Numbered from the stretch's first letter, positions 1-63,826 are shown. The stretch: 63,826 nt of DNA from Catajapyx aquilonaris (GCA_000934665.2 JYFJ02002056.1:1-63826); one strand, 5' to 3'. Notes: generated by a model from the letters alone, not told the origin. Numbers and translations are program-made.

Positions 1-98
1 ATGTAAATTCTTGTTCTTGATTAGCCTTTGAATAATTGTGGATGATGAGATACATTGGCGCGGGGCCTTTATGGTCGGGTCGCCGTAACTCTGACACA
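1..98 (-). repeat. End of a young interspersed element; exact inverted copy of 63475-63572
   Basis: Reverse complement of 1-98 (TGTGTCAGAGTTACGGCGACCCGACCATAAAGGCCCCGCG...AAGAATTTACAT) matches 63475-63572 base for base by eye; a diverged third copy starts at 37670. Confidence 0.85.
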
Positions 99-160
99 GT
101 ACCCATATGTCTGAGCAAGGGTCTCGTTTTGTTCGTCCCTTCGACGCTTGGTTGCATAAC

Positions 161-1190
161 TACAGGGTGAGAAAGGTGCGGATTTTTGCGAATTTTTCCT
201 CCGTAGGCCATCGGTTGGAGGGATATAACTTCGTAACATTGTAACATATCCAAAATGTGATTTAATAATGGTTTGGGGCGCTAATTTAACACCCTTTCAG
301 ATGGTAGGAAATGCGTTTGTGAATATTCGAAATTTCGAATTAAAAATGGCATCCTAAACATTGATTTCTTTCTTTCTCAGAAAACGGCATTTAAAATAAT
401 TGAATTGCACTTAAAATGAAGCCTACATTGGTTAATTGACATTTCCGCAAAAAAACGAGAGTAGTCTTGTGAAATTTGCTAGCCATAAAAACATTGGAAT
501 TTTCCCCGAGAAAAGTGGAATAATAAATTGAGATATTTTCATTTTACACTCATAATAGCCATAATAAATTTTTATTAATAGTGTATTAGTGTAGAGGTTA
601 TAATCACTTACTCGATCACTGAAAGAATATAATGTCATTACCTGCACAATGATGAAGTCAAAGTAAAAAAGGAACGGGTGGAATTTTTTTTGCTATTAGA
701 GTTGGTGCCGAACACAGAATTTCCAATTATTTTTGCTTTTAACATTAAAAACCGCATTTAGTAACTCCATATTATTAAGCAAAAAATTTAAGAGATTTTA
801 CTTATGTCCTGGTAAAACCAGTTTGCAAGAGGATGCTACATGGAAAACACGAGTTTAATGTAAATTATGCAGTTTTAAATGTAAACGTCATCTGTTTAGC
901 AATTCAGAGTAGTCCAGCACGAAGTAAAATTCTCGGATACGCGGGGAAAAAGAGCATAGGTCAAAAAAATTATTATTATTTAGTGTGATCCCAGATGTTC
1001 CAATTAGTAATTCCCCACTGAAGATCTCCTCCTTCTACCTCTCTCAACTCCGTGAGAAAACGAAGGCCTTTTTTTCATTTCTAGCATATGCACACAAAAT
1101 AAAATAAAGTCAGACCCGTCACCTCTAAACTTCACGACCTAAAGTATTTAAGTACGACAAGTAGTGTGCCTCTTGACCTCTCTAAATATT
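161..1190. mobile_element. Possible non-autonomous DNA-transposon remnant
   Basis: Starts TA-CAGGGTG like Tc1/mariner-type termini, followed by AT-rich non-coding sequence; no matching right terminus found and the right boundary is a guess. Confidence 0.25.
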
Positions 1191-1614
1191 ATAGTATGAA
1201 TATATTTCTGTGATGGCAAGGTCACACATAATACTGTGATATTTTGATGTTGATTCTTCTTTCAATTTTTTATTAAATAAATATTCAAGCTGAAAACTGT
1301 CGTAATGAATTAGAATCAATATCCAAGTTTGAAGCCTGTTAATATTTTTAATGAGCATTATACACTCATTATACTAATATAATATGGTAACTAATATCAA
1401 ATGACATTTTGAGAAAAGTCACACTGAGAATAATGCAAGATATATATCTTAGAACCTATTTGTAGAACACTGTTATTTTTCTAGTAGAAACCTAACTCGG
1501 CCATAAAAATATTGTGTGAATGGCTACTTATTATGGCTAGTATACATCAGTCTATCTTTTTATCCTAATTGACTCTTGATCATTCTACAGATATATACAG
1601 ACGTAAATTATATT

Positions 1615-3554
1615 CTACACGACATTGAGCCCAAAAAGCCCTGCCATTGTCATCAGTGTCACTCCCACCACCACTTTCATAACACCAGGATCACTGAACG
1701 ACGACTGCACAAATTTACATACACCATCTCCTATCAATTCTGTCTTGATCCAAGAATCTCGGTGGGAAGTCTTGAGTCGCGTGAAGACCTTGAAGGCCTC
1801 TTCTCCTCTTATCACGCCCATTTCGCTCGGAAGTGCGGAATCCTTTGCTTCTCCTGTTGGAGCACAAATATCGTGAGAACTAACCGTAATAATTTTCCTC
1901 TAAAAAACTATACCTGTGTCCATAAATCGTATCGTGTCCGACGGAATTCCTTGCATCATTCTGACACGTGGTATCCGCTTATTGGTGAACGCGTAAGTCA
2001 CCGTCGGACGCAGCATCTTGTAATCGCCCCAGGTGGACTCTGCTGCTTTCTGCCTGCAAGTCCATATCAAAATTAGGCTTATTACTAACCAAGTTCGTGT
2101 CAATTAGACTCTTACAATGTCTTGCCGATCACAAACATTGCGTCGTATAAATGGAGCACTGTCGAGATCGGCAGTATAGGCCCTGAGAAATCTTGAGTCA
2201 AAAGCGGATCACCTATAGGGACATCAGCCACAACAGTCAGTGCAATTTGTCTGCTATTGTCGTCCACATCTCCGCCAATGACAATCCGCCCTTTGGTGGA
2301 CAGCAGAAGATTCTTCAGATGGCTACAATTTTAGAGAGGGTGTTTAATTACCAGCTTAATTGCAGATCAAATCATATCACCTACGTAAACTGCTCCACCG
2401 AATGTGTGTGGAGAAAACGCGGTTTGGCAGAGCACATTTCCTTCATGCTGGCAACAATTTCGTCCCGCAATATGGAAGTACACAACACATAGTCTGGAGC
2501 TGTAATGGGATACTTCAAATCCAGCAGCTTCTTCTGTAGGATGAACTTGGCGGCTGCCTGGACATCACAAGATTCGTCCATGAAAACAGGGCTGAAGAGG
2601 ACAAAGGACACGTTCGACTTCGTTCACATTGCGTCGTCTATTAGAGTAGTTCAAACTTACTTCTTTCCTCTGATATAACCAGTCACCGGCACACAGTTTT
2701 TGTAAGCCGCCTCGTAAACCTTCAGACTCAGCTTCTCCCTACCCATGTACACGACGTGACCGTAGCCGAATGTCAAAAGCTTGTCCAGAAGTGATTCGTC
2801 GCCATGGACGACGTGAAAACAATTCTGAAATCAAATAAATTAAGTCCACAAATAATTATGGGCGTACCAAGTGCTCACCTCATCAAGATACTTGGGAATT
2901 AATTCGGCAAACTTCGTTGAGGAAAGTGGAGTGACCTGCGAGGGTTTGACAATGACTGTGTTCCCTGCAGCAATGGCGGCAGGAAGAGGCAAGAGGGACA
3001 GGTACAAAGGATAACAATCGTCTGCTACGATCAACACCACTCCTACAGCTTCCCGCTTTTGGGTGACCATATTGTTGGAAAACATGCTTCCTGAGATGTT
3101 TTCAGTCCTGGTCCATTTGTCGATGTGACTGATGCTGTGATTAATTTCGGCGATCAGGTAGTCGATATCCTTCAAGTCTTCCTTCTGCGAACAGTTGCAA
3201 TAAAGCAAAAAGTGTCGTTTTGTGAGTTTCACCAGGTCTATTATTTTTAAGGGCAACGCAGGGTTACTTTCTAGTGCCCCATGCAATGTGTGAATTATTT
3301 GTACATGTTGGTGCGCACTTACCGCTTGATAGTCACGCTGAAGGCAATCCATCAGAACGTCTTTGTTTTCGCGGAGGAGTTGCAGCAATTTTGTCAGCTG
3401 AACGCGACGAAATGTAGGATCATGCAGATTCATAAAATTTACTTTACGACGAGCCGCTTCCACAGCCTTCAAATAATACAAATATCCCATTACTGTCTTA
3501 AAATGCCCTATTGCGCTGTAAACCATGTGTTCTTACCTGTACTGCCGAATCCAT
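1615..3554 (-). CDS. ALDH3/fatty aldehyde dehydrogenase-like protein, ~474 aa, C-terminal membrane anchor, catalytic motifs degenerate (paralogue A)
   Basis: Exons read with GT-AG signals: 3554-3537, 3466-3323, 3184-2879, 2824-2661, 2591-2385, 2322-2116, 2053-1914, 1853-1615 (1425 nt, open frame). ALDH3 landmarks: GVVLIV..YPL, AAIAAGNTVIVKPSQ, APDYVLC, GGDVD, GPILPI; hydrophobic tail VVVGVTLMTMAGLFGLNVV. Confidence 0.85.
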
Positions 3555-3705
3555 GGCTGAAATACGTAGTTTCTCTCCGAGTAATGTCAGTAATGTCGTT
3601 CTCATCCTGTACATCCCATTTCTTATATACACCACTTTAATAGTAACCTGTACATATTAACCGGTTTGTTATATATATGTTCACACGAAGCTTCTTCAGA
3701 TATAC

Positions 3706-4415
3706 CAGGGTGTTCCCCTTAAGCATAATAAAAGAAAAAACTGTACCTTACTAAGTACTGGTTGTAATGACAGATGGTGTGTGCCAGTGCCAAGGACAGA
3801 TCTGATAGTTTTTTTTATGTGGTTAATACATTTCCACATGAACTACATTGGTAGTGCTGCAAATGCCCAATCAGAAGCATATTGCCAAACCCCAACATGT
3901 ACCAACATAACCTAACCTTACCTTCCCTCATTGCGGATACACGCCTATCCTCAGCGGATATACAGCTAATATAGATGGCCGGTTGAGGGGAGACCACTTG
4001 GGGTTTGCCTATACGCCAATCGGAAGTCTGCCTCAACCCACATGTTGAGATGCATTTATGGTGTCATTTTTAATAAATATCAGCGCAAATTCTGTCGCCC
4101 AATTCTTCCATATTACACACTTGTAGAGTACACTGTTGCTTCAACAAACCCCAACAGGAAAAAAGTCAGGTGGAGTCAGGTCTGCTAATCTGGGGCTCCG
4201 AGAGAAGAAAAAGGGACCTACCCTTTTTCCCTTCATAATCCTACACCAATAGTTGGATTTTGGAGAAACCCATTCATATAAACACAGTGTATTAAATGTG
4301 TCATAACAAAATCCAATCTGCTCTTTGCATTGGCACATACCTTCTGTCATTACAACTAGTACCGTACTTTGTAAGTTATGAATTTTTCTTTTATTATACT
4401 TTTAAGGGGAACGCC
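3706..4415 (-). mobile_element. Internally deleted Tc1/mariner-superfamily element with ~95-bp imperfect TIRs
   Basis: Left CAGGGTGTTCCCCTTAAG..GTTGTAATGACAGATGG..CAGAT (3706-3800) is the inverted counterpart of 4317-4415; minus-strand peptide relic WCRIMKGKRVGPFFF / SPRLADLTPPDFF resembles the transposase motifs W..I..GPFFF and PRSPDLTPLDFF. Confidence 0.75.
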
Positions 4416-4622
4416 AAAATCTGCGATGAGAATAGCTCAGCCATGAAAAAATAAAGCAAAAATTATGCAGCTCAGGCAACATCTCAACCGTGCAAATTGA
4501 TATAATACTGTACACAGTGAGAAAATTGAGTAACAGACCTCTGTAAATCCCCTTCAGCAGATTCTGAGATAATATGTTATGTAAGTTGGGTATGCCTGTA
4601 CTTGGAAATGCAAATCTGTTAC

Positions 4623-4903
4623 CCCTGGAACCGTGCCGCGGAGTCCTTTTGGACTCCAAGGAAAAAAATGCATTAAAATTATCATTACAATGAAATTTTG
4701 CCATTTTCTACAGTATATAACAGGAAGTGCAGGTTTATTTTGAATTAGCGATCATTTTAGCCATTGTTCAAAGAATGATTGTATATAGTCAGTACATTGA
4801 AAAGTATTATGTAATAATTAATAAAAATAAAAATATGGTGGGGTCCGAAAAGACCCCACGGCACAGTTGCCGTAATACTCGTAGGCACGGCACGGTTCCA
4901 GGG
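4623..4903. mobile_element. piggyBac-like MITE
   Basis: TIR CCCTGGAACCGTGCCG ... CGGCACGGTTCCAGGG; flanked by TTAC (left, mutated) and TTAA (right); subterminal GGGTCCGAAAAGACCCC / GGAGTCCTTTTGGACTCC palindromes. Confidence 0.75.
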
Positions 4904-5651
4904 TTAATATAACTATCACATTTGGAAGCTTGACCTACAGCATTACGTGATCAGAATGCATATAACATGCCGGCCTTATAAATTGGTACCGGTACTTTTA
5001 AGCTAGTTACCCAATAGTTGAAATATTAAATAAAATCATTGCTAATTACAAAGGTTTGTCTGAAGTGATTTTTCATGAAGCTGTTGTATAATATTATACA
5101 TTTATTGTAGTGGAACTCAACTATTTGACTGTAGCCTACCTAGTTGTGGTACTTACACTGACAAGTCAGTACTTTTATACTTAGTCGGAAATTGTTAATA
5201 TTTACCTATAATAATTAACAATAGTTAATTTTACATGTAGTTACCTCGACAGTGACGAAGTCAAAATTTAAAAAAAGCAATAAGCAAAATATTTAGCATT
5301 TAATTTTAGCCAATGCCGATCTACATTGACGTCATTTTAATTTCAATTGAAGGAAATTTGCTACTTAATTTTCTCTCTTTACATGAAAGTCAACATTTCC
5401 CTTGTAATATCCGCATATTGTGCGAAATATTTAAGCGTGTTTTTATTTATTTAAACTTTAATTACTTAAAAATAAGCGGATTCGCATTCGCGAAGGCCAT
5501 GAGAAAATTCAGTGCACAACCTGCGACGTGTGGTCCAGGTCTTGATATATTTGATATGCATGTAACCACCTCTTTCGGTGAAGGCCACGAGAAAATTCAG
5601 GGCCATATAAGACTGTAGCTTCATCTAGTTTACTTGCAAGGTCGCGGGTGG

Positions 5652-5751
5652 CATATGAAGGGCTCGGGAGAAAAAACATACTGGCCACTGGAGAAACTAC
5701 TGTAGTATCTCCACTGGAGGTCAACATGTTTTCTTCCGAGCCCTTCATATG
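5652..5751. repeat. Inverted repeat, probable MITE remnant
   Basis: CATATGAAGGGCTCGGGAGAAAAAACAT pairs with ATGTTTTCTTCCGAGCCCTTCATATG; CACTGGAG repeated internally and at 5881. Confidence 0.55.
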
Positions 5752-6120
5752 ATTTCGTAACAGCAAAAATTCATTGGTTGTTTATAATGTTTCACTCAAG
5801 TGATCGAGTGATTTTCACTCTGATTACTTATAAATAATAAAAACACGCAATAAACCTATCAGAAATAGTACGGTATTTTTCACTGGAGGGCAGGTTGTTC
5901 ATACATGTGAATACTCCTCTTCATACCAACGTCACTTTCCCATTGCTTTCATGGGAAACTGCATGTTCATACCGATGTTTTGCATACATCATGTGTCACG
6001 TTATGAAGAATTATATCTTTCTAATATGCAAATGCGATGAGCCATATTGCACCACACGGTACCCACACATGAAAAAGTCAGTCTGAAATACAAGAATATT
6101 TCGATATAACGTTGCAGAAC

Positions 6121-8406
6121 ATGGAGCTGAATGTAGCCGAGGTAAGATAAGCAACAGAATGATAACTATTAATAAGGGCCGGTTTCACCGCTCGGTGAAA
6201 CCGGCCATAAGTAGCACTAATATAAAATTGCAGAAAATATCCAGGGCAAGACGTGCATACCAATCGTTCAAAATAACGACACCATTTCGACTCCAGCAAT
6301 TATATAATCTGCAAAGGATGTGCCAGGACAATTACGACTCAATTTTGTCATGTCTTCGAAAGGACCTGAACACTGTAAGAGTCACACGATGTACATTGTG
6401 CAAAATATCAAACCGGTTTTTATCGCCAGGTTCATCCCTTCCACGACATTGATTATGTCATCAGAGAGGTGGATTCATGCATCAAATGTGTCAAGACCTG
6501 GACCACGGTACAGGTTGTGTCCAACTGCATGCTGACCTCTGAGAGACGCACAGTGTGCCCTAAGAGCTTGGGAATAGTCCTTATTGTTGCGGACTATGAT
6601 TACCCACTATACTTAGTGCTGGTGTCACTATCTGCCGCTATTGCTGCCGGAAACTCTGTCATCATCAGGCCTTCAGAAGTGACACCTTCAGCTAACCATG
6701 CAGTTGCACAGCTCTTTTCCACGTACTTAGACCAGGTAAACTCATTTTTGCACTAATATAGAAGCATTGAAAGGATGATCTTTCCTACGCGACGAAGTGG
6801 CAGGAGTAGCTTCCGAATGGGCTTGGCAAAACCCCATCCCGGACTCCTGACACTTCGTCAAGTAGGAAAGATCAGCTGATATGAGTGTACTGTAGGACTG
6901 CTATCACATGTGCCTCGGTGATCATATGCTGGACCAACTTCTGATGCACCGATTCGACCACATATGTTACATGGGGCTGAAGGAAACTGCTCAGAAGGTC
7001 CACTCTTCTGTCAACCGACATCTGACATCAACCACATTCATGATCAGTGGCAAAATGTACGTTGTGCTCTGTACCAGGGAGCATATATATACTACATAAG
7101 AGGTGCAAACATTCGATTTCCGCGTCTCTCTGTTTGGGGGCGTTGGGGCTGGCGGCCATTTTGAAGTGTGGGGAACGCCAACGAGGTATAAATAGGGTAC
7201 AGGCAAAAATAGGGTCCGCCATCTTTGATTCCCCCGTGTTCTTGCCATGTAGTTGCCATGGCCGCCAAAACCATCAAAGATGGCGGACCATATTTTTGCC
7301 TGTACCCTGTTTATACCTCGTTGGCGTTCCCCACACTTCAAAATGGCCGCCAGCCTTGGCAACGGCCCCAAACAGAGAGACGCGAACATCAAAGGCGCCG
7401 ACAGAAGTTTGCGCCTCTTCTGTAGTATATGCTCCCTGTCTGTACTGTATATTTGCAATAATTCTGATCATCCCATGTTTCAGTCCGGTGTACCTGGACA
7501 GCACAGTCGATTTGGAAGACACGGCGAGGAGCATTTTTGAGGCTAAATTTTGCACTGATTATTCATACATGGCGCCGGATTTTGTGCTGTGCAACAATGA
7601 GGTGAGAAACAGCCTTGTTGATGTGGCGCCCAAAATTTTGGCGCAAGTTTGTGGAGCCGAGTCACGTCGGATGTACAGCCAAGTGAAGTTCAGGTATGTT
7701 GAGCCAACAAATATTAGGACAAATTATCACTGAATGTTCCGCAGACGTTTCAAGGAGCTTCTGCAATCAACCAAAGGAAAAGTTGTGGTAGGTGGAGATG
7801 TTGATGACTCAAACAAGAGTGTGTCTCCGGCTATTGTGATCGGCGTTGACCCAAATGACGTTCTGATAGTTGGAGACGAAAAATGCGGGCCGATACTTCC
7901 CATTGTTACAGCAATCACATCTTACGACGCAATTCATTTCATTCTGAAAAAGTAAGCAATTTTGCTCGACCTTTTACTCCAATCATGACCAACTACTTAT
8001 GATTTTTGTAGCACACCTAACCCTTTGGTGGCGTATGTCTTCAGCAATCAGCGATTGGTTCAGGTACACATGATGCAAGGAATATGTTGCGGAACAATGC
8101 TCATCAATACCACTGTACCTAGTTTTCGTAAGTGTCATCTGAAGTCACACTAACAATACTCGCTTCATTTAAAAAACAATTTTTTTTACAGAAGGAAAGC
8201 CAGTGCCATTAGCAGGCGTGGGAACAAGCGGATATGGAGCAATCAATGGAAAATTCGCCTTCGAAAATTTCACACATCAAAAATCTACTGTTCGATACCC
8301 AACAATGCAGACAACAATCAAACGTCACCATGAGTTACTCCTGCCCATGAGCATAATTATATTCACAATGCTAATAGGTGTAATTATTAGTTACCTTTTT
8401 ATGTAG
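6121..8406 (+). CDS. ALDH3/fatty aldehyde dehydrogenase-like protein, ~458 aa, C-terminal membrane anchor, catalytic motifs degenerate (paralogue B)
   Basis: Exons 6121-6141, 6234-6374, 6430-6735, 6896-7056, 7484-7693, 7745-7951, 8012-8127, 8192-8406 (1377 nt, open frame); same intron positions and phases as paralogue A. Motifs AAIAAGNSVIIRPSE, RFDHI, APDFVLC, GPILPI, PLAGVGTSGYG, FENFTHQKS; hydrophobic tail; AATAAA near 8447 and 8485. Confidence 0.88.
6177..6206. repeat. Perfect 14-bp inverted repeat in intron 1, flanked by ATAAG direct repeats
   Basis: GGCCGGTTTCACCG-CT-CGGTGAAACCGGCC with ATAAG at 6172-6176 and 6207-6211. Confidence 0.8.
6776..6874. repeat. Intronic hairpin with 32-bp arms (intron 3 of paralogue B)
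   Basis: 6776-6807 TGATCTTTCCTACGCGACGAAGTGGCAGGAGT vs reverse complement of 6843-6874; 3 mismatches. Confidence 0.8.
7075..7438. mobile_element. Fold-back MITE (~364 bp, arms ~155 bp) with 7-bp TSD in intron 4 of paralogue B
   Basis: Termini CAGGGAGCATATA...TATATGCTCCCTG; long near-identical arms; TCTGTAC at 7068-7074 and 7439-7445; removing it restores a ~56-nt intron. Confidence 0.9.
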
Positions 8407-8793
8407 GCTTGAGCCACATGGGTTTCACACCTGTTGCATGTTCATCAATAAAGGAAAGCCCTTGGGTTCACGGATAGTTTGATCAATAAAGGTTGTTGCT
8501 ATGCTCAATCCCTTGCAATTGAACACTTTCAGGGCAGCAAATCAGCAGGAATAGAGCCGCAAAGGTAAGCTCGTATAGACCAAAATATCATGAAAATAAC
8601 ACATATTGTTGTAACATATGTGGTAAAATTCCACAGGAACTTGTTTACAAATAAGCAACAATCATTACAATGAATGCGCTGCTTATTTGTCAAAATTTAG
8701 TGTTTACGAGCGTGTCTATGACTACGTCTCATAGTTGCTTCTAGTTCCCTTCTCTGGAGTGAAAAGGAAGCTACTTTACAACCGCAGAAAATC

Positions 8794-11700
8794 ATGGAAA
8801 AGAAGTCCGTAAAGAAGAGATCAGCATGGCTGCCCCCAGTGAGCAAGTCCTTCCACGAGAGGCTCGTGTGCAGGAATCCAGCCCCTGCAGAGTAAGTACA
8901 CTAGTTCATGACTCGCAAATAGATTACTTATGACTCATTGTGTACAGACCGAAGCGACTCAAGACAGAAGATCCGCCAATGAAACTCGTGACTCAGCTGG
9001 CCATGAGGAAGGCCATGCACAATCGGAAAGTGTACGATCCTCTGGTAAGTTCATCTCTTCATGATTTATAGTGGCAATCGCTTAACTAATGTCGAATGCG
9101 GCTTCAGCATGGATTCAAAGGATGTCAGGAGCACAGATTGGGCCAGTTTCCACAAGTGGACCAAGGAGAGATGTTTCCTGTTATAGACACTGGGGGTTAG
9201 TAGCTGATACATTTGACCATACGTTTGGATTGATGACCTTTTGTTGTACAGGAAAGAAAAGAGGTGTGAGCAGAGGTCCAATGTACGTTGAGGATACGAT
9301 CCATAAGGATGGGGTCATCGAAGGATTAGAACTGTACAAACTCCTGGAGTCTCTGGAATCGAATCCAAAGGAAAACTTCATTTACCTGCAACATGCTCTA
9401 GCCCCATGGGACGTCAAGCATCATCCCTACACCTTAAAGTGAGTATAATAGTGTGATACAATCATTACCATCTCTCCATATGCTCAACCCACAGGATAAT
9501 GCCGTACCATACCCTGGACAAGGATCACTACTTGACCTTCAGCAAAAATGGAGTGAGTCACTTCTGGAACCAGGAGGCCGATTTTACACCACTGAGGGAG
9601 TGGATGGACGGCTGCAAACTTTTCTACAAACTACAGAAGGTAAGATCGCTTCATTGAGAGTGGTATATATTGTCACGTATTGTTGCCTGGACAGATCAAC
9701 ACCATAGGACAGTTCCGAAAGTGGAAGGCTGTCAGGCTATGGCGACAAAGTGTGAGGAGAAGTAAGTTCCTGAAGAGCCGAAAGTACATTGCTGAAAACC
9801 TATTCATACTCACGGCTCCTCTGCAGAAGGCTCTTCTCACTATGCAAGAAATATTTCTCAAGGTTTGTTCTGGCAGCGAATGTCTGACCACACTTTGCTA
9901 AGCTTCTTTTTTATTCAAGATGGCGAAGACTCCGCTGATTGACGTGACCGATCCGAACATGATCACACTGGACGAGTTTGTCGATCGGCAGAAGGAGTAT
10001 GTCGAAAAGATGAGGGAGTATCTGGAGGAGGTGAGGAACCTTCTGGTGGACATCACGGGCGAGGCACTGCTCACAGCCTTTGACGACAAAGGATATGTTC
10101 TGGATGACTCAGCCGCTTACGAGAAACTCATAGCCAGATGTGAGCACACTCCGCGAAATGCTGTTGTCACATTTAAGTCCATTCTGTTCCTCACCTTTTC
10201 AGATCAAAGCATGGCCATCGCCTGGGAGCTGAACCCCGATCTGCCCTTTCACATGACCTACGCTGCGCAGGCGGCCAAGAGGTCATACTGCACTCGAATG
10301 GCGAGGTCAGGCTGACTTCACAACTTCATCTGCAACACTTGACACTTCATCTACAACACTTCTCGTGGTTTTTCTCCTACAGGTTCATCATGCTGGTTGA
10401 CTACAAGTACAACTGCGCGATGCACCGGATGATCCGCAACTCCATCAGAGTCACCCTCTTCCACATGCACGACAAGCTGCACACCGCACCTGAGGAGTAC
10501 CTCGACTGCGAGGAGGTAGCGGCTGTTGACGAGATGGTCGAACCCATCAGGAACTTATACATCGCCTATGTAAGAACATTTTTAGCCTGGTATTTTCTGT
10601 TATTTTATACGACTGTGTGTATGTGCAGGAAGGTGAATTTGAGTCAACCGAGGCCAACTCCTTGTGCGGGTTGTGGGCCACCACCATAGTCGTCCAGGAG
10701 GGACCCATCTCCATCGAGCCTTCCCTGAGCGACTTCGAGGACAAGCTCAACGACGTGTTCGACTCATGGGTCAACCTGATCAACTCCTCCTCGCACATAT
10801 GCACCGACTCTGAATTTGATCTATACGCAAAGTGAGTAAATGTCCCCAAGCGGAGTTTGAGTCATCTCTGACTCCGTCTCTGGTGGGACATCCATCAGAC
10901 TAACCATTCAGGGGAGGACTCATAAATTATGTTTGTTTTGTGAGTTTCCCCAGGGGTTGTGAGTCTGACGGACGTCCCACCCGAGACGAAGCCTGAGATG
11001 ACCCAACTCCGTACTAGCTGAAAGGGGCCATCTCCGTCTCCGTCTCGAGTGGGATATCCGTCAGACTAACCACCCCGGGGTCATCATGTCATTTCAGCCC
11101 CATAATAAACGGTTCGGCCGAAGACGGAGAGCCCTTCGAGGCTCCAGAGATGGGGGAGGTGATGGACGAGGACGAAGAGATGAAGGACTGGGCCGACGCC
11201 GCGTTTCACGTCATGCAGACAGCGTACGCCCTGGCTTGCGTGTACGTGGACAAGTTCGAGCCCCTTCGGATCTTCTGGGACCACAACGAGTCCGTGGAGA
11301 AGGCCTTGCTCCCGGAAATCGCAGGTGAGTCTGCTTTGCAAGCGATGTTGACCTCGTATGGTGCACTGAACGATCCTTGCAGATGTACCGGTGTACCGCA
11401 AGTACCTACTGATGTTCAACAAGCAGTCCCACACCATATCGCAGATCAGCGACAAGTTCGCGCTGGGCATCATAATCCTGAGCAACACCAAGTTCAAGAG
11501 CGACATCATCCCTTCGCCCGAGAGCTGCATCGAGATCCTCCACGAAGTCTGTCCCGCGTGAGTGTATACGGAGTACGGGCAGTCGCTCTAGGCTTGAAAC
11601 TAATCCGGACATTTCCAGGTTGACCCGAATGACCCTGGACAAGCTGATCGAGGAGGCCAAGGAAGCTCAGAACTGGCTGGCGATGGAGCCGGTCACCAGC

Positions 11701-14700
11701 GAGGAGTACGTCGACTTCCTTGGATTCCTCGAGGAGATACCCGAGAAGGTACTGCTTCCACGTGGTTGGTGGATTTATTATTATACTCGCTGCGCTCAGC
11801 AGTGGGGATGTTGACCTTGCTGACCTTTGCCCCATTTGCCCGCCTTCGGCGCTTGTCATTCCCACCCGAGCTTTATACAGTATACTGTATACTGGATTGT
11901 TGGGCATTGTTTTGACAGTTTTCTGTTTTCAAAGGCTGAGAACATGGAAGGAGTGGCGGAGTACCTGAGAGACCTGTACGACGTCATGGAGGAGTTCGAT
12001 GTGCCCGTGCCTCCGTCGGACCACGCTCTTTACGCGGTCAGTTTTTGTTCTCTCGGTGATTGGTCGGGTTTCCTAGGGGTTCCAGTGTAACATGTTTGGC
12101 ACACCCTCACAGACGTTGGGTCCCATGCTGTCCGAGGTACAACGCGGTATCGACGGAGCCCTGACCGACCGGGACACCACGCTTCAGCTCTTCGTCGTGC
12201 AGCTCCAGAAGGACGTGGCCATCCTGCAATCGGACGTGGACAACGTGAAGAAAGAGACGATGGTAAAGTCCTCTCCTTTGGTCCACGAACGTGTGGATTT
12301 TACTCTCTCCTTCTTCTGCAGAACGTGAGTCTTCTGGAACCAAAAACCGGAGTGGACGTCGCCTTAGGTCTGCTGAACGACCTGGACGTGAAGCTTCAGG
12401 ACTGCCAGGAGAGGACCACGAGATACCAGGCTTACCAGAGGAGATTCAAGGTAAACTGCATGCAATTGGTGTAGGAAACTGTACACCTGCTGTAATTCAT
12501 GTGTACTGATTCATGCACCGACATGGAGGTGGTGGTTCGTAATGAACAAATACCGTCTGCAGGTCAGTATTGTAGTCGGTACATGAATCGGTACATCGTG
12601 ATGGTACCATTTTCAAGCTAGTACATGTGAAGGACGAACTGTCTGCAAGTCAGTACTGTAGATAGTACCTTACGTTCTAGTCGGTACATCGTGATGTATC
12701 GTTAACAAGTCAGTACTGCACACGTTATTTCACGTTCAAGTCGGTACATCGTGATGACACCATTTTTCTGAAGGATGGACTGTCTACGAGTCAGTACTGT
12801 AAACTGTATTTGCTGGTCACAAAATGCGTCACCTTCAGAATAATCGGTACATGAATGATATTACAGTGTATACGACACATACCTTACTGTCAATCCCCAG
12901 ATAATGAAGATGAAGTTCGAGGAGCTGGACGACATCAGCAGCGCCTTGAAGCTCCGTCTCCTCCTGTGGGACTCCCTGGTCAACTTCGACGAGCTGCTGA
13001 CCAACGTGTACGAGGCGGACTTCAGCCAGCTGGACACGGAGTCGCTGGGGACCAGCATCAACAAGTACAACAAGGTGGTGCAGCAGCTGGAGAAGGGGCT
13101 GCCGTACAACGACGTCCTGCCCATACTCAAGGGAAAGGTGGAAGACATGAAGATAAAGGTCGGTCTGATCTCCTTTAATAGCTCTCTGAGCCTGAGGAAT
13201 AACCTATGTGCCTCCCCCAACAGCTGCCTACGATAGTGAACCTGCGCAACCCATCGATGAAGGCCCGCCACTGGGGCACTGTGGACGTTATAATAGGCAC
13301 ACCCCTCCAGACGGAGGAGCCCATGACCCTGACCTACCTGACCCAGGCGGAGGTCTTCACCCACGCGGATGAGCTGCAGGAGGTGTCCGCACAGGCCAGC
13401 GCGGAGTACAGCCTGGAGATGCTGCTCAAGAAGGTGTCCGACGCCTGGAAGGACGTGGAGTTCACCACCGTCTGCCACAAGGACCAGAAGGACGTGTTCA
13501 TCCTCGGGGGGACCGAGGAGATACAGATGCTCCTGGACGAGAGCGTCATCAACATCAACACCATCCTCAGCTCAAGGCACGTCGGGCCCATCAAGTCCAA
13601 AGTGGACGAGTGGGCCACGCAGCTGGACCTATTCAGCAAGACACTGGTCCGTCTCTCGCAATGCGGTTGTCATTCGAAAGGGATCGTATAATATTGTCCC
13701 CGGTTCCATTGCAGGAGGAGTGGATGAACTGCCAGAGGAACTGGCTGTACCTGGAGTCCATCTTCATCGCTCCGGACATCCAGAGGCAGCTTCCGGCTGA
13801 GGCCAAGATGTTCAACACAGTGGACAAGAGCTGGAAGGACATTATGAGGAGGACGCAGAAGGCAAGTTTTGTTATGGCGGGTTCAGACCACCGCCGATCG
13901 TACATTTCACGTACTCTTTCCAGCTCCCGCATGCTTTCCACACCTGCACCCAGTCGGGCTTGCTCGAGACGTTCCAGACCGGCAACGGTATGCTGGACCA
14001 GATAATGAAGTGCCTGGAGGAGTACCTGGAGTCCAAGCGGGTCATATTCCCCCGCTTCTACTTCCTCTCCAACGACGAGCTCCTGGAGATCCTGGCCCAG
14101 ACCCGCAACCCACTGGCCGTCCAGCCCCACCTCCGGAAGTGCTTCGACGCCATCCTCAGGCTGGACTTCTCCACGAAAGCGGCAGGCGGAGGAGTACCGG
14201 GGACCAAAGTGACCAACGACATCCTGGCCATGGTGTCGCCTGAAGGGGAGAGAGTCACGCTGACCAAGGTGCGGCAGGAATGAGAATGAGTTGAAAGCGT
14301 GTAACCATTTTTGTGGATATTCCGCAGGGATTGAAGGCACGAGGGAACGTGGAGGACTGGCTCGGAAGGGTCGAGGAGGCCATGTTCGTGTCGTTGAAGC
14401 AGCAGATGAAGGCGTCCATAACGGACTTCAAGCAGCGGAAGCGGGAGGTTTGGATGCTGCGGCATCCGGCGCAGATCGTGCTTGCCGTCTCGCAGATGAT
14501 GTGGTGCAGGGAGGTCCAGGTGGTTCTGGACGGACCGTACGAGGAAGGGGAGAACCTTAGGAACTTTGAGGTCAAATGTTTCGATGTGAGTCGCATCGTT
14601 GCCTTCGTCGCTTTCGTTGTTTCTAACTTTCCGATTTGTACCGGCAGGATCTGAACAAGCTGGCCGCATTGGTGCGAGGGGAGCTTCCGAATCTGCATCG

Positions 14701-17700
14701 TGCCACCCTCTGCGCCGTCATCACAGTGGACGTCCACGCCCGGGACATAATCACCGGGATGGTCTCGATGGGGATAAGCTCCAGCAGCCAGTTCGAGTGG
14801 CTCAAGCAGCTGCGGTACTACTGGGACGAGGAGGTGGACACATGCATTGCGAAGATGGCCAACTCGGAGTACAAGTACGGTTACGAATACTTAGGCGCGT
14901 CGCCTCGGCTGGTCATAACCCCGCTGACTGACCGCTGCTACCTCTGCCTGATGGGTGCACTTCAGCTGGATCTCGGTGAGAATGTTTCTGCCAACTGTTG
15001 TTTTTAAAGGATGTAACGACGGAATTATTTCCTGCAGGCGGAGCTCCGGCGGGTCCGGCCGGAACAGGAAAGACGGAGACCACGAAGGATCTGGCGAAGT
15101 CCCTGGCCTTCCAGTGCATCGTGTTCAACTGTTCGGACACTCTGGACTACAAGGTGCGTGTGCCCGCGGGGAATTTCGAGAGCCATTTATATACGGGAGC
15201 TTTTATCCCGCAGATGATGGGCCGGTTCTTCTCCGGCCTGGCACAGTCCGGCGCATGGTGCTGCTTCGACGAGTTCAACCGAATCGACATCGAGGTGTTG
15301 TCCGTTATTGCTCAGCAGCTGATCACCATAAGGAACGCCAAGCTTCAGAAGCTGGTGAAGTAAGTGCCGACGCGACGTCGTTCGCAGAGTTTCCGACACT
15401 ACATTTTTCCACGAACTTTTCAGCTTCGTGTTTGAAGGACGCGAGATCAAGCTGAACCGCACTTGCGCCGCTTACATCACGATGAACCCTGGGTACGCCG
15501 GGAGGACGGAGCTTCCTGACAATCTGAAAGCGCTGTTCAGGCCCATTTCCATGATGGTACCTGATTACGGTGAGTCGTCAGCCGAACCTCTAAGCCTTTT
15601 CTGGTATTTAAAACACTTCCGTTTTTAATCCACAGCCTTGATTGCGGAAGTTATCCTGTACTCGGAAGGGTTCGAGTCGTCCAAGCCGCTTGCGAAGAAG
15701 ATGGTTCAAATGTACAAGCTCTGCAGCGAGCAGCTCTCTCAGCAAGACCACTACGATTTCGGCATGAGGTTCGGCTTCTTGTTTTAAAAAAATTAACTGA
15801 AGGTTCACGGGTTGATACTTCATCTTTCCGGTTTCAGAGCTGTGAAGTCCGTCCTGGTTATGGCGGGATCGCTGAAGCGAGAGAATCCGGACAAGAGCGA
15901 AGACGTGGTTCTGATCCGAGCCCTTCGAGACAGCAACCTGCCCAAGTTTTTAGCGCAAGACGCCAACCTTTTCCAAGGCATCCTTCGGGATCTGTTCCCC
16001 GGGGTGACAATCCCAGAGCAGGACTACGGACGGCTGCAGGAAGCAATAGAGCGGGTTATACGTGAGAGGAGCTTTCAAGTAAGGTTTTCCGCTTGAATGC
16101 GGAAGAATTGCTGTTGTAAACAATATCTCTTTGTTTTGTAGGTGCATCAGAGCCAAGTGAAGAAGGTGATTCAGCTGTACGAGACTATGATCGTGCGTCA
16201 TGGAGTCATGCTGGTTGGTCCCACTGGCGGCGGGAAGACGACGGTGTACCGGGCGTTGAAGGACGCTCTGACTCTGCTGCATGCGGAAGGAGTTCAGGAC
16301 CAGTACTACAAGCCTGTCGAAGTGTACGTGGTCAACCCGAAGGCAGTGTCGATGGGCGAGCTGTACGGAGAGGTTAATCCGCTGACCCTGGAGTGGCGGG
16401 ATGGCCTCCTAGGATACATGGTGCGCCTGGCGGTCGGCCCAGAGAAGACGTTCCACCAGTGGGTGATATGCGATGGGCCGGTGGACGCCGTTTGGATCGA
16501 GAACATGAACACAGTGCTGGACGACAATAAGATGCTGTGTTTGGCCAACTCGGAGAGGATCAAGCTGACCAACTGGGTGCACATGGTCTTCGAGGTGCAG
16601 GACCTGGCGCAGGCCTCGCCAGCCACTGTCAGCCGCTGCGGGATGGTGTACATAGACCCGAGCGAACTGGGCTGGGAGCCGTACGTGACCACCTTCCTGC
16701 TGTCCCTGCCAGAGGACATCATAACGGTGGAGATGAGGGACTACCTGATGGTCCTGTTCCACAAGTACCTGCAGCCTGGACTGACGTTCGTGGGGAAGCG
16801 ATGCGACCAGACCATGGCGCAGGTCAACTTCGCAAAGATCAGCATGCTCTGCAGCCTTATCAAGGCGCTTCTGGCCGGAAATGATCCGGTGGACTTCAAC
16901 GTGGAGAAGTCCCGATTGAACCAGATCCTCTGCCAGACCTTCGCCTTCTGCTACGCCTGGTCCATCGGAGGCAACCTGATGGACACCAGCTTCGCGAAGC
17001 TAGAGGAGTTCATCAGGTCTCAGTTCGAGGAGGACAAAGACGCTAAGTATGCAAAGAGTTTGCAGATCGGTCTTCTTCGCTCTCTTAAAATTATTATCGC
17101 GGTGCACATAGAAACTGATCATATCCTTTACGTTTACACTAAACAGCCTTAATAGCAAACTTTGAATTTGATTTTCAGGTTAACGACTACCGGAGACCTG
17201 TGGAGCTTTTACAACAACTACGACCTGAAGAAATCCGAGATGTGGGAGAAGCTCATCCCGATTTTCAAGTATGATCGGGAGCTGCCCTACTTCGACGTGC
17301 TGGTGCCCACCAAGGACACGGTTCGTTTCGGACGCCTCATGGAGCTTCTGTTGTCCGTCAACAGGTCCGTCCTCTTCACCGGAACCACAGGTAAATACCC
17401 ACTGATTCCAGTTAGGGTACCAACATGTTTGACCATTTTTGTTAAAAAAAATCCAGGCGTGGGAAAGTCAGCCATAGCGCGCGAAGTTCTCATGCGGATC
17501 AGCGACAAGGCGAACTACATCCCGGTGTTCATCAACTTCTCGGCGCAGACCAACAGCAAGCGGACGCAGGAAATGCTCGAGTCCAAGATGGAGAAGAGGC
17601 GGAAGAACCACCTGACGCCACCGCCTGGAAAGCAGGTCATCATCTTCATAGACGACCTGAACATGCCGAAGCTGGACACTTACGGGTCACAGCCGCCCAT

Positions 17701-20700
17701 CGAACTGCTCAGGTTGGACCATCCCGCAGATTTTGAGTCGCATAATAACCGGTGAAAATGTCGTTGCTCCTTTTTTTCCAGGCAACTTCAGGACTTTGGC
17801 GGATTCTACGACCGAGAGTCCATATTCTGGAAGGACATAACCGGGCTGACCTTGTGCGCCGCTTGTGCCCCTCCAGGCGGTGGCCGCAACCCAGTGACGG
17901 CCAGGCTTCTCCGGCACTTCTGCATGCTGTCCATTCCGTCTCCGAGCACAGGCGCCTTGAAGCACATCTTCAAGGCTATCCTCACTGGATTCCTGGATCC
18001 GTTTGAGGAGGAGGTGAAGACTTCGGTGGAAAGTGTCGTCAACTCCGCAATCGAGATGTACCAGTTCATGGCCATGGGGTTCCTGCCGACTCCGGCCAAG
18101 TCGCACTACGTGTTCAACCTGCGGGATCTGTCCAAGTGCATCCAGGGCGTGCTGCAGGCGGACAGCGAGATGCTGGTCACCAAGGGGCAGCTGCAGAAGT
18201 GCGTGTCGTGGCCAATTTACCATCAGATTTTTTGTTCAAAACGCGTTTCCTTATTCACAGGCTCTTTTCCCACGAGTGCCAGCGTGTCTTCGGGGATCGT
18301 CTGGTGAACCACGAGGATTCGAACTTGTTCATGAAGACCATGTGCGAGGTCGTCGGCAAGCACTTCGCCTCGAGGATGGACTATGAGGCGCTGATTGTCC
18401 ACCCGATCCTCTTCGGAGACTTCATGAAGATGGGGGTCGACCGGGAGGCCCGCATCTACGATGAGATCGAGGACTTGGACCGACTGAAGTCTGTGTTGCA
18501 GGACTACCTGGACGAGTACAACATGAGCACGTCCAAGGAGACGCATCTGGTGTTCTTCATGGACGCGATGGTCCACCTGACTCGAGTGGCCCGCATCCTG
18601 AGGGCCGAACGAGGGAACGCTTTGCTCGTTGGAGTCGGAGGAACTGGGAAGCAGAGCCTTACGAAGCTGGCGTCGTACATATCGGGATTTAAGTACGTGC
18701 GGAAATGCTCGGCAGTGGACAGTCCTGCTGTAAATGTTGCGTTTTCAGGTGCTTCCAGATCGAGCTGTGCCGAGGGTACGACTACAACTCTTTCCACGAC
18801 GATCTGCGCCGGCTGTTCGACATAGCCGGTGTGAAGAACCAGCCGACTTCCTTCCTGTTCGTGGACACCCAGATCGTGCAGGAGGAGTTCCTGGAGGACG
18901 TCAACAACATACTGAACTCGGGGGAGGTGCCCAACCTGTACGAGCCCGAAGACTACGAAAAGGTGATCATCGGGGTGCGTTCGGCGGCGAAGCAAATCGG
19001 CATACCGGAAGGCGACAGGGACGGAATCTACGACTTCTTCGTCCGTCGGGTCAGGACCAACCTTCACATCGTGCTGTGCATGAGCCCAGTCGGAGATGCT
19101 TTCCGGAACCGCTGCCGGATGTTCCCGTCTCTGGTCAACTGCTGTACGATCGACTGGTTCACCGAGTGGCCCACTGAAGCCCTTTTGTCGGTGGCCGAGA
19201 CGATGCTTGAAGGGGTCGACCTGGGGAGTGTTAACGCGGAGATTCTCGCACGTGCTTGCGTCGTTGTCCATGAGGTAGGTCCGCCGCTATTTGAAAGTGG
19301 ACAAACATACATACCAACAAATTTTACCTGTTATTCTATACGCGCGATTCTTTTCCCCCATATAGAGCGTGATTGAAATGTCGGACCGCTTCTACAACGA
19401 GCTCCGCCGCCACTTCTACACCACTCCGAGCACCTACCTGGAGCTGATCCAGCTCTACAAGGCCATGATGGACGAGTCTCGAGTGAAGATAATGAGCCAG
19501 AAGTCCAAGGTGAAGAACGGGCTGATGAAGCTGCTGGAGACGAACGTCCTGGTGGCCAAGATGAAGATAGAGCTGACCGCCCTGGAGCCGGAGCTGAAGG
19601 AGCGGTCGGAGTACGTGAACGTGCTGATGGTGAAGCTGGGGAAGGACCAGGAGGTGGCGGACGCGGAGAGGCAGAAGGTGAGGGAGGACGAGGCCGTGGC
19701 CAAGCTCAAGGCGATGGAGACGCAGGCCATTGCGGACGACGCCCAGAGAGATTTGGACGAAGCATTGCCGGCCCTGGACGCTGCGGTGAAGGCGCTGAAC
19801 TCGCTGGATAAGCAGGACATTGCGGAGATACGAGTGTTCAACCAGCCGCCGCCAATGGTGCAGACCGTGATGGAAGCCGTTTGCATGGTGTTGGGCCAAA
19901 AGTAAGTGCGTGGCAAACGCAATAAGCGGACGACTTACTAATGCGTGATTTCTGTACAGGACCGATTGGGCGTCGGCTCGTCAGCTGCTGGGCGACCCGA
20001 ACTTCATGAGGAGGCTGTACGACTACGACAAGGACAACATACCCGCAGCGATGTTGAAGAAGATCAAGAAATACACGGACAATCCGAAGTTCGTGCCAGA
20101 CGAGGTGCAGAAGGTGTCGAAGGCCTGCAAGTCCATGTGCATGTGGGTGACTGCGATGGAGCTGTACGCGAAGGCCTTCCAGACAGTGGAGCCCAAACGG
20201 CTCAAGTGAGTACATGGTGGTGGGGGGTTTGCGTTTCTCCCATGACCCCAAGAGCTATGCCTCCCGTAGCTTCGTCTACTGGTAGGGCCTCCCAAGCCGG
20301 ACAGGTCTTTGAGATAGGAGACAGACTAAGAGAGATGCCAGTCTTTCCTCTCTTCTTTTTTCTCTTCGTTTTTCACTCCATCTGTCCCACCTTTGCTTCT
20401 TCTTATAGCCAGATAGCCACAGTTGCTTTGGCTTCTTCTCAATAAACGTAAACTAATTAATTTGAGAGTTAATGCGTCTTTTATTTCAGATTGGCGGGGG
20501 CGGAGGAAGGCCTGATGAAGGTGATGGCCATGCTGAAAGAGAAGCAGGAACGACTGGCCAAGATCGAAGCGGAGATAGCTGCCTTGGAGAAGATGTTCGA
20601 TGACTCGGTTAAGGAGAGGCAGGACCTTGAGAACAACATGAAGCGCACGTCCGACCGCCTCGCCCGTGCTGCCAAGCTGACGACCGCACTTGCCGACGAG

Positions 20701-23700
20701 CAGGTCCGTTGGGCGGCAAGCATCGAGCTGTACGACGCCCAGATTGGGGAGATACCCGGAAACGCGTTTGTGGCGGCCGCATGCGTCGCGTACTACGGAG
20801 CCTTCTCCAGCAACTACAGGCAGGAGCTGGTCAAAACCTGGCTGGAAAGCTGCAAGGACATCGGCATACCCGTGTCAGGGGACCTGACATTGGCCGGGTT
20901 TCTGGCGGATCCGTTCGAGATCAGGCAGTGGAATTCGTTCGGGCTGCCTCGAGACGCTGTGTCGACGGACAATGCGATCCTGGTCAAACGAGGGAGACGC
21001 TGGCCGCTGATGATCGACCCGCAGGACCAGGCGAATCGGTGGATACGGCAGATGGAAGCCGAGAGCGGACTGAAGGTTATTAAGATGACGGATCAGGGTT
21101 TCCTCCGCACCGTTGAGAACTCCATCCGGCTGGGCTTCCCGGTGCTGATGGAGGAAGTGGGCGAGACACTGGAGCCGTCGCTTGAGCCCGTGCTGCTGAG
21201 GCAGACGTACGTTAACGGCGGACGGCTCATGATAAAGCTAGGCGACAACGAGGTGGACTACGACGCCAACTTCAGATTCTACATGACCACAAAGATGGCT
21301 AATCCTCACTACCTGCCAGAGGTTTGCATCAAGGTGACAATCATCAACTTCACGGTTACGCGCACCGGGTTGGAGGACCAGCTGCTGAGCGACGTTGTTC
21401 GGCTGGAGCGGCCGGATCTCGAGAAGCTGCGGAACAAGCTGATCGTCCAGATCAACACGGATAAGAACCAGCTGACGGCCATTGAAGACAAGATTCTTCG
21501 CCTGCTGTTCGCATCCGAGGGGAACATTCTGGACGACGAGGAGCTGATTGAGACGCTGAACGACAGCAAGGTTACGTCGGCGGCTATCACGAAGCGACTA
21601 GCCGAAGCGGAGACGACCGAACGGGACATCACGGATGCCAGGGAGGGCTACCGTGACGTGGCCGCCCGTGGGTCGGTCCTTTACTTCGTGGTGGCCGTCC
21701 TCTCGGAGATCGATCCCATGTACCAGTACTCCCTGAAGTACTTCAACCAGCTGTTCTGCCAGTGCATCCAGACCAGCAAGAAGTCACCGAACCTGAGGGA
21801 GAGGCTGTCCATCTTGCTGAGCCAGACGACCCTCGCCACGTACACCAACGTGGCTCGAGGACTGTTTGAGAAGGACAAGCTGGCGTTCAGCTTCATGCTG
21901 TGCATCGAGATAATGAAGCAGGACAGGGCCGTGTTGGATAACGAGTGGAACTTGTTCTTGCGGGGGGTTCCGCTCGAGGTTTGTCGTTGATTCGAACTGT
22001 CATAGCAAACATTGTTGACTTGTCCTAGATGAAACTCGGATGAACCTGGCCATTAGTCGGCATGTTGTTAATTATTGACATTTTTGCTTTTCTGACAACA
22101 GGGTGAGGAGCAGAAGTCTCCAGTTCCGTGGGTCAACGACGCCGTTTTTAACGTCGTAGTGGCTCTGGAGCAGACGAACCATCACTTCGCCGGCCTGACA
22201 GAAGCAGTGGCGAAGAAGGAGGTGCTGGTGACCATCGGAGACGTGTCGATCGACCTTTGCTTCGACTCCGAGGCCAAAGCGAATGGCAAGAAGCCGGTGT
22301 ACCAGAAGCAGAAGACGACGACTTCACCGTCGAAAAAAGCGGTGGAGCAAAAGCCAGATCCGGATGCGAAGGACGTGAACGACAGACTCACCTCGTTTCA
22401 TAAGCTGATGCTGGTTAAGATTATGAAGGAAGAGTGGGTAAGGTTATGTTTTGCAATAGTTTTAACGCTTTTATCCTGTGAGAGCTATGCCGGCAGTAGC
22501 TTCGTCTACTCAAGTCGGACAGGTCTTTGGGATATATAGGTCTTTCCTCTCATCTTTTTTTTTTCCTCTTCGTTTCTCTCTCCATCTGTCCCACCTTTGC
22601 GTCTTCTTATAGCCACATAGCCCTAGCTGCTTTGGCTTCTTCCTAATAAACCTAAACGTTCTCGGCAGCTGATCTTCTCCATAACGGAGTTTGTGAAGAC
22701 CAACCTGGGCGAGGCGTTCGTCGTGAGCCCTTCGATCGACCTCCACACAGTCTGCAAGGAGCTGAACAAGAGCACTCCTCTCATATTCGTACTGAGCGCC
22801 GGAAGCGATCCGATGGGGGCCTTCCAGCGATACGCGGAGGATGTCAACTTCGCCCACCGCCTGGGCTCCATCTCGCTCGGACAGGGTCAGGGTCCGGTGG
22901 CCGAGCGCATGATCCTTGAGGCCTACCAGCGCGGGGACTGGATTTTCCTGCAGAACTGCCACCTTGCCTCTTCCTGGATGCTGCGTCTGGAGCAGATGGT
23001 GAAGCAGCTGGAGGAAGGCGAGGGGGAGAAGAACACCAAGAGCTTCCGGCTGTTCCTGTCGTCAATGCCATCGTCTCGGTTTCCGGTGAGCGTGCTGCAG
23101 AACTCGGTGAAGGTGACAAACGAGCCGCCAAGAGGGCTGCGGGCCAACATACGTCGTGCCCTGGTGGACGTTAAGAAGGACTTCTACGAGGATCCGACAC
23201 GCGGTCCGGATTGGACCCGGGTCCTGTTCGGGATATGCTTCTTCCATGCCGTCATTCTCGAGCGGAAGAAGTTCGGTCCCCTAGGTTGGAACATAAAGTA
23301 TGAGTTCAGCGACAGCGATAGGGAGTGCGCCTTCTTGAATCTCGGTATGTTCTGCGGTGGAGGTGAAGAGGAGAACGATATGGGTGAGATGGTGGCAAAG
23401 CCTCTCGGGGACATACCGTGGGATGCCCTCGAGTACATAACGGGATCCATCACCTACGGAGGGAGGATCACGGACAACTGGGACCAGCGGACGTTGACTA
23501 CCATACTGCGGATATTCTTCTCCCCGCCGACTCTCGCAACCGGATACACCTACTCGCCATCGGGCTTGTACTACGCTCCTCATGACGCCATAACGGTGCA
23601 GCAGGTCTTGGACTATGTGGCCGCCCTTCCGATAATCGACGACCCCGAGATATTCGGTATGCACGATAACGCCAACATAGCGTTCCAGATACAGGAGAAC

Positions 23701-24834
23701 GTGGCCATACTTGGTACGCTTGTGAGCGTGCAGCCTCGTACAAGCGTCGGCGAAGGCGGAAAGACAAGCGATGAGGTGAGGTTCTTTGTAAACGTAAGCT
23801 ATATATACAATGTGACCTATAATAATTCGTAACGACTTACAGGTTGTGGGAGACATGGCCGAGGCGATGGAAGCCCGAGTTCCCCGCCTGATTTCCCTGG
23901 ACGAGGCCGTCCCAGGGATGTTCGATCAGGATAGCGAAGGGAGGATGAATTCCCTGGCCGTGTTCATATCGCAGGAGGTGGACCGGTTCAATCGTCTGCT
24001 GCGTGTGCTTCACTCCGGACTTTCAAACCTGCAGAAGGCCATCAAGGGTCTGGTGGTGATGTCCGAGGAACTGGAGATGACGTACAACGCACTGTTTCTG
24101 AACCGGATCCCGCAGTCGTGGTCCAAAGCAGCATACCCTTCACTAAAGACCCTCGCCAGCTGGATGAAAGACATGGTGCTACGGGTTGACTTCGTGCGAA
24201 GATGGATCACCTACGGGCTGCCCAAGTCCTACTGGATATCCGGCTTGTACTTTCCGCAGGGATTTCTGACAGCCGCCTTGCAGTTGTGCGCTCGTCAGTA
24301 CAGCTATCCCATCGATAGGCTTGGGTTCAAGTTCATCATGCGTCCGTTGTTCCGGGATCAGGAAGAGGTAACTTCGCTGTATACAAAATAATCCATTATA
24401 CGTTTTGTCACCATGATATTATTTTGCAGGTTAACAGGGTGGCTCTGCTGGCCGAGGAAGAAGAAAAGGAGACCTTGGAGGAGGACGAGCCGGGACTGGA
24501 GGCGCCAGGGGACGGAGTGCTGATTCACGGTTTGTTCCTGGAAGCAGCTCGGTGGGACATGGAGAAGATGAAGTTGGGCGACTCGCTTCCAGGCGAGATG
24601 AATCCGCCTTTGCCCGTGATGCATCTGGAGCCTCAGATGGACTGGGTCGGAGGCGTGTCTGAGACCGAAATGACGTACAAGTGTCCTCTGTACAAGACCT
24701 CGGCCAGGGCGGGTGTCCTGTCCACCACGGGTCACTCGACCAACTTTGTGATTGCGGTCCAGCTGCCGAGCGACAGGGAGGAGGACTACTGGATACTGAA
24801 GGGAACGGCATTGTTCACGCAGCTGACGGACTGA
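8794..24834 (+). CDS. DNAH6: Axonemal dynein heavy chain, inner-arm DNAH6/Dhc16F type, ~40 exons, ~4,100 aa
   Basis: AAA1 [64 protein letters not shown] (DNAH6-type wording), AAA2 [11 protein letters not shown]3 GTTGVGKS, AAA4 GVGGTGKQS, stalk/MTBD, AAA5 [13 protein letters not shown]6, C-terminal [23 protein letters not shown]. Frames connect across splice sites at the junctions checked; start ATG at 8794 is inferred. Confidence 0.93.
10851..11080. repeat. Three SINE-body fragments in a dynein intron; two form a fold-back
   Basis: 10851-10926 is an imperfect reverse complement of 10937-11011; third partial copy at 11024-11080; all resemble 54018-54095 (TTTGTGA..AGTCTG..GA..CCACCCGAGACGAAGCC.GAG.TGACCC). 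Confidence 0.75.
12470..12880. repeat. Intronic insert with internal tandem subrepeats and inverted ends
   Basis: TCGGTACATCGTGAT near 12588, 12681 and 12741; GTCAGTACTG recurring; TTCATGCACCGA near 12510 is inverted relative to TCGGTACATGAA near 12577 and 12844; expands the intron to 450 nt. Confidence 0.65.
13862..13923 (+). other. GC-AG intron in the dynein gene
   Basis: CAGAAG|GCAAGT ... TTTCCAG|CTCCCG joins ..MRRTQK to [14 protein letters not shown] in frame; 62 nt. Confidence 0.8.
20216..20453 (+). mobile_element. Short non-autonomous retroposon with RTE-like 5' domain (intronic copy 1)
   Basis: GGTGGTGGGGGGTTTGCG..CCATGACCCCAAGAGCTATGCC..TGGTAGGGCCTCCCAAGCCGGACAGGTC..CAGACTAAGAG recalls the conserved 5' UTR of RTE-clade LINEs (recognition from memory), then a pyrimidine-rich body ending AATAAACGTAAAC. 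Confidence 0.6.
22481..22657 (+). mobile_element. Second, shorter copy of the same retroposon (intronic copy 2)
   Basis: AGAGCTATGC..GTAGCTTCGTCTACT..GGACAGGTCTTTG..TCCATCTGTCCCACCTTTGC..TCTTATAGCCA.ATAGCC..GCTTTGGCTTCTT..AATAAAC.TAAAC shared with 20251-20453. Confidence 0.75.
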
Positions 24835-25091
24835 TTCCTCAGGACTTATTAATGTCCCAACGAAAGAGCATAATACACGTTTTATTTGTCTAGTCGATTG
24901 ATTAATTACGCTGTGTTTGTCGCCATTGTTTGGCCAACTGGAATAGTTTTGAGGATTTTTCATTTTCTCGATCAGGTTATAGGTCAATTTGTTGTTGGAA
25001 TCTGAATCCAAACGTATCCACGACTACCGACCAGTTTTGTTTAAACAATCAGCCTAATTTTAAGGAACGTTTTGATCCCTGCTAGTTTGTG

Positions 25092-25866
25092 ATGGCTCAA
25101 AAGTTTGGCCGTGGTATACCCTTGGAGGAGAAGCCGTCTCTGGTGGACCTCGTGAAGGAGAAGCTTAATCTGACAGGAGAGGAAAGCAGGAGCTCCATTA
25201 AGAAGACGGCCAGTTGGATCGAGAATCACGATGACGCTTTTGTGAGCAGAAATCGGATAAGTCGCAGAAGCAAAAACCGCAAGATGGAAACAGTTGTGGT
25301 GGAGCCGAAGCAGGAAAGCGGGTAATGTTGATTTCGTATTCAACGGAATAAGTCCGATGTGCTCATCCGTTTAATTACAGTGATGCGGATGTGATGATAT
25401 GCCCGCCACTTTCAGACGACAATGATTGCTCAGGAAGGTAAGACGACAACTATGTACGGATTTACAATAATCCACAAATTTAAAAGTGCAAATTGCTCCG
25501 GTAGCGACAGCGCGGGTGAAATGTACGTGACGCCTTCTAACAACTCGACTGAAATGGACGTCGCAGCTTCAGATCCTTCGATTCATATCCAGCAAATTAA
25601 TGGGTACGTACCGGTACAGTAAATAAATCGAAGGAGGTACAGACATGAATATTAATTATGATTTTTTTCGTATGCATAGGGAACAAGCTGGTTCGATGTC
25701 GGCTTATGAGACAGCGATGGTGGATCTTCTGAAGAGAAAGGCGGAGAAGCAGATGGAGTACGAGGAGGCAGAGCATCTGGCCAAGATGGAGGCTGCGTTG
25801 GCCAAGAAGAGGTACTATGAGACCAAGGAGAGGCTGGCACTAGACGGGTTCAAGAATAACAAATAA
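25092..25866 (+). CDS. ~190-aa protein: degenerate Myb/SANT-like N-terminus, acidic linker, C-terminal coiled coil
   Basis: Exons 25092-25321, 25381-25437, 25505-25603, 25680-25866 join in frame through three phase-2 GT-AG introns of 59-76 nt (573 nt). EEKPSLVDLVKEK...KKTASW...SKNRK echoes Myb_DNA-bind_5-type spacing; the domain call is tentative. Confidence 0.6.
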
Positions 25867-26199
25867 CGTTGTTTATATACATGCCAACATGCGTGATACT
25901 GTAAAAATGAACAGTTTATTTTTAAACATCCGGATGAGTTGTTCGAACTGGAAGCATCAATCTTCTGAACTACAGTCGCCAAATTTAGGCAACACTGCGT
26001 AGCTCTCCCCTGCACTTGAAGGAAAGTCTATCGTTTATCCGCACCTAGCGACGCGGCGGGGTTGGGAAGGTGTGGTGGGCTCCAAACATGTTGGCTACGG
26101 GTCGCAAACAATCGGTTGCCGGGAGAGCACAACAAAGGGCAACAAGATGGCGTTGAAGTGTTGAAGTGTTTCGCAATCTCTGACGCCTGCAGAGTACTC

Positions 26200-26530
26200 T
26201 GTCCTCACATTTCTGAACTGGGAATGTGGCAACTATGTTAACTGAACATGCACGTTGGTGGTGAGTCACTGCGGACAGGGTCCCTCTCTGCTCACTTACT
26301 GCCCCAACCTCTGACAGCTAAGGAGAGCGAACCTGTTTGTCCTCTATGTTACTGATGAACTGGTAAAGTGGCAACTGTGGTAACTACATGCCCCTAGGTG
26401 ATGAGTCGACAGATTGAAATGTGTCCCATTCTGACCTCTACAGAGAGTGAACCTGCTCTGCCCTCTCATTACTGAACGGAGAAAGTGATAACTACATGCA
26501 CCTAGGTGATGAGTCAACTTGTGTGCATAG
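26200..26530. repeat. Degenerate tandem repeat, ~110-130 bp unit, ~3 copies
   Basis: GAGAG.GAACCTG near 26323 and 26443; TAACTACATGC.CCTAGGTGATGAGTC near 26381 and 26489; GTGGCAACT near 26227 and 26368. Confidence 0.6.
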
Positions 26531-27047
26531 GGACAGAGTCACGCCTAGCCAATTCTGAATGTATCATTTAAAATTGGCGCATTTTTTTCCTCCGCCGTGT
26601 TTTGTATTGGATGGTGTCGCCATCTGCATTCAAGCGTGTGGAATTTGTTTCTCTCTGCCTGTACTCTACTGCCTCCATCTATGTTCGTTCCTTTTTTTTT
26701 CAAGATGGCCGACGGAAGGGTAAGCGGAAAAAAATGTATCTCTTGAAATCGGGTCATTTCCTGGGTCATTTAGGATCATCGGGTCAAATAGTGTGGTCAG
26801 GAAGGAAGGGGAGAGTGTGAGGATCCAGGATCGGGTCGAATCTGGGCTTAAGCACCCATAAGATCGCCCGATGATTACCGTTTTTGTCAGACGGATGATG
26901 CCGAGTTCGACTTTGTGAATCACATTGAGTCTATGGGCGGCCCTGGGGGCTGTAGGACTTTGTGCAACCCCGGGGACAGCCTCACTTTCACTGTAGTTGA
27001 AATCCTGCCTACTTCACAGGTGACGTTGGCGCCATTCGTGCTCACTA

Positions 27048-28160
27048 TTCTATTATATTGTACATTTTTGTTCGATTTTTTTGTGGCGTTAAGCTGCTTC
27101 TTATTAAGCAGCTACTAATAATGGCTATCATGCTGTCATAGCTAGTCTTGATAGCTATTGAAATGGCTAGCATGATAGCCATTATAAGTAGCGGCTTAAT
27201 AACAAGCAGCTTAACGCCACAAAAAAAAAAATCGAACAAAAATGTACAATATAATAGAACACTCTGAAATAAACTTCATGTAGAGTGTTCTATTAATATT
27301 ATTGTAAATTTTTGTTAGGTTTTTTTTGTGGCGTTAAGCTGTTTGTTATTAAGCAGCTACTTATAATGGCTATCGTGCTAGTCATTTTGATAGCTATCAA
27401 GACTAGCTCATGCTATAGTTGTTTTAATGGTTGTCAAAACTAGGTAATGGCTATTGTGGGGTTTTAAGCAGCCTGTTGTTAGGTATATAGCTGCTTTTAA
27501 TGCTGGTTATCATGCTGGTTATTTTAATGGATTTCAAGCCTGCTATTGTAATCGTTATCAAAAGCTAGCTGAGTTAATGGTTATCATAGGCCTCGCTATT
27601 TTACATGGGTGTCAAAACTGCTATTATAATAGTAAGGTTAGTCATTTTATTGGTTATATGAAGCCTGCAATATTTAATGGTTGTCAATGACAATGGAAGC
27701 AGTTTTGACACCCATTTAAATAGCCAGGCCTGATAAGCACTACCTGTCATGATGTAGTGCTTATCAAATGTGGCTATTTAAATGGGTGTCAAAACTGCTA
27801 TTTTCATAGTTATCAAAACTGCTCTTTTAATGGCTTTGAAGCCTGCTCTTTAATGGTTATCAAAACCAGCTGAATTAATGGCTATCATGCGACATAATGC
27901 TTATCAATCCTGGCTATCTAAATGGTTGTCAAAACTGCTATTTTAATGGTTATAAATGCTAGTAATTTTAATGACTGTCATGCTGGTCATTTTAATAGTT
28001 ATCAAGCCTGGCTATTATTAATGGTTATCAAAGCTAGTAATTTTAATGCTGTGAAGCTAGTTATTTTGATATTTTATCAAGCCTGGCTCAGTAATGGTTA
28101 TCAAAGATACTATTTTAATGGCTATAAAGTTAGTTATTTTAATTGGTGTCAAAAGTAGCG
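27048..28160. repeat. ~210-bp fold-back plus third arm, followed by a ~23-25-bp minisatellite array
   Basis: 27048-27259 is a near-palindrome (TTCTATTATATTGTACATTTTTGTTCGA..TGTGGCGTTAAGCTGC / GCAGCTTAACGCCACA..TCGAACAAAAATGTACAATATAATAGAA); arm repeated at ~27288-27410; then dozens of units like TTTTAATGGTTATCAAAGCTAGCTA. Confidence 0.8.
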
Positions 28161-28572
28161 GTGTTTAATGCTTGGGAAGAGCCTTGTGCAGCGCGGGCAG
28201 CGGGTCCGTCCGGTTCACCTGTTAAAAACGTTTCAGTTGATTCCAATTTTTCTTGAATTTTATTAATGTTTGGTGCAATAGTTTCACAGAGGTCATTAGA
28301 GGAACTTGACTTCAGATGGACATATTATCTTGTGTTGAATTAATGCGTAAAATTGGTAGAAATATTTTGCTATTTCAATTTTAAGCTTTAATTTTTAAGC
28401 TGGCTGGGAACTTCCAGCTTCATACTTCTATTCAAATGTCTTCACAATACTAATACAAGTAATGTACTTGGTCTATACCTGACTCTGGATTAGATGATGT
28501 GTGGGTGGATATTTACAAATCCGTCTTTCTAAGTACGGTAGCGAAATGTGCTCTTGATCCAATGTGGAGACA

Positions 28573-28575
<3 letters not shown>

Positions 28576-28627
<52 letters not shown>

Positions 28628-28811
28628 TAATAATAGTTTATCACTCCCTCTCACCCTGTTGGGTACAATTAGGGAATAAGACTTACATGTCATAAACTAT
28701 TACATGAATATTAGCCCTCATTTAAGTATTATGTCACAATGGTTCAGAAGATCGACAGCTGACGAAAAAAAGAAATACATCTGACTTATGGCCGGTGCTG
28801 GCATTGAAGCA
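28576..28811 (-). mobile_element. 5'-truncated non-LTR retroposon with (TTA)n tail and 15-bp TSD
   Basis: AATGTGGAGACAGTA at 28561-28575 and 28812-28826 brackets an (AAT)n tract plus ~175 bp of unique sequence. Confidence 0.75.
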
Positions 28812-29079
28812 AATGTGGAGACAGTATCTGGCTGGTTTCAATTAATGACCAGCAGTAGTATGAACATAATGTAATGTAATAACATTCTCAGGTGCATTCA
28901 CACAAACACAGCGGCCAAATGATTTGCACTTATAAATTACCGCTGTGACTGTCAGTTCTTCTGTCAGCAACAGTTGTTGGGGATGAACGACTAGTGGAAT
29001 TCCAAATTGAATGTTGCCACAAGTTCTCTATTTACAGTATAAATGCGTAGAACATTGCAAGGTGTCAAATGTTACTCAG

Positions 29080-29224
29080 ATGGTTTCCAAGGGAGGATTT
29101 CATTTAATCCTGGGCAGAGTAGGGAGTGCAGATCTGCCCTGGGCATGGTGATTGGGCGAGATTTGATCCCCCGACCTTCCACTTGGCAGGGCGGTGTCAT
29201 ACCACATGACCACCATGCCCTCCC
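29080..29224 (-). mobile_element. Old tRNA-Gly-derived short SINE with ~17-bp TSD
   Basis: Minus strand GCATGGTGGTCATGTGGTATGACACCGCCCTGCCAAGTGGAAGGTCGGGGGATCAAATCTCGCCCAATCA resembles tRNA-Gly(GCC) with degenerate A/B boxes; TGTYAAATGTTACTSAG at 29063-29079 and 29225-29241. Confidence 0.65.
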
Positions 29225-32200
29225 TGTTAAATGTTACTGAGTGACATAATAGAAAAAGACATATTTGAGACATCTGATTGGGAAGTTTCTTATTACAATT
29301 AATTTGTGTTCATATGTTATAATCCAATCCCATCATCTTATGAAGCTACCCACCACGAACTCAGATTTGCCAATATGTCGTCTTGTTCATTAATCTTTTC
29401 CCTGCATAAAAATATCTCTCATTGGAGCGTGAATCATCTCAGGACAATGCAATGAGGTAGCTGCTCACCTCGTCAAATTTGTCTGCTGATAGGCTGTGTG
29501 GGAGTAGAGTGAGATTGGCAGAAAAACCTGCAGTAATAAGACACTTTCAATATGCATTTAGGAAGTTAGAGAGTTGTGGTCCTAATGTGTGACCCTTCCA
29601 AATGTGAGATTTATTGTTATTATTTCAATTAGCAAGGGTTTGGAAAAGGTTTGTTTAGGCCTGACTTCCTTATTTGTACATTAGTATGCAGGGTAGTATC
29701 GACAAGGAGTGACTTGATGTTAGGCATCTGATTAAAGACTGATGGTTCGTCGTATGTAGAGGATGAGCTCTCATAAAGTTACTCTTACTGCTTAGAGTGA
29801 GCTAGTTTTATATTCCCTGAGTGAGTTGTTTTATTCTTCTTCTTTTGAGCACATCAGGTTGACTGATGGAACAAGAACATGTCGAGTTTCTTGGAGGGAA
29901 GAATTATGGCTGCTCATAGCCCTATGTTCTAGCAATTGGGTTCTAGCGCTGTCTATAATTATATGGAAGCATGTTATTGCCCAAATAATTGAACGAACAA
30001 GTTTATTTTTAAGAGCAGGAACACATTGAAGCTTCGTCATACAGTATCGTCAATTCATTTCTTTTTAAAAAGTATGTATTCTTGTTTCAACATGTTATAC
30101 CAAGTACTGTGTCGACCATAAGAGTCAGCTGTGGTTTGTCTATTGAAATATAAGAATGCATCACTATACCTAAGATGCATTTTCCCTGGGACACACTAAC
30201 TTCTCCTAGCAATAAAGTTGATGCGGCAGTGTAATGCGTGACCAGTAGTTTTGCCCTTGTTTGAGCAATGGAGAAGAATTTTTGTCTTGTGTGAGTGTCC
30301 TAAAACCATGTCATGTTGTATCTGAATTGGCAATCCATCACAACATGTCACCAGAGTTGTTTACATGCAGACAAGGAATATGCTGTTCGTGGCAAGGGAC
30401 ATCCTGCATGATAAAGTGTACTTAATGGCGAGATATTACATCAAACAACGCTCACGGAATTGTTCAGGGGGGGGGAGGGCGTTGTCGTAAATAAGACTGA
30501 AACTTCTGTATCGCTTGCAGCATCCCTTGTTTTTCTTACATTCGTATTGACCTCGTGGTTTTCCCTTGGTTGCCAACATGGAAGCGTCCTTCTTTCACTT
30601 CAGAGAATGAATCGTCCAGAGTTGATGTCCGTTTCCTTTCTGGTTACCTCTGGACCATCATCATTATAATCTTCAGGGGATGCCTCACTGTTGTGGTTGC
30701 CATGCATGAAGATATAGACGTAAACGTGTCCTGTATGTACAGTATGTTGTCACCAGGATTGTGAACGAGCCTTGTGTGTGAAGGAAGCATGAAGGCAACG
30801 GCTAAAGATGTCATCATGCTAGTTGTGCATGTTTCATTCCTTTCCCCATCTCACACTATTCTCAGAAGTTATTTGTTCTTCCTGGTCAGTTTATTCACCT
30901 TAGCACGAGAGTTCGGATGGGAAGGTTTTTATGTTTATTTTTTTTTCTCTCTTCAAATACACATGGTTGCAATTGTAAAGGGCCACTCTGAATGACAGTG
31001 AGTATTCTGGGAAGGCAGGATTGGATAATATGTCTATATCCTATATGAGACACTTGTTGCGTTCACATCTCCTGGTAGCCCTACTCTAGTATGCATTCTT
31101 GTAATTTACAGTAGGCCTACATAGTCAATGAGTCATGGTTATTCCAAGAATAGAAAATGAGTCACTGGACCAAAAATGTGTTTTCGCAAGGACGTAGTTC
31201 TCTAACATTAAACAGTAAATTACCCTTGTGGATGATAAAACAGTCCACTGTTCCAGTGTTCGGGGACCATAACAGTTATTGTTTGTTCGTATTTGATCGC
31301 CATATTTGCTCAATGATTCTGCTGTATGTTGCTTGCCTTTTTGTAGGCTTCTTCCATTGACAGCCATCTCCGAACAGATCCAGTGTCTCATCGGAGAAGG
31401 TTGTGTTCCAACCTTTGATAGTTTGATAGTGGAGTGATATCGACCCCATCCACTAACCAGCAATGAGGTAGCAGCACCAGTTGGGCAAGATTTGTCTTCA
31501 TACGGTACAGGTTGTATGGGGGTATGGTGAGATTGGCAGAAAAGCCTGCTTCCAACTGATCAAGCCCTCCCAAATGTCAGGTTTATTCTGAAAATTCTTG
31601 ATTTTTTAAGCATTTCAAAATTTCTGTAAAACGTTTTGTTGAAATAGTTGCTTTGCAGGGTAGGAAATACATATTGGTTGCTAACAGAATTTTAGGAAGC
31701 TGAAACATGCGCGGGGGGGTGGGGGAGGTACATGAAAGGATGGGCATCAGGCAGGAGGTAGATAAGGTGATGTAGCAACTGGGAGTCAAACGGGGGAGGA
31801 TGTGACAAAGGCGAATGAAGGTGTGTATACATAGCACTCAAATTGGTGGGGCAATATGTCCTTGACCTCGTACAGTCACATCTTAATTATCGCCATAATT
31901 CATATGTGCGCGTGTGCAAAGGAAACATAAGTCCAATGGCCAAAGACGAAGGAGAACAAAAGTCGACAATTTTGGTGCATTTTTGAGCCTATAAGTTATT
32001 ATTGTATTTGTCATCATGGCAACTTACAGAGGTGATCGTAAATGTAGTTGATGTCCTGGCAGATAATCACAACTTTGATGTAGCAGACACATGGGTGTCA
32101 ACTGAACACTACAACAATATTCAGCTTCCAACAAAACAATCAACACGAAATCCTCACTATGAGGTTCAGGAGGAAACAACAGCACAGAAATTCACTGATC

Positions 32201-33185
32201 TGACATGTGGTGATTTTAAAATAGTCTTAGCAGCAAAGCCTTCCTGCCACGCTTATTCACTGCCGTAGTGATCCAGCCAGATAATAGTAGTGATGTCACA
32301 ATAGGAAACTATGACCAGATCAAGGTAAGGTAGACAATGTCTCTTGGTCCAAATGCTATTGTTTCCCCTTTTATTTCGGACCGTTAGGCCGTGGGCATAG
32401 TATAAACAAGGGGTTGATACCTATTTGTTAACTTCTTGAAATAGTGTTTGGTGAAATTATTATTTGTCTTCACACATTGAAGACAGGTCCAGACGAGGGG
32501 CGACATTATCTTGGTCCACCTTACATGGTTGCATCCGGGAAGAGCATAACTTCCAAAGTGTCTTCCGAAGTCCAAAGTGTTGAGGACAGGTCCCATTCAC
32601 TTTGGCGCTGGTCTCATTTTGGAGCTGGGTGGACATCAAAGTAGTGTGCACGGGCCTACCTCTGGTACGTGAATGGGCTGCGTATATTATATGCGTATTG
32701 TATATAGTCAAAACATGTTAAATTCTTGATGAACAGAGGTTGTCAGGGCGGCTTGTGATCACGGCATACCAAGGCTTACATGCAGAACTGTGTTGTCACT
32801 TCAGAGGACGTGTATCGCCCAGCATTGATACTATCTCTCATGTCATTTTACGAGTATATCATCAAGACTCGACACTCCTCGGACAGTGCTCCCCACTGTT
32901 GTGGTTAACGTGCATGGATGTGTAGGTGGAAGCATGCGCGGTGTTCATTGTCGGAATAAGTCATGTCATCTTTGTGTGCAAGTGTGTAAAGGAAATAATG
33001 AGTGCGACGGCCAAAGATATACGTAAAAACAATGCATGGTCCCTAATTGTCTCACTAATCTCAGGTTGCTGACTGTTCTCTGGTGTAATCTTCCAAGGTC
33101 CATCGGCCTACTTTCTTACACAATTATGAGGTGAGCAACGATACCAAGAGAGTGGGTTATTCTAACAATGAAGCAAATGCAATCC

Positions 33186-33187
<2 letters not shown>

Positions 33188-33254
<67 letters not shown>
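33188..33254. repeat. (TAA)n microsatellite at the end of module C
   Basis: Perfect TAA run after ..GAAGCAAATGCAATCCGG; same context as the run at 37265. Confidence 0.95.
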
Positions 33255-33255
<1 letters not shown>

Positions 33256-36200
33256 CACCTTCATTCCCAAAGTGGTACGACATATTATAATGAGGCAGCT
33301 ACCAAAAGCCAGTGACGCCTACCCAGCAGTAGAATCCACTCACTCCCAACATGGACTGATCATGTTTGGGAACATGATCATACATTACATCACGGCTTAA
33401 TTCCCATAAAGGGGTAGCCAGCGGTGACCAGGTTATACCTGGCCATCTTGATAAGACCGACAGAATGACACCTCTGGTTACTTTTCAGGCGATGTAGTGT
33501 GTTAATGAAGGTGATGAAGATGGGAACAATGACATGTTCACATACACAGACACAATAATACAGTGTAAAAAAATGACAAAACATTGTAAACAATTTGCAA
33601 AAAGCTTGACGGTGTTGGGCCAAGTCGGATCTGGAACTCCTGCGACCTCTCAGTCTGACAGCCAGGCACGGAATGGAATGTTGTAAGGTGATGGGAACAG
33701 CCAGTCGTTCCAGGCAACTTCCATCTCACCAACAGGTGTTTGTTGACTGCAGGTTTCTGAAATATACAGCACTTCACGTGTTCACTCACGTCCGACATGA
33801 CTCATCAGATGACCAGCTGGAGCAACCAGTGCGACTGATGTTCAATAATTATAGTACACCACCACAAGATTTATAATAGTTATTGCTTCCACCACAAGAT
33901 ATATGTAATCTCCCCCTCCCCCCGACTGATGTTCAATATGTTTTTTTTCTTTCCTTTCATATACGATGATTTGGAGAGAAAAAAGTTTTAATTTCTCCTC
34001 TTTCCTCTTCCTCCATTATTTGCAATTACAGTACCGTATATTCCAGCCAATAGCATCTCCAACCATGGTATTTCAGCATTTATCCGTTGTTGATCATAGC
34101 ACCTTCATGGAATACTTGCTGCGCCAATGAGTACGACCCAATGAATTTCAGCACTTGATAATTTTATTATTATTACTGTATAGTCCTGAAGAAGTAATAC
34201 GGATGCTACTTCATAAGTCCTGGGAGGTCCTACTGGGTGGAGGAGGTGAGAACAGTTAAACACTGCTCCCATAACAACGGTTAAGTATAAGAAGGGAACA
34301 AGTCCAAATTGAGGTTTTTGGACTTGTTCCCTTCTTATAAAAAGCGATTCAGTTATGGTTTGATCTTATTTGATCCCAATAATTTCGTTTGCTAAGAAGT
34401 CGCTTCTCTATACAGTATTTCTTGCAGTTTTATAGACTTTTTCCGCCGATAGCCGTCTCTGAACCGTTCTGCTTCATTTGGAGATAGTTGTGATTGTAGC
34501 TAATTGCCCCATATGATTACTACAAATACAATAATGACTGTTTGAGCTCTTTCCCACGTGTGGTTGCCGTGCATAGGGATAGGCGCAACGTGCCTTTTGC
34601 TGTCAGGGCGAGACCCTACTGAAAAATATATATCTGTTGATACTGAACGTATCAAGGCATCATGTTAGTACCATGTTGAAAATACTTTAAGAATATCCTA
34701 AAACAATTTTTAATTAGTTATGTTTAGTTGTTAAGATTTTATGGCCTATAATACAAGTTCTTCATTGATAACTTGTAAATGCTCCGTGCATCTATAAAAG
34801 TGATTCAGACATCATACATTTTTCTCACACACTAATACAACCTTAATCAACAGAACTGAGCATTGGCAATAGCAGATGTTGAGCCAATTCATCTGCAGAT
34901 TTTGTTTTATGTGCACCTACTAAAGTAAAATATCAAAATATGGCCCTCGAACAAATATTTGCATTAAAAAAAGTTGTCAAGTAACGGTAATGGCCATGCT
35001 CAGTTTTGTTCCTCACACCTTCAACATGCTTTGTGCAAATACCTAACCCTCTACGACAAAAACTGAGACGCATGGAACGTTTGGAACGCTGAAAAAGGTT
35101 GTTTTGAGAAAAACACATTTGAAAATTGATAAACAGATTTGTTCAATTTTTCAGAACATTGCAGCCCCATGTGTTGGTCCCTCCTCTCTTTTTTTGGCTG
35201 CTTCAGCAGTCTTCTTGGCCCAGTGAATTGTCTTGCGCTCTCTCTTGGCTACAGCTTCACTTTGTACGTACCTCACTCTTCCTCTTCCTCCTCTCATCCC
35301 TTCTCTTGCTAAGAGCAATGGTGGCTTCAGACAGGGCTTCCCCTTGTACACTAGGGACAAGATAACTCATGTGTTTTGGGAGGTGGCTTGTGTCCTTGGC
35401 AACCATAATTATTTGCCCCGCCCTACCGGTTGACCAATCAGGATTCGATTTCAAAGGAGATGGGCAACATTGGAGAAGAGTACGGCCGTACGGGTAACGG
35501 CAGTACAGCGCAATCCTCAAGTACACCGCAGTCTCAACAACAACAAACTATTACTCAACCTCCTTGCTATATCTCCATCTGCCTCTGACATCATGGAGCT
35601 GCTGAAGTGACAATTCTCTCCGAAATGGCACCTCCCCATTCCCCAGCATCATCTATTATTATTAGACCACGAAGATGTGAGAGCTGGGAATTTGAATCTG
35701 AATGAGTAGGTCGCTCATCATGCGTATATGACAATATGAGGCGGTGTGAGAACGATGCAGAAAAACTGAGTAATAGGAATCAAGGAATCCCTGCATTTTG
35801 GTGATTTGGGGGTGGTGCGGCATTCTGGGGTATTTTTAAAGCACTTCCATGAGTCGTGTTTCCTATTAGTTTAGGGTCCAGAGAAGCTAAAAAAGCTAAA
35901 ACCAAAAGTCGCATTTTTCAGTCAAAATCAAGATATTTTCAGTAGGGTCTCGCCTTAATGAGCGGCATTTTTGAAGGATATAATTATTATAATGCCAAGG
36001 GGCAAAGGTATCGTACGTGGGCAACGCTGCATGGTGTCCAACGAGAACAGGATGTTACGGGACTGTTGGGCTTTGATATTGATGAGATTCGTATGAAGTC
36101 CAGCGTGTTGATGACAACTCCTCATCCTCTTAATGACAGTGCGTCTTCTGGGAAGGCAGGGTTCTCATTATAATGGCTCTATATATGAGTCACTTCTGTC

Positions 36201-37262
36201 GTCCATTTCGTGGTACAATTACAGAATATGGATGGGGAAAGCACTTATCCCAGCCTCCCATTTTAATGTAGGTATAGAGACACAATCAGACTGTATGGGC
36301 CACTGTTGGTGACGCTTTTCACGCATGGCCTTCCAAATAATTAGCCTAAAATTTGTGGTCCCACTTCCATCGTCTGTACTGTAGTCCGCAGTTTAGTCCC
36401 GGTGTCGGCGAGGGATGACTAGAGTTCAGGCATCTGAAGAATGACTACTAATGGTTTTTCTATTTACGTAGAGGATGAACTATCCGCAAATTACTCGTAC
36501 CACATTCTGTGTGCTTAAGATTTGTCGTTGCAGATAGTCTTGCTTTTTTTATATATATATCGGGGACTCAGGAGCAGATGCAGAGAGAGGATTAACACCT
36601 CCCAGGAAGATTAAGGTGTACCATTAAAGAGAATTGTAGGGCTGGCCAACCATCAATGCGCTACAGCCCAATGTTTCCACTGTTTATTATCACTTAGAAT
36701 ATATTGAAAGGTACAGTGGAGGCAACAGGCCATCAGTTAGTCAGCAACTCATCAAATGCCCCGTCATCACACCAGGCCACCAGTGTCCGTCACGTCGGAG
36801 GAGGTTCATTGCAAGGGACATCTTATATGACGGAGTATTCTTGTAAAAATGATAAGAAATTGTCCTAGCTGACTTGTTTAGTAGGGACGACCGGACGAGT
36901 ACGTCGTAAAATGGCTTATGGCTATGCCAACAAGGTTAAATGGTATTTATACCCCGTTGAGCTATGCTGCAGGTCGGGATTGGGGTTGCCATGCGTGGAA
37001 ATCTAGTAGAAGAATGTGATGTGTTCTTTATCGCCATAATTGATATCGTGTGAATGCGCAAGTGTGTAAAGGAAATATGAGTGAGACGGCCAAAGATATG
37101 GGCAACAATGCATGGTTCCTTCCTTGTCTCACTAATCTCATACGTTGCTGGCTGTTCTGTATAGCGGATTCGTCCACGGTCCATGGACCTACTTTCTTAC
37201 ATATGAGGTGAGCATCGATACGAAGAGACTGGGTTATTCTAACAATGAAGCAAAAGCAATGC

Positions 37263-37264
<2 letters not shown>

Positions 37265-37331
<67 letters not shown>
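37265..37331. repeat. (TAA)n microsatellite at the end of module C
   Basis: Perfect TAA run after ..GAAGCAAAAGCAATGCGG. Confidence 0.95.
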
Positions 37332-37332
<1 letters not shown>

Positions 37333-37667
37333 GACAACATGTGTGCATATTTGAGCCTAAGTTATATTGTATTTGTCATCATGGCAACTTACGGAAGTTT
37401 GCATCGCATGTTTTGCAAGAGTAACTTGAAGGTATAATTTGAAGCTGATGCTGAACTCATAATTATAATTACTTCGGCGACCATAACAGTTATGGTTTGT
37501 TCTTATTTTATTCCGATAATTTTGTTTGCTAAGCAGTCGGTTCTCTATATTTCTTGACTTTTTATCGGCTCCTTCCTCTGATAGCCATCTCTGAACCGTT
37601 GTTCTGCCTCATTACAGAGATGGCTGTGATTGTAGCTAGTTGTCCCATGCGCTTACTACAAGGACAG

Positions 37668-37870
37668 CATGTCAGAGTTACGGCGCGGCGACCAGACCAT
37701 AAAGGCTCCACGCCAATGTATCTCATCATCCACAATATTATACAAAAGCTAATCAAAATCAAGAATTTACATTTACTATCCTCACGAAAAGAACTCCAAT
37801 CCAAGTAGCACGATTTAAGAGAATTTACTTAAGAGAAATTACTTTTTGTATTTTAAAATGAAACGAACTG
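37668..37870. mobile_element. Truncated copy of the window-end element with a 13-bp duplication
   Basis: ACTACAAGGACAG at 37655-37667 and 37871-37883; insert similar to 63477-63655; sister module-A copies near 34515 and 41290 lack it. Confidence 0.7.
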
Positions 37871-40639
37871 AACTACAAGGACAGTAAGGACTGTTTGCGT
37901 TCTTTCCCACATGTGTGGTTGCCGTGCATGGGGATAGACAAAACACTGCTAGTATGTATATAAGGGGGCTTACCCGGCATAGCCATCTAACAGCCCCCAG
38001 CTTCATCAACAACTAATCACCGAATTGTGACAACATCATAAACCAACAAGAAGAGCCAAACAAACCTGGATAAAACCGAAAACCGAAAACCCTTAAGGCG
38101 CGACCACAAAAGCAATTACTAGATTATGGTAAGTGGCAAAGGTATAATAAGTGGGCAACGCTGCATGGTTTCCAACGAGAACACGATGTTACGGCCTGCA
38201 GGCAATGTATGCAACTGTACATGCATAGCCCTTGTATCAATAACACTTCCAGTTAAACATGGTTAACTACACATTAAATTGGGATTTTTGTTGATTTATA
38301 GACAGAATTTGGAATGAAATACATGTAAGATGAGCAGCAAAATATTTACTTCTTTTTAACGACTACATTATCTGCTGGAAGGAGAAGAAGATAGAAAGAA
38401 GAATTTACAACCATGGGAGACCACTTACGGCCACCTACGCCATCTATAACAATAAGGTATTGTTTGATATTGATAACTTTCAAAGAGTCGTCTGAAGTCC
38501 AGCGTGTTGATGACAACTCATCCTCCTAATGACAGTGCGTCTTCTGGGAAGGCAGGGTTCTCATGATAACGGCTCTATATGAGTCACTTCTTCTGTCGTC
38601 CATTTTTGGTACAAGTACATAATATGAATGGGGGAATCACTTATCCCAGCCTTCCATTTTTACTGTAGGTATAGAGACACAATCGGACTGTATGGGCCAC
38701 TCAAATGTTGGTGACGCTTTTCACGCATGGCCTTCCAAATAATTAGCCTAAAATGTCTTCCATCGTCTGTACTGTAGTCCGCAGTTTAGTCCTGGTGTCG
38801 GCGAGGGATGACTTGAGGTTGCCAGGCATCTGAAGACTACTAGTGGTTTTTCTACTTACGTGGAGGATGAACTATCCGCAAATTATTCGTACCTCTCTCT
38901 GTGAGCTTAAAATTCGTTCGTATCAGATAGTCTTACTTTTTGATATTACCTCTTCACGGCAATCATATAACTCTGCGGTGATGACAATCAGCCGCAGTCC
39001 ATCGGTCAGACTCACCTCCTCGAGTCGCAGGAGCACATCACTCTCACTCATTGCGGGTTTAGGTAGCAGCGCCCCGTCGGGGACCACCTTACCCCCTGGA
39101 GTCATCGGTGTATATCTGGTTTGAGTTAGTGATCATGTATTATGTACATTACTGAAGTATACTAGCTGATCACGTATTCCAGGTTGCAGGAAGTATAGCC
39201 GAAGTGTGTTATATTATACAAAGGTATTAATGGTATCTTTTGCAAGACGTTATTCAGTTCATTTCTCCCCAAGTCGTCAGCTGGAGCAAACCCATTTTGA
39301 TTTTGTTCATCCTAAACATCTATCGACTGACTTGTGAGTCTATTTATCTGCCCTTGAGTTGGAAATTCACCAAGTGTTGAACTTCACGGACTCGCACAGT
39401 AAGATTGAAGAGGTTATTGATTTGGGTAATTTCATTGAAGTATTCTTGTGTTACATTGCATTGATGGGAAGTACTCGCTTTGAAGAAGGTGATGTTTGTG
39501 AAGGTTTATTCTTGGATCATTATGTTTTTTGGTAATATTTGATGATGTCAAACGAATAATGTACAGTAACTTTGATCAAGTCATTTGTTTAACCCTTTAT
39601 TTCACTGCTTACTCTGTTCATTTATTTGCGAACCCTTTTTGCACTGTGAGATTTTACGCTGTGTGTTATTCACTTCCTTCCGTCTACATGCACGGTTATA
39701 GCCGTTATCACCGAATACCAACTTATCCCTCGTGGCCCTCTCTGTATTGCACGTTTTAGCCTCTTGTTCATCGCGTTGCTGGGGGGCTGTCTGAGCTTGT
39801 TGCGCATTCAACAGTAGATGGTGGCCAGGAGACATCCGCATCGCCGCTTTGGCTGGTTCTCTAACAAGACCAACAAGAGCAGGGCTTGTAAGGAACGCGT
39901 ATTCCTCTCCGCCGGAGTCTGTGCTGATGGTGGTGGTTCTGCTTCCGGACCCATTCCTTGTGCTGGAGCCGCAGATGTAGCCGGAACAAGCACATTGTTT
40001 TACTGGCCACCTTCAGTGTCTTAGAGCCAAATTTGTTGTCTACAATGACATTCTGGCAGGATTCAGTTTGATGTAAGGTGACTTCTGCTGAAGTTCCTAC
40101 AAATTAATGCCAGCTAAGTATTAGCTAGTGGTATAATATTATGTTGCTTAGACACATCAAAAAAAAAAACTTGCATTGTAATAAGTTCATACATTGACGT
40201 TTTATGCCACAATGACTCCAATATAGCCCCAAATGTAAATTCAATTCAACTCGCTGTTCGTATACAGATGATTTTATTTGGCCTAATAATATAATAGTCC
40301 AGTCTCTCAATTCAGAGGACTTATATCGGCCAGTATTGATGCTACCTTCCTTGGTGCCTTTTGACCAGCAAGACACTCCACGGACGGTGCCCCACGGTTG
40401 TGGTTGCCGTGCGTGAATATGTAGTAGAAGCATGTGATGATGATATGCGCAACAATGCATGGTTCCTTCCTTGTCTCACAAATCTCATACGTTGCTGGCT
40501 GTTCTCTGGGTTATTTCTCAAGGTCCCTCGGCATACTTTCTTACTTATGTGGTGAGCAACGATATATACGAAGAAACTGGGTCTGACAAGTCTACTCGGA
40601 ACCAGCTCAGAACCAGAAGTGAATAATTCGACTTGGTAT

Positions 40640-40780
40640 AGCCTAAATAAACTACTTGTGCTTTGCTCTTCAGGCCAAAATCTGAGTCAGATGTCATAAA
40701 TGTGTGACCCGGCACGAGAAACCAATGTTCCACTGAAATCATGGGTGTTGGAAGTGCCTCCTCCTGGTCCATGCACAGCA
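40640..40780 (-). mobile_element. Sola-like transposase fragment
   Basis: Minus-strand VEHWFLVPGHTFMTSDSDFGL matches the H.FL..GHT....D..FG pattern I associate with Sola-type DDD transposases. Confidence 0.55.
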
Positions 40781-41749
40781 TGTCGCTGTTTTTTTTATTC
40801 TCAATTGGTGATGGTGATGGTGATTGGTGATATTAAAATTTGTCATGCTTATTCACTGCCATAGTGAGCCAGAGAATAGTTAGTAATGTCACAATAGGAA
40901 ACTATCATTGTCAACTATGAAAAAATAAGTCATCATATCTGCGGCGTATGATGCTAATGAAGAAATATCGGAAATTTTAACCGGGGTGTCGGAAATGAGT
41001 TTAACCTGCCACTCGCTTTTGTGCAGGACAGGTATCAGTGTACTGCAAATCTGCCGTCATGTCACTAGAATAAAGGGATTTCTTATTTCATGTTTGTGGA
41101 TAACACAATCCACTGTTCCAGTGTTCGGCCACCATAACAGTTATTGTTTGTTCTTATTTGATCCCCATATTTGCTAAGATGTCTCTATATATTTCCTGCC
41201 TTTTTATAGGCTTCTTTTGATAGCCATCTCCCAACCGTTCTTCTGTCTCATTGGATACTGTAGATTGCTGCTAAGAGCCCCATGCCGCTTACTACAATAA
41301 TGACTTTTTGAGCTCTTTCCCACATGTGTGGTTGCCTTGCCTGGGACAAAGGCGCAACTCTGTAGTGCATATGTTGTCACCATTATTCAGTTGATCTAGT
41401 AAATGATCCGCGTTATTTGTGAAGGTATGAACCAAGTAATGCCAAGGGGCAAAGGTATTAATGCGAATACGTGGACAAATCGGCGTGGTTCTCAACACGA
41501 TGTTATACGGACGGTCAGACAATCTATGCAGCTACATGTATAGCACTTGCTCTAATAACACTTCCAGTTAGACTTGGTTAACTACACATTAAATGCGTAT
41601 TTTTGTTGAATCATAAGACATAATTTAGAATGAAATATTAGCAGTCTTATTTACTGCACTATTTGCTATGTACTGTTGAGCAAGGCTCAAGCAGATTGAA
41701 CCGCGTTAGATCTGGTCTGCTTCGCAGAAAGTCGTGCCAGACTCCCTCT

Positions 41750-42549
41750 GTATACACCTATTATAAATTATTCGCGATCGGGGCGATATGTCCTAAAGGT
41801 GGAGTATCCCTAAAACTGACTGTGAGTTTCTCTGTAAGTGAGCAACTGGATGCTTGTGTAGTATGCTCGCCATTTCAGATATGTAAGGTCTTCTTCATCC
41901 ACTGTCGTTTACGTGCAACCATTCATTGGCATGTCGAATCATGGGGGTGTAGTGCCGACTGTCTCAATTCTTTTCCTTTGTGGCAAAGGATTTCTGTGCA
42001 GACAAACTTGTTCGATGCTATTCTGACATCGCCAGGATCTAATCCGGAGCTGCCAGTATTCAACTTCCGTGAGCTCATCATAAAGCACGAGATGGAGCAA
42101 TACGCACCCGACGACTTCCTTGATGTTGTAGGTTGTCACGGTGCCATTGCCTCCTCATACGGAGCACTTGAGTTTCAAATCTACCTTCTGCAAGAGACTA
42201 TCGAGATTCACAGCAGAGCCTTGTCTTGGAACAAGATACCGCTGCATTCCAGAGTTTTTGTGCCAGATGGAGTCATTGGAGTGGGACTTGGTGTAGGATG
42301 AAAACTGCAGGAATTTTTTAAAAATGCACAAAATTGTTACTCTCTAGGTCCAATGTATAGTCTATCAGTGAATATTTCTGATGCCTGCAGTGACATGTGC
42401 AACTCATTATTGTTACTTCTTCTCCACCGTGGTTGTCTGGTTGGAGGCTGCCGGGGAGCTGGTACCACTGCTGGCACATCCTCGTCCCTATAGACGAGGT
42501 CATTACATCTTCGCTTGTATGATACTCTGCTCACTATCTTCTTCACCAT
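41750..42549 (-). pseudogene. Decayed spliced coding relic, possibly transposase-derived
   Basis: ATG-led segment MVKKIVSRVSYKRRCNDL.., strong acceptor TTCCTGCAG near 42305, then coding-like frames broken by stops (..LLQKVDLKLKCSV*GGNG..IKEVVG..; ..MSSRKLNTG..). Family not recognised securely. Confidence 0.25.
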
Positions 42550-43384
42550 CACAATTTTGTCCTATACGTCTAGGTCTGACCCAGTCAGAACGTCGCCGGT
42601 AAATTTCATCGGTGTCATTCAAAAGTCGAGAGCGTCTCCCTGTTAACATTTCAAATACGTGTAATGGGCATATGACTGGACATCATCCTATTTGTTCACG
42701 TATGTGGACACTCACTTCATCGCAACAACAAGTTACTATGGCGAGTATATATACTAGTTATGGTTTGGCCAAGAAAATACATAAGAATGCGTCACTGGGA
42801 CGAAAATATGTTTTCACCATAATGTTCTGCTAGCAATAAAGAAGATGTGGCAAAGTAAAACGATAAATGACCATTCCTTATTTGAGCAACGGAGAAGAGT
42901 GTTTTGTTTGCTTTCCCTGTAATTCTGCCATGGTGCGTCAGAGCTGGCTGCCCATTAATTCATGTGGCTCGAGACTGGAATCAGAAGTATTCGGTGGCGG
43001 TTCATTGCCATCCTACATCGCAGTGATTTCACAAAACAATTTATGTCTTATTAACGACTTGTGGATTTTTTCAGTGTAACGTTTTCCAGCAAAATGATAA
43101 TTTACTTTTAAGTACAAATATGCAACGGCACGGACAAGGTGGTGTATATAATACGTGATGGTTGTTTAATGGTTCCTGTGATCTAGCATGTGCTAGTGTA
43201 GAACTTCAAAAATGTCTGATCCAACGAATGACTTGCTGACATAGGAGACTTAAGTGAGGAAGAGAAAACGTTTCTCTCTCTCTCTTTTATACTGCCACTT
43301 CGCCCTTCGTTGCATCGCCCTACGAAACACCTGTTCTGAATTTCGGCATATTTTAAAATGATTCTGGCTAATAAGTACAATAAC

Positions 43385-43843
43385 GTGATTTTAATTCTCA
43401 ATACATAACCTATTATATTCAAACCACTTCGGCCTCATACATAACATATTATATTCAAACCACTTCGGCCTCATTATAAGAGTCTCATATAAGATTTAAG
43501 AGCTGCCACAAAGGCTACACCAACCACCTAGTTAAGTGAGAACATTCTGCGACTCTCACGTTATTTAATTCTCAATACATAACATATTATATTCAAACCA
43601 CTTCGGCCTCATTATAAGAGCCTCATATAAGATTTAAGAGCTGGCACAAAGGCTACACCAACCACCTAGTGAAGTGAGAACATCCTGCGACTCTCACGTA
43701 ATTTAATTCTCAATACATAACATATTATATTCAAACCACTTCGGCCTCATTATAAGAGCCTCATATAAGATTTAAGAGCTGGCACAAAGGCTACACCAAC
43801 CACCTAGTGAAGTGAGAACATCCTGCGACTCTCACGTTATTTA
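43385..43843. repeat. 138-bp tandem repeat, 3 near-identical copies plus a partial one
   Basis: CTCTCACG at 43553, 43691 and 43829 (exact 138-bp period); copies differ at only a few positions. Confidence 0.95.
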
Positions 43844-44310
43844 AAATGATTAGTTTTGAAATATTCTCCCAAAGCTCTTTTCCAGACTTTTGCGCAGGTA
43901 AAACATTTTAAATTCGCCATCATCATCAAAACATCAAAACATCATCATCAAAACCAATGTATGCCAAGAGATGTCAAGAGACACAAACTCTGCATCACAG
44001 GTCAAAAGTCGGTAACTATGGTCCGTAAAGGTCAAAGGGTATGGTCTTATAAATCTTTTTCTTGCCTACTTGCTGTCAGACTGACATGGGTTGATGCAGC
44101 TGACAGCAAGCGCAAGTGCAGGTAGGTGTAGTCTGGGCGAACATTACCCGTGGTTACACACCTCAACTCATTGTGGTTCAAGCAGAGTCATAATATGACA
44201 ATAATGACAATAACAAATGTGGCGGTTTCTATGTAAAGTGTCTTTGTTTGTTGGCAACACAAATGCTACTATCCTGACGAGTGGTGCCATCATGTCACAT
44301 AGAGCTTCTC

Positions 44311-45564
44311 ATGGAAGATGATAAGTCTAGCAGGTTTGTCCGACCTTCATTTCACAGATTGCAAGTGATAATCATTGCGTGTTGTCACAGAACACTACAT
44401 GCAGGCCATTCACACTTAAGTCTTTCCCAGCTCCAGCAGAAGAGCTTCCTTTTGTCCAACAAGAAAAAGACATTGCTCAGTGGCCCTAGTCCTATCGAGA
44501 ACTTCGGGAGATGGGGTGCCTTGAGGAGGTCATCGGCCACCGTTAATGTATTCGATCCTGCGACGCAGAAGCTGACGTGGTACATACTTCCCGCATCTGT
44601 GTTGGTGATTAAGAAGCTGGGAAAAGAACATATTCTGCGATTCGTAGAACTCATCAAGTGGCTCATTGTCGAGAAGGAGAAGATTGTGTATGTGGAAAGC
44701 TTCACCTTTGACCACACAGATATCTACAACAACCCTGAATTCACTGATATCATTGATAAGTTGAAGATATTCGTGCCTGGCGAGTATGACCTGTCAGATA
44801 AGGTAGATTTCATCATATGCGTGGGAGGCGACGGAACTCTGCTACATGCTAGCTCACTATTCAAGAAGTCAGTACCTCCAGTTATGGCCTTTAACATGGG
44901 GTCGATGGGATTTCTGACCCCCTTCAGCTTTGGCAGCTACCGAGAGTGCCTTACACATGTGTTTGAAACCAACCCATTCTTGGTGCTGAGGAGCCGATTG
45001 AAGTGCACCCTACTGAAGAAGGATAACATTGCGTCACTTGTCAGCTACTCGGTCTTGAACGAGGTTGTGATAGATCGCGGAGTGTCTCCGTACCTCTCGC
45101 ACATCGATCTGTTTATGCAGGGCAAGTACATCACTTCGATGCAAGGAGACGGTCTGATTGTATCTACACCAACTGGAAGCACCGCTTATGCAGGATCAGC
45201 CGGTGGATCCTTGGTACACCCTAGTGTGCCATCTGTGCTGGTTACTCCAATATGTCCTCATTCTTTGTCCTTCAGGCCACTAGTGATACCGGCCGGCGTT
45301 GAACTAGAGATCACTGTTACGCCCAACAACCGGAGTTCAGGAATATCGTTTGACGGACGGAACAGACAGGAATTTCGTGATGGAGACAGGCTGCAGATTC
45401 GGGTGTCAAGATATCCTCTCCCATCCGTCTGCTCTCAGGATCAGTTGTCGGACTGGACAACATCGCTCGCGGAATGTCTGCACTGGAATGTGAGGAAAAA
45501 GCAGAAACCCTTGGATGCTCCGGAACAGCCTATTTCTATGTGTACTTGCCTTGCCACCATGTAA
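44311..45564 (+). CDS. NADK: NAD kinase, cytosolic animal type; catalytic region in one exon
   Basis: DPATQKLTW..SVLVIKK, GGDGT, PPVMAF..GSMGFLTPF, LNEVVIDRG, GDGLIVSTPTGSTAY, TPICPHSLSFRP, FDGRNRQE, CLHWNVRKKQ. Probable in-frame 57-nt intron 44334-44390 (giving ~398 aa) and possible 5'-UTR intron at ~44122-44302. Confidence 0.93.
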   Translation: MEDDKSSRFVRPSFHRLQVIIIACCHRTLHAGHSHLSLSQLQQKSFLLSNKKKTLLSGPSPIENFGRWGALRRSSATVNVFDPATQKLTWYILPASVLVIKKLGKEHILRFVELIKWLIVEKEKIVYVESFTFDHTDIYNNPEFTDIIDKLKIFVPGEYDLSDKVDFIICVGGDGTLLHASSLFKKSVPPVMAFNMGSMGFLTPFSFGSYRECLTHVFETNPFLVLRSRLKCTLLKKDNIASLVSYSVLNEVVIDRGVSPYLSHIDLFMQGKYITSMQGDGLIVSTPTGSTAYAGSAGGSLVHPSVPSVLVTPICPHSLSFRPLVIPAGVELEITVTPNNRSSGISFDGRNRQEFRDGDRLQIRVSRYPLPSVCSQDQLSDWTTSLAECLHWNVRKKQKPLDAPEQPISMCTCLATM

Positions 45565-46619
45565 TAAGGAAGTAAAACAAAATTGTAGTAGTGAAGCCTG
45601 ATTGACACTGCACGAGGCGCTACACATTTTGTGTAACATATATTGGTCTCAATTGCAGCTATTGCAGTAGTCTTAACGGTTCAATGGAGCTGTACAACCC
45701 TTGGGTGGTTTGCTATAATTTTTACTGAGCAAAATAGGAACACTTGATATCTTTGTGAGTTATGAGGAGAAATGCCACCCTGTACGGTTGTTTGCTATCA
45801 AACGATGTATTGAAGTTGGATGTGTAAAATAATAATGCCATGCGTCACAGTATGACTTTCATGCAGCTTGGTAGACGATGTGATGGTGGGTCTATTGGAA
45901 AGGCGAACTGACGCTGTGAACTTGGTAGTAGTTGTCTTTTCTTCAGTTCAGTTAACATATCACTTTCCTTTCTTTTTAAAAAGAAGGCTAAGCCTTATTA
46001 ACAGCTGCTAAAAACGTAATAGTCACAAAGCCTCTTCATGTGATAAATGAGCTTAAAACACAGGAAGTAATATTGGGTTCAAGTCATCATCATCAACAAC
46101 AACATCACATTTCCCTATGAGGGGTAGTCGGCGATGAAGGGAGACCCAAGAAACTATAAACAACCCGTCCCACACCTCCAACCCTGGAGGAGGGTCGGAT
46201 ATGTAGAAGACATGTTATGTGTCGCAGCATGACTTGCTTGATATGATTGGTAAACCACAGTGGCCACTTACGGGAAAGTCGAACATGCACTGTTAACTTA
46301 GTGATAGTCTTCGGTACTGGTGACATCACTTTACTTTTTAAATAAATGCTATTTTGTGTTGCAGCGACTAGCAGCATAAAGGTGCAAAGCCTCGTATTGT
46401 GATTAATGTGCAGTAAAATTGGCCTCCAATGGTCTTAATGGTAACTTTATGATTCACAGGCCGGTGTGCATCTGGGAATGTGTGGGCCACATTTAGGTCA
46501 CATATTTATTATATATATTTGACAGGTTTCACATACACCTGACATGGCGGAATCCTCGTCATTTATAACGGTGTACGAGGGATGTTCAAGTCATTCCAGG
46601 AGGGATTATTATCATGGAC

Positions 46620-46870
46620 ATCGCTTTGATCACTGCTGATCGAAATACATCGTTCATACATCTTTGAATTATGCACAGGATCACAACCGTTTCGATGAGG
46701 CATTCCCGGCGTTAGTCATGATTGTAATCATATGGCAGTTCCGTCGATTCTGGTCACTTATCAGGTGATTATTAGATGATTATCATGTATGCTATTATCT
46801 GCTACCTTGATGCCCTCTTGTCGTGTTCTGCTGTCCAGAAGATGGTTGTACAAGTCGCTTATACCAATAT
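46620..46870. repeat. Dispersed duplicate of ~55815-56045
   Basis: Shared CTGATCGAAATA..ATCACAACCGTTTCG..GTCGATTCTGGTCACTTATCAGGTGATT..CTTGATGCCCTCTTGTCGTGTTCT. Confidence 0.8.
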
Positions 46871-46899
46871 GTCCAGTGGACTTGGTTCTTTTGTCTCGA

Positions 46900-49300
46900 T
46901 TCGGAATACTGTCAGCCTTTGCTCCTGCTATGACGCTATAATATATGCTATGACGATCGCCTGATCGATGGTGCATGCTCCTTTTGATGGTAACATCTAT
47001 TCTCGTACTGTTGAAGGGGAGGCCTTTTATGAATTGGTCTGGAGTGTAGCAGCGAATTGTCTCCAGGGGAATCTGAGGAAATCCGTTTATCCCAACTGGC
47101 TGCATTTTTGGTGCACTGTGTACACTTCCTTTAGGAATGACTACACCCTATCCTGTACCAAATTATGCAGAACGCGATTGGTTTCTTTTAATTCGCGAAG
47201 ACACAGATTTGGGACTTTCCTTTCAATGGCCAGTCGGAGGACATATCGATGCTTTCCCTGCCAGGTTCAGGCTGCATAAAATTCAGCAAGATGTAACCAT
47301 GTCTGTGATATCAGCTCCTGGTTTACACGTTAATTTTATTTCAGACAAAATGTTAACTGGTGAAGATTATGACGTATTGTGTCCTGGCGTCCTGAAGTCC
47401 TGGTAAGGCTGTTTGCCTAGAGTCCTCTGGTACTTGTAAGACATACTAACCAACCGCAAATTGTACCGGTGACTTTGTATGACTGTTGCAAGGAAAGTTG
47501 TGGAATATAGCCATGCATTGCGTAGAACATACTCTGGCCTCGCACATGTTGACAAGGCAAGTAATAATTGAAGTGTGACATCCTTATTGTCATAAACTTG
47601 AAAAATAAATATATTAACTTCGTGTGGTGTACCTGTATACCACAAGTAATTTGGACACTGTGTATAGGTCGCAGGCTTGCATTCCATATCTGAAGTGGCA
47701 CATTTTTTGGGGTGAAAATCCCCAAATACATATTTTGTATCTGTTACAACAGTGTGCAGGTGTAATATTTTCCATTCTTGTCATTAGGTGAATCACGTGT
47801 GACTTCAAATTTAGACAATAAAGTGAATGCGACAATAGTGTTTCACTGTCAGCTGGGTCAGTATATTTGCAATGATGCCACTACCCTTTAACTGTTAATG
47901 CCTGACAGCTGAATAATTATGCTCTGTATTTTTTCGTCATTCATCTACTGTAACAGAGATATAATTTTAGCAAAAATCACAATAATAATACCGGTATGAT
48001 GTGCATTATTACATGATTTTTATAACATTTCCTGCCGTACACATGAACAATGTCAAGTAAACCAATGTCGGAGACACAGACTCCACTGGATGCTTAACCA
48101 GTCGTGTACTTTGCTTAAATAACTTCTCAAAGGCTTCTCTCCTGGCGATAAACCTGTCCATATCGTCCTCTATCGTGTCCAGTTTCACCTGGATATCATT
48201 GTGCCCTCAGGCAAATTTCGCATCCATTCATATAAGGACCCAATTTTGAGCAGAAACATATTGTGACTTGAAACCCAATCTGATTCTAGTAGGAGGAACA
48301 CCATAGGCTCCAAAATAACTTACAGCAAAATATGCCAGTCAAAAATGCTACATGATAACTTTGCGATGATCATCAGGAATTGATGTTGTCTGCACGTGAA
48401 TCAATCAGTTGCTTAACTATGACTCTGAGTTGGATTTGGATGAAATGCTTTTCTCCTGGTAATTCCAGCTGGATTCATTACTGACTTATCAATTGGCTCT
48501 CTATTATGTGCCAGACCTTTTCCATGGCATGTGGTGGATTTATTTGTCATATGTTTCTCTACACTGACATTGCTGATTATTTTTGGAGGAGGAAATCTTG
48601 GTGCTATATCCATACACACACCTTTGCAGGAAGATGTAAAATTTGTAACAGTTATCAGGTATTGGAGATCAAATATGTATGAGGCAGCCAGCGAGCATGC
48701 CACTGCATGGCTGCACAACATTGATACACTTGGCCGATCATTGTTGCTTGCACGTAAGCTATACATATTTTGAAGCCCAACACTGTCTGGAAAAATTACC
48801 ACCTGCACATATATTATGAAGGTCTCTCTGAGTTGTGGCTGTGAAAGGAATACTATAGGTTCTCTAGAGCAAATTGTATTGCTCCTACAAATTGCTTCAC
48901 ATTATCTATCGTAAAACTTAGTAATTTTCAGCGGAATTTCAGTTAAAGATTAACCCTAGTTATTATAACTTACTAGTATATTGCAGCTGGCATCTGTTTT
49001 CATTAAAAAGGAGCCTGACTTGGTGAATAATGACTTGATAGTTATGAATGCCCCAATTTATGTAACAATTAATTTATTCCTGTCCACATTCACTCTGATT
49101 TCGCCAGCTGGTTACATCCTTGTATGACTATAGTGGCATTTCAGGTAATGTCCCCTCTAATAGTAGTTCTACTTGGCAAAGCGAGTATGTCACATACATT
49201 GCCAATATTTTTCTAGGCAGTGGTCCACGAATGAAACTCTCCAAAGAAAAGCACAATGTTACTTTGCCTATACCTAGGCAACTCAGTCGGTTTAGGCTAT
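46900..49300 (-). mobile_element. Highly decayed Gypsy/Ty3-type LTR-retrotransposon fragments (gag and integrase)
   Basis: Minus-strand relics: DQFIKGLP..DVTIK/GACTIDQAIVIA (gag-like, frameshifted, ~46950-47050); FIRGPLPR (~49220); RFPPPKIISN and AFHPN (~48440-48600), echoing integrase GPLP, RFG.P..IISD and YHPQ. Confidence 0.45.
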
Positions 49301-50831
49301 AATTAACAGATACAGAGAGTTCTTGAATTGTAAGGATTTGAGTCGACTCATCCAAGACATATTATGACATCCCGGTGCCTGGGATGTCAATCCTCGAGTA
49401 CGTTCTCTGTCAATTAGTTGCGTGAGCCGCTATAATTTTTTCTGTATTTTTTACTCTTTAGCAGCGGTTTTGTCCTGCTCATTTCTGACTTGAAGGACCC
49501 GAGTCTGATGCCTCACAAGTACTATTCACTTGGATGTAACACGGACTGCTCTGGCAGCGTTTCTCCTTGGTTATTGGTAAAGTGTATTAAATACCGTCTC
49601 AGGGAACATCCCGTGGATAAGTAGGTGTAGACTAGAAAATGCGAGAGTGGTTGTTGCAGCGGTCGTGTGGACATCGTGGTAACAGTTGTTTTGGTTCTCT
49701 TAGAGTGGTCGTTGGAGCGGTCTTTGTCGTTGGAGGCGGTTTGGACATAGTGGGAACAGTTGATGTGGTACTCTTATGTTGTCGTTGGAGCTGTCGTTGT
49801 CGTTGGAGGATTTTCATAGATATCTTGACCGTGTTTAAATAACAGCTTAATTAGGCCTGTGTCAGCAGTTGTCCTTAATTTTACTGCATCACATGCAATG
49901 ATGTTTGCCTCAGATGCATATTAAGTTTTGTCACCTTTGCCTTAATTTATCCCACTTATTCTGGTGTTAAATTTGCCTTGACTCGATGTAAACTTATTAC
50001 ATGTCGATGGTTATGCCATGAGAAGCTATTCGTGATGTTTGGTGATGTTTGGTGATGTGAGGTCTGGTCCAGAGTGTCGTACGCCGGGTTCACAAGAGCT
50101 CAAGAGGTCCTTACGGTTGGTTATTATTCAGAACAATAGTTCGTTCGGCATTAGCGTACTTCCATATTTTTGCTGGTTCATGTAGTCTTTATTGAATACA
50201 ACTGTCTCACGCATCAGAAAAGTATTAAGATGTCATTAAGTAATAATTACAATCAGTAATCACAATGAGTAATTTGTTAGGGGTATAGTCCACAAGGTAA
50301 GGGTTAAGGGAGCAACAGCCCTCTCAACATTTTCTAGACGTAAAAATGAAATATCTGCAACTTATTGATATGCTTATAATGCGCTTTGGATGCTATACCG
50401 TATGCATTGGAAGCAAGGTTTCCTAACTTGAATTCTGATCAAGAATTTCGCGGTTTCGCCCATGGTGCGCGCGTTTCGAGGCAATTTGATGTTGAACGAA
50501 ATGGCAGTTTCCTCTGGCGTCACACGCACTGATTACATTGCTTTGCTGTTTGTGACATTAATTTAATTTCCTATTCCAACATCCTGCGCAATGTAAAACA
50601 AATCCAGATGTGTGTTTGCTGATGGTTATCCATGTTTGCTTGGTTCACAGGCGTATTCGGGTGGGATGAATGCTAGTAGTGTTGGTCACTGTTGCCAATA
50701 ATGTCAGTGACACAACTTTGACTGTACAAGTACAGTATTTTTATTATTTATATCCTTACTCTAAGTACACGTTTGGGTGTTTGGCAAATACCTGGTATGT
50801 GTGGTACGACGATCCTGTAATTAGTGTCATG

Positions 50832-51190
50832 CGAGGGCAGATCAATAAGTAACGCACAATATATATATATATTTCAACCCAAGTTTAATGTTAATAACAA
50901 TTTTTATATAGTTCTCATAAAGGGACTATCTTTGGCTATTAATATTCAAGATGCCACGTTCATAAAAGTCCGTTTTTTGCTCATACAGTGTAGCCATACG
51001 CGCACAGCACTTTTGACTTCAGCGTCACAAGCGAAGTGTTGACCCCCCCCCCTCCCCCCCNTGCCCCCCCCCCCCCCCCCCCGAAGAACAATTTCAAGTG
51101 GCCAAAGAGATGAAAGTCACTCGGTGTATGATCAGGACCGACGAGGACTGTACGGATTGGTTCAGACTCTTTGTCACGAAACACGGCGCA
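50832..51190 (-). mobile_element. mariner 3' remnant with terminal repeat
   Basis: PYSP../PDHTPSDFHLFGHLK..GG then (frameshifted) FACDAEVKSAVRVWL; terminus CGAGGGCAGATCAATAAGTAAC at 50832. Contains a poly-C run with an N at 51061. Confidence 0.75.
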
Positions 51191-52179
51191 GCTTCTTCAA
51201 AGTTTCACCTTATAGGTTGTAGTATTGACAGTTGAGCCATAAGGACCAGTAGTGTACCCTCATTCTACTGTATATCGCTGCACGGTAATTGTTACAATAT
51301 ACTATACACAGTTTCCCATAAGAGAAACTTTTACAATTGCATGGTTATTTCTCACTTTTTGGGCTTAACTCTGCATGTTATGAAGTAAATATGGCAACGA
51401 ATTTCGGACCAATGTGATATCCACTCCAGGTATACGTTTTGTCTATATGTCATTGTAATATAATAATATTATGATAGTTAGATAATAGAATAGTATTATG
51501 GCGGATGCTGAGTAATACCACCACCTCAGGCTCATTTAAGTAGATAGTGCCTCTCATCCTGTCTCTAAACTATGAAAAATTGTTCGGCCGACATGTGTCA
51601 CACTGGCAGACAAACTGTAATATTGTCTAAATCAGGATGATCATTTTTTCTGGACAATCCCTGTAAGAAATTGTCCATTACTTCTTGTACTCACAGGTCA
51701 GTCCGGAGGTTGAAGCGCCTGTTTGTAGCACGTCAGATAAGAAGCTTGTAGCTATTTGTCTTCCCTAAATACATCTATGGTGACACGTGGCCTTACATCA
51801 GCAATTTGTGTTGATTTGTAGTTGCCAATGTAGTTTCACTTCTACAATTTGGCGCTCCTTGATTTTAAAGAAACCCTCTATATACCAGCTGTCGTGATGA
51901 AGATATACTGATGAACATCACGGGACTTTCTGTCAAAAACAAGTTTGCAGTTTTGTTCCAACTTTTGATGTTATGCCTTACTTTATATTTTACATAGGTG
52001 GGCCAAATAATGTTCAGCATCAAGAAATAGGTCCTGCAGAACAATAATTATCACCTACCCTTGTGACCCACAAAATGGCCATCCTGGTGATCACATCAGA
52101 ATCATTGTAGCAGAAATCGCCTGAAGATTGCGGTCTTACTGTTCGAAACTGATGCCTGACCAATCATATATGGCTGGTT

Positions 52180-53022
52180 TTGTCCAACTTGTCATTCATG
52201 GGTTCAAGCAAGTTCGAGGATAGTACCACAGAAGCTCACACTCACAAGCCAGCACGGCGCTAACTCTATCTGCTATCAAATCAAAACTTTTGGTGCACCT
52301 GTGTTACACTCTAGGAGGGACTCTACCCCCTGTCATGCACCCAATCATGTAGAATACGATTGTTTTGTTTGTTTGTTTTTAATTCGCGGGGACCCAAGTG
52401 CATCTGGGCTGAAGGTAACAAGTGACGGCCGACCCTCAGGTTCTCAAGCGCAGTTTGTTGTTGGCGTCGTGCCGTTATCCTGCCATTATTTTGTAATATA
52501 CAGATTAAAAATTCAGTGTCGAATACCCTTAGTTCATACAATGAGTTTAGAAGTGTAGCGATGAAGAGTCCATAAAACGAGCCACAAATTGATATTATTC
52601 GACCTTAAAAATCATTCGACACATAAATTGTGTTTTATTAGGTTTTAATCTACTTCAGATCCACTTGCACCCAACAACAATGAGTGACTGCATCTTCACA
52701 TTATACAGTATGCGATGTGATAAAAGTACCATTTCAAGATGCTTGATCACTGAAGTGGGATTTGTGTAGGTCTAGAAGAAGTCAGTTCGTGTCTTCAAAA
52801 TACTTTCACTTTGCCAGAATATTTGCAGCTTCTCCCTGCTCTGTTTCATCCTCCGTACGTACCAGATCCTGTGTCGCTGAGGGAGGCCAGCAGTACATTG
52901 GTGGCTAGAATGTTACATAACTTGGTCACTGAGTCACACTGAGTATTACTGTGTGGATGTTCGGAATCACCTTGTCAGTAGTAATGTAAAAGGCTAAACA
53001 CTATTATCAGCAAAAGTCTGCC
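52180..53022. repeat. Long direct duplicate of ~56040-56685
   Basis: Collinear blocks GTCATTCATGGGTTC, CAGCACGGCGCTAACTCT, TCATGCACCCAATCATG, CACTGAAGTGGGATTTGTG, GTGTCGCTGAGGGAGGCCAGCAGTACATTGG, TATCAGCAAAAGTCTGCC; the left copy has an extra ~190-bp segment. Confidence 0.85.
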
Positions 53023-53651
53023 ACCCACTGGTCGGGGTGGACTTGGCCATCTAATTTTCCCATTATAAAAGCACTGCTCTGTGCTGGAAAATATTGGAAT
53101 AGGTGAACCTGGCCATTGCCATCCACATGGGACAACTTGGCCACTCCTAATATGTGCTACCCATAGGAGAGGGACCAAACCTTACCAGAAGCATAGGATC
53201 TTTGAAATGTGCACTCGGCCACTCGAAGGCGACTCGGGGGTGAACTTGGCCACCTGTTTTTAAACCAAAGAAATTATGAATTTGATGGTAGATAAGTGGT
53301 TCTGGATATTACAAGTTATATGCTATTTATTCTGAAGTAGCACGGCCTGTTTCCGTGGTAATGTAATCGACAACAATCAATCATTGTTGATGCAGTGGAA
53401 ACCTGTTGCCATGATAACCCATAGCTAGAGTAATATTAGTCTTTGATATTAGTAAAGCAAAATATATTGATTCACTTGCGGCACTTACTTGTTAGTTTTA
53501 CCCTGGTTTTACCAACCTTGCAGGTCACATCTACTGGAGCAAGAAACCTGACCCGATAATATGATTGTGTTATTGTCTCATATCATAACAGGAGTAGATA
53601 GAACTCGTACCATATCATCTCCTCATGTCCAAGAAACATCATACACATATA

Positions 53652-53790
53652 CAGTAAAACCTGTCTATGTTGGACACTGACGGCTCCAAGGAAATTGTCC
53701 AACATAGGGAGGTGTCCAACATATTAGGATTTCAATCTCTGGGGTTTTATAGTGCAGCACAGTAATGTACGAATAGGTAGCTACTGTACA

Positions 53791-53873
<83 letters not shown>

Positions 53874-54620
53874 TGTTGGGTATAGTGCTCACCTTATCGA
53901 TATCAGCACAGACCTTTATTTGTTAATTAGTTGTACAGTACATTGTAACACGCCCGGGCCCACGGGCAGGATGACAGGAGGGGATGTGAAAGTGCAGTGC
54001 GGTAACGGTGCTTGGTCGTTTTGTGAACTCCCCCGGGCGGTTTAGTCTGTGGATATACCACCCGAGACGAAGCCAGAGGTGACCCCAGAACTCTGCACGA
54101 GATGAAGGGGGTGTCCCCGGGCTGGGATCGAACCCGGGACCTTAACATCCGTGGGCATACACGTTACCGCGGCGCCACTCCGTCTCCCCTCTACTGTACA
54201 GTAATCATCCAGTAATCAACTTTTTATGCACGTTTTCTTATTTTCGGTACGGTATAGCACAGTGAGTACATGAAATTTCTGAAACGGGACTACCTTTTGG
54301 TTTATAAATCGATAACAAGTGACTCTTTAATCAGAGAAATTACGTTTTTCATTTGGGCAGCAAAAAAAATGTCAATAATAAGAGTGGCATTCAAAAGCAT
54401 AAAGTTGTAATTTTTGATGTACTCAAGGGCATCCCGATGAGAAGGTGGTTTATCGTCGCAACCAGGTTTTATAGTGTACTGTTCCACTTTTGAAGATTTA
54501 CTTTGTGTATTATTCTGCAACACCTGCCTGCTTCACCACCTCGTCTGCATTATTGCCTCCGTATTCATCCTCCGTTGTCATACAGTTGACAATGTCACTT
54601 GAAGACATGCTTTGCTTCAG
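53652..54620 (-). mobile_element. pogo/Tigger-like 3' remnant interrupted by a SINE
   Basis: TA-CAGTAAAACCTGTCTATGTTGGACAC terminus with internal GTCCAACATA repeats; minus-strand relic MSSSDIVNCMTTEDE / KPPSHRDALEYIK resembles the acidic Tigger C-terminus. Confidence 0.55.
53796..54190 (-). mobile_element. Full-length tRNA-derived SINE with (TTA)n tail and perfect 15-bp TSD
   Basis: Minus-strand head GGGGAGACGGAGTGGCGCCGCGG (A box) .. GGGTTCGATCCC (B box), ~240-bp body, long TTA tail; CTACTGTACAGTAAT at 53781-53795 and 54191-54205. Confidence 0.88.
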
Positions 54621-57600
54621 TGCCAGGGAGAATATACTACACTCTAATACTAGCACTCGAAAGGCAGATCAGTTCCACTTGGTTCCACTTGGTCGGAAGC
54701 CATTATCTTTCAGGAGGAGTTGGATCATCTCCGCCTCCTTCCCTCTCTGCCCGCGGGCCACCAGGGGCCAGTCTTGGCTCCTCTCCTGGAGGCGGACACA
54801 GGGGAAACAGGCGCAAGGCTTGGGACAGAGGGTGAGACGCAGTCACGCAGATAGCTTCACATCCTTCTTGGGTGAAATATTATGATTTTTAAAAACCTCG
54901 AGCAGTTTTATACTGGACAAAAGTGTAGCATCATGGTAAACTGTAAAGTGACATTATCGTACCAATGTAGGCTTTTAAACCATGGAATATTTTGGACATA
55001 TAGTAGGCATATGGCCTCCTGTATGTTTTTTGATCATGTCTTACGAGTTTTGTGGCGTATTTTGTCTGCTTTCTTAAAAGCGACCAAATGTCTTCCTTTG
55101 GGAGTGTACATTATATTTTCCTGAATGGGCCGTCTTTCTCTGCATTTTTTACTAATTAACGGCGGTTTTGTCCTACCCATTTCTGACTTGAAGGATCCAG
55201 GGCTGATGCCTGACAAGTACGGTAAAGTATATGAAATAATCGTCTCAGTGGACATCCCCTGGTCCTACGGGATAAGCAGCCTAGGTGTCTGCCAGAAAAA
55301 GCGTCATTTTATACTCAGAAGTAACAGGTCCCAAAAGCTCACCCACTAAGTACTCATACCAGGGCAGAAATATATGTGGCTCCTTATACTGTGCTATTAT
55401 ACAATAGGTACTAATGAAACCAGAAAACGATACCAGTAGATTGCATTGTCGCAAAGAATTATTAATTCGTTCATTACGTGCCATTACAATATTCCAGTCA
55501 AACGTTTGTTATCCGAATAATTTTGGCGAGGTCATTGTGTACAAATAATGTGTACAATTATTGTGTACAAATCATGTCTGAATTTTTTGCGTCGATGGCT
55601 TAATTATGTTAGTTTTTGTCAGGGACATTGTACGGTTGTATAAATAATTGTGCGGGAAATGAGCATTGTTACTGAAGAAGAAAAGCGGTCGTCCCCTGCC
55701 AGTCCACTGCTATCGGTACTTTTATCTTGTCCATGTTACCTTCAATGGCTCATTAACATGGTTAGGATAGTAAGTTAACGTAGCCAATGCAACATGTTTC
55801 AGTCGCAGTGTGGCCATTACTGATCGAAATAATTGTCGATACCTTTGAAACATGCACAGCATCACAACCGTTTCGCTGTGCCATTCCAGGCGTGATATGT
55901 AATCCGTTGGCAGTTTAGTCGATTCTGGTCACTTATCAGGTGATTATTAGATGATTATCACACACGCTATTTATCTGCTATCTTGATGCCCTCTTGTCGT
56001 GTTCTCTTGTCCAAAAGAGGGTTGTACAAGCCGCTTAGACCAACTCGTCATTCATGGGTTCGAGGCTAGTTTCACAGAAGCTCAAGGCAGCACGGCGCTA
56101 ACTCTCCTATTACAAACTTACCGCACTTTTGGTGCATCTGTGTTACACTCACTCTAGGAGTGACTACCCCCTCTCATGCACCCAATCATGCAGAACACGA
56201 TTGGTTGAACAATTTTTAAATTGGCGAGGACCTAAGTGCATCTTGGCTGAAGGTAACAAGTTACGGCCGAACCTGAGCACATTGTGTTTTATTAGGTTTT
56301 AAGCTACTTCAGATTCACTTGGACCCAACAACAATGAGTGACTGCATCTTCACCTTATACGGTATGCGACGTGATAAAAGTACCTTTTCAAGATGCGATG
56401 TCACTGAAGTGGGATTTGTGCAGGTCTAGAAGAAGTCAGTTCGTGTATTCAAAATACTTTCACTTTGCCAGAATATTTGCAGCTTCTTTCTGCTGTTTCA
56501 TCTTCCTTATGTATCCTGATCCTGTGTCGCTGAGGGAGGCCAGCAGTACATTGGTAGCTAGAATTTTGCATAACTTGGTCACTGAGTCGTACTGACAAGT
56601 GAGTATTACGGTATTGATGTTCGGAAGCACCTTGTCAGTAGTAACGTAAAAGGCTAAACACTATAATTATCAGCAAAAGTCTGCCGTCGTTTTACCTCGA
56701 GGTTGTAAGTGACAATAAAGCATAGACATAATGAGAGTGCGTACTAATGTGTACACTTCGCTATAGTACAATGTCGAATGCCCCGTCTAAGAACTTCGGC
56801 AGTAGCCGTTCATTCTGTTTGAGTTTTGTAGAACTTTGTTACCGCACACGTTGGGCTAACGTTTGACAAGGCAGTTGATGTAAGTGACATCCTTATAATG
56901 TTATATGAAATTGCAAAACAAATGTAATAACCGTTTCATGGTGTACAGTACCTGTGTCACAACTTGTATTACCTGCCTCATAATGGGCACACGATGATTG
57001 CAAATTTGCCTTTTTTAGCATTAATTTGATACGCATAGCCAAAGTGGAAGTATTGATTCCGAATGTATAATATGTGCTCTATCATTGACACAGTGCATAG
57101 GCTACTTAACAATGCGGTACCTGCGGTATCATTGTCTTCTAGCACCATCAGCTTTCCTCTTCCTGTTGGACACAATGCTTCCGAACAAAGTGTATTGCAC
57201 AGATAAGTCCCTGGCCAGTAGTTGGGCTGCATGTCAATTTGTGCTATGATTTTTCTCTTTGAAAGCACGTGCACGATTAACAACGGTCTATCGAACGTGT
57301 AGTAGTCTGGTGTGTTTTACAGTGCTGGACATAATAGCAGTCCCTATAATTTTGTGTTGCTGGTAGAGCTTGGTTGCTGTAATTGAACCAAAATAACGGG
57401 AATATTAATTGTGTTGTGTAAATAATCTGAGATTAAAGGTACGTCAAGGGTAGGATTACTGCCATGCATTTCTGGTGTCAGTAGACATGTTTAATTCTGT
57501 AAGAAAAGTGTGGTTACTTCAATTTAATTATGACAAATTTTGTGAGCCATTACGTCATCAATGTTTCCTTCTGTTTTGTCATCCGCCATTCTGACAGTCT

Positions 57601-58547
57601 GCAAAGCTTTTCGTCTTGCTTGACTGACCAATCGTGATTGTCCAGATGTGTAGGGGACAAAAATGGTTCATTGGCATACATGTGCTCTGAAAAGGTTCCA
57701 GTGAATCGAACTTGAGCGTTAGGGTTTTCTTAATATACTGACTGTGAGCTCTTTGATATCTGGACCCCTGGTGTATATTACCACCTCCAAGGCCACCTAT
57801 TATATAGTTTGCGATATTACTATTAATATTATACTGCCTACCCCTGCCATTTGTCAACACGTAGAATTATTTGATGTTAAGTGAGTTATATTATATTGTG
57901 CCACTTTCTGCTGGAATAATAGATAATTAACATGTGTTTGTGACACATATAATCATCAATGCGATCAACTCATTCTTGATTTGACTGATATATGAACCAG
58001 TTGCTGAGTCGTCTTATGGTACGTGTCAGTGGCAGGAGTGTGTCATAGTCCACGTCAGCGTCCATGTTCTTTTAGACTGGACTTCTCCGTTTGATCCCGA
58101 AGCGTCCTCCTTTGGTGGTTGCTCTTCCTGTGACACATGATTGATTATACTTTTTTGACAACTAAACGGTTATTTTCGAGCAGGTTGGTGATGCGCTCGT
58201 TATATTTCTGATATTAATGGACCTTCCATCGTAGTTAGTACTTGTTTTTGATGTCAACATCTTTCGCCATGATGCAACTTTGTTAGTCGCTTTTTGGTGC
58301 TCTGTATTCTTTTTTTGTACCTGCCACTTTTAGTCATAGCTCGTATGTTCTGTTGGTTACATCAGAGTGAATTTCTGCAGCTTTCAGACTCACGATGGAA
58401 TCATGTAGAGCACGAATGTTAAACAATTGTGCTGAAATCCATCAGTATATCAACTGTCATAACACATATATTAGAATAATACGTAGAATATATTGTAATA
58501 CTCCAGATAGTATTCGCGTCTTCTCCTTCGTGTTCATTACCATGCTG

Positions 58548-58700
58548 CAGGGACGTCGGAACCATGGGGGCGGTCGCCCCCACTACTTTTTGAGTGGGGG
58601 GGGGGGGCAATGGTTACCATTTGCCCCCGCAGTTTGAAATGGTCACATACATAAATGTACCCCCATTTTCTTTATCTAAAACTAAAAATTTGAAGAAGAA
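58548..58700. mobile_element. hAT-like MITE left end
   Basis: CAGGGACGTCGGAACCATGGGGGCGGTCGCCCCC..GGGGGCAA..TTGCCCCC GC-rich subterminal palindromes; right end not identified. Confidence 0.35.
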
Positions 58701-60779
58701 AAATCGACTCAACCGGATTTGTGAATGCACCATTAGCGACGGGCCTACTCTTGGGCCTACTATAGGAGAGAGGGGGCGAGCCGAGGGTCTCCATATTAGG
58801 TACCTGAACTATCTTCTAAATTGTCACATTCAGTATGTAGAATCGTAATACTCCGGAAAGTTTGTTGAGTTACGTCATTAGAAAGTCAAGATTAGTCACA
58901 ATTTAAAACAACTGAGAATTATTTTGACAGATATGTGAGAGCCGATCTCTCGAATTTTATAAGCAACAAAATGTTCCCATTAATTCACTCCTAGTGTCGG
59001 CGCTTCTCTGGTGTATATCTCTATCATTTCGTCATCCTTGAGGACCCTTTGGGTCCAACCCATGTATTAGAGACTCCCTCTTTAATTGGCATATCCCCCA
59101 CTATGATATTGCTAATTCTAATCATGTTGGTACATCTTCTCATGATCTAGTTCTGGTTCTGGTACCTCGTGTGCTACTCCGTGTTCATCATGTGTTACCC
59201 TAAGGATATTCTGAAAGACGTGTAATGTAAGTAACAGTATGCAATAGATGATCGATTCTTCGAGTTACTCGTTGCATGAGAGATATCAGATTTTTTAAGC
59301 AACAAAATACTTCTACACTAAAATAAATATGGCATCTCTACAGTCTACCCAGTCTTCGCAATGCATTGTAAATGTTCTGTTTTGTTTGAGATAGAGCAAA
59401 TCGGAACCAAGTTTCTCTATTCCTTCTTACTGTGGCGTTTGTTCTGCGTATAGTGGGAGAGAAGTGCGTGTAATGCAATAGGCGGAAAAGTACCAAGTTG
59501 TATTGCTGTGCAGAAGTCATCCTACATACTGCTTTGCATGTGTCGCAGGTAGACCTGGAATCCTCTCATCGTCTTATCGCTTGTCTTTCTCGTTATCATC
59601 CTCGTTATGTTGAACAGGTCACATGTGTACTCTACACTTTGCATCTTCCGAGCGTATCAATAATTAAAATCGGTTTCCAATGAATTCCTTTTGTCGATTT
59701 CAGAACCGGTACATAAATTACCAGTAACAGTAGTTGGCAACTTCATTCGACAACCACTAGTGACTGCCTCTACAAATTATGTGTTTCTTGGCATCAGAGG
59801 CTGAAAGGGCATCAAAAATCAATCTCGAGTTTTCATATAGGGGTCTGTTAGCGTAAAGGTGTGCTCACTCCGTTCCACCCTACGCTGCTGTATGTCGTGT
59901 GGGATGATCAAAGAGCCAGCATGCAAAGAGGGGCGGGGGAATCCTCCTGTGATAATTTGCAAGTATAGTTGCATTATCATATTTGAAGTACGAAATTGCT
60001 AATGAGAAATTACTCAGTTTAACTGATGTTTACTGGCGTGTTGTGCATCCATGTGCAGATGCGTTTCCATGTGGAAGTGTATGCCCTCCAATGTTCTTAT
60101 TATAGTAGAGTTTAAATAGGCGCTGTCACTGGTGAGATTTGGGCAGGTCTTGAAGAAGTCGGTACATATCTTGAGTAGCTTTGCCTTTCTCGTCTTTTTG
60201 AATGATTACAACCTCAGACAAATGTGTGCTCTAAGTATTTTCCAATGAGTGGAGCATGAGTATTACCGCACCCAAATTAATAAGTTTGGATGCTTAACGT
60301 GTCGTAATGTGTCGTGTCTGTTGCTCACTACATGCATAACTATCATAATTATCAGGTTGTGGTGGCAATGGATCTTCTGGCAGCTGCGGATAAGTATCAG
60401 ATTCTTCGTTTGAAGTCCTTGTGTGGACTTCATCTTCAAAGTCATTTGTCGACATGTTTCCGTTGTCAAGAGGTATGAAACCATCAAGAAGTATCCGCTG
60501 CCCTGCTGCTGGAAAGCTCAACTTTCCTGATTCACACCTCAAGTGTATACTAAAGATCGCAGGTAGACTAGATGATTTTTATTCGTTTACGGTCTTGCTT
60601 GGGATTGCTGACTTCTTAGCCTGAGCTGTGGGGTTGCGTCCTTTGCGGCGTAGGGTGGACATCCATTCATCGCCATAATTTGCCAGGCTCCATCGGCCTC
60701 TTTCACATTACATTTCAACTTTTTGCATATTTGTCGTCTGACGGACGCGGACTTCTGCTGCCATTTGTAATATAGAGAT

Positions 60780-62520
60780 TAATATATTAATAGAGAAAAT
60801 CATTGGATGTCTGGCCACACTTCATTAACTATTGTTGGCAGTTTTCAAATGCACCTGACATGGTGGTATGCTGATGATATTACATTATTAATGCACTGAT
60901 GGCTTGATGGACATCACCATTTGGTTCTGGGACCCCAACAGATCTATTCTGCTTTTGGCCCTGTTTTGGATGCCTCTTTGTCGTCTTATGGAGATCACAT
61001 TTCGTCACTGTACATTATGTACAGATTGAAAAATTAATGACCAAGACGCCTGTAGGAGACTCGGATGCAATCGAGCACAAATATTCCTCTTACAACTCCG
61101 TACACGTTTGTCATATACCTGGTGTGCATGGTACGACGATCCCGTTATGTAACAATGCACTGGTGACTTGATGGGCATCGCAGTTTGGTCTTCCCCCAGG
61201 TCCAGCCAGCCGGCATGTTCCGTACTAATAAGTTTCATCTTTTTTGCATCTTATTTTGTCGTCATAACGACATTGATGTTTCTCTCCTTCAATATATTTG
61301 CACTGTACAGATTGATATAATTATGGAGAAAGTCATTGGATGTTTTTAAATATCTCTACTATATGGTACGTAAGTCAGTCTCACTCATGCGCATCAGGCG
61401 TCATCGAATAGTAAACTATGTAATTAATAAAATGATTTCAATGGCTAGTCGGAAGATCTCTGCATCAAGGTCCCCGTACTCCTGTTTTGTGTTACGTGGC
61501 ATGATCTCCTTGTCCTATATGGCATCATATCCTTGATCACACGTCTCCCTCTGGCATGAGTGACACCCGGCCAAGAATAGGTCATGTATGCAATCTACTC
61601 TGTGGTGTGATTTTGGTAGCGCGTGGTTTCTGTGTAGTCGTTTCTCTCTGTCATAGGAAATATAAGGTAATTTGCAGTACCCGTACATAATTTTTTTTTT
61701 TAATCCTGCCTAATTAATATTTTAACTGCATTTAGCTATGAAATATGGCAGCATATGGTAATGAACAACAGAAACATGTAAGATAAATTACATGAGAATT
61801 CCCAAAATTGGGTTAAAACCCATTTTTGTTTGATGTTTATTGTCTCAAGAAGCGTCTGCTTAAATCATGGAGGAAAATATGTAGGGTAAACCAATAAAAT
61901 TACAGCTATTTTAATAACCTTGCAAAAGTAGCGGTTCATCATAATATTTTCATGACCCACCTTGCTACAATTTATATTATCTTACAGTGATACAAAAAGA
62001 ACTAATAAAATCACAGGATGATGCCAGTAGATTGCATTGTCACATAGAATTAATAATTCTTTATGTAGTACACTTACAATATTGCAGTCAAACGGTTGTT
62101 CTTCAGATAATTTTGGTGAGGTCATTGTGTACAAATCAAAAACTGGATTAATAGTAAAAGGCTCATTGCGTTTGTGCCTTTCTGCTTAGTGCGTTCCTGC
62201 GCCCTGCGTTTCTGGCAGTAATGTCTCAGTTTCCTGGTCTGTCCTATTGTGTCGTCTTATGAACGAGAACGTCTTTATCTTGCAATTTTTGATGTACGTA
62301 ATTGGATACATGAATAGAGAAAGTCATTGGATGTATCTGAAATTGTAGCTCTATAGCTGGTGCGGAAATTTAATCTACCGTCGCTTTGGGAAATGATTGG
62401 GTGGTGGATAACTTTGAGAATATGCAACATGGGTCTCCGACGCGTAGTTACCCAGATAATGTGCTTAAAGCACAAGGTATAAAATATCCTGGCACGTATG
62501 CGTCCCTCCACGCGACCTTA
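60780..62520 (-). mobile_element. Repeated decayed integrase-like fragments
   Basis: GAGAAA.TCATTGGATGT near 60794, 61326 and 62317; minus-strand relic HHP..SQSDG..TSYRAT resembles Gypsy integrase YHPQSDG and YRAT. 62025-62135 duplicates 55430-55545. Confidence 0.35.
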
Positions 62521-63474
62521 CCTTTTTCACTTAAAGTTATCCTGACTAAGAAAGGCAACCCACATGGCACAATGATTCGTGTCTTTAGAGTGGATTAGAT
62601 CATGGAAACTTGGCCACTAGGTAGCAACACCTACCACAACAAAGGTATAGTAAGTGGCTAACACCGCGGCCTTTAGGCTTTAGCGTAAAATTAGGTGCAC
62701 AGAATATGCACTACAAGATGAGTCTGATTGTTGTCGTTTGGTTTTCAGGGGTAATTTTAATTTACGATTCTGTTCGGTGTAGCAGGGAATGTCCTTGGCG
62801 ATGGAAGTGTCGTAAGCAGTATCCGAAACCTATACGCTGAAATAATGCACTTTTTCATTTAATGCTAATTATCTCATCAGTAACTATGCTTCAGAGTATG
62901 TTGCGTATACGTAGCATACTGTCTTGTATATTATGCACATTCATGGCACCTGTAACCATGTCATGGCGCAGTGTAATAATAACATATTCCTTTAATCACT
63001 TCATATTTCAGAGCAATTATGACATCGTAATGGAGTAGACCAATTTATTGTGTCACTTATGGTGAATATGCAGATTGTGTAAATAATAATTATTCTGATT
63101 TTGAAAAACAATGAGCATTGTTAGTGAAAAAGAAAGGTAGTCATGCAATGCCATCACTTGTCGTTGTCTACGGTCCATAACTATACTCTTGGTAGAATTT
63201 GCCCACTTTAATCTCATTCATATTACGAGCGTACCTTTGGTACATTATCGAAGGTGAGGATGGAGTATAGAGTGTGAGCAATATTATTTGTTTCTGTGCT
63301 GTGATGGGTATGAGAGTCGTCCAGGGACGTAATGGGTTGTGATGAGTTGTGCACCACCAGATCTCATCGAAATGTATAGTTATTTGGGGGTATGTTTTAG
63401 TTCTGAAAGATGAAATAATCATGTTCATTGCATGGGATCCAAAATCGCGTTTTGGAGAGAAACCACTCCCTGGA

Positions 63475-63826
63475 TGTGTCAGAGTTACGGCGACCCGACC
63501 ATAAAGGCCCCGCGCCAATGTATCTCATCATCCACAATTATTCAAAGGCTAATCAAGAACAAGAATTTACATTTACTGTCCTCACAAAAGGAACTCCAAT
63601 CAAACGATTAATAGAATTTACGTTAGAGAAATTACATTTATATTTTAAAATGAAGCTGAGCCAAATAAGATCTGAAAAGCTGATAGTTCACAACAGTTTA
63701 ATTTTAATGTACATTTAATGCAAGTTTTTGGTAAATTTATGCAAATTTTAAGATTTTCTAAAAGCAAAAAACAAGTATGGAAGGGAAAATGGGGGGAGGG
63801 GGAAGCAATGCCCTGAATGCTCAAGG
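63475..63826 (+). mobile_element. Young interspersed element running off the window end (starts TG, LTR-like)
   Basis: Exact inverted match to 1-98; shares the defined TGTCAGAGTTACGGCG boundary with the copy at 37670. Confidence 0.6.

Follow-up and report, generated by a model that had tools for sequence, protein, structure and literature searches.

The window, by which is meant the whole 63.8-kb stretch of DNA that was analysed, contains two divergently oriented genes, A and B, that resemble class 3 aldehyde dehydrogenases (ALDH3). Gene A lies on the minus strand at 1615..3554 and has 8 coding exons (3537-3554, 3323-3466, 2879-3184, 2661-2824, 2385-2591, 2116-2322, 1914-2053 and 1615-1853), amounting to 1425 nt and 474 amino acids. 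Gene B lies on the plus strand at 6121..8406 and also has 8 coding exons (6121-6141, 6234-6374, 6430-6735, 6896-7056, 7484-7693, 7745-7951, 8012-8127 and 8192-8406), amounting to 1377 nt and 458 amino acids. Both models were made by eye and from homology. Each spliced frame is open and the intron layouts match, as had been claimed in the preliminary description: all 14 introns run GT..AG, 7 of 7 in each gene, and the series of intron phases, 0,0,0,2,2,2,1, is the same in A and B.

The start codons (ATGs) of the divergent pair are separated by a spacer of 2566 nt (3555..6120). Within it are a MITE-like element, with inverted arms at 3721-3806 and 4311-4401, and, at approximately 4542-5009, a repeat of very high copy number, which was identified from the depth table. 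Elsewhere in the window, the best named matches of an intronless NAD kinase ORF are to arthropods, at 50-59% identity, and a dynein exon has its best matches in coral, snail, annelid and sponges, at 66-68% identity.

When aligned to its relatives, gene A is found to have an insertion of 13 residues (8 codons net) in exon 7, which is absent from B, and to be missing the GVG.SG stretch.

Gene A appears to be transcribed, and to be spliced as modelled at the junction of exons 6 and 7. A contig of 237 nt from run X5 lies on gene A at 1913..2193 (minus strand) and skips positions 2054-2115, which are intron 6 with its GT..AG ends; it shows no differing letters. The joint between the two exons (2053/2116) is present in this contig and absent from the DNA run X1, and the exon 7 insertion sits inside the spliced sequence. 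The RNA evidence consists of this one contig of low depth (2.3), from one run of unrecorded kind, and concerns gene A only.

Membership of the ALDH3 family

Exon 3 of each gene gives a match to the Pfam Aldedh family (PF00171) that exceeds the family cut-off, with E values of 3.6e-11 and 7.1e-14. The scores, 42.7 bits in B and 51.6 bits in A against a cut-off of 23, are those of members of the ALDH superfamily. Matches to Aldedh at E<=1 were found for 6 of the 14 exon translations tested, and the four exons in which the Glu and Cys motifs lie gave none. The full spliced proteins reach 333.5 bits (B) and 271 bits (A) with an HMM of 39 canonical ALDH3-like relatives, and both are colinear with the model from position 10 or so to 447 of its 497 positions, a span of about 435 positions.

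Among solved structures, exon 3 of B is closest to FALDH (4qgk, E 2.9e-14) and the ALDH3A1 entries. Its top eight solved matches are all FALDH, ALDH3A1 or class-3 enzymes, with other families appearing only at E>=1e-9, and none of the 60 solved matches listed for this exon is an entry named ALDH16. The additional domain of the ALDH16 type is absent from A and B: beyond the ALDH domain each has only 30-45 residues, which end as a hydrophobic tail. In a tree of unnamed proteins that were gathered with the exon 3 query, A and B fall within the ALDH3-like matches. Their neighbour, P0116, is unnamed in the library and is presumably a vertebrate FALDH. On these comparisons, A and B are placed in the ALDH3 (class 3) family, closest to ALDH3A2/FALDH and ALDH3A1. 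The ALDH3 ancestry proposed for the pair in the preliminary description is thus supported by the solved matches of exon 3, by tree position and by the full-length HMM scores.

Exon 3 was the sole query for all of the database searches for relatives. A profile of exon 3 from A and B, searched against 1.84 billion representatives, gave 4851 matches at E<=0.001, and none of these was a closer relative of the pair than canonical ALDH3, at 28-36% identity. The best profile match, P0002, is a protein of 1020 aa with two intact ALDH3 units, which are 27-30% identical to A and B. In a word-indexed protein search with exon 3 of B against longer proteins, the only one of the 211 candidates to pass was an ALDH from Streptomyces with 38% identity. 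Among metagenome contigs there were 325 pattern matches, 0 of which were confirmed by tblastn. With this query, therefore, no orthologues of A or B were found in the protein, profile or metagenome searches.

Loss of catalytic and cofactor motifs

Motif columns were assigned with high posterior probability by the HMM of the 39 canonical relatives and by MAFFT, and are numbered here after P0116. All of the motifs of A are on the minus strand and those of B on the plus strand. For the canonical (A/P)WNYP, A has ADDCYP (3008..3025) and B has ADYDYP (6589..6606). The oxyanion Asn of this motif (column Asn112), which is present in 150 of the 150 best database relatives, is Cys111 in A (codon 3014-3016) and Asp111 in B (codon 6598-6600). 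The general-base Glu of TLELGGK (column Glu207) has been replaced by Tyr206 in A, which reads TGYIRGK (2663..2683), and by Met205 in B, which reads TFMISGK (7034..7054). For NAGQTCVAPD there is DLKYPITAPD in A (2492..2521) and TDYSYMAPD in B (7554..7580), such that the nucleophilic Cys (column Cys241) is Ile240 in A and Tyr238 in B and the Gln is Tyr in both. Neither protein therefore has the oxyanion Asn, the general base or the nucleophile in its expected column.

The F(F/Y)TGS sequence that starts the cofactor-binding glycine motif is VYMGR in A (2738..2752) and CYMGL in B (6965..6979). The Thr of this sequence (column Thr184) is Met in both copies, its Ser is Arg in A and Leu in B, and the Gly190 column has Ser in A and Ala in B. 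The EEIFGP motif is QDFSGP in A (2178..2195), where the spliced contig of run X5 covers it up to 2193, and DEKCGP in B (7875..7892). Its second Glu (column Glu331) is Asp324 in A and unchanged in B, and its Phe (column Phe333) is Ser326 in A and Cys327 in B. By alignment, the cofactor-binding motifs, F-T-G-S...G and the E-x-F of EEIFGP, are lost from both proteins.

All of the motif substitutions listed in the preliminary description are thus present in the HMM and MAFFT alignments, mostly with different residues in each copy. The Cys of FCTDY in B had been named there as one that, if it modelled into the active site of an active protein, would speak against loss of catalysis. Both alignments place this residue upstream of the column of the catalytic Cys, at a distance of six columns, and it was rejected as a substitute nucleophile. 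From the residues in these columns we infer that A and B cannot perform NAD(P)-dependent thiohemiacetal chemistry, and cofactor binding in the normal mode has probably been lost as well.

Across 40 relatives, 73 columns show conservation of 85% or more. Of these, 39 are kept by both copies and 19 by neither, and the doubly lost columns cluster in the catalytic and cofactor motifs. In the alignment A is clearly the more degraded of the two, having kept fewer of the conserved columns (43 of 73, against 50 of 73 in B), lacking GVG.SG and carrying the exon 7 insertion. The C-terminal strand region is retained in B and partly in A.

The two proteins end in hydrophobic segments that are candidate tail anchors. 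In A the segment comprises residues 452-474 (1618..1686, minus strand), with a Kyte-Doolittle 19-residue maximum of 2.05 at 456-474, and in B residues 435-458 (8332..8403, plus strand), with a maximum of 2.56 at 436-454. The hydropathy maxima at the extreme C-terminus of both proteins agree with the hydrophobic anchor noted for them in the preliminary description and fit a single C-terminal anchor of the FALDH type.

Age of the pair and selection

A and B are sisters in the tree with an SH-aLRT value of 100. Their stem has a length of 0.70 and their tips are 1.0 and 0.79, with a median end branch in the tree of 0.71. The long common stem, together with the shared Thr-to-Met and Gln-to-Tyr changes, suggests that the active site was probably altered already in the common ancestor of A and B, the positions so freed then diverging in each copy.

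Over 439 aligned codons of A and B, pS is 0.787 and pN is 0.440, and 47 of 73 fourfold sites differ. The synonymous sites are saturated between the two genes and the non-synonymous sites are not. Between 3.75 and 4.2% of single substitutions create a stop, and the probability that a frame would remain open after just 0.1 neutral substitutions per site is approximately 0.003-0.005. Given the saturated synonymous sites, the two open frames, the long stem with derived changes common to both active sites, and the spliced contig of A, the genes are not decaying duplicates. Neutral decay, with dN/dS near 1 and no transcripts, was the alternative named in the preliminary description; the paralogues have a pN below their pS and the contig of A is spliced. 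In both A and B the catalytic residues are gone and the coding sequence has been under purifying selection, the combination by which a pseudoenzyme is defined.

Interpretation

It seems fairly probable that A and B are an ancient, tail-anchored pair of pseudoenzymes derived from FALDH, held by selection and acting by binding. They would have arisen as inverted duplicates of a tail-anchored, FALDH (ALDH3A2)-like aldehyde dehydrogenase. The ALDH scaffold and the C-terminal membrane anchor are kept in both copies, and both are missing the Asn-Glu-Cys set as well as the cofactor motifs, glycine-rich and Phe alike. Purifying selection has kept the two frames open ever since they were duplicated, so long ago that synonymous sites are now saturated. 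The proteins would sit as dimers, as FALDH does, on the cytosolic side of some internal membrane, and would work by binding rather than by catalysis. What they bind may be a hydrophobic ligand in the old substrate funnel or a protein partner, which could be each other or an active FALDH. Since the catalytic residues have been lost and yet the genes have long been intact, a non-enzymatic job is probable.

The interpretation in the preliminary description is therefore sustained in part. An old, retained, non-catalytic pair derived from ALDH3 is supported by motif loss in the alignment, by the sister relationship in the tree, by pS against pN, by the survival of the frames and by the spliced contig of A. 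The heterodimer that was also suggested belongs to a more speculative and rather doubtful extension, in which A and B would be the first ALDH3-derived pseudoenzymes, would pair with each other or cap the active FALDH on an internal membrane, and would there sense fatty aldehydes or lipids or regulate how aldehydes are cleared.

It is unlikely that A and B are instead neo-functionalised enzymes, in which the ALDH fold was kept and the pocket rebuilt for some other chemistry or cofactor. Such enzymes would also show the long-term purifying selection seen in pS/pN and in open-frame survival. The derived Tyr at Gln239 and Met at Thr184, being common to both copies, suggest a selected new pocket over pure drift. 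Tyr has also replaced the Cys of B and the Glu of A, and retained positions include K/R134, P135 and S136 along with the motifs APD and GP.LP. However, at the three catalytic columns A and B have unlike residues (Cys/Asp, Tyr/Met and Ile/Tyr), as relaxed constraint predicts and unlike a shared new mechanism. Furthermore, the exons with the Glu and Cys motifs, in which Pfam Aldedh has no match, are the least ALDH-like, and no precedent for such a change was found in searches of the literature.

The genes could have been functional, perhaps as pseudoenzymes, for most of their history, with one or both copies now unconstrained, but recent death of this kind is quite unlikely. Both frames and all 14 pairs of splice sites are intact, and A appears to be transcribed and spliced. 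A variant contig from the DNA run X1, covering the 54-nt intron 3 of A and its flanking exons, carries at least 7 of its 8 mismatches within the intron, leaving no more than 1 for 163 exonic nt, a concentration with a Fisher p of 2.8e-4. The deletion variant at 2010 in A is of 3 nt and is in frame. On the other side, the variants of A among those listed for run X1 include 16 that are coding, 6 synonymous and 10 non-synonymous, and their pN/pS of approximately 0.4-0.5 is not significantly below the neutral value of 1 (p 0.13, or 0.08 with two-hit codons counted once). More conserved positions have been lost in A than in B, and the exons of B are without cover in run X5, which amounts to no evidence on the expression of B.

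That the models are artefacts, with the true transcripts using other exons with canonical motifs or the loci belonging to other genes, is highly improbable: only the exon 6/7 junction of A is confirmed by a spliced contig and the putative first exons are tiny (18 and 21 nt), but both models are complete, colinear with the HMM and alike in intron phase, the A-specific insertion is within the spliced contig, and a tblastn search of the window with five canonical relatives as queries revealed no exon with canonical motifs that could be used instead, giving beyond the modelled exons just two chance-level matches in the dynein gene (E 0.33 and 0.94). A hidden canonical exon was rejected on the basis of this search.

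If A and B are indeed a FALDH-derived pair that acts by binding, then selection can favour the FALDH fold for a use at membranes that is not enzymatic, one that has been kept in two copies over a long divergence. The pair would then be a natural experiment, sampled twice, on the parts of the fold that such a use requires, with the 39 columns kept in both copies to be set against the 19 lost in both.

Comparison with known systems

FALDH is described as a dimer in which the C-terminal transmembrane helix adjoins the gatekeeper helix (PMC8160307). A and B resemble FALDH/ALDH3A2 (4qgk) and ALDH3A1 in domain colinearity, in length (~460-510 aa) and in the C-terminal hydrophobic anchor. They differ in that identity is just 28-36% and that neither the catalytic Asn, Glu and Cys nor the motifs for cofactor binding remain. 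A differs further through the lack of the GVG.SG stretch and through the 13-residue insertion in exon 7.

No description of a dead or non-catalytic ALDH3 or FALDH-like protein was found in searches of the literature. Vertebrate ALDH16A1 is described as an ALDH fold without the whole catalytic triad, kept in genomes and proposed to be a protein binder, and it is the only pseudoenzyme of the ALDH superfamily named in the review sections concerned (PMC10650815, PMC12041015, PMC8160307). Its extra C-terminal domain is described as forming an atypical dimer (PMC12041015). Like A and B, ALDH16A1 retains the ALDH fold and is missing the catalytic triad. It belongs to another ALDH family, however, and has an extra domain and no tail anchor, whereas A and B are of the ALDH3 type and are without the extra domain.

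The omega-crystallins are enzymatically inactive. In the lenses of scallop and squid, omega-crystallin/ALDH1A9 is described as an ALDH fold recruited to a structural, non-metabolic role (PMC5737492). It has the ALDH fold, like A and B, and its recruitment, in invertebrates, was to a role outside metabolism. In contrast to the pair, it is a soluble protein of the ALDH1 type with high expression in the lens; A and B are of the ALDH3 type with a candidate membrane anchor, and their expression is represented by a single low-depth contig, of A.

Dead members of the ALDH superfamily are already known, and what appears to be new here is a non-catalytic, membrane-anchored ALDH3. Were A and B to act as a sensor or regulator, they would be the membrane-bound counterpart of the soluble ALDH16A1.

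Gene structures

Two ALDH3-like genes were rebuilt from the sequence of the window, which is eukaryotic and has a G+C content of ~40% around this locus. Gene B, on the plus strand, has exons at 6121-6141, 6234-6374, 6430-6735, 6896-7056, 7484-7693, 7745-7951, 8012-8127 and 8192-8406, giving a 1377-nt open frame that encodes 458 aa. Gene A, on the minus strand, has exons at 3537-3554, 3323-3466, 2879-3184, 2661-2824, 2385-2591, 2116-2322, 1914-2053 and 1615-1853, and a 1425-nt frame encoding 474 aa. Both have 8 exons with GT..AG at every intron, and the intron phases (0,0,0,2,2,2,1) are common to the two and fall at the same alignment positions. A hydrophobic stretch forms the extreme C-terminus of each protein. 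The preliminary description, which had claimed 8-exon open frames with identical intron positions and a C-terminal hydrophobic anchor, is thus borne out in its account of the gene structures.

The start codons diverge, with 2566 nt between them, and in 439 aligned codons the two proteins agree at 156 residues (~35% identity). Gene A carries 13 residues after the exon 6/7 junction (2015-2053, minus strand, at the 5' end of exon 7; net 8 codons over the exon) that set it apart from B and from all canonical relatives. When A, B and five canonical relatives were used as tblastn queries, the window yielded no additional ALDH-like coding piece.

Family and catalytic motifs

Pfam Aldedh scores above its cut-off on exon 3 of A and of B. 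At E<=1 it matches 6 of the 14 exon translations, with no match at that level on the four exons that hold the Glu and Cys motifs. Among solved structures, exon 3 of B matches human FALDH/ALDH3A2 (4qgk, E 2.9e-14) and entries for ALDH3A1 best, with other ALDH families far behind. An HMM made from 39 full-length relatives that the library search had returned gives 333.5 bits for B and 271 bits for A, and each is colinear with it from profile position ~10 to 447 of 497.

Motif columns were taken from a MAFFT alignment with 40 relatives and from the HMM alignment, which has high posterior probability at the motifs; the two are concordant at every motif. Residues are numbered after P0116, an ALDH3-like library relative, presumably the same numbering as in human FALDH. 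In A and B, respectively, Asn112 is replaced by Cys and Asp, Glu207 by Tyr and Met, and Cys241 by Ile and Tyr. Thr184 of FTGS is Met in both. Gly190 has become Ser (A) or Ala (B) and Phe333 Ser (A) or Cys (B), while Glu331 is Asp in A and is retained in B. None of the 150 best library relatives lacks the Asn. With a threshold of at least 85% conservation in the 40 relatives, 73 columns qualify, of which 39 are kept by both copies, 15 by one and 19 by neither. Nearly all of the 19 lie in the WNYP, FTGS..G, ELGG, N.GQTC and EIF motifs; the copies retain the glycines and prolines of the scaffold, together with the KPS, APD and GP.LP blocks. The motif replacements reported earlier are thus correct in every checkable detail.

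Judged on their sequences, the predicted proteins have the ALDH3 fold and a tail anchor and lack the catalytic set. They would be incapable of thiohemiacetal chemistry, and the NAD(P) site is probably impaired or lost. The best guess, held with moderate confidence, is a non-catalytic role in binding or scaffolding at a membrane, where A and B could act as homo- or heterodimers or could partner the active FALDH. It is unlikely that the pocket has instead been rebuilt for a new chemistry.

Duplication history

A maximum-likelihood tree that combines the pair with 39 relatives places A and B as sisters (SH-aLRT 100), beside P0116 and two further ALDH3-like library relatives, P0010 and P0024. The stem leading to both has a length of 0.70 substitutions per site and the tips are 1.0 and 0.79. 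Long-branch attraction is a concern for the placement of two such fast-evolving rows; however, the genes also lie next to each other, agree in every intron phase and have derived motif states in common, all of which point to sisterhood independently of the tree. These states (Thr184 to Met, Gln239 to Tyr and Leu208 to Ile) lie within the cofactor and catalytic motifs, whereas in the catalytic columns themselves the residues of A and B are unlike. Most simply read, this pattern would mean that the gene was already compromised in catalysis when it duplicated, with the freed positions diverging afterwards.

Transcription of gene A and maintenance by selection

Sequencing run X5, of a kind not on record, bears the same species label. 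One of its contigs (237 nt) has no mismatch to gene A and skips 2054-2115, exactly the modelled intron 6, whose minus-strand ends are GT..AG. This joint was not found in the DNA run X1. The contig includes the whole of exon 7, so the A-specific insertion is present in mature RNA, and it ends one base beyond exon 7, as expected of a splice onto exon 8.

Synonymous differences between A and B are saturated (pS 0.787, with 47 of 73 fourfold sites differing), in contrast to the non-synonymous differences (pN 0.440, dN ~0.66). Stop codons would be created by 3.75-4.2% of all single substitutions in the two frames, and the neutral probability of a frame remaining open is ~0.003-0.005 after 0.1 substitutions per site and ~1e-8 after 0.33. 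Yet neither frame is interrupted, and none of the 14 splice-site pairs has been lost. An X1 variant contig that runs through intron 3 of gene A into the exons on either side has 8 mismatches, of which at least 7 are intronic (54 nt) and at most 1 is exonic (163 nt; Fisher p 2.8e-4); the two insertions listed for it are intronic as well. An X1 indel variant at 2010 in exon 7 of gene A (depth 27/170) loses exactly 3 nt, in frame. Among the variants listed, the gene A coding changes in X1 comprise 6 synonymous and 10 non-synonymous (16), a pN/pS of ~0.4-0.5 that is not significantly below neutrality.

The preliminary description held that the pair is old and retained. The contrast of pS and pN, the odds of an open frame, the mismatches concentrated in the intron and the spliced gene A contig indicate that both genes have been retained by selection; the non-significant pN/pS of the listed gene A variants speaks against it. 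A is more degraded than B, as might be seen had constraint been lost recently, especially in A; against this evidence such a loss is distinctly unlikely. That the gene models are an artefact is very improbable indeed, and the segment skipped in X5 is precisely a modelled intron.

Surroundings and copy number

Gene B is followed directly, on its own strand, by a DNAH6-type axonemal dynein heavy chain gene (~10177-25023, possibly from ~8.8 kb). Its exons are long, up to 505 aa, with a G+C content of 53-57% compared with ~40% around it. The best matches of a dynein exon are from coral, snail, annelid and sponges (66-68%), the top database identity being 68%. An NAD kinase ORF (44278-45564, plus strand) runs uninterrupted for 428 codons and is complete, with both Pfam domains. 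Its best matches are arthropod NAD kinases (50-59% identity), and it may be an intronless retrocopy.

MITE-like inverted repeats are found at 3721-4401 in the A-B spacer and at 6776-6874 and 7112-7393 in introns 3 and 4 of B. Summed X1 contig depths are ~18,000-100,000, against a baseline of 32-38, in two stretches: ~4542-5009 (spacer) and ~6882-7583 (around B intron 4). This suggests very high copy numbers, the depth being up to ~1000 to a few thousand times that of single-copy sequence. Gene B is covered in X1 by single mismatch-free contigs (depth 31-36). Gene A has several variant contigs (depth 40-78) besides a reference-like contig at ~38; these could reflect allelic variation within a pooled sample or additional A-like copies at other genomic sites.

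Comparison with known systems

With exon 3 as the query, nothing more similar than canonical ALDH3 (28-36% identity) came out of a word-indexed search, an exhaustive profile search of 1.84 billion representatives or a search of metagenome contigs. This lack of orthologues is weak evidence, as exon 3 was the only query. By sequence, the nearest family is ALDH3A2/ALDH3A1, whose active enzymes differ from A and B in having all three catalytic residues that the pair fails to conserve. Omega-crystallin/ALDH1A9 has no known enzymatic activity. The passages of PMC5737492 that concern it present another ALDH taken into a structural role. FALDH is described, in the relevant part of PMC8160307, as a dimer with a transmembrane helix adjoining the gatekeeper helix, and the C-terminal hydrophobic stretch of A and B corresponds to this arrangement. 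ALDH16A1 is the sole ALDH pseudoenzyme named in the pertinent sections of three reviews (PMC10650815, PMC12041015, PMC8160307). A full-text literature search found no description of a dead ALDH3-type member. It is ALDH16A1 that comes nearest to A and B in kind, although it belongs to another ALDH family and has another architecture.
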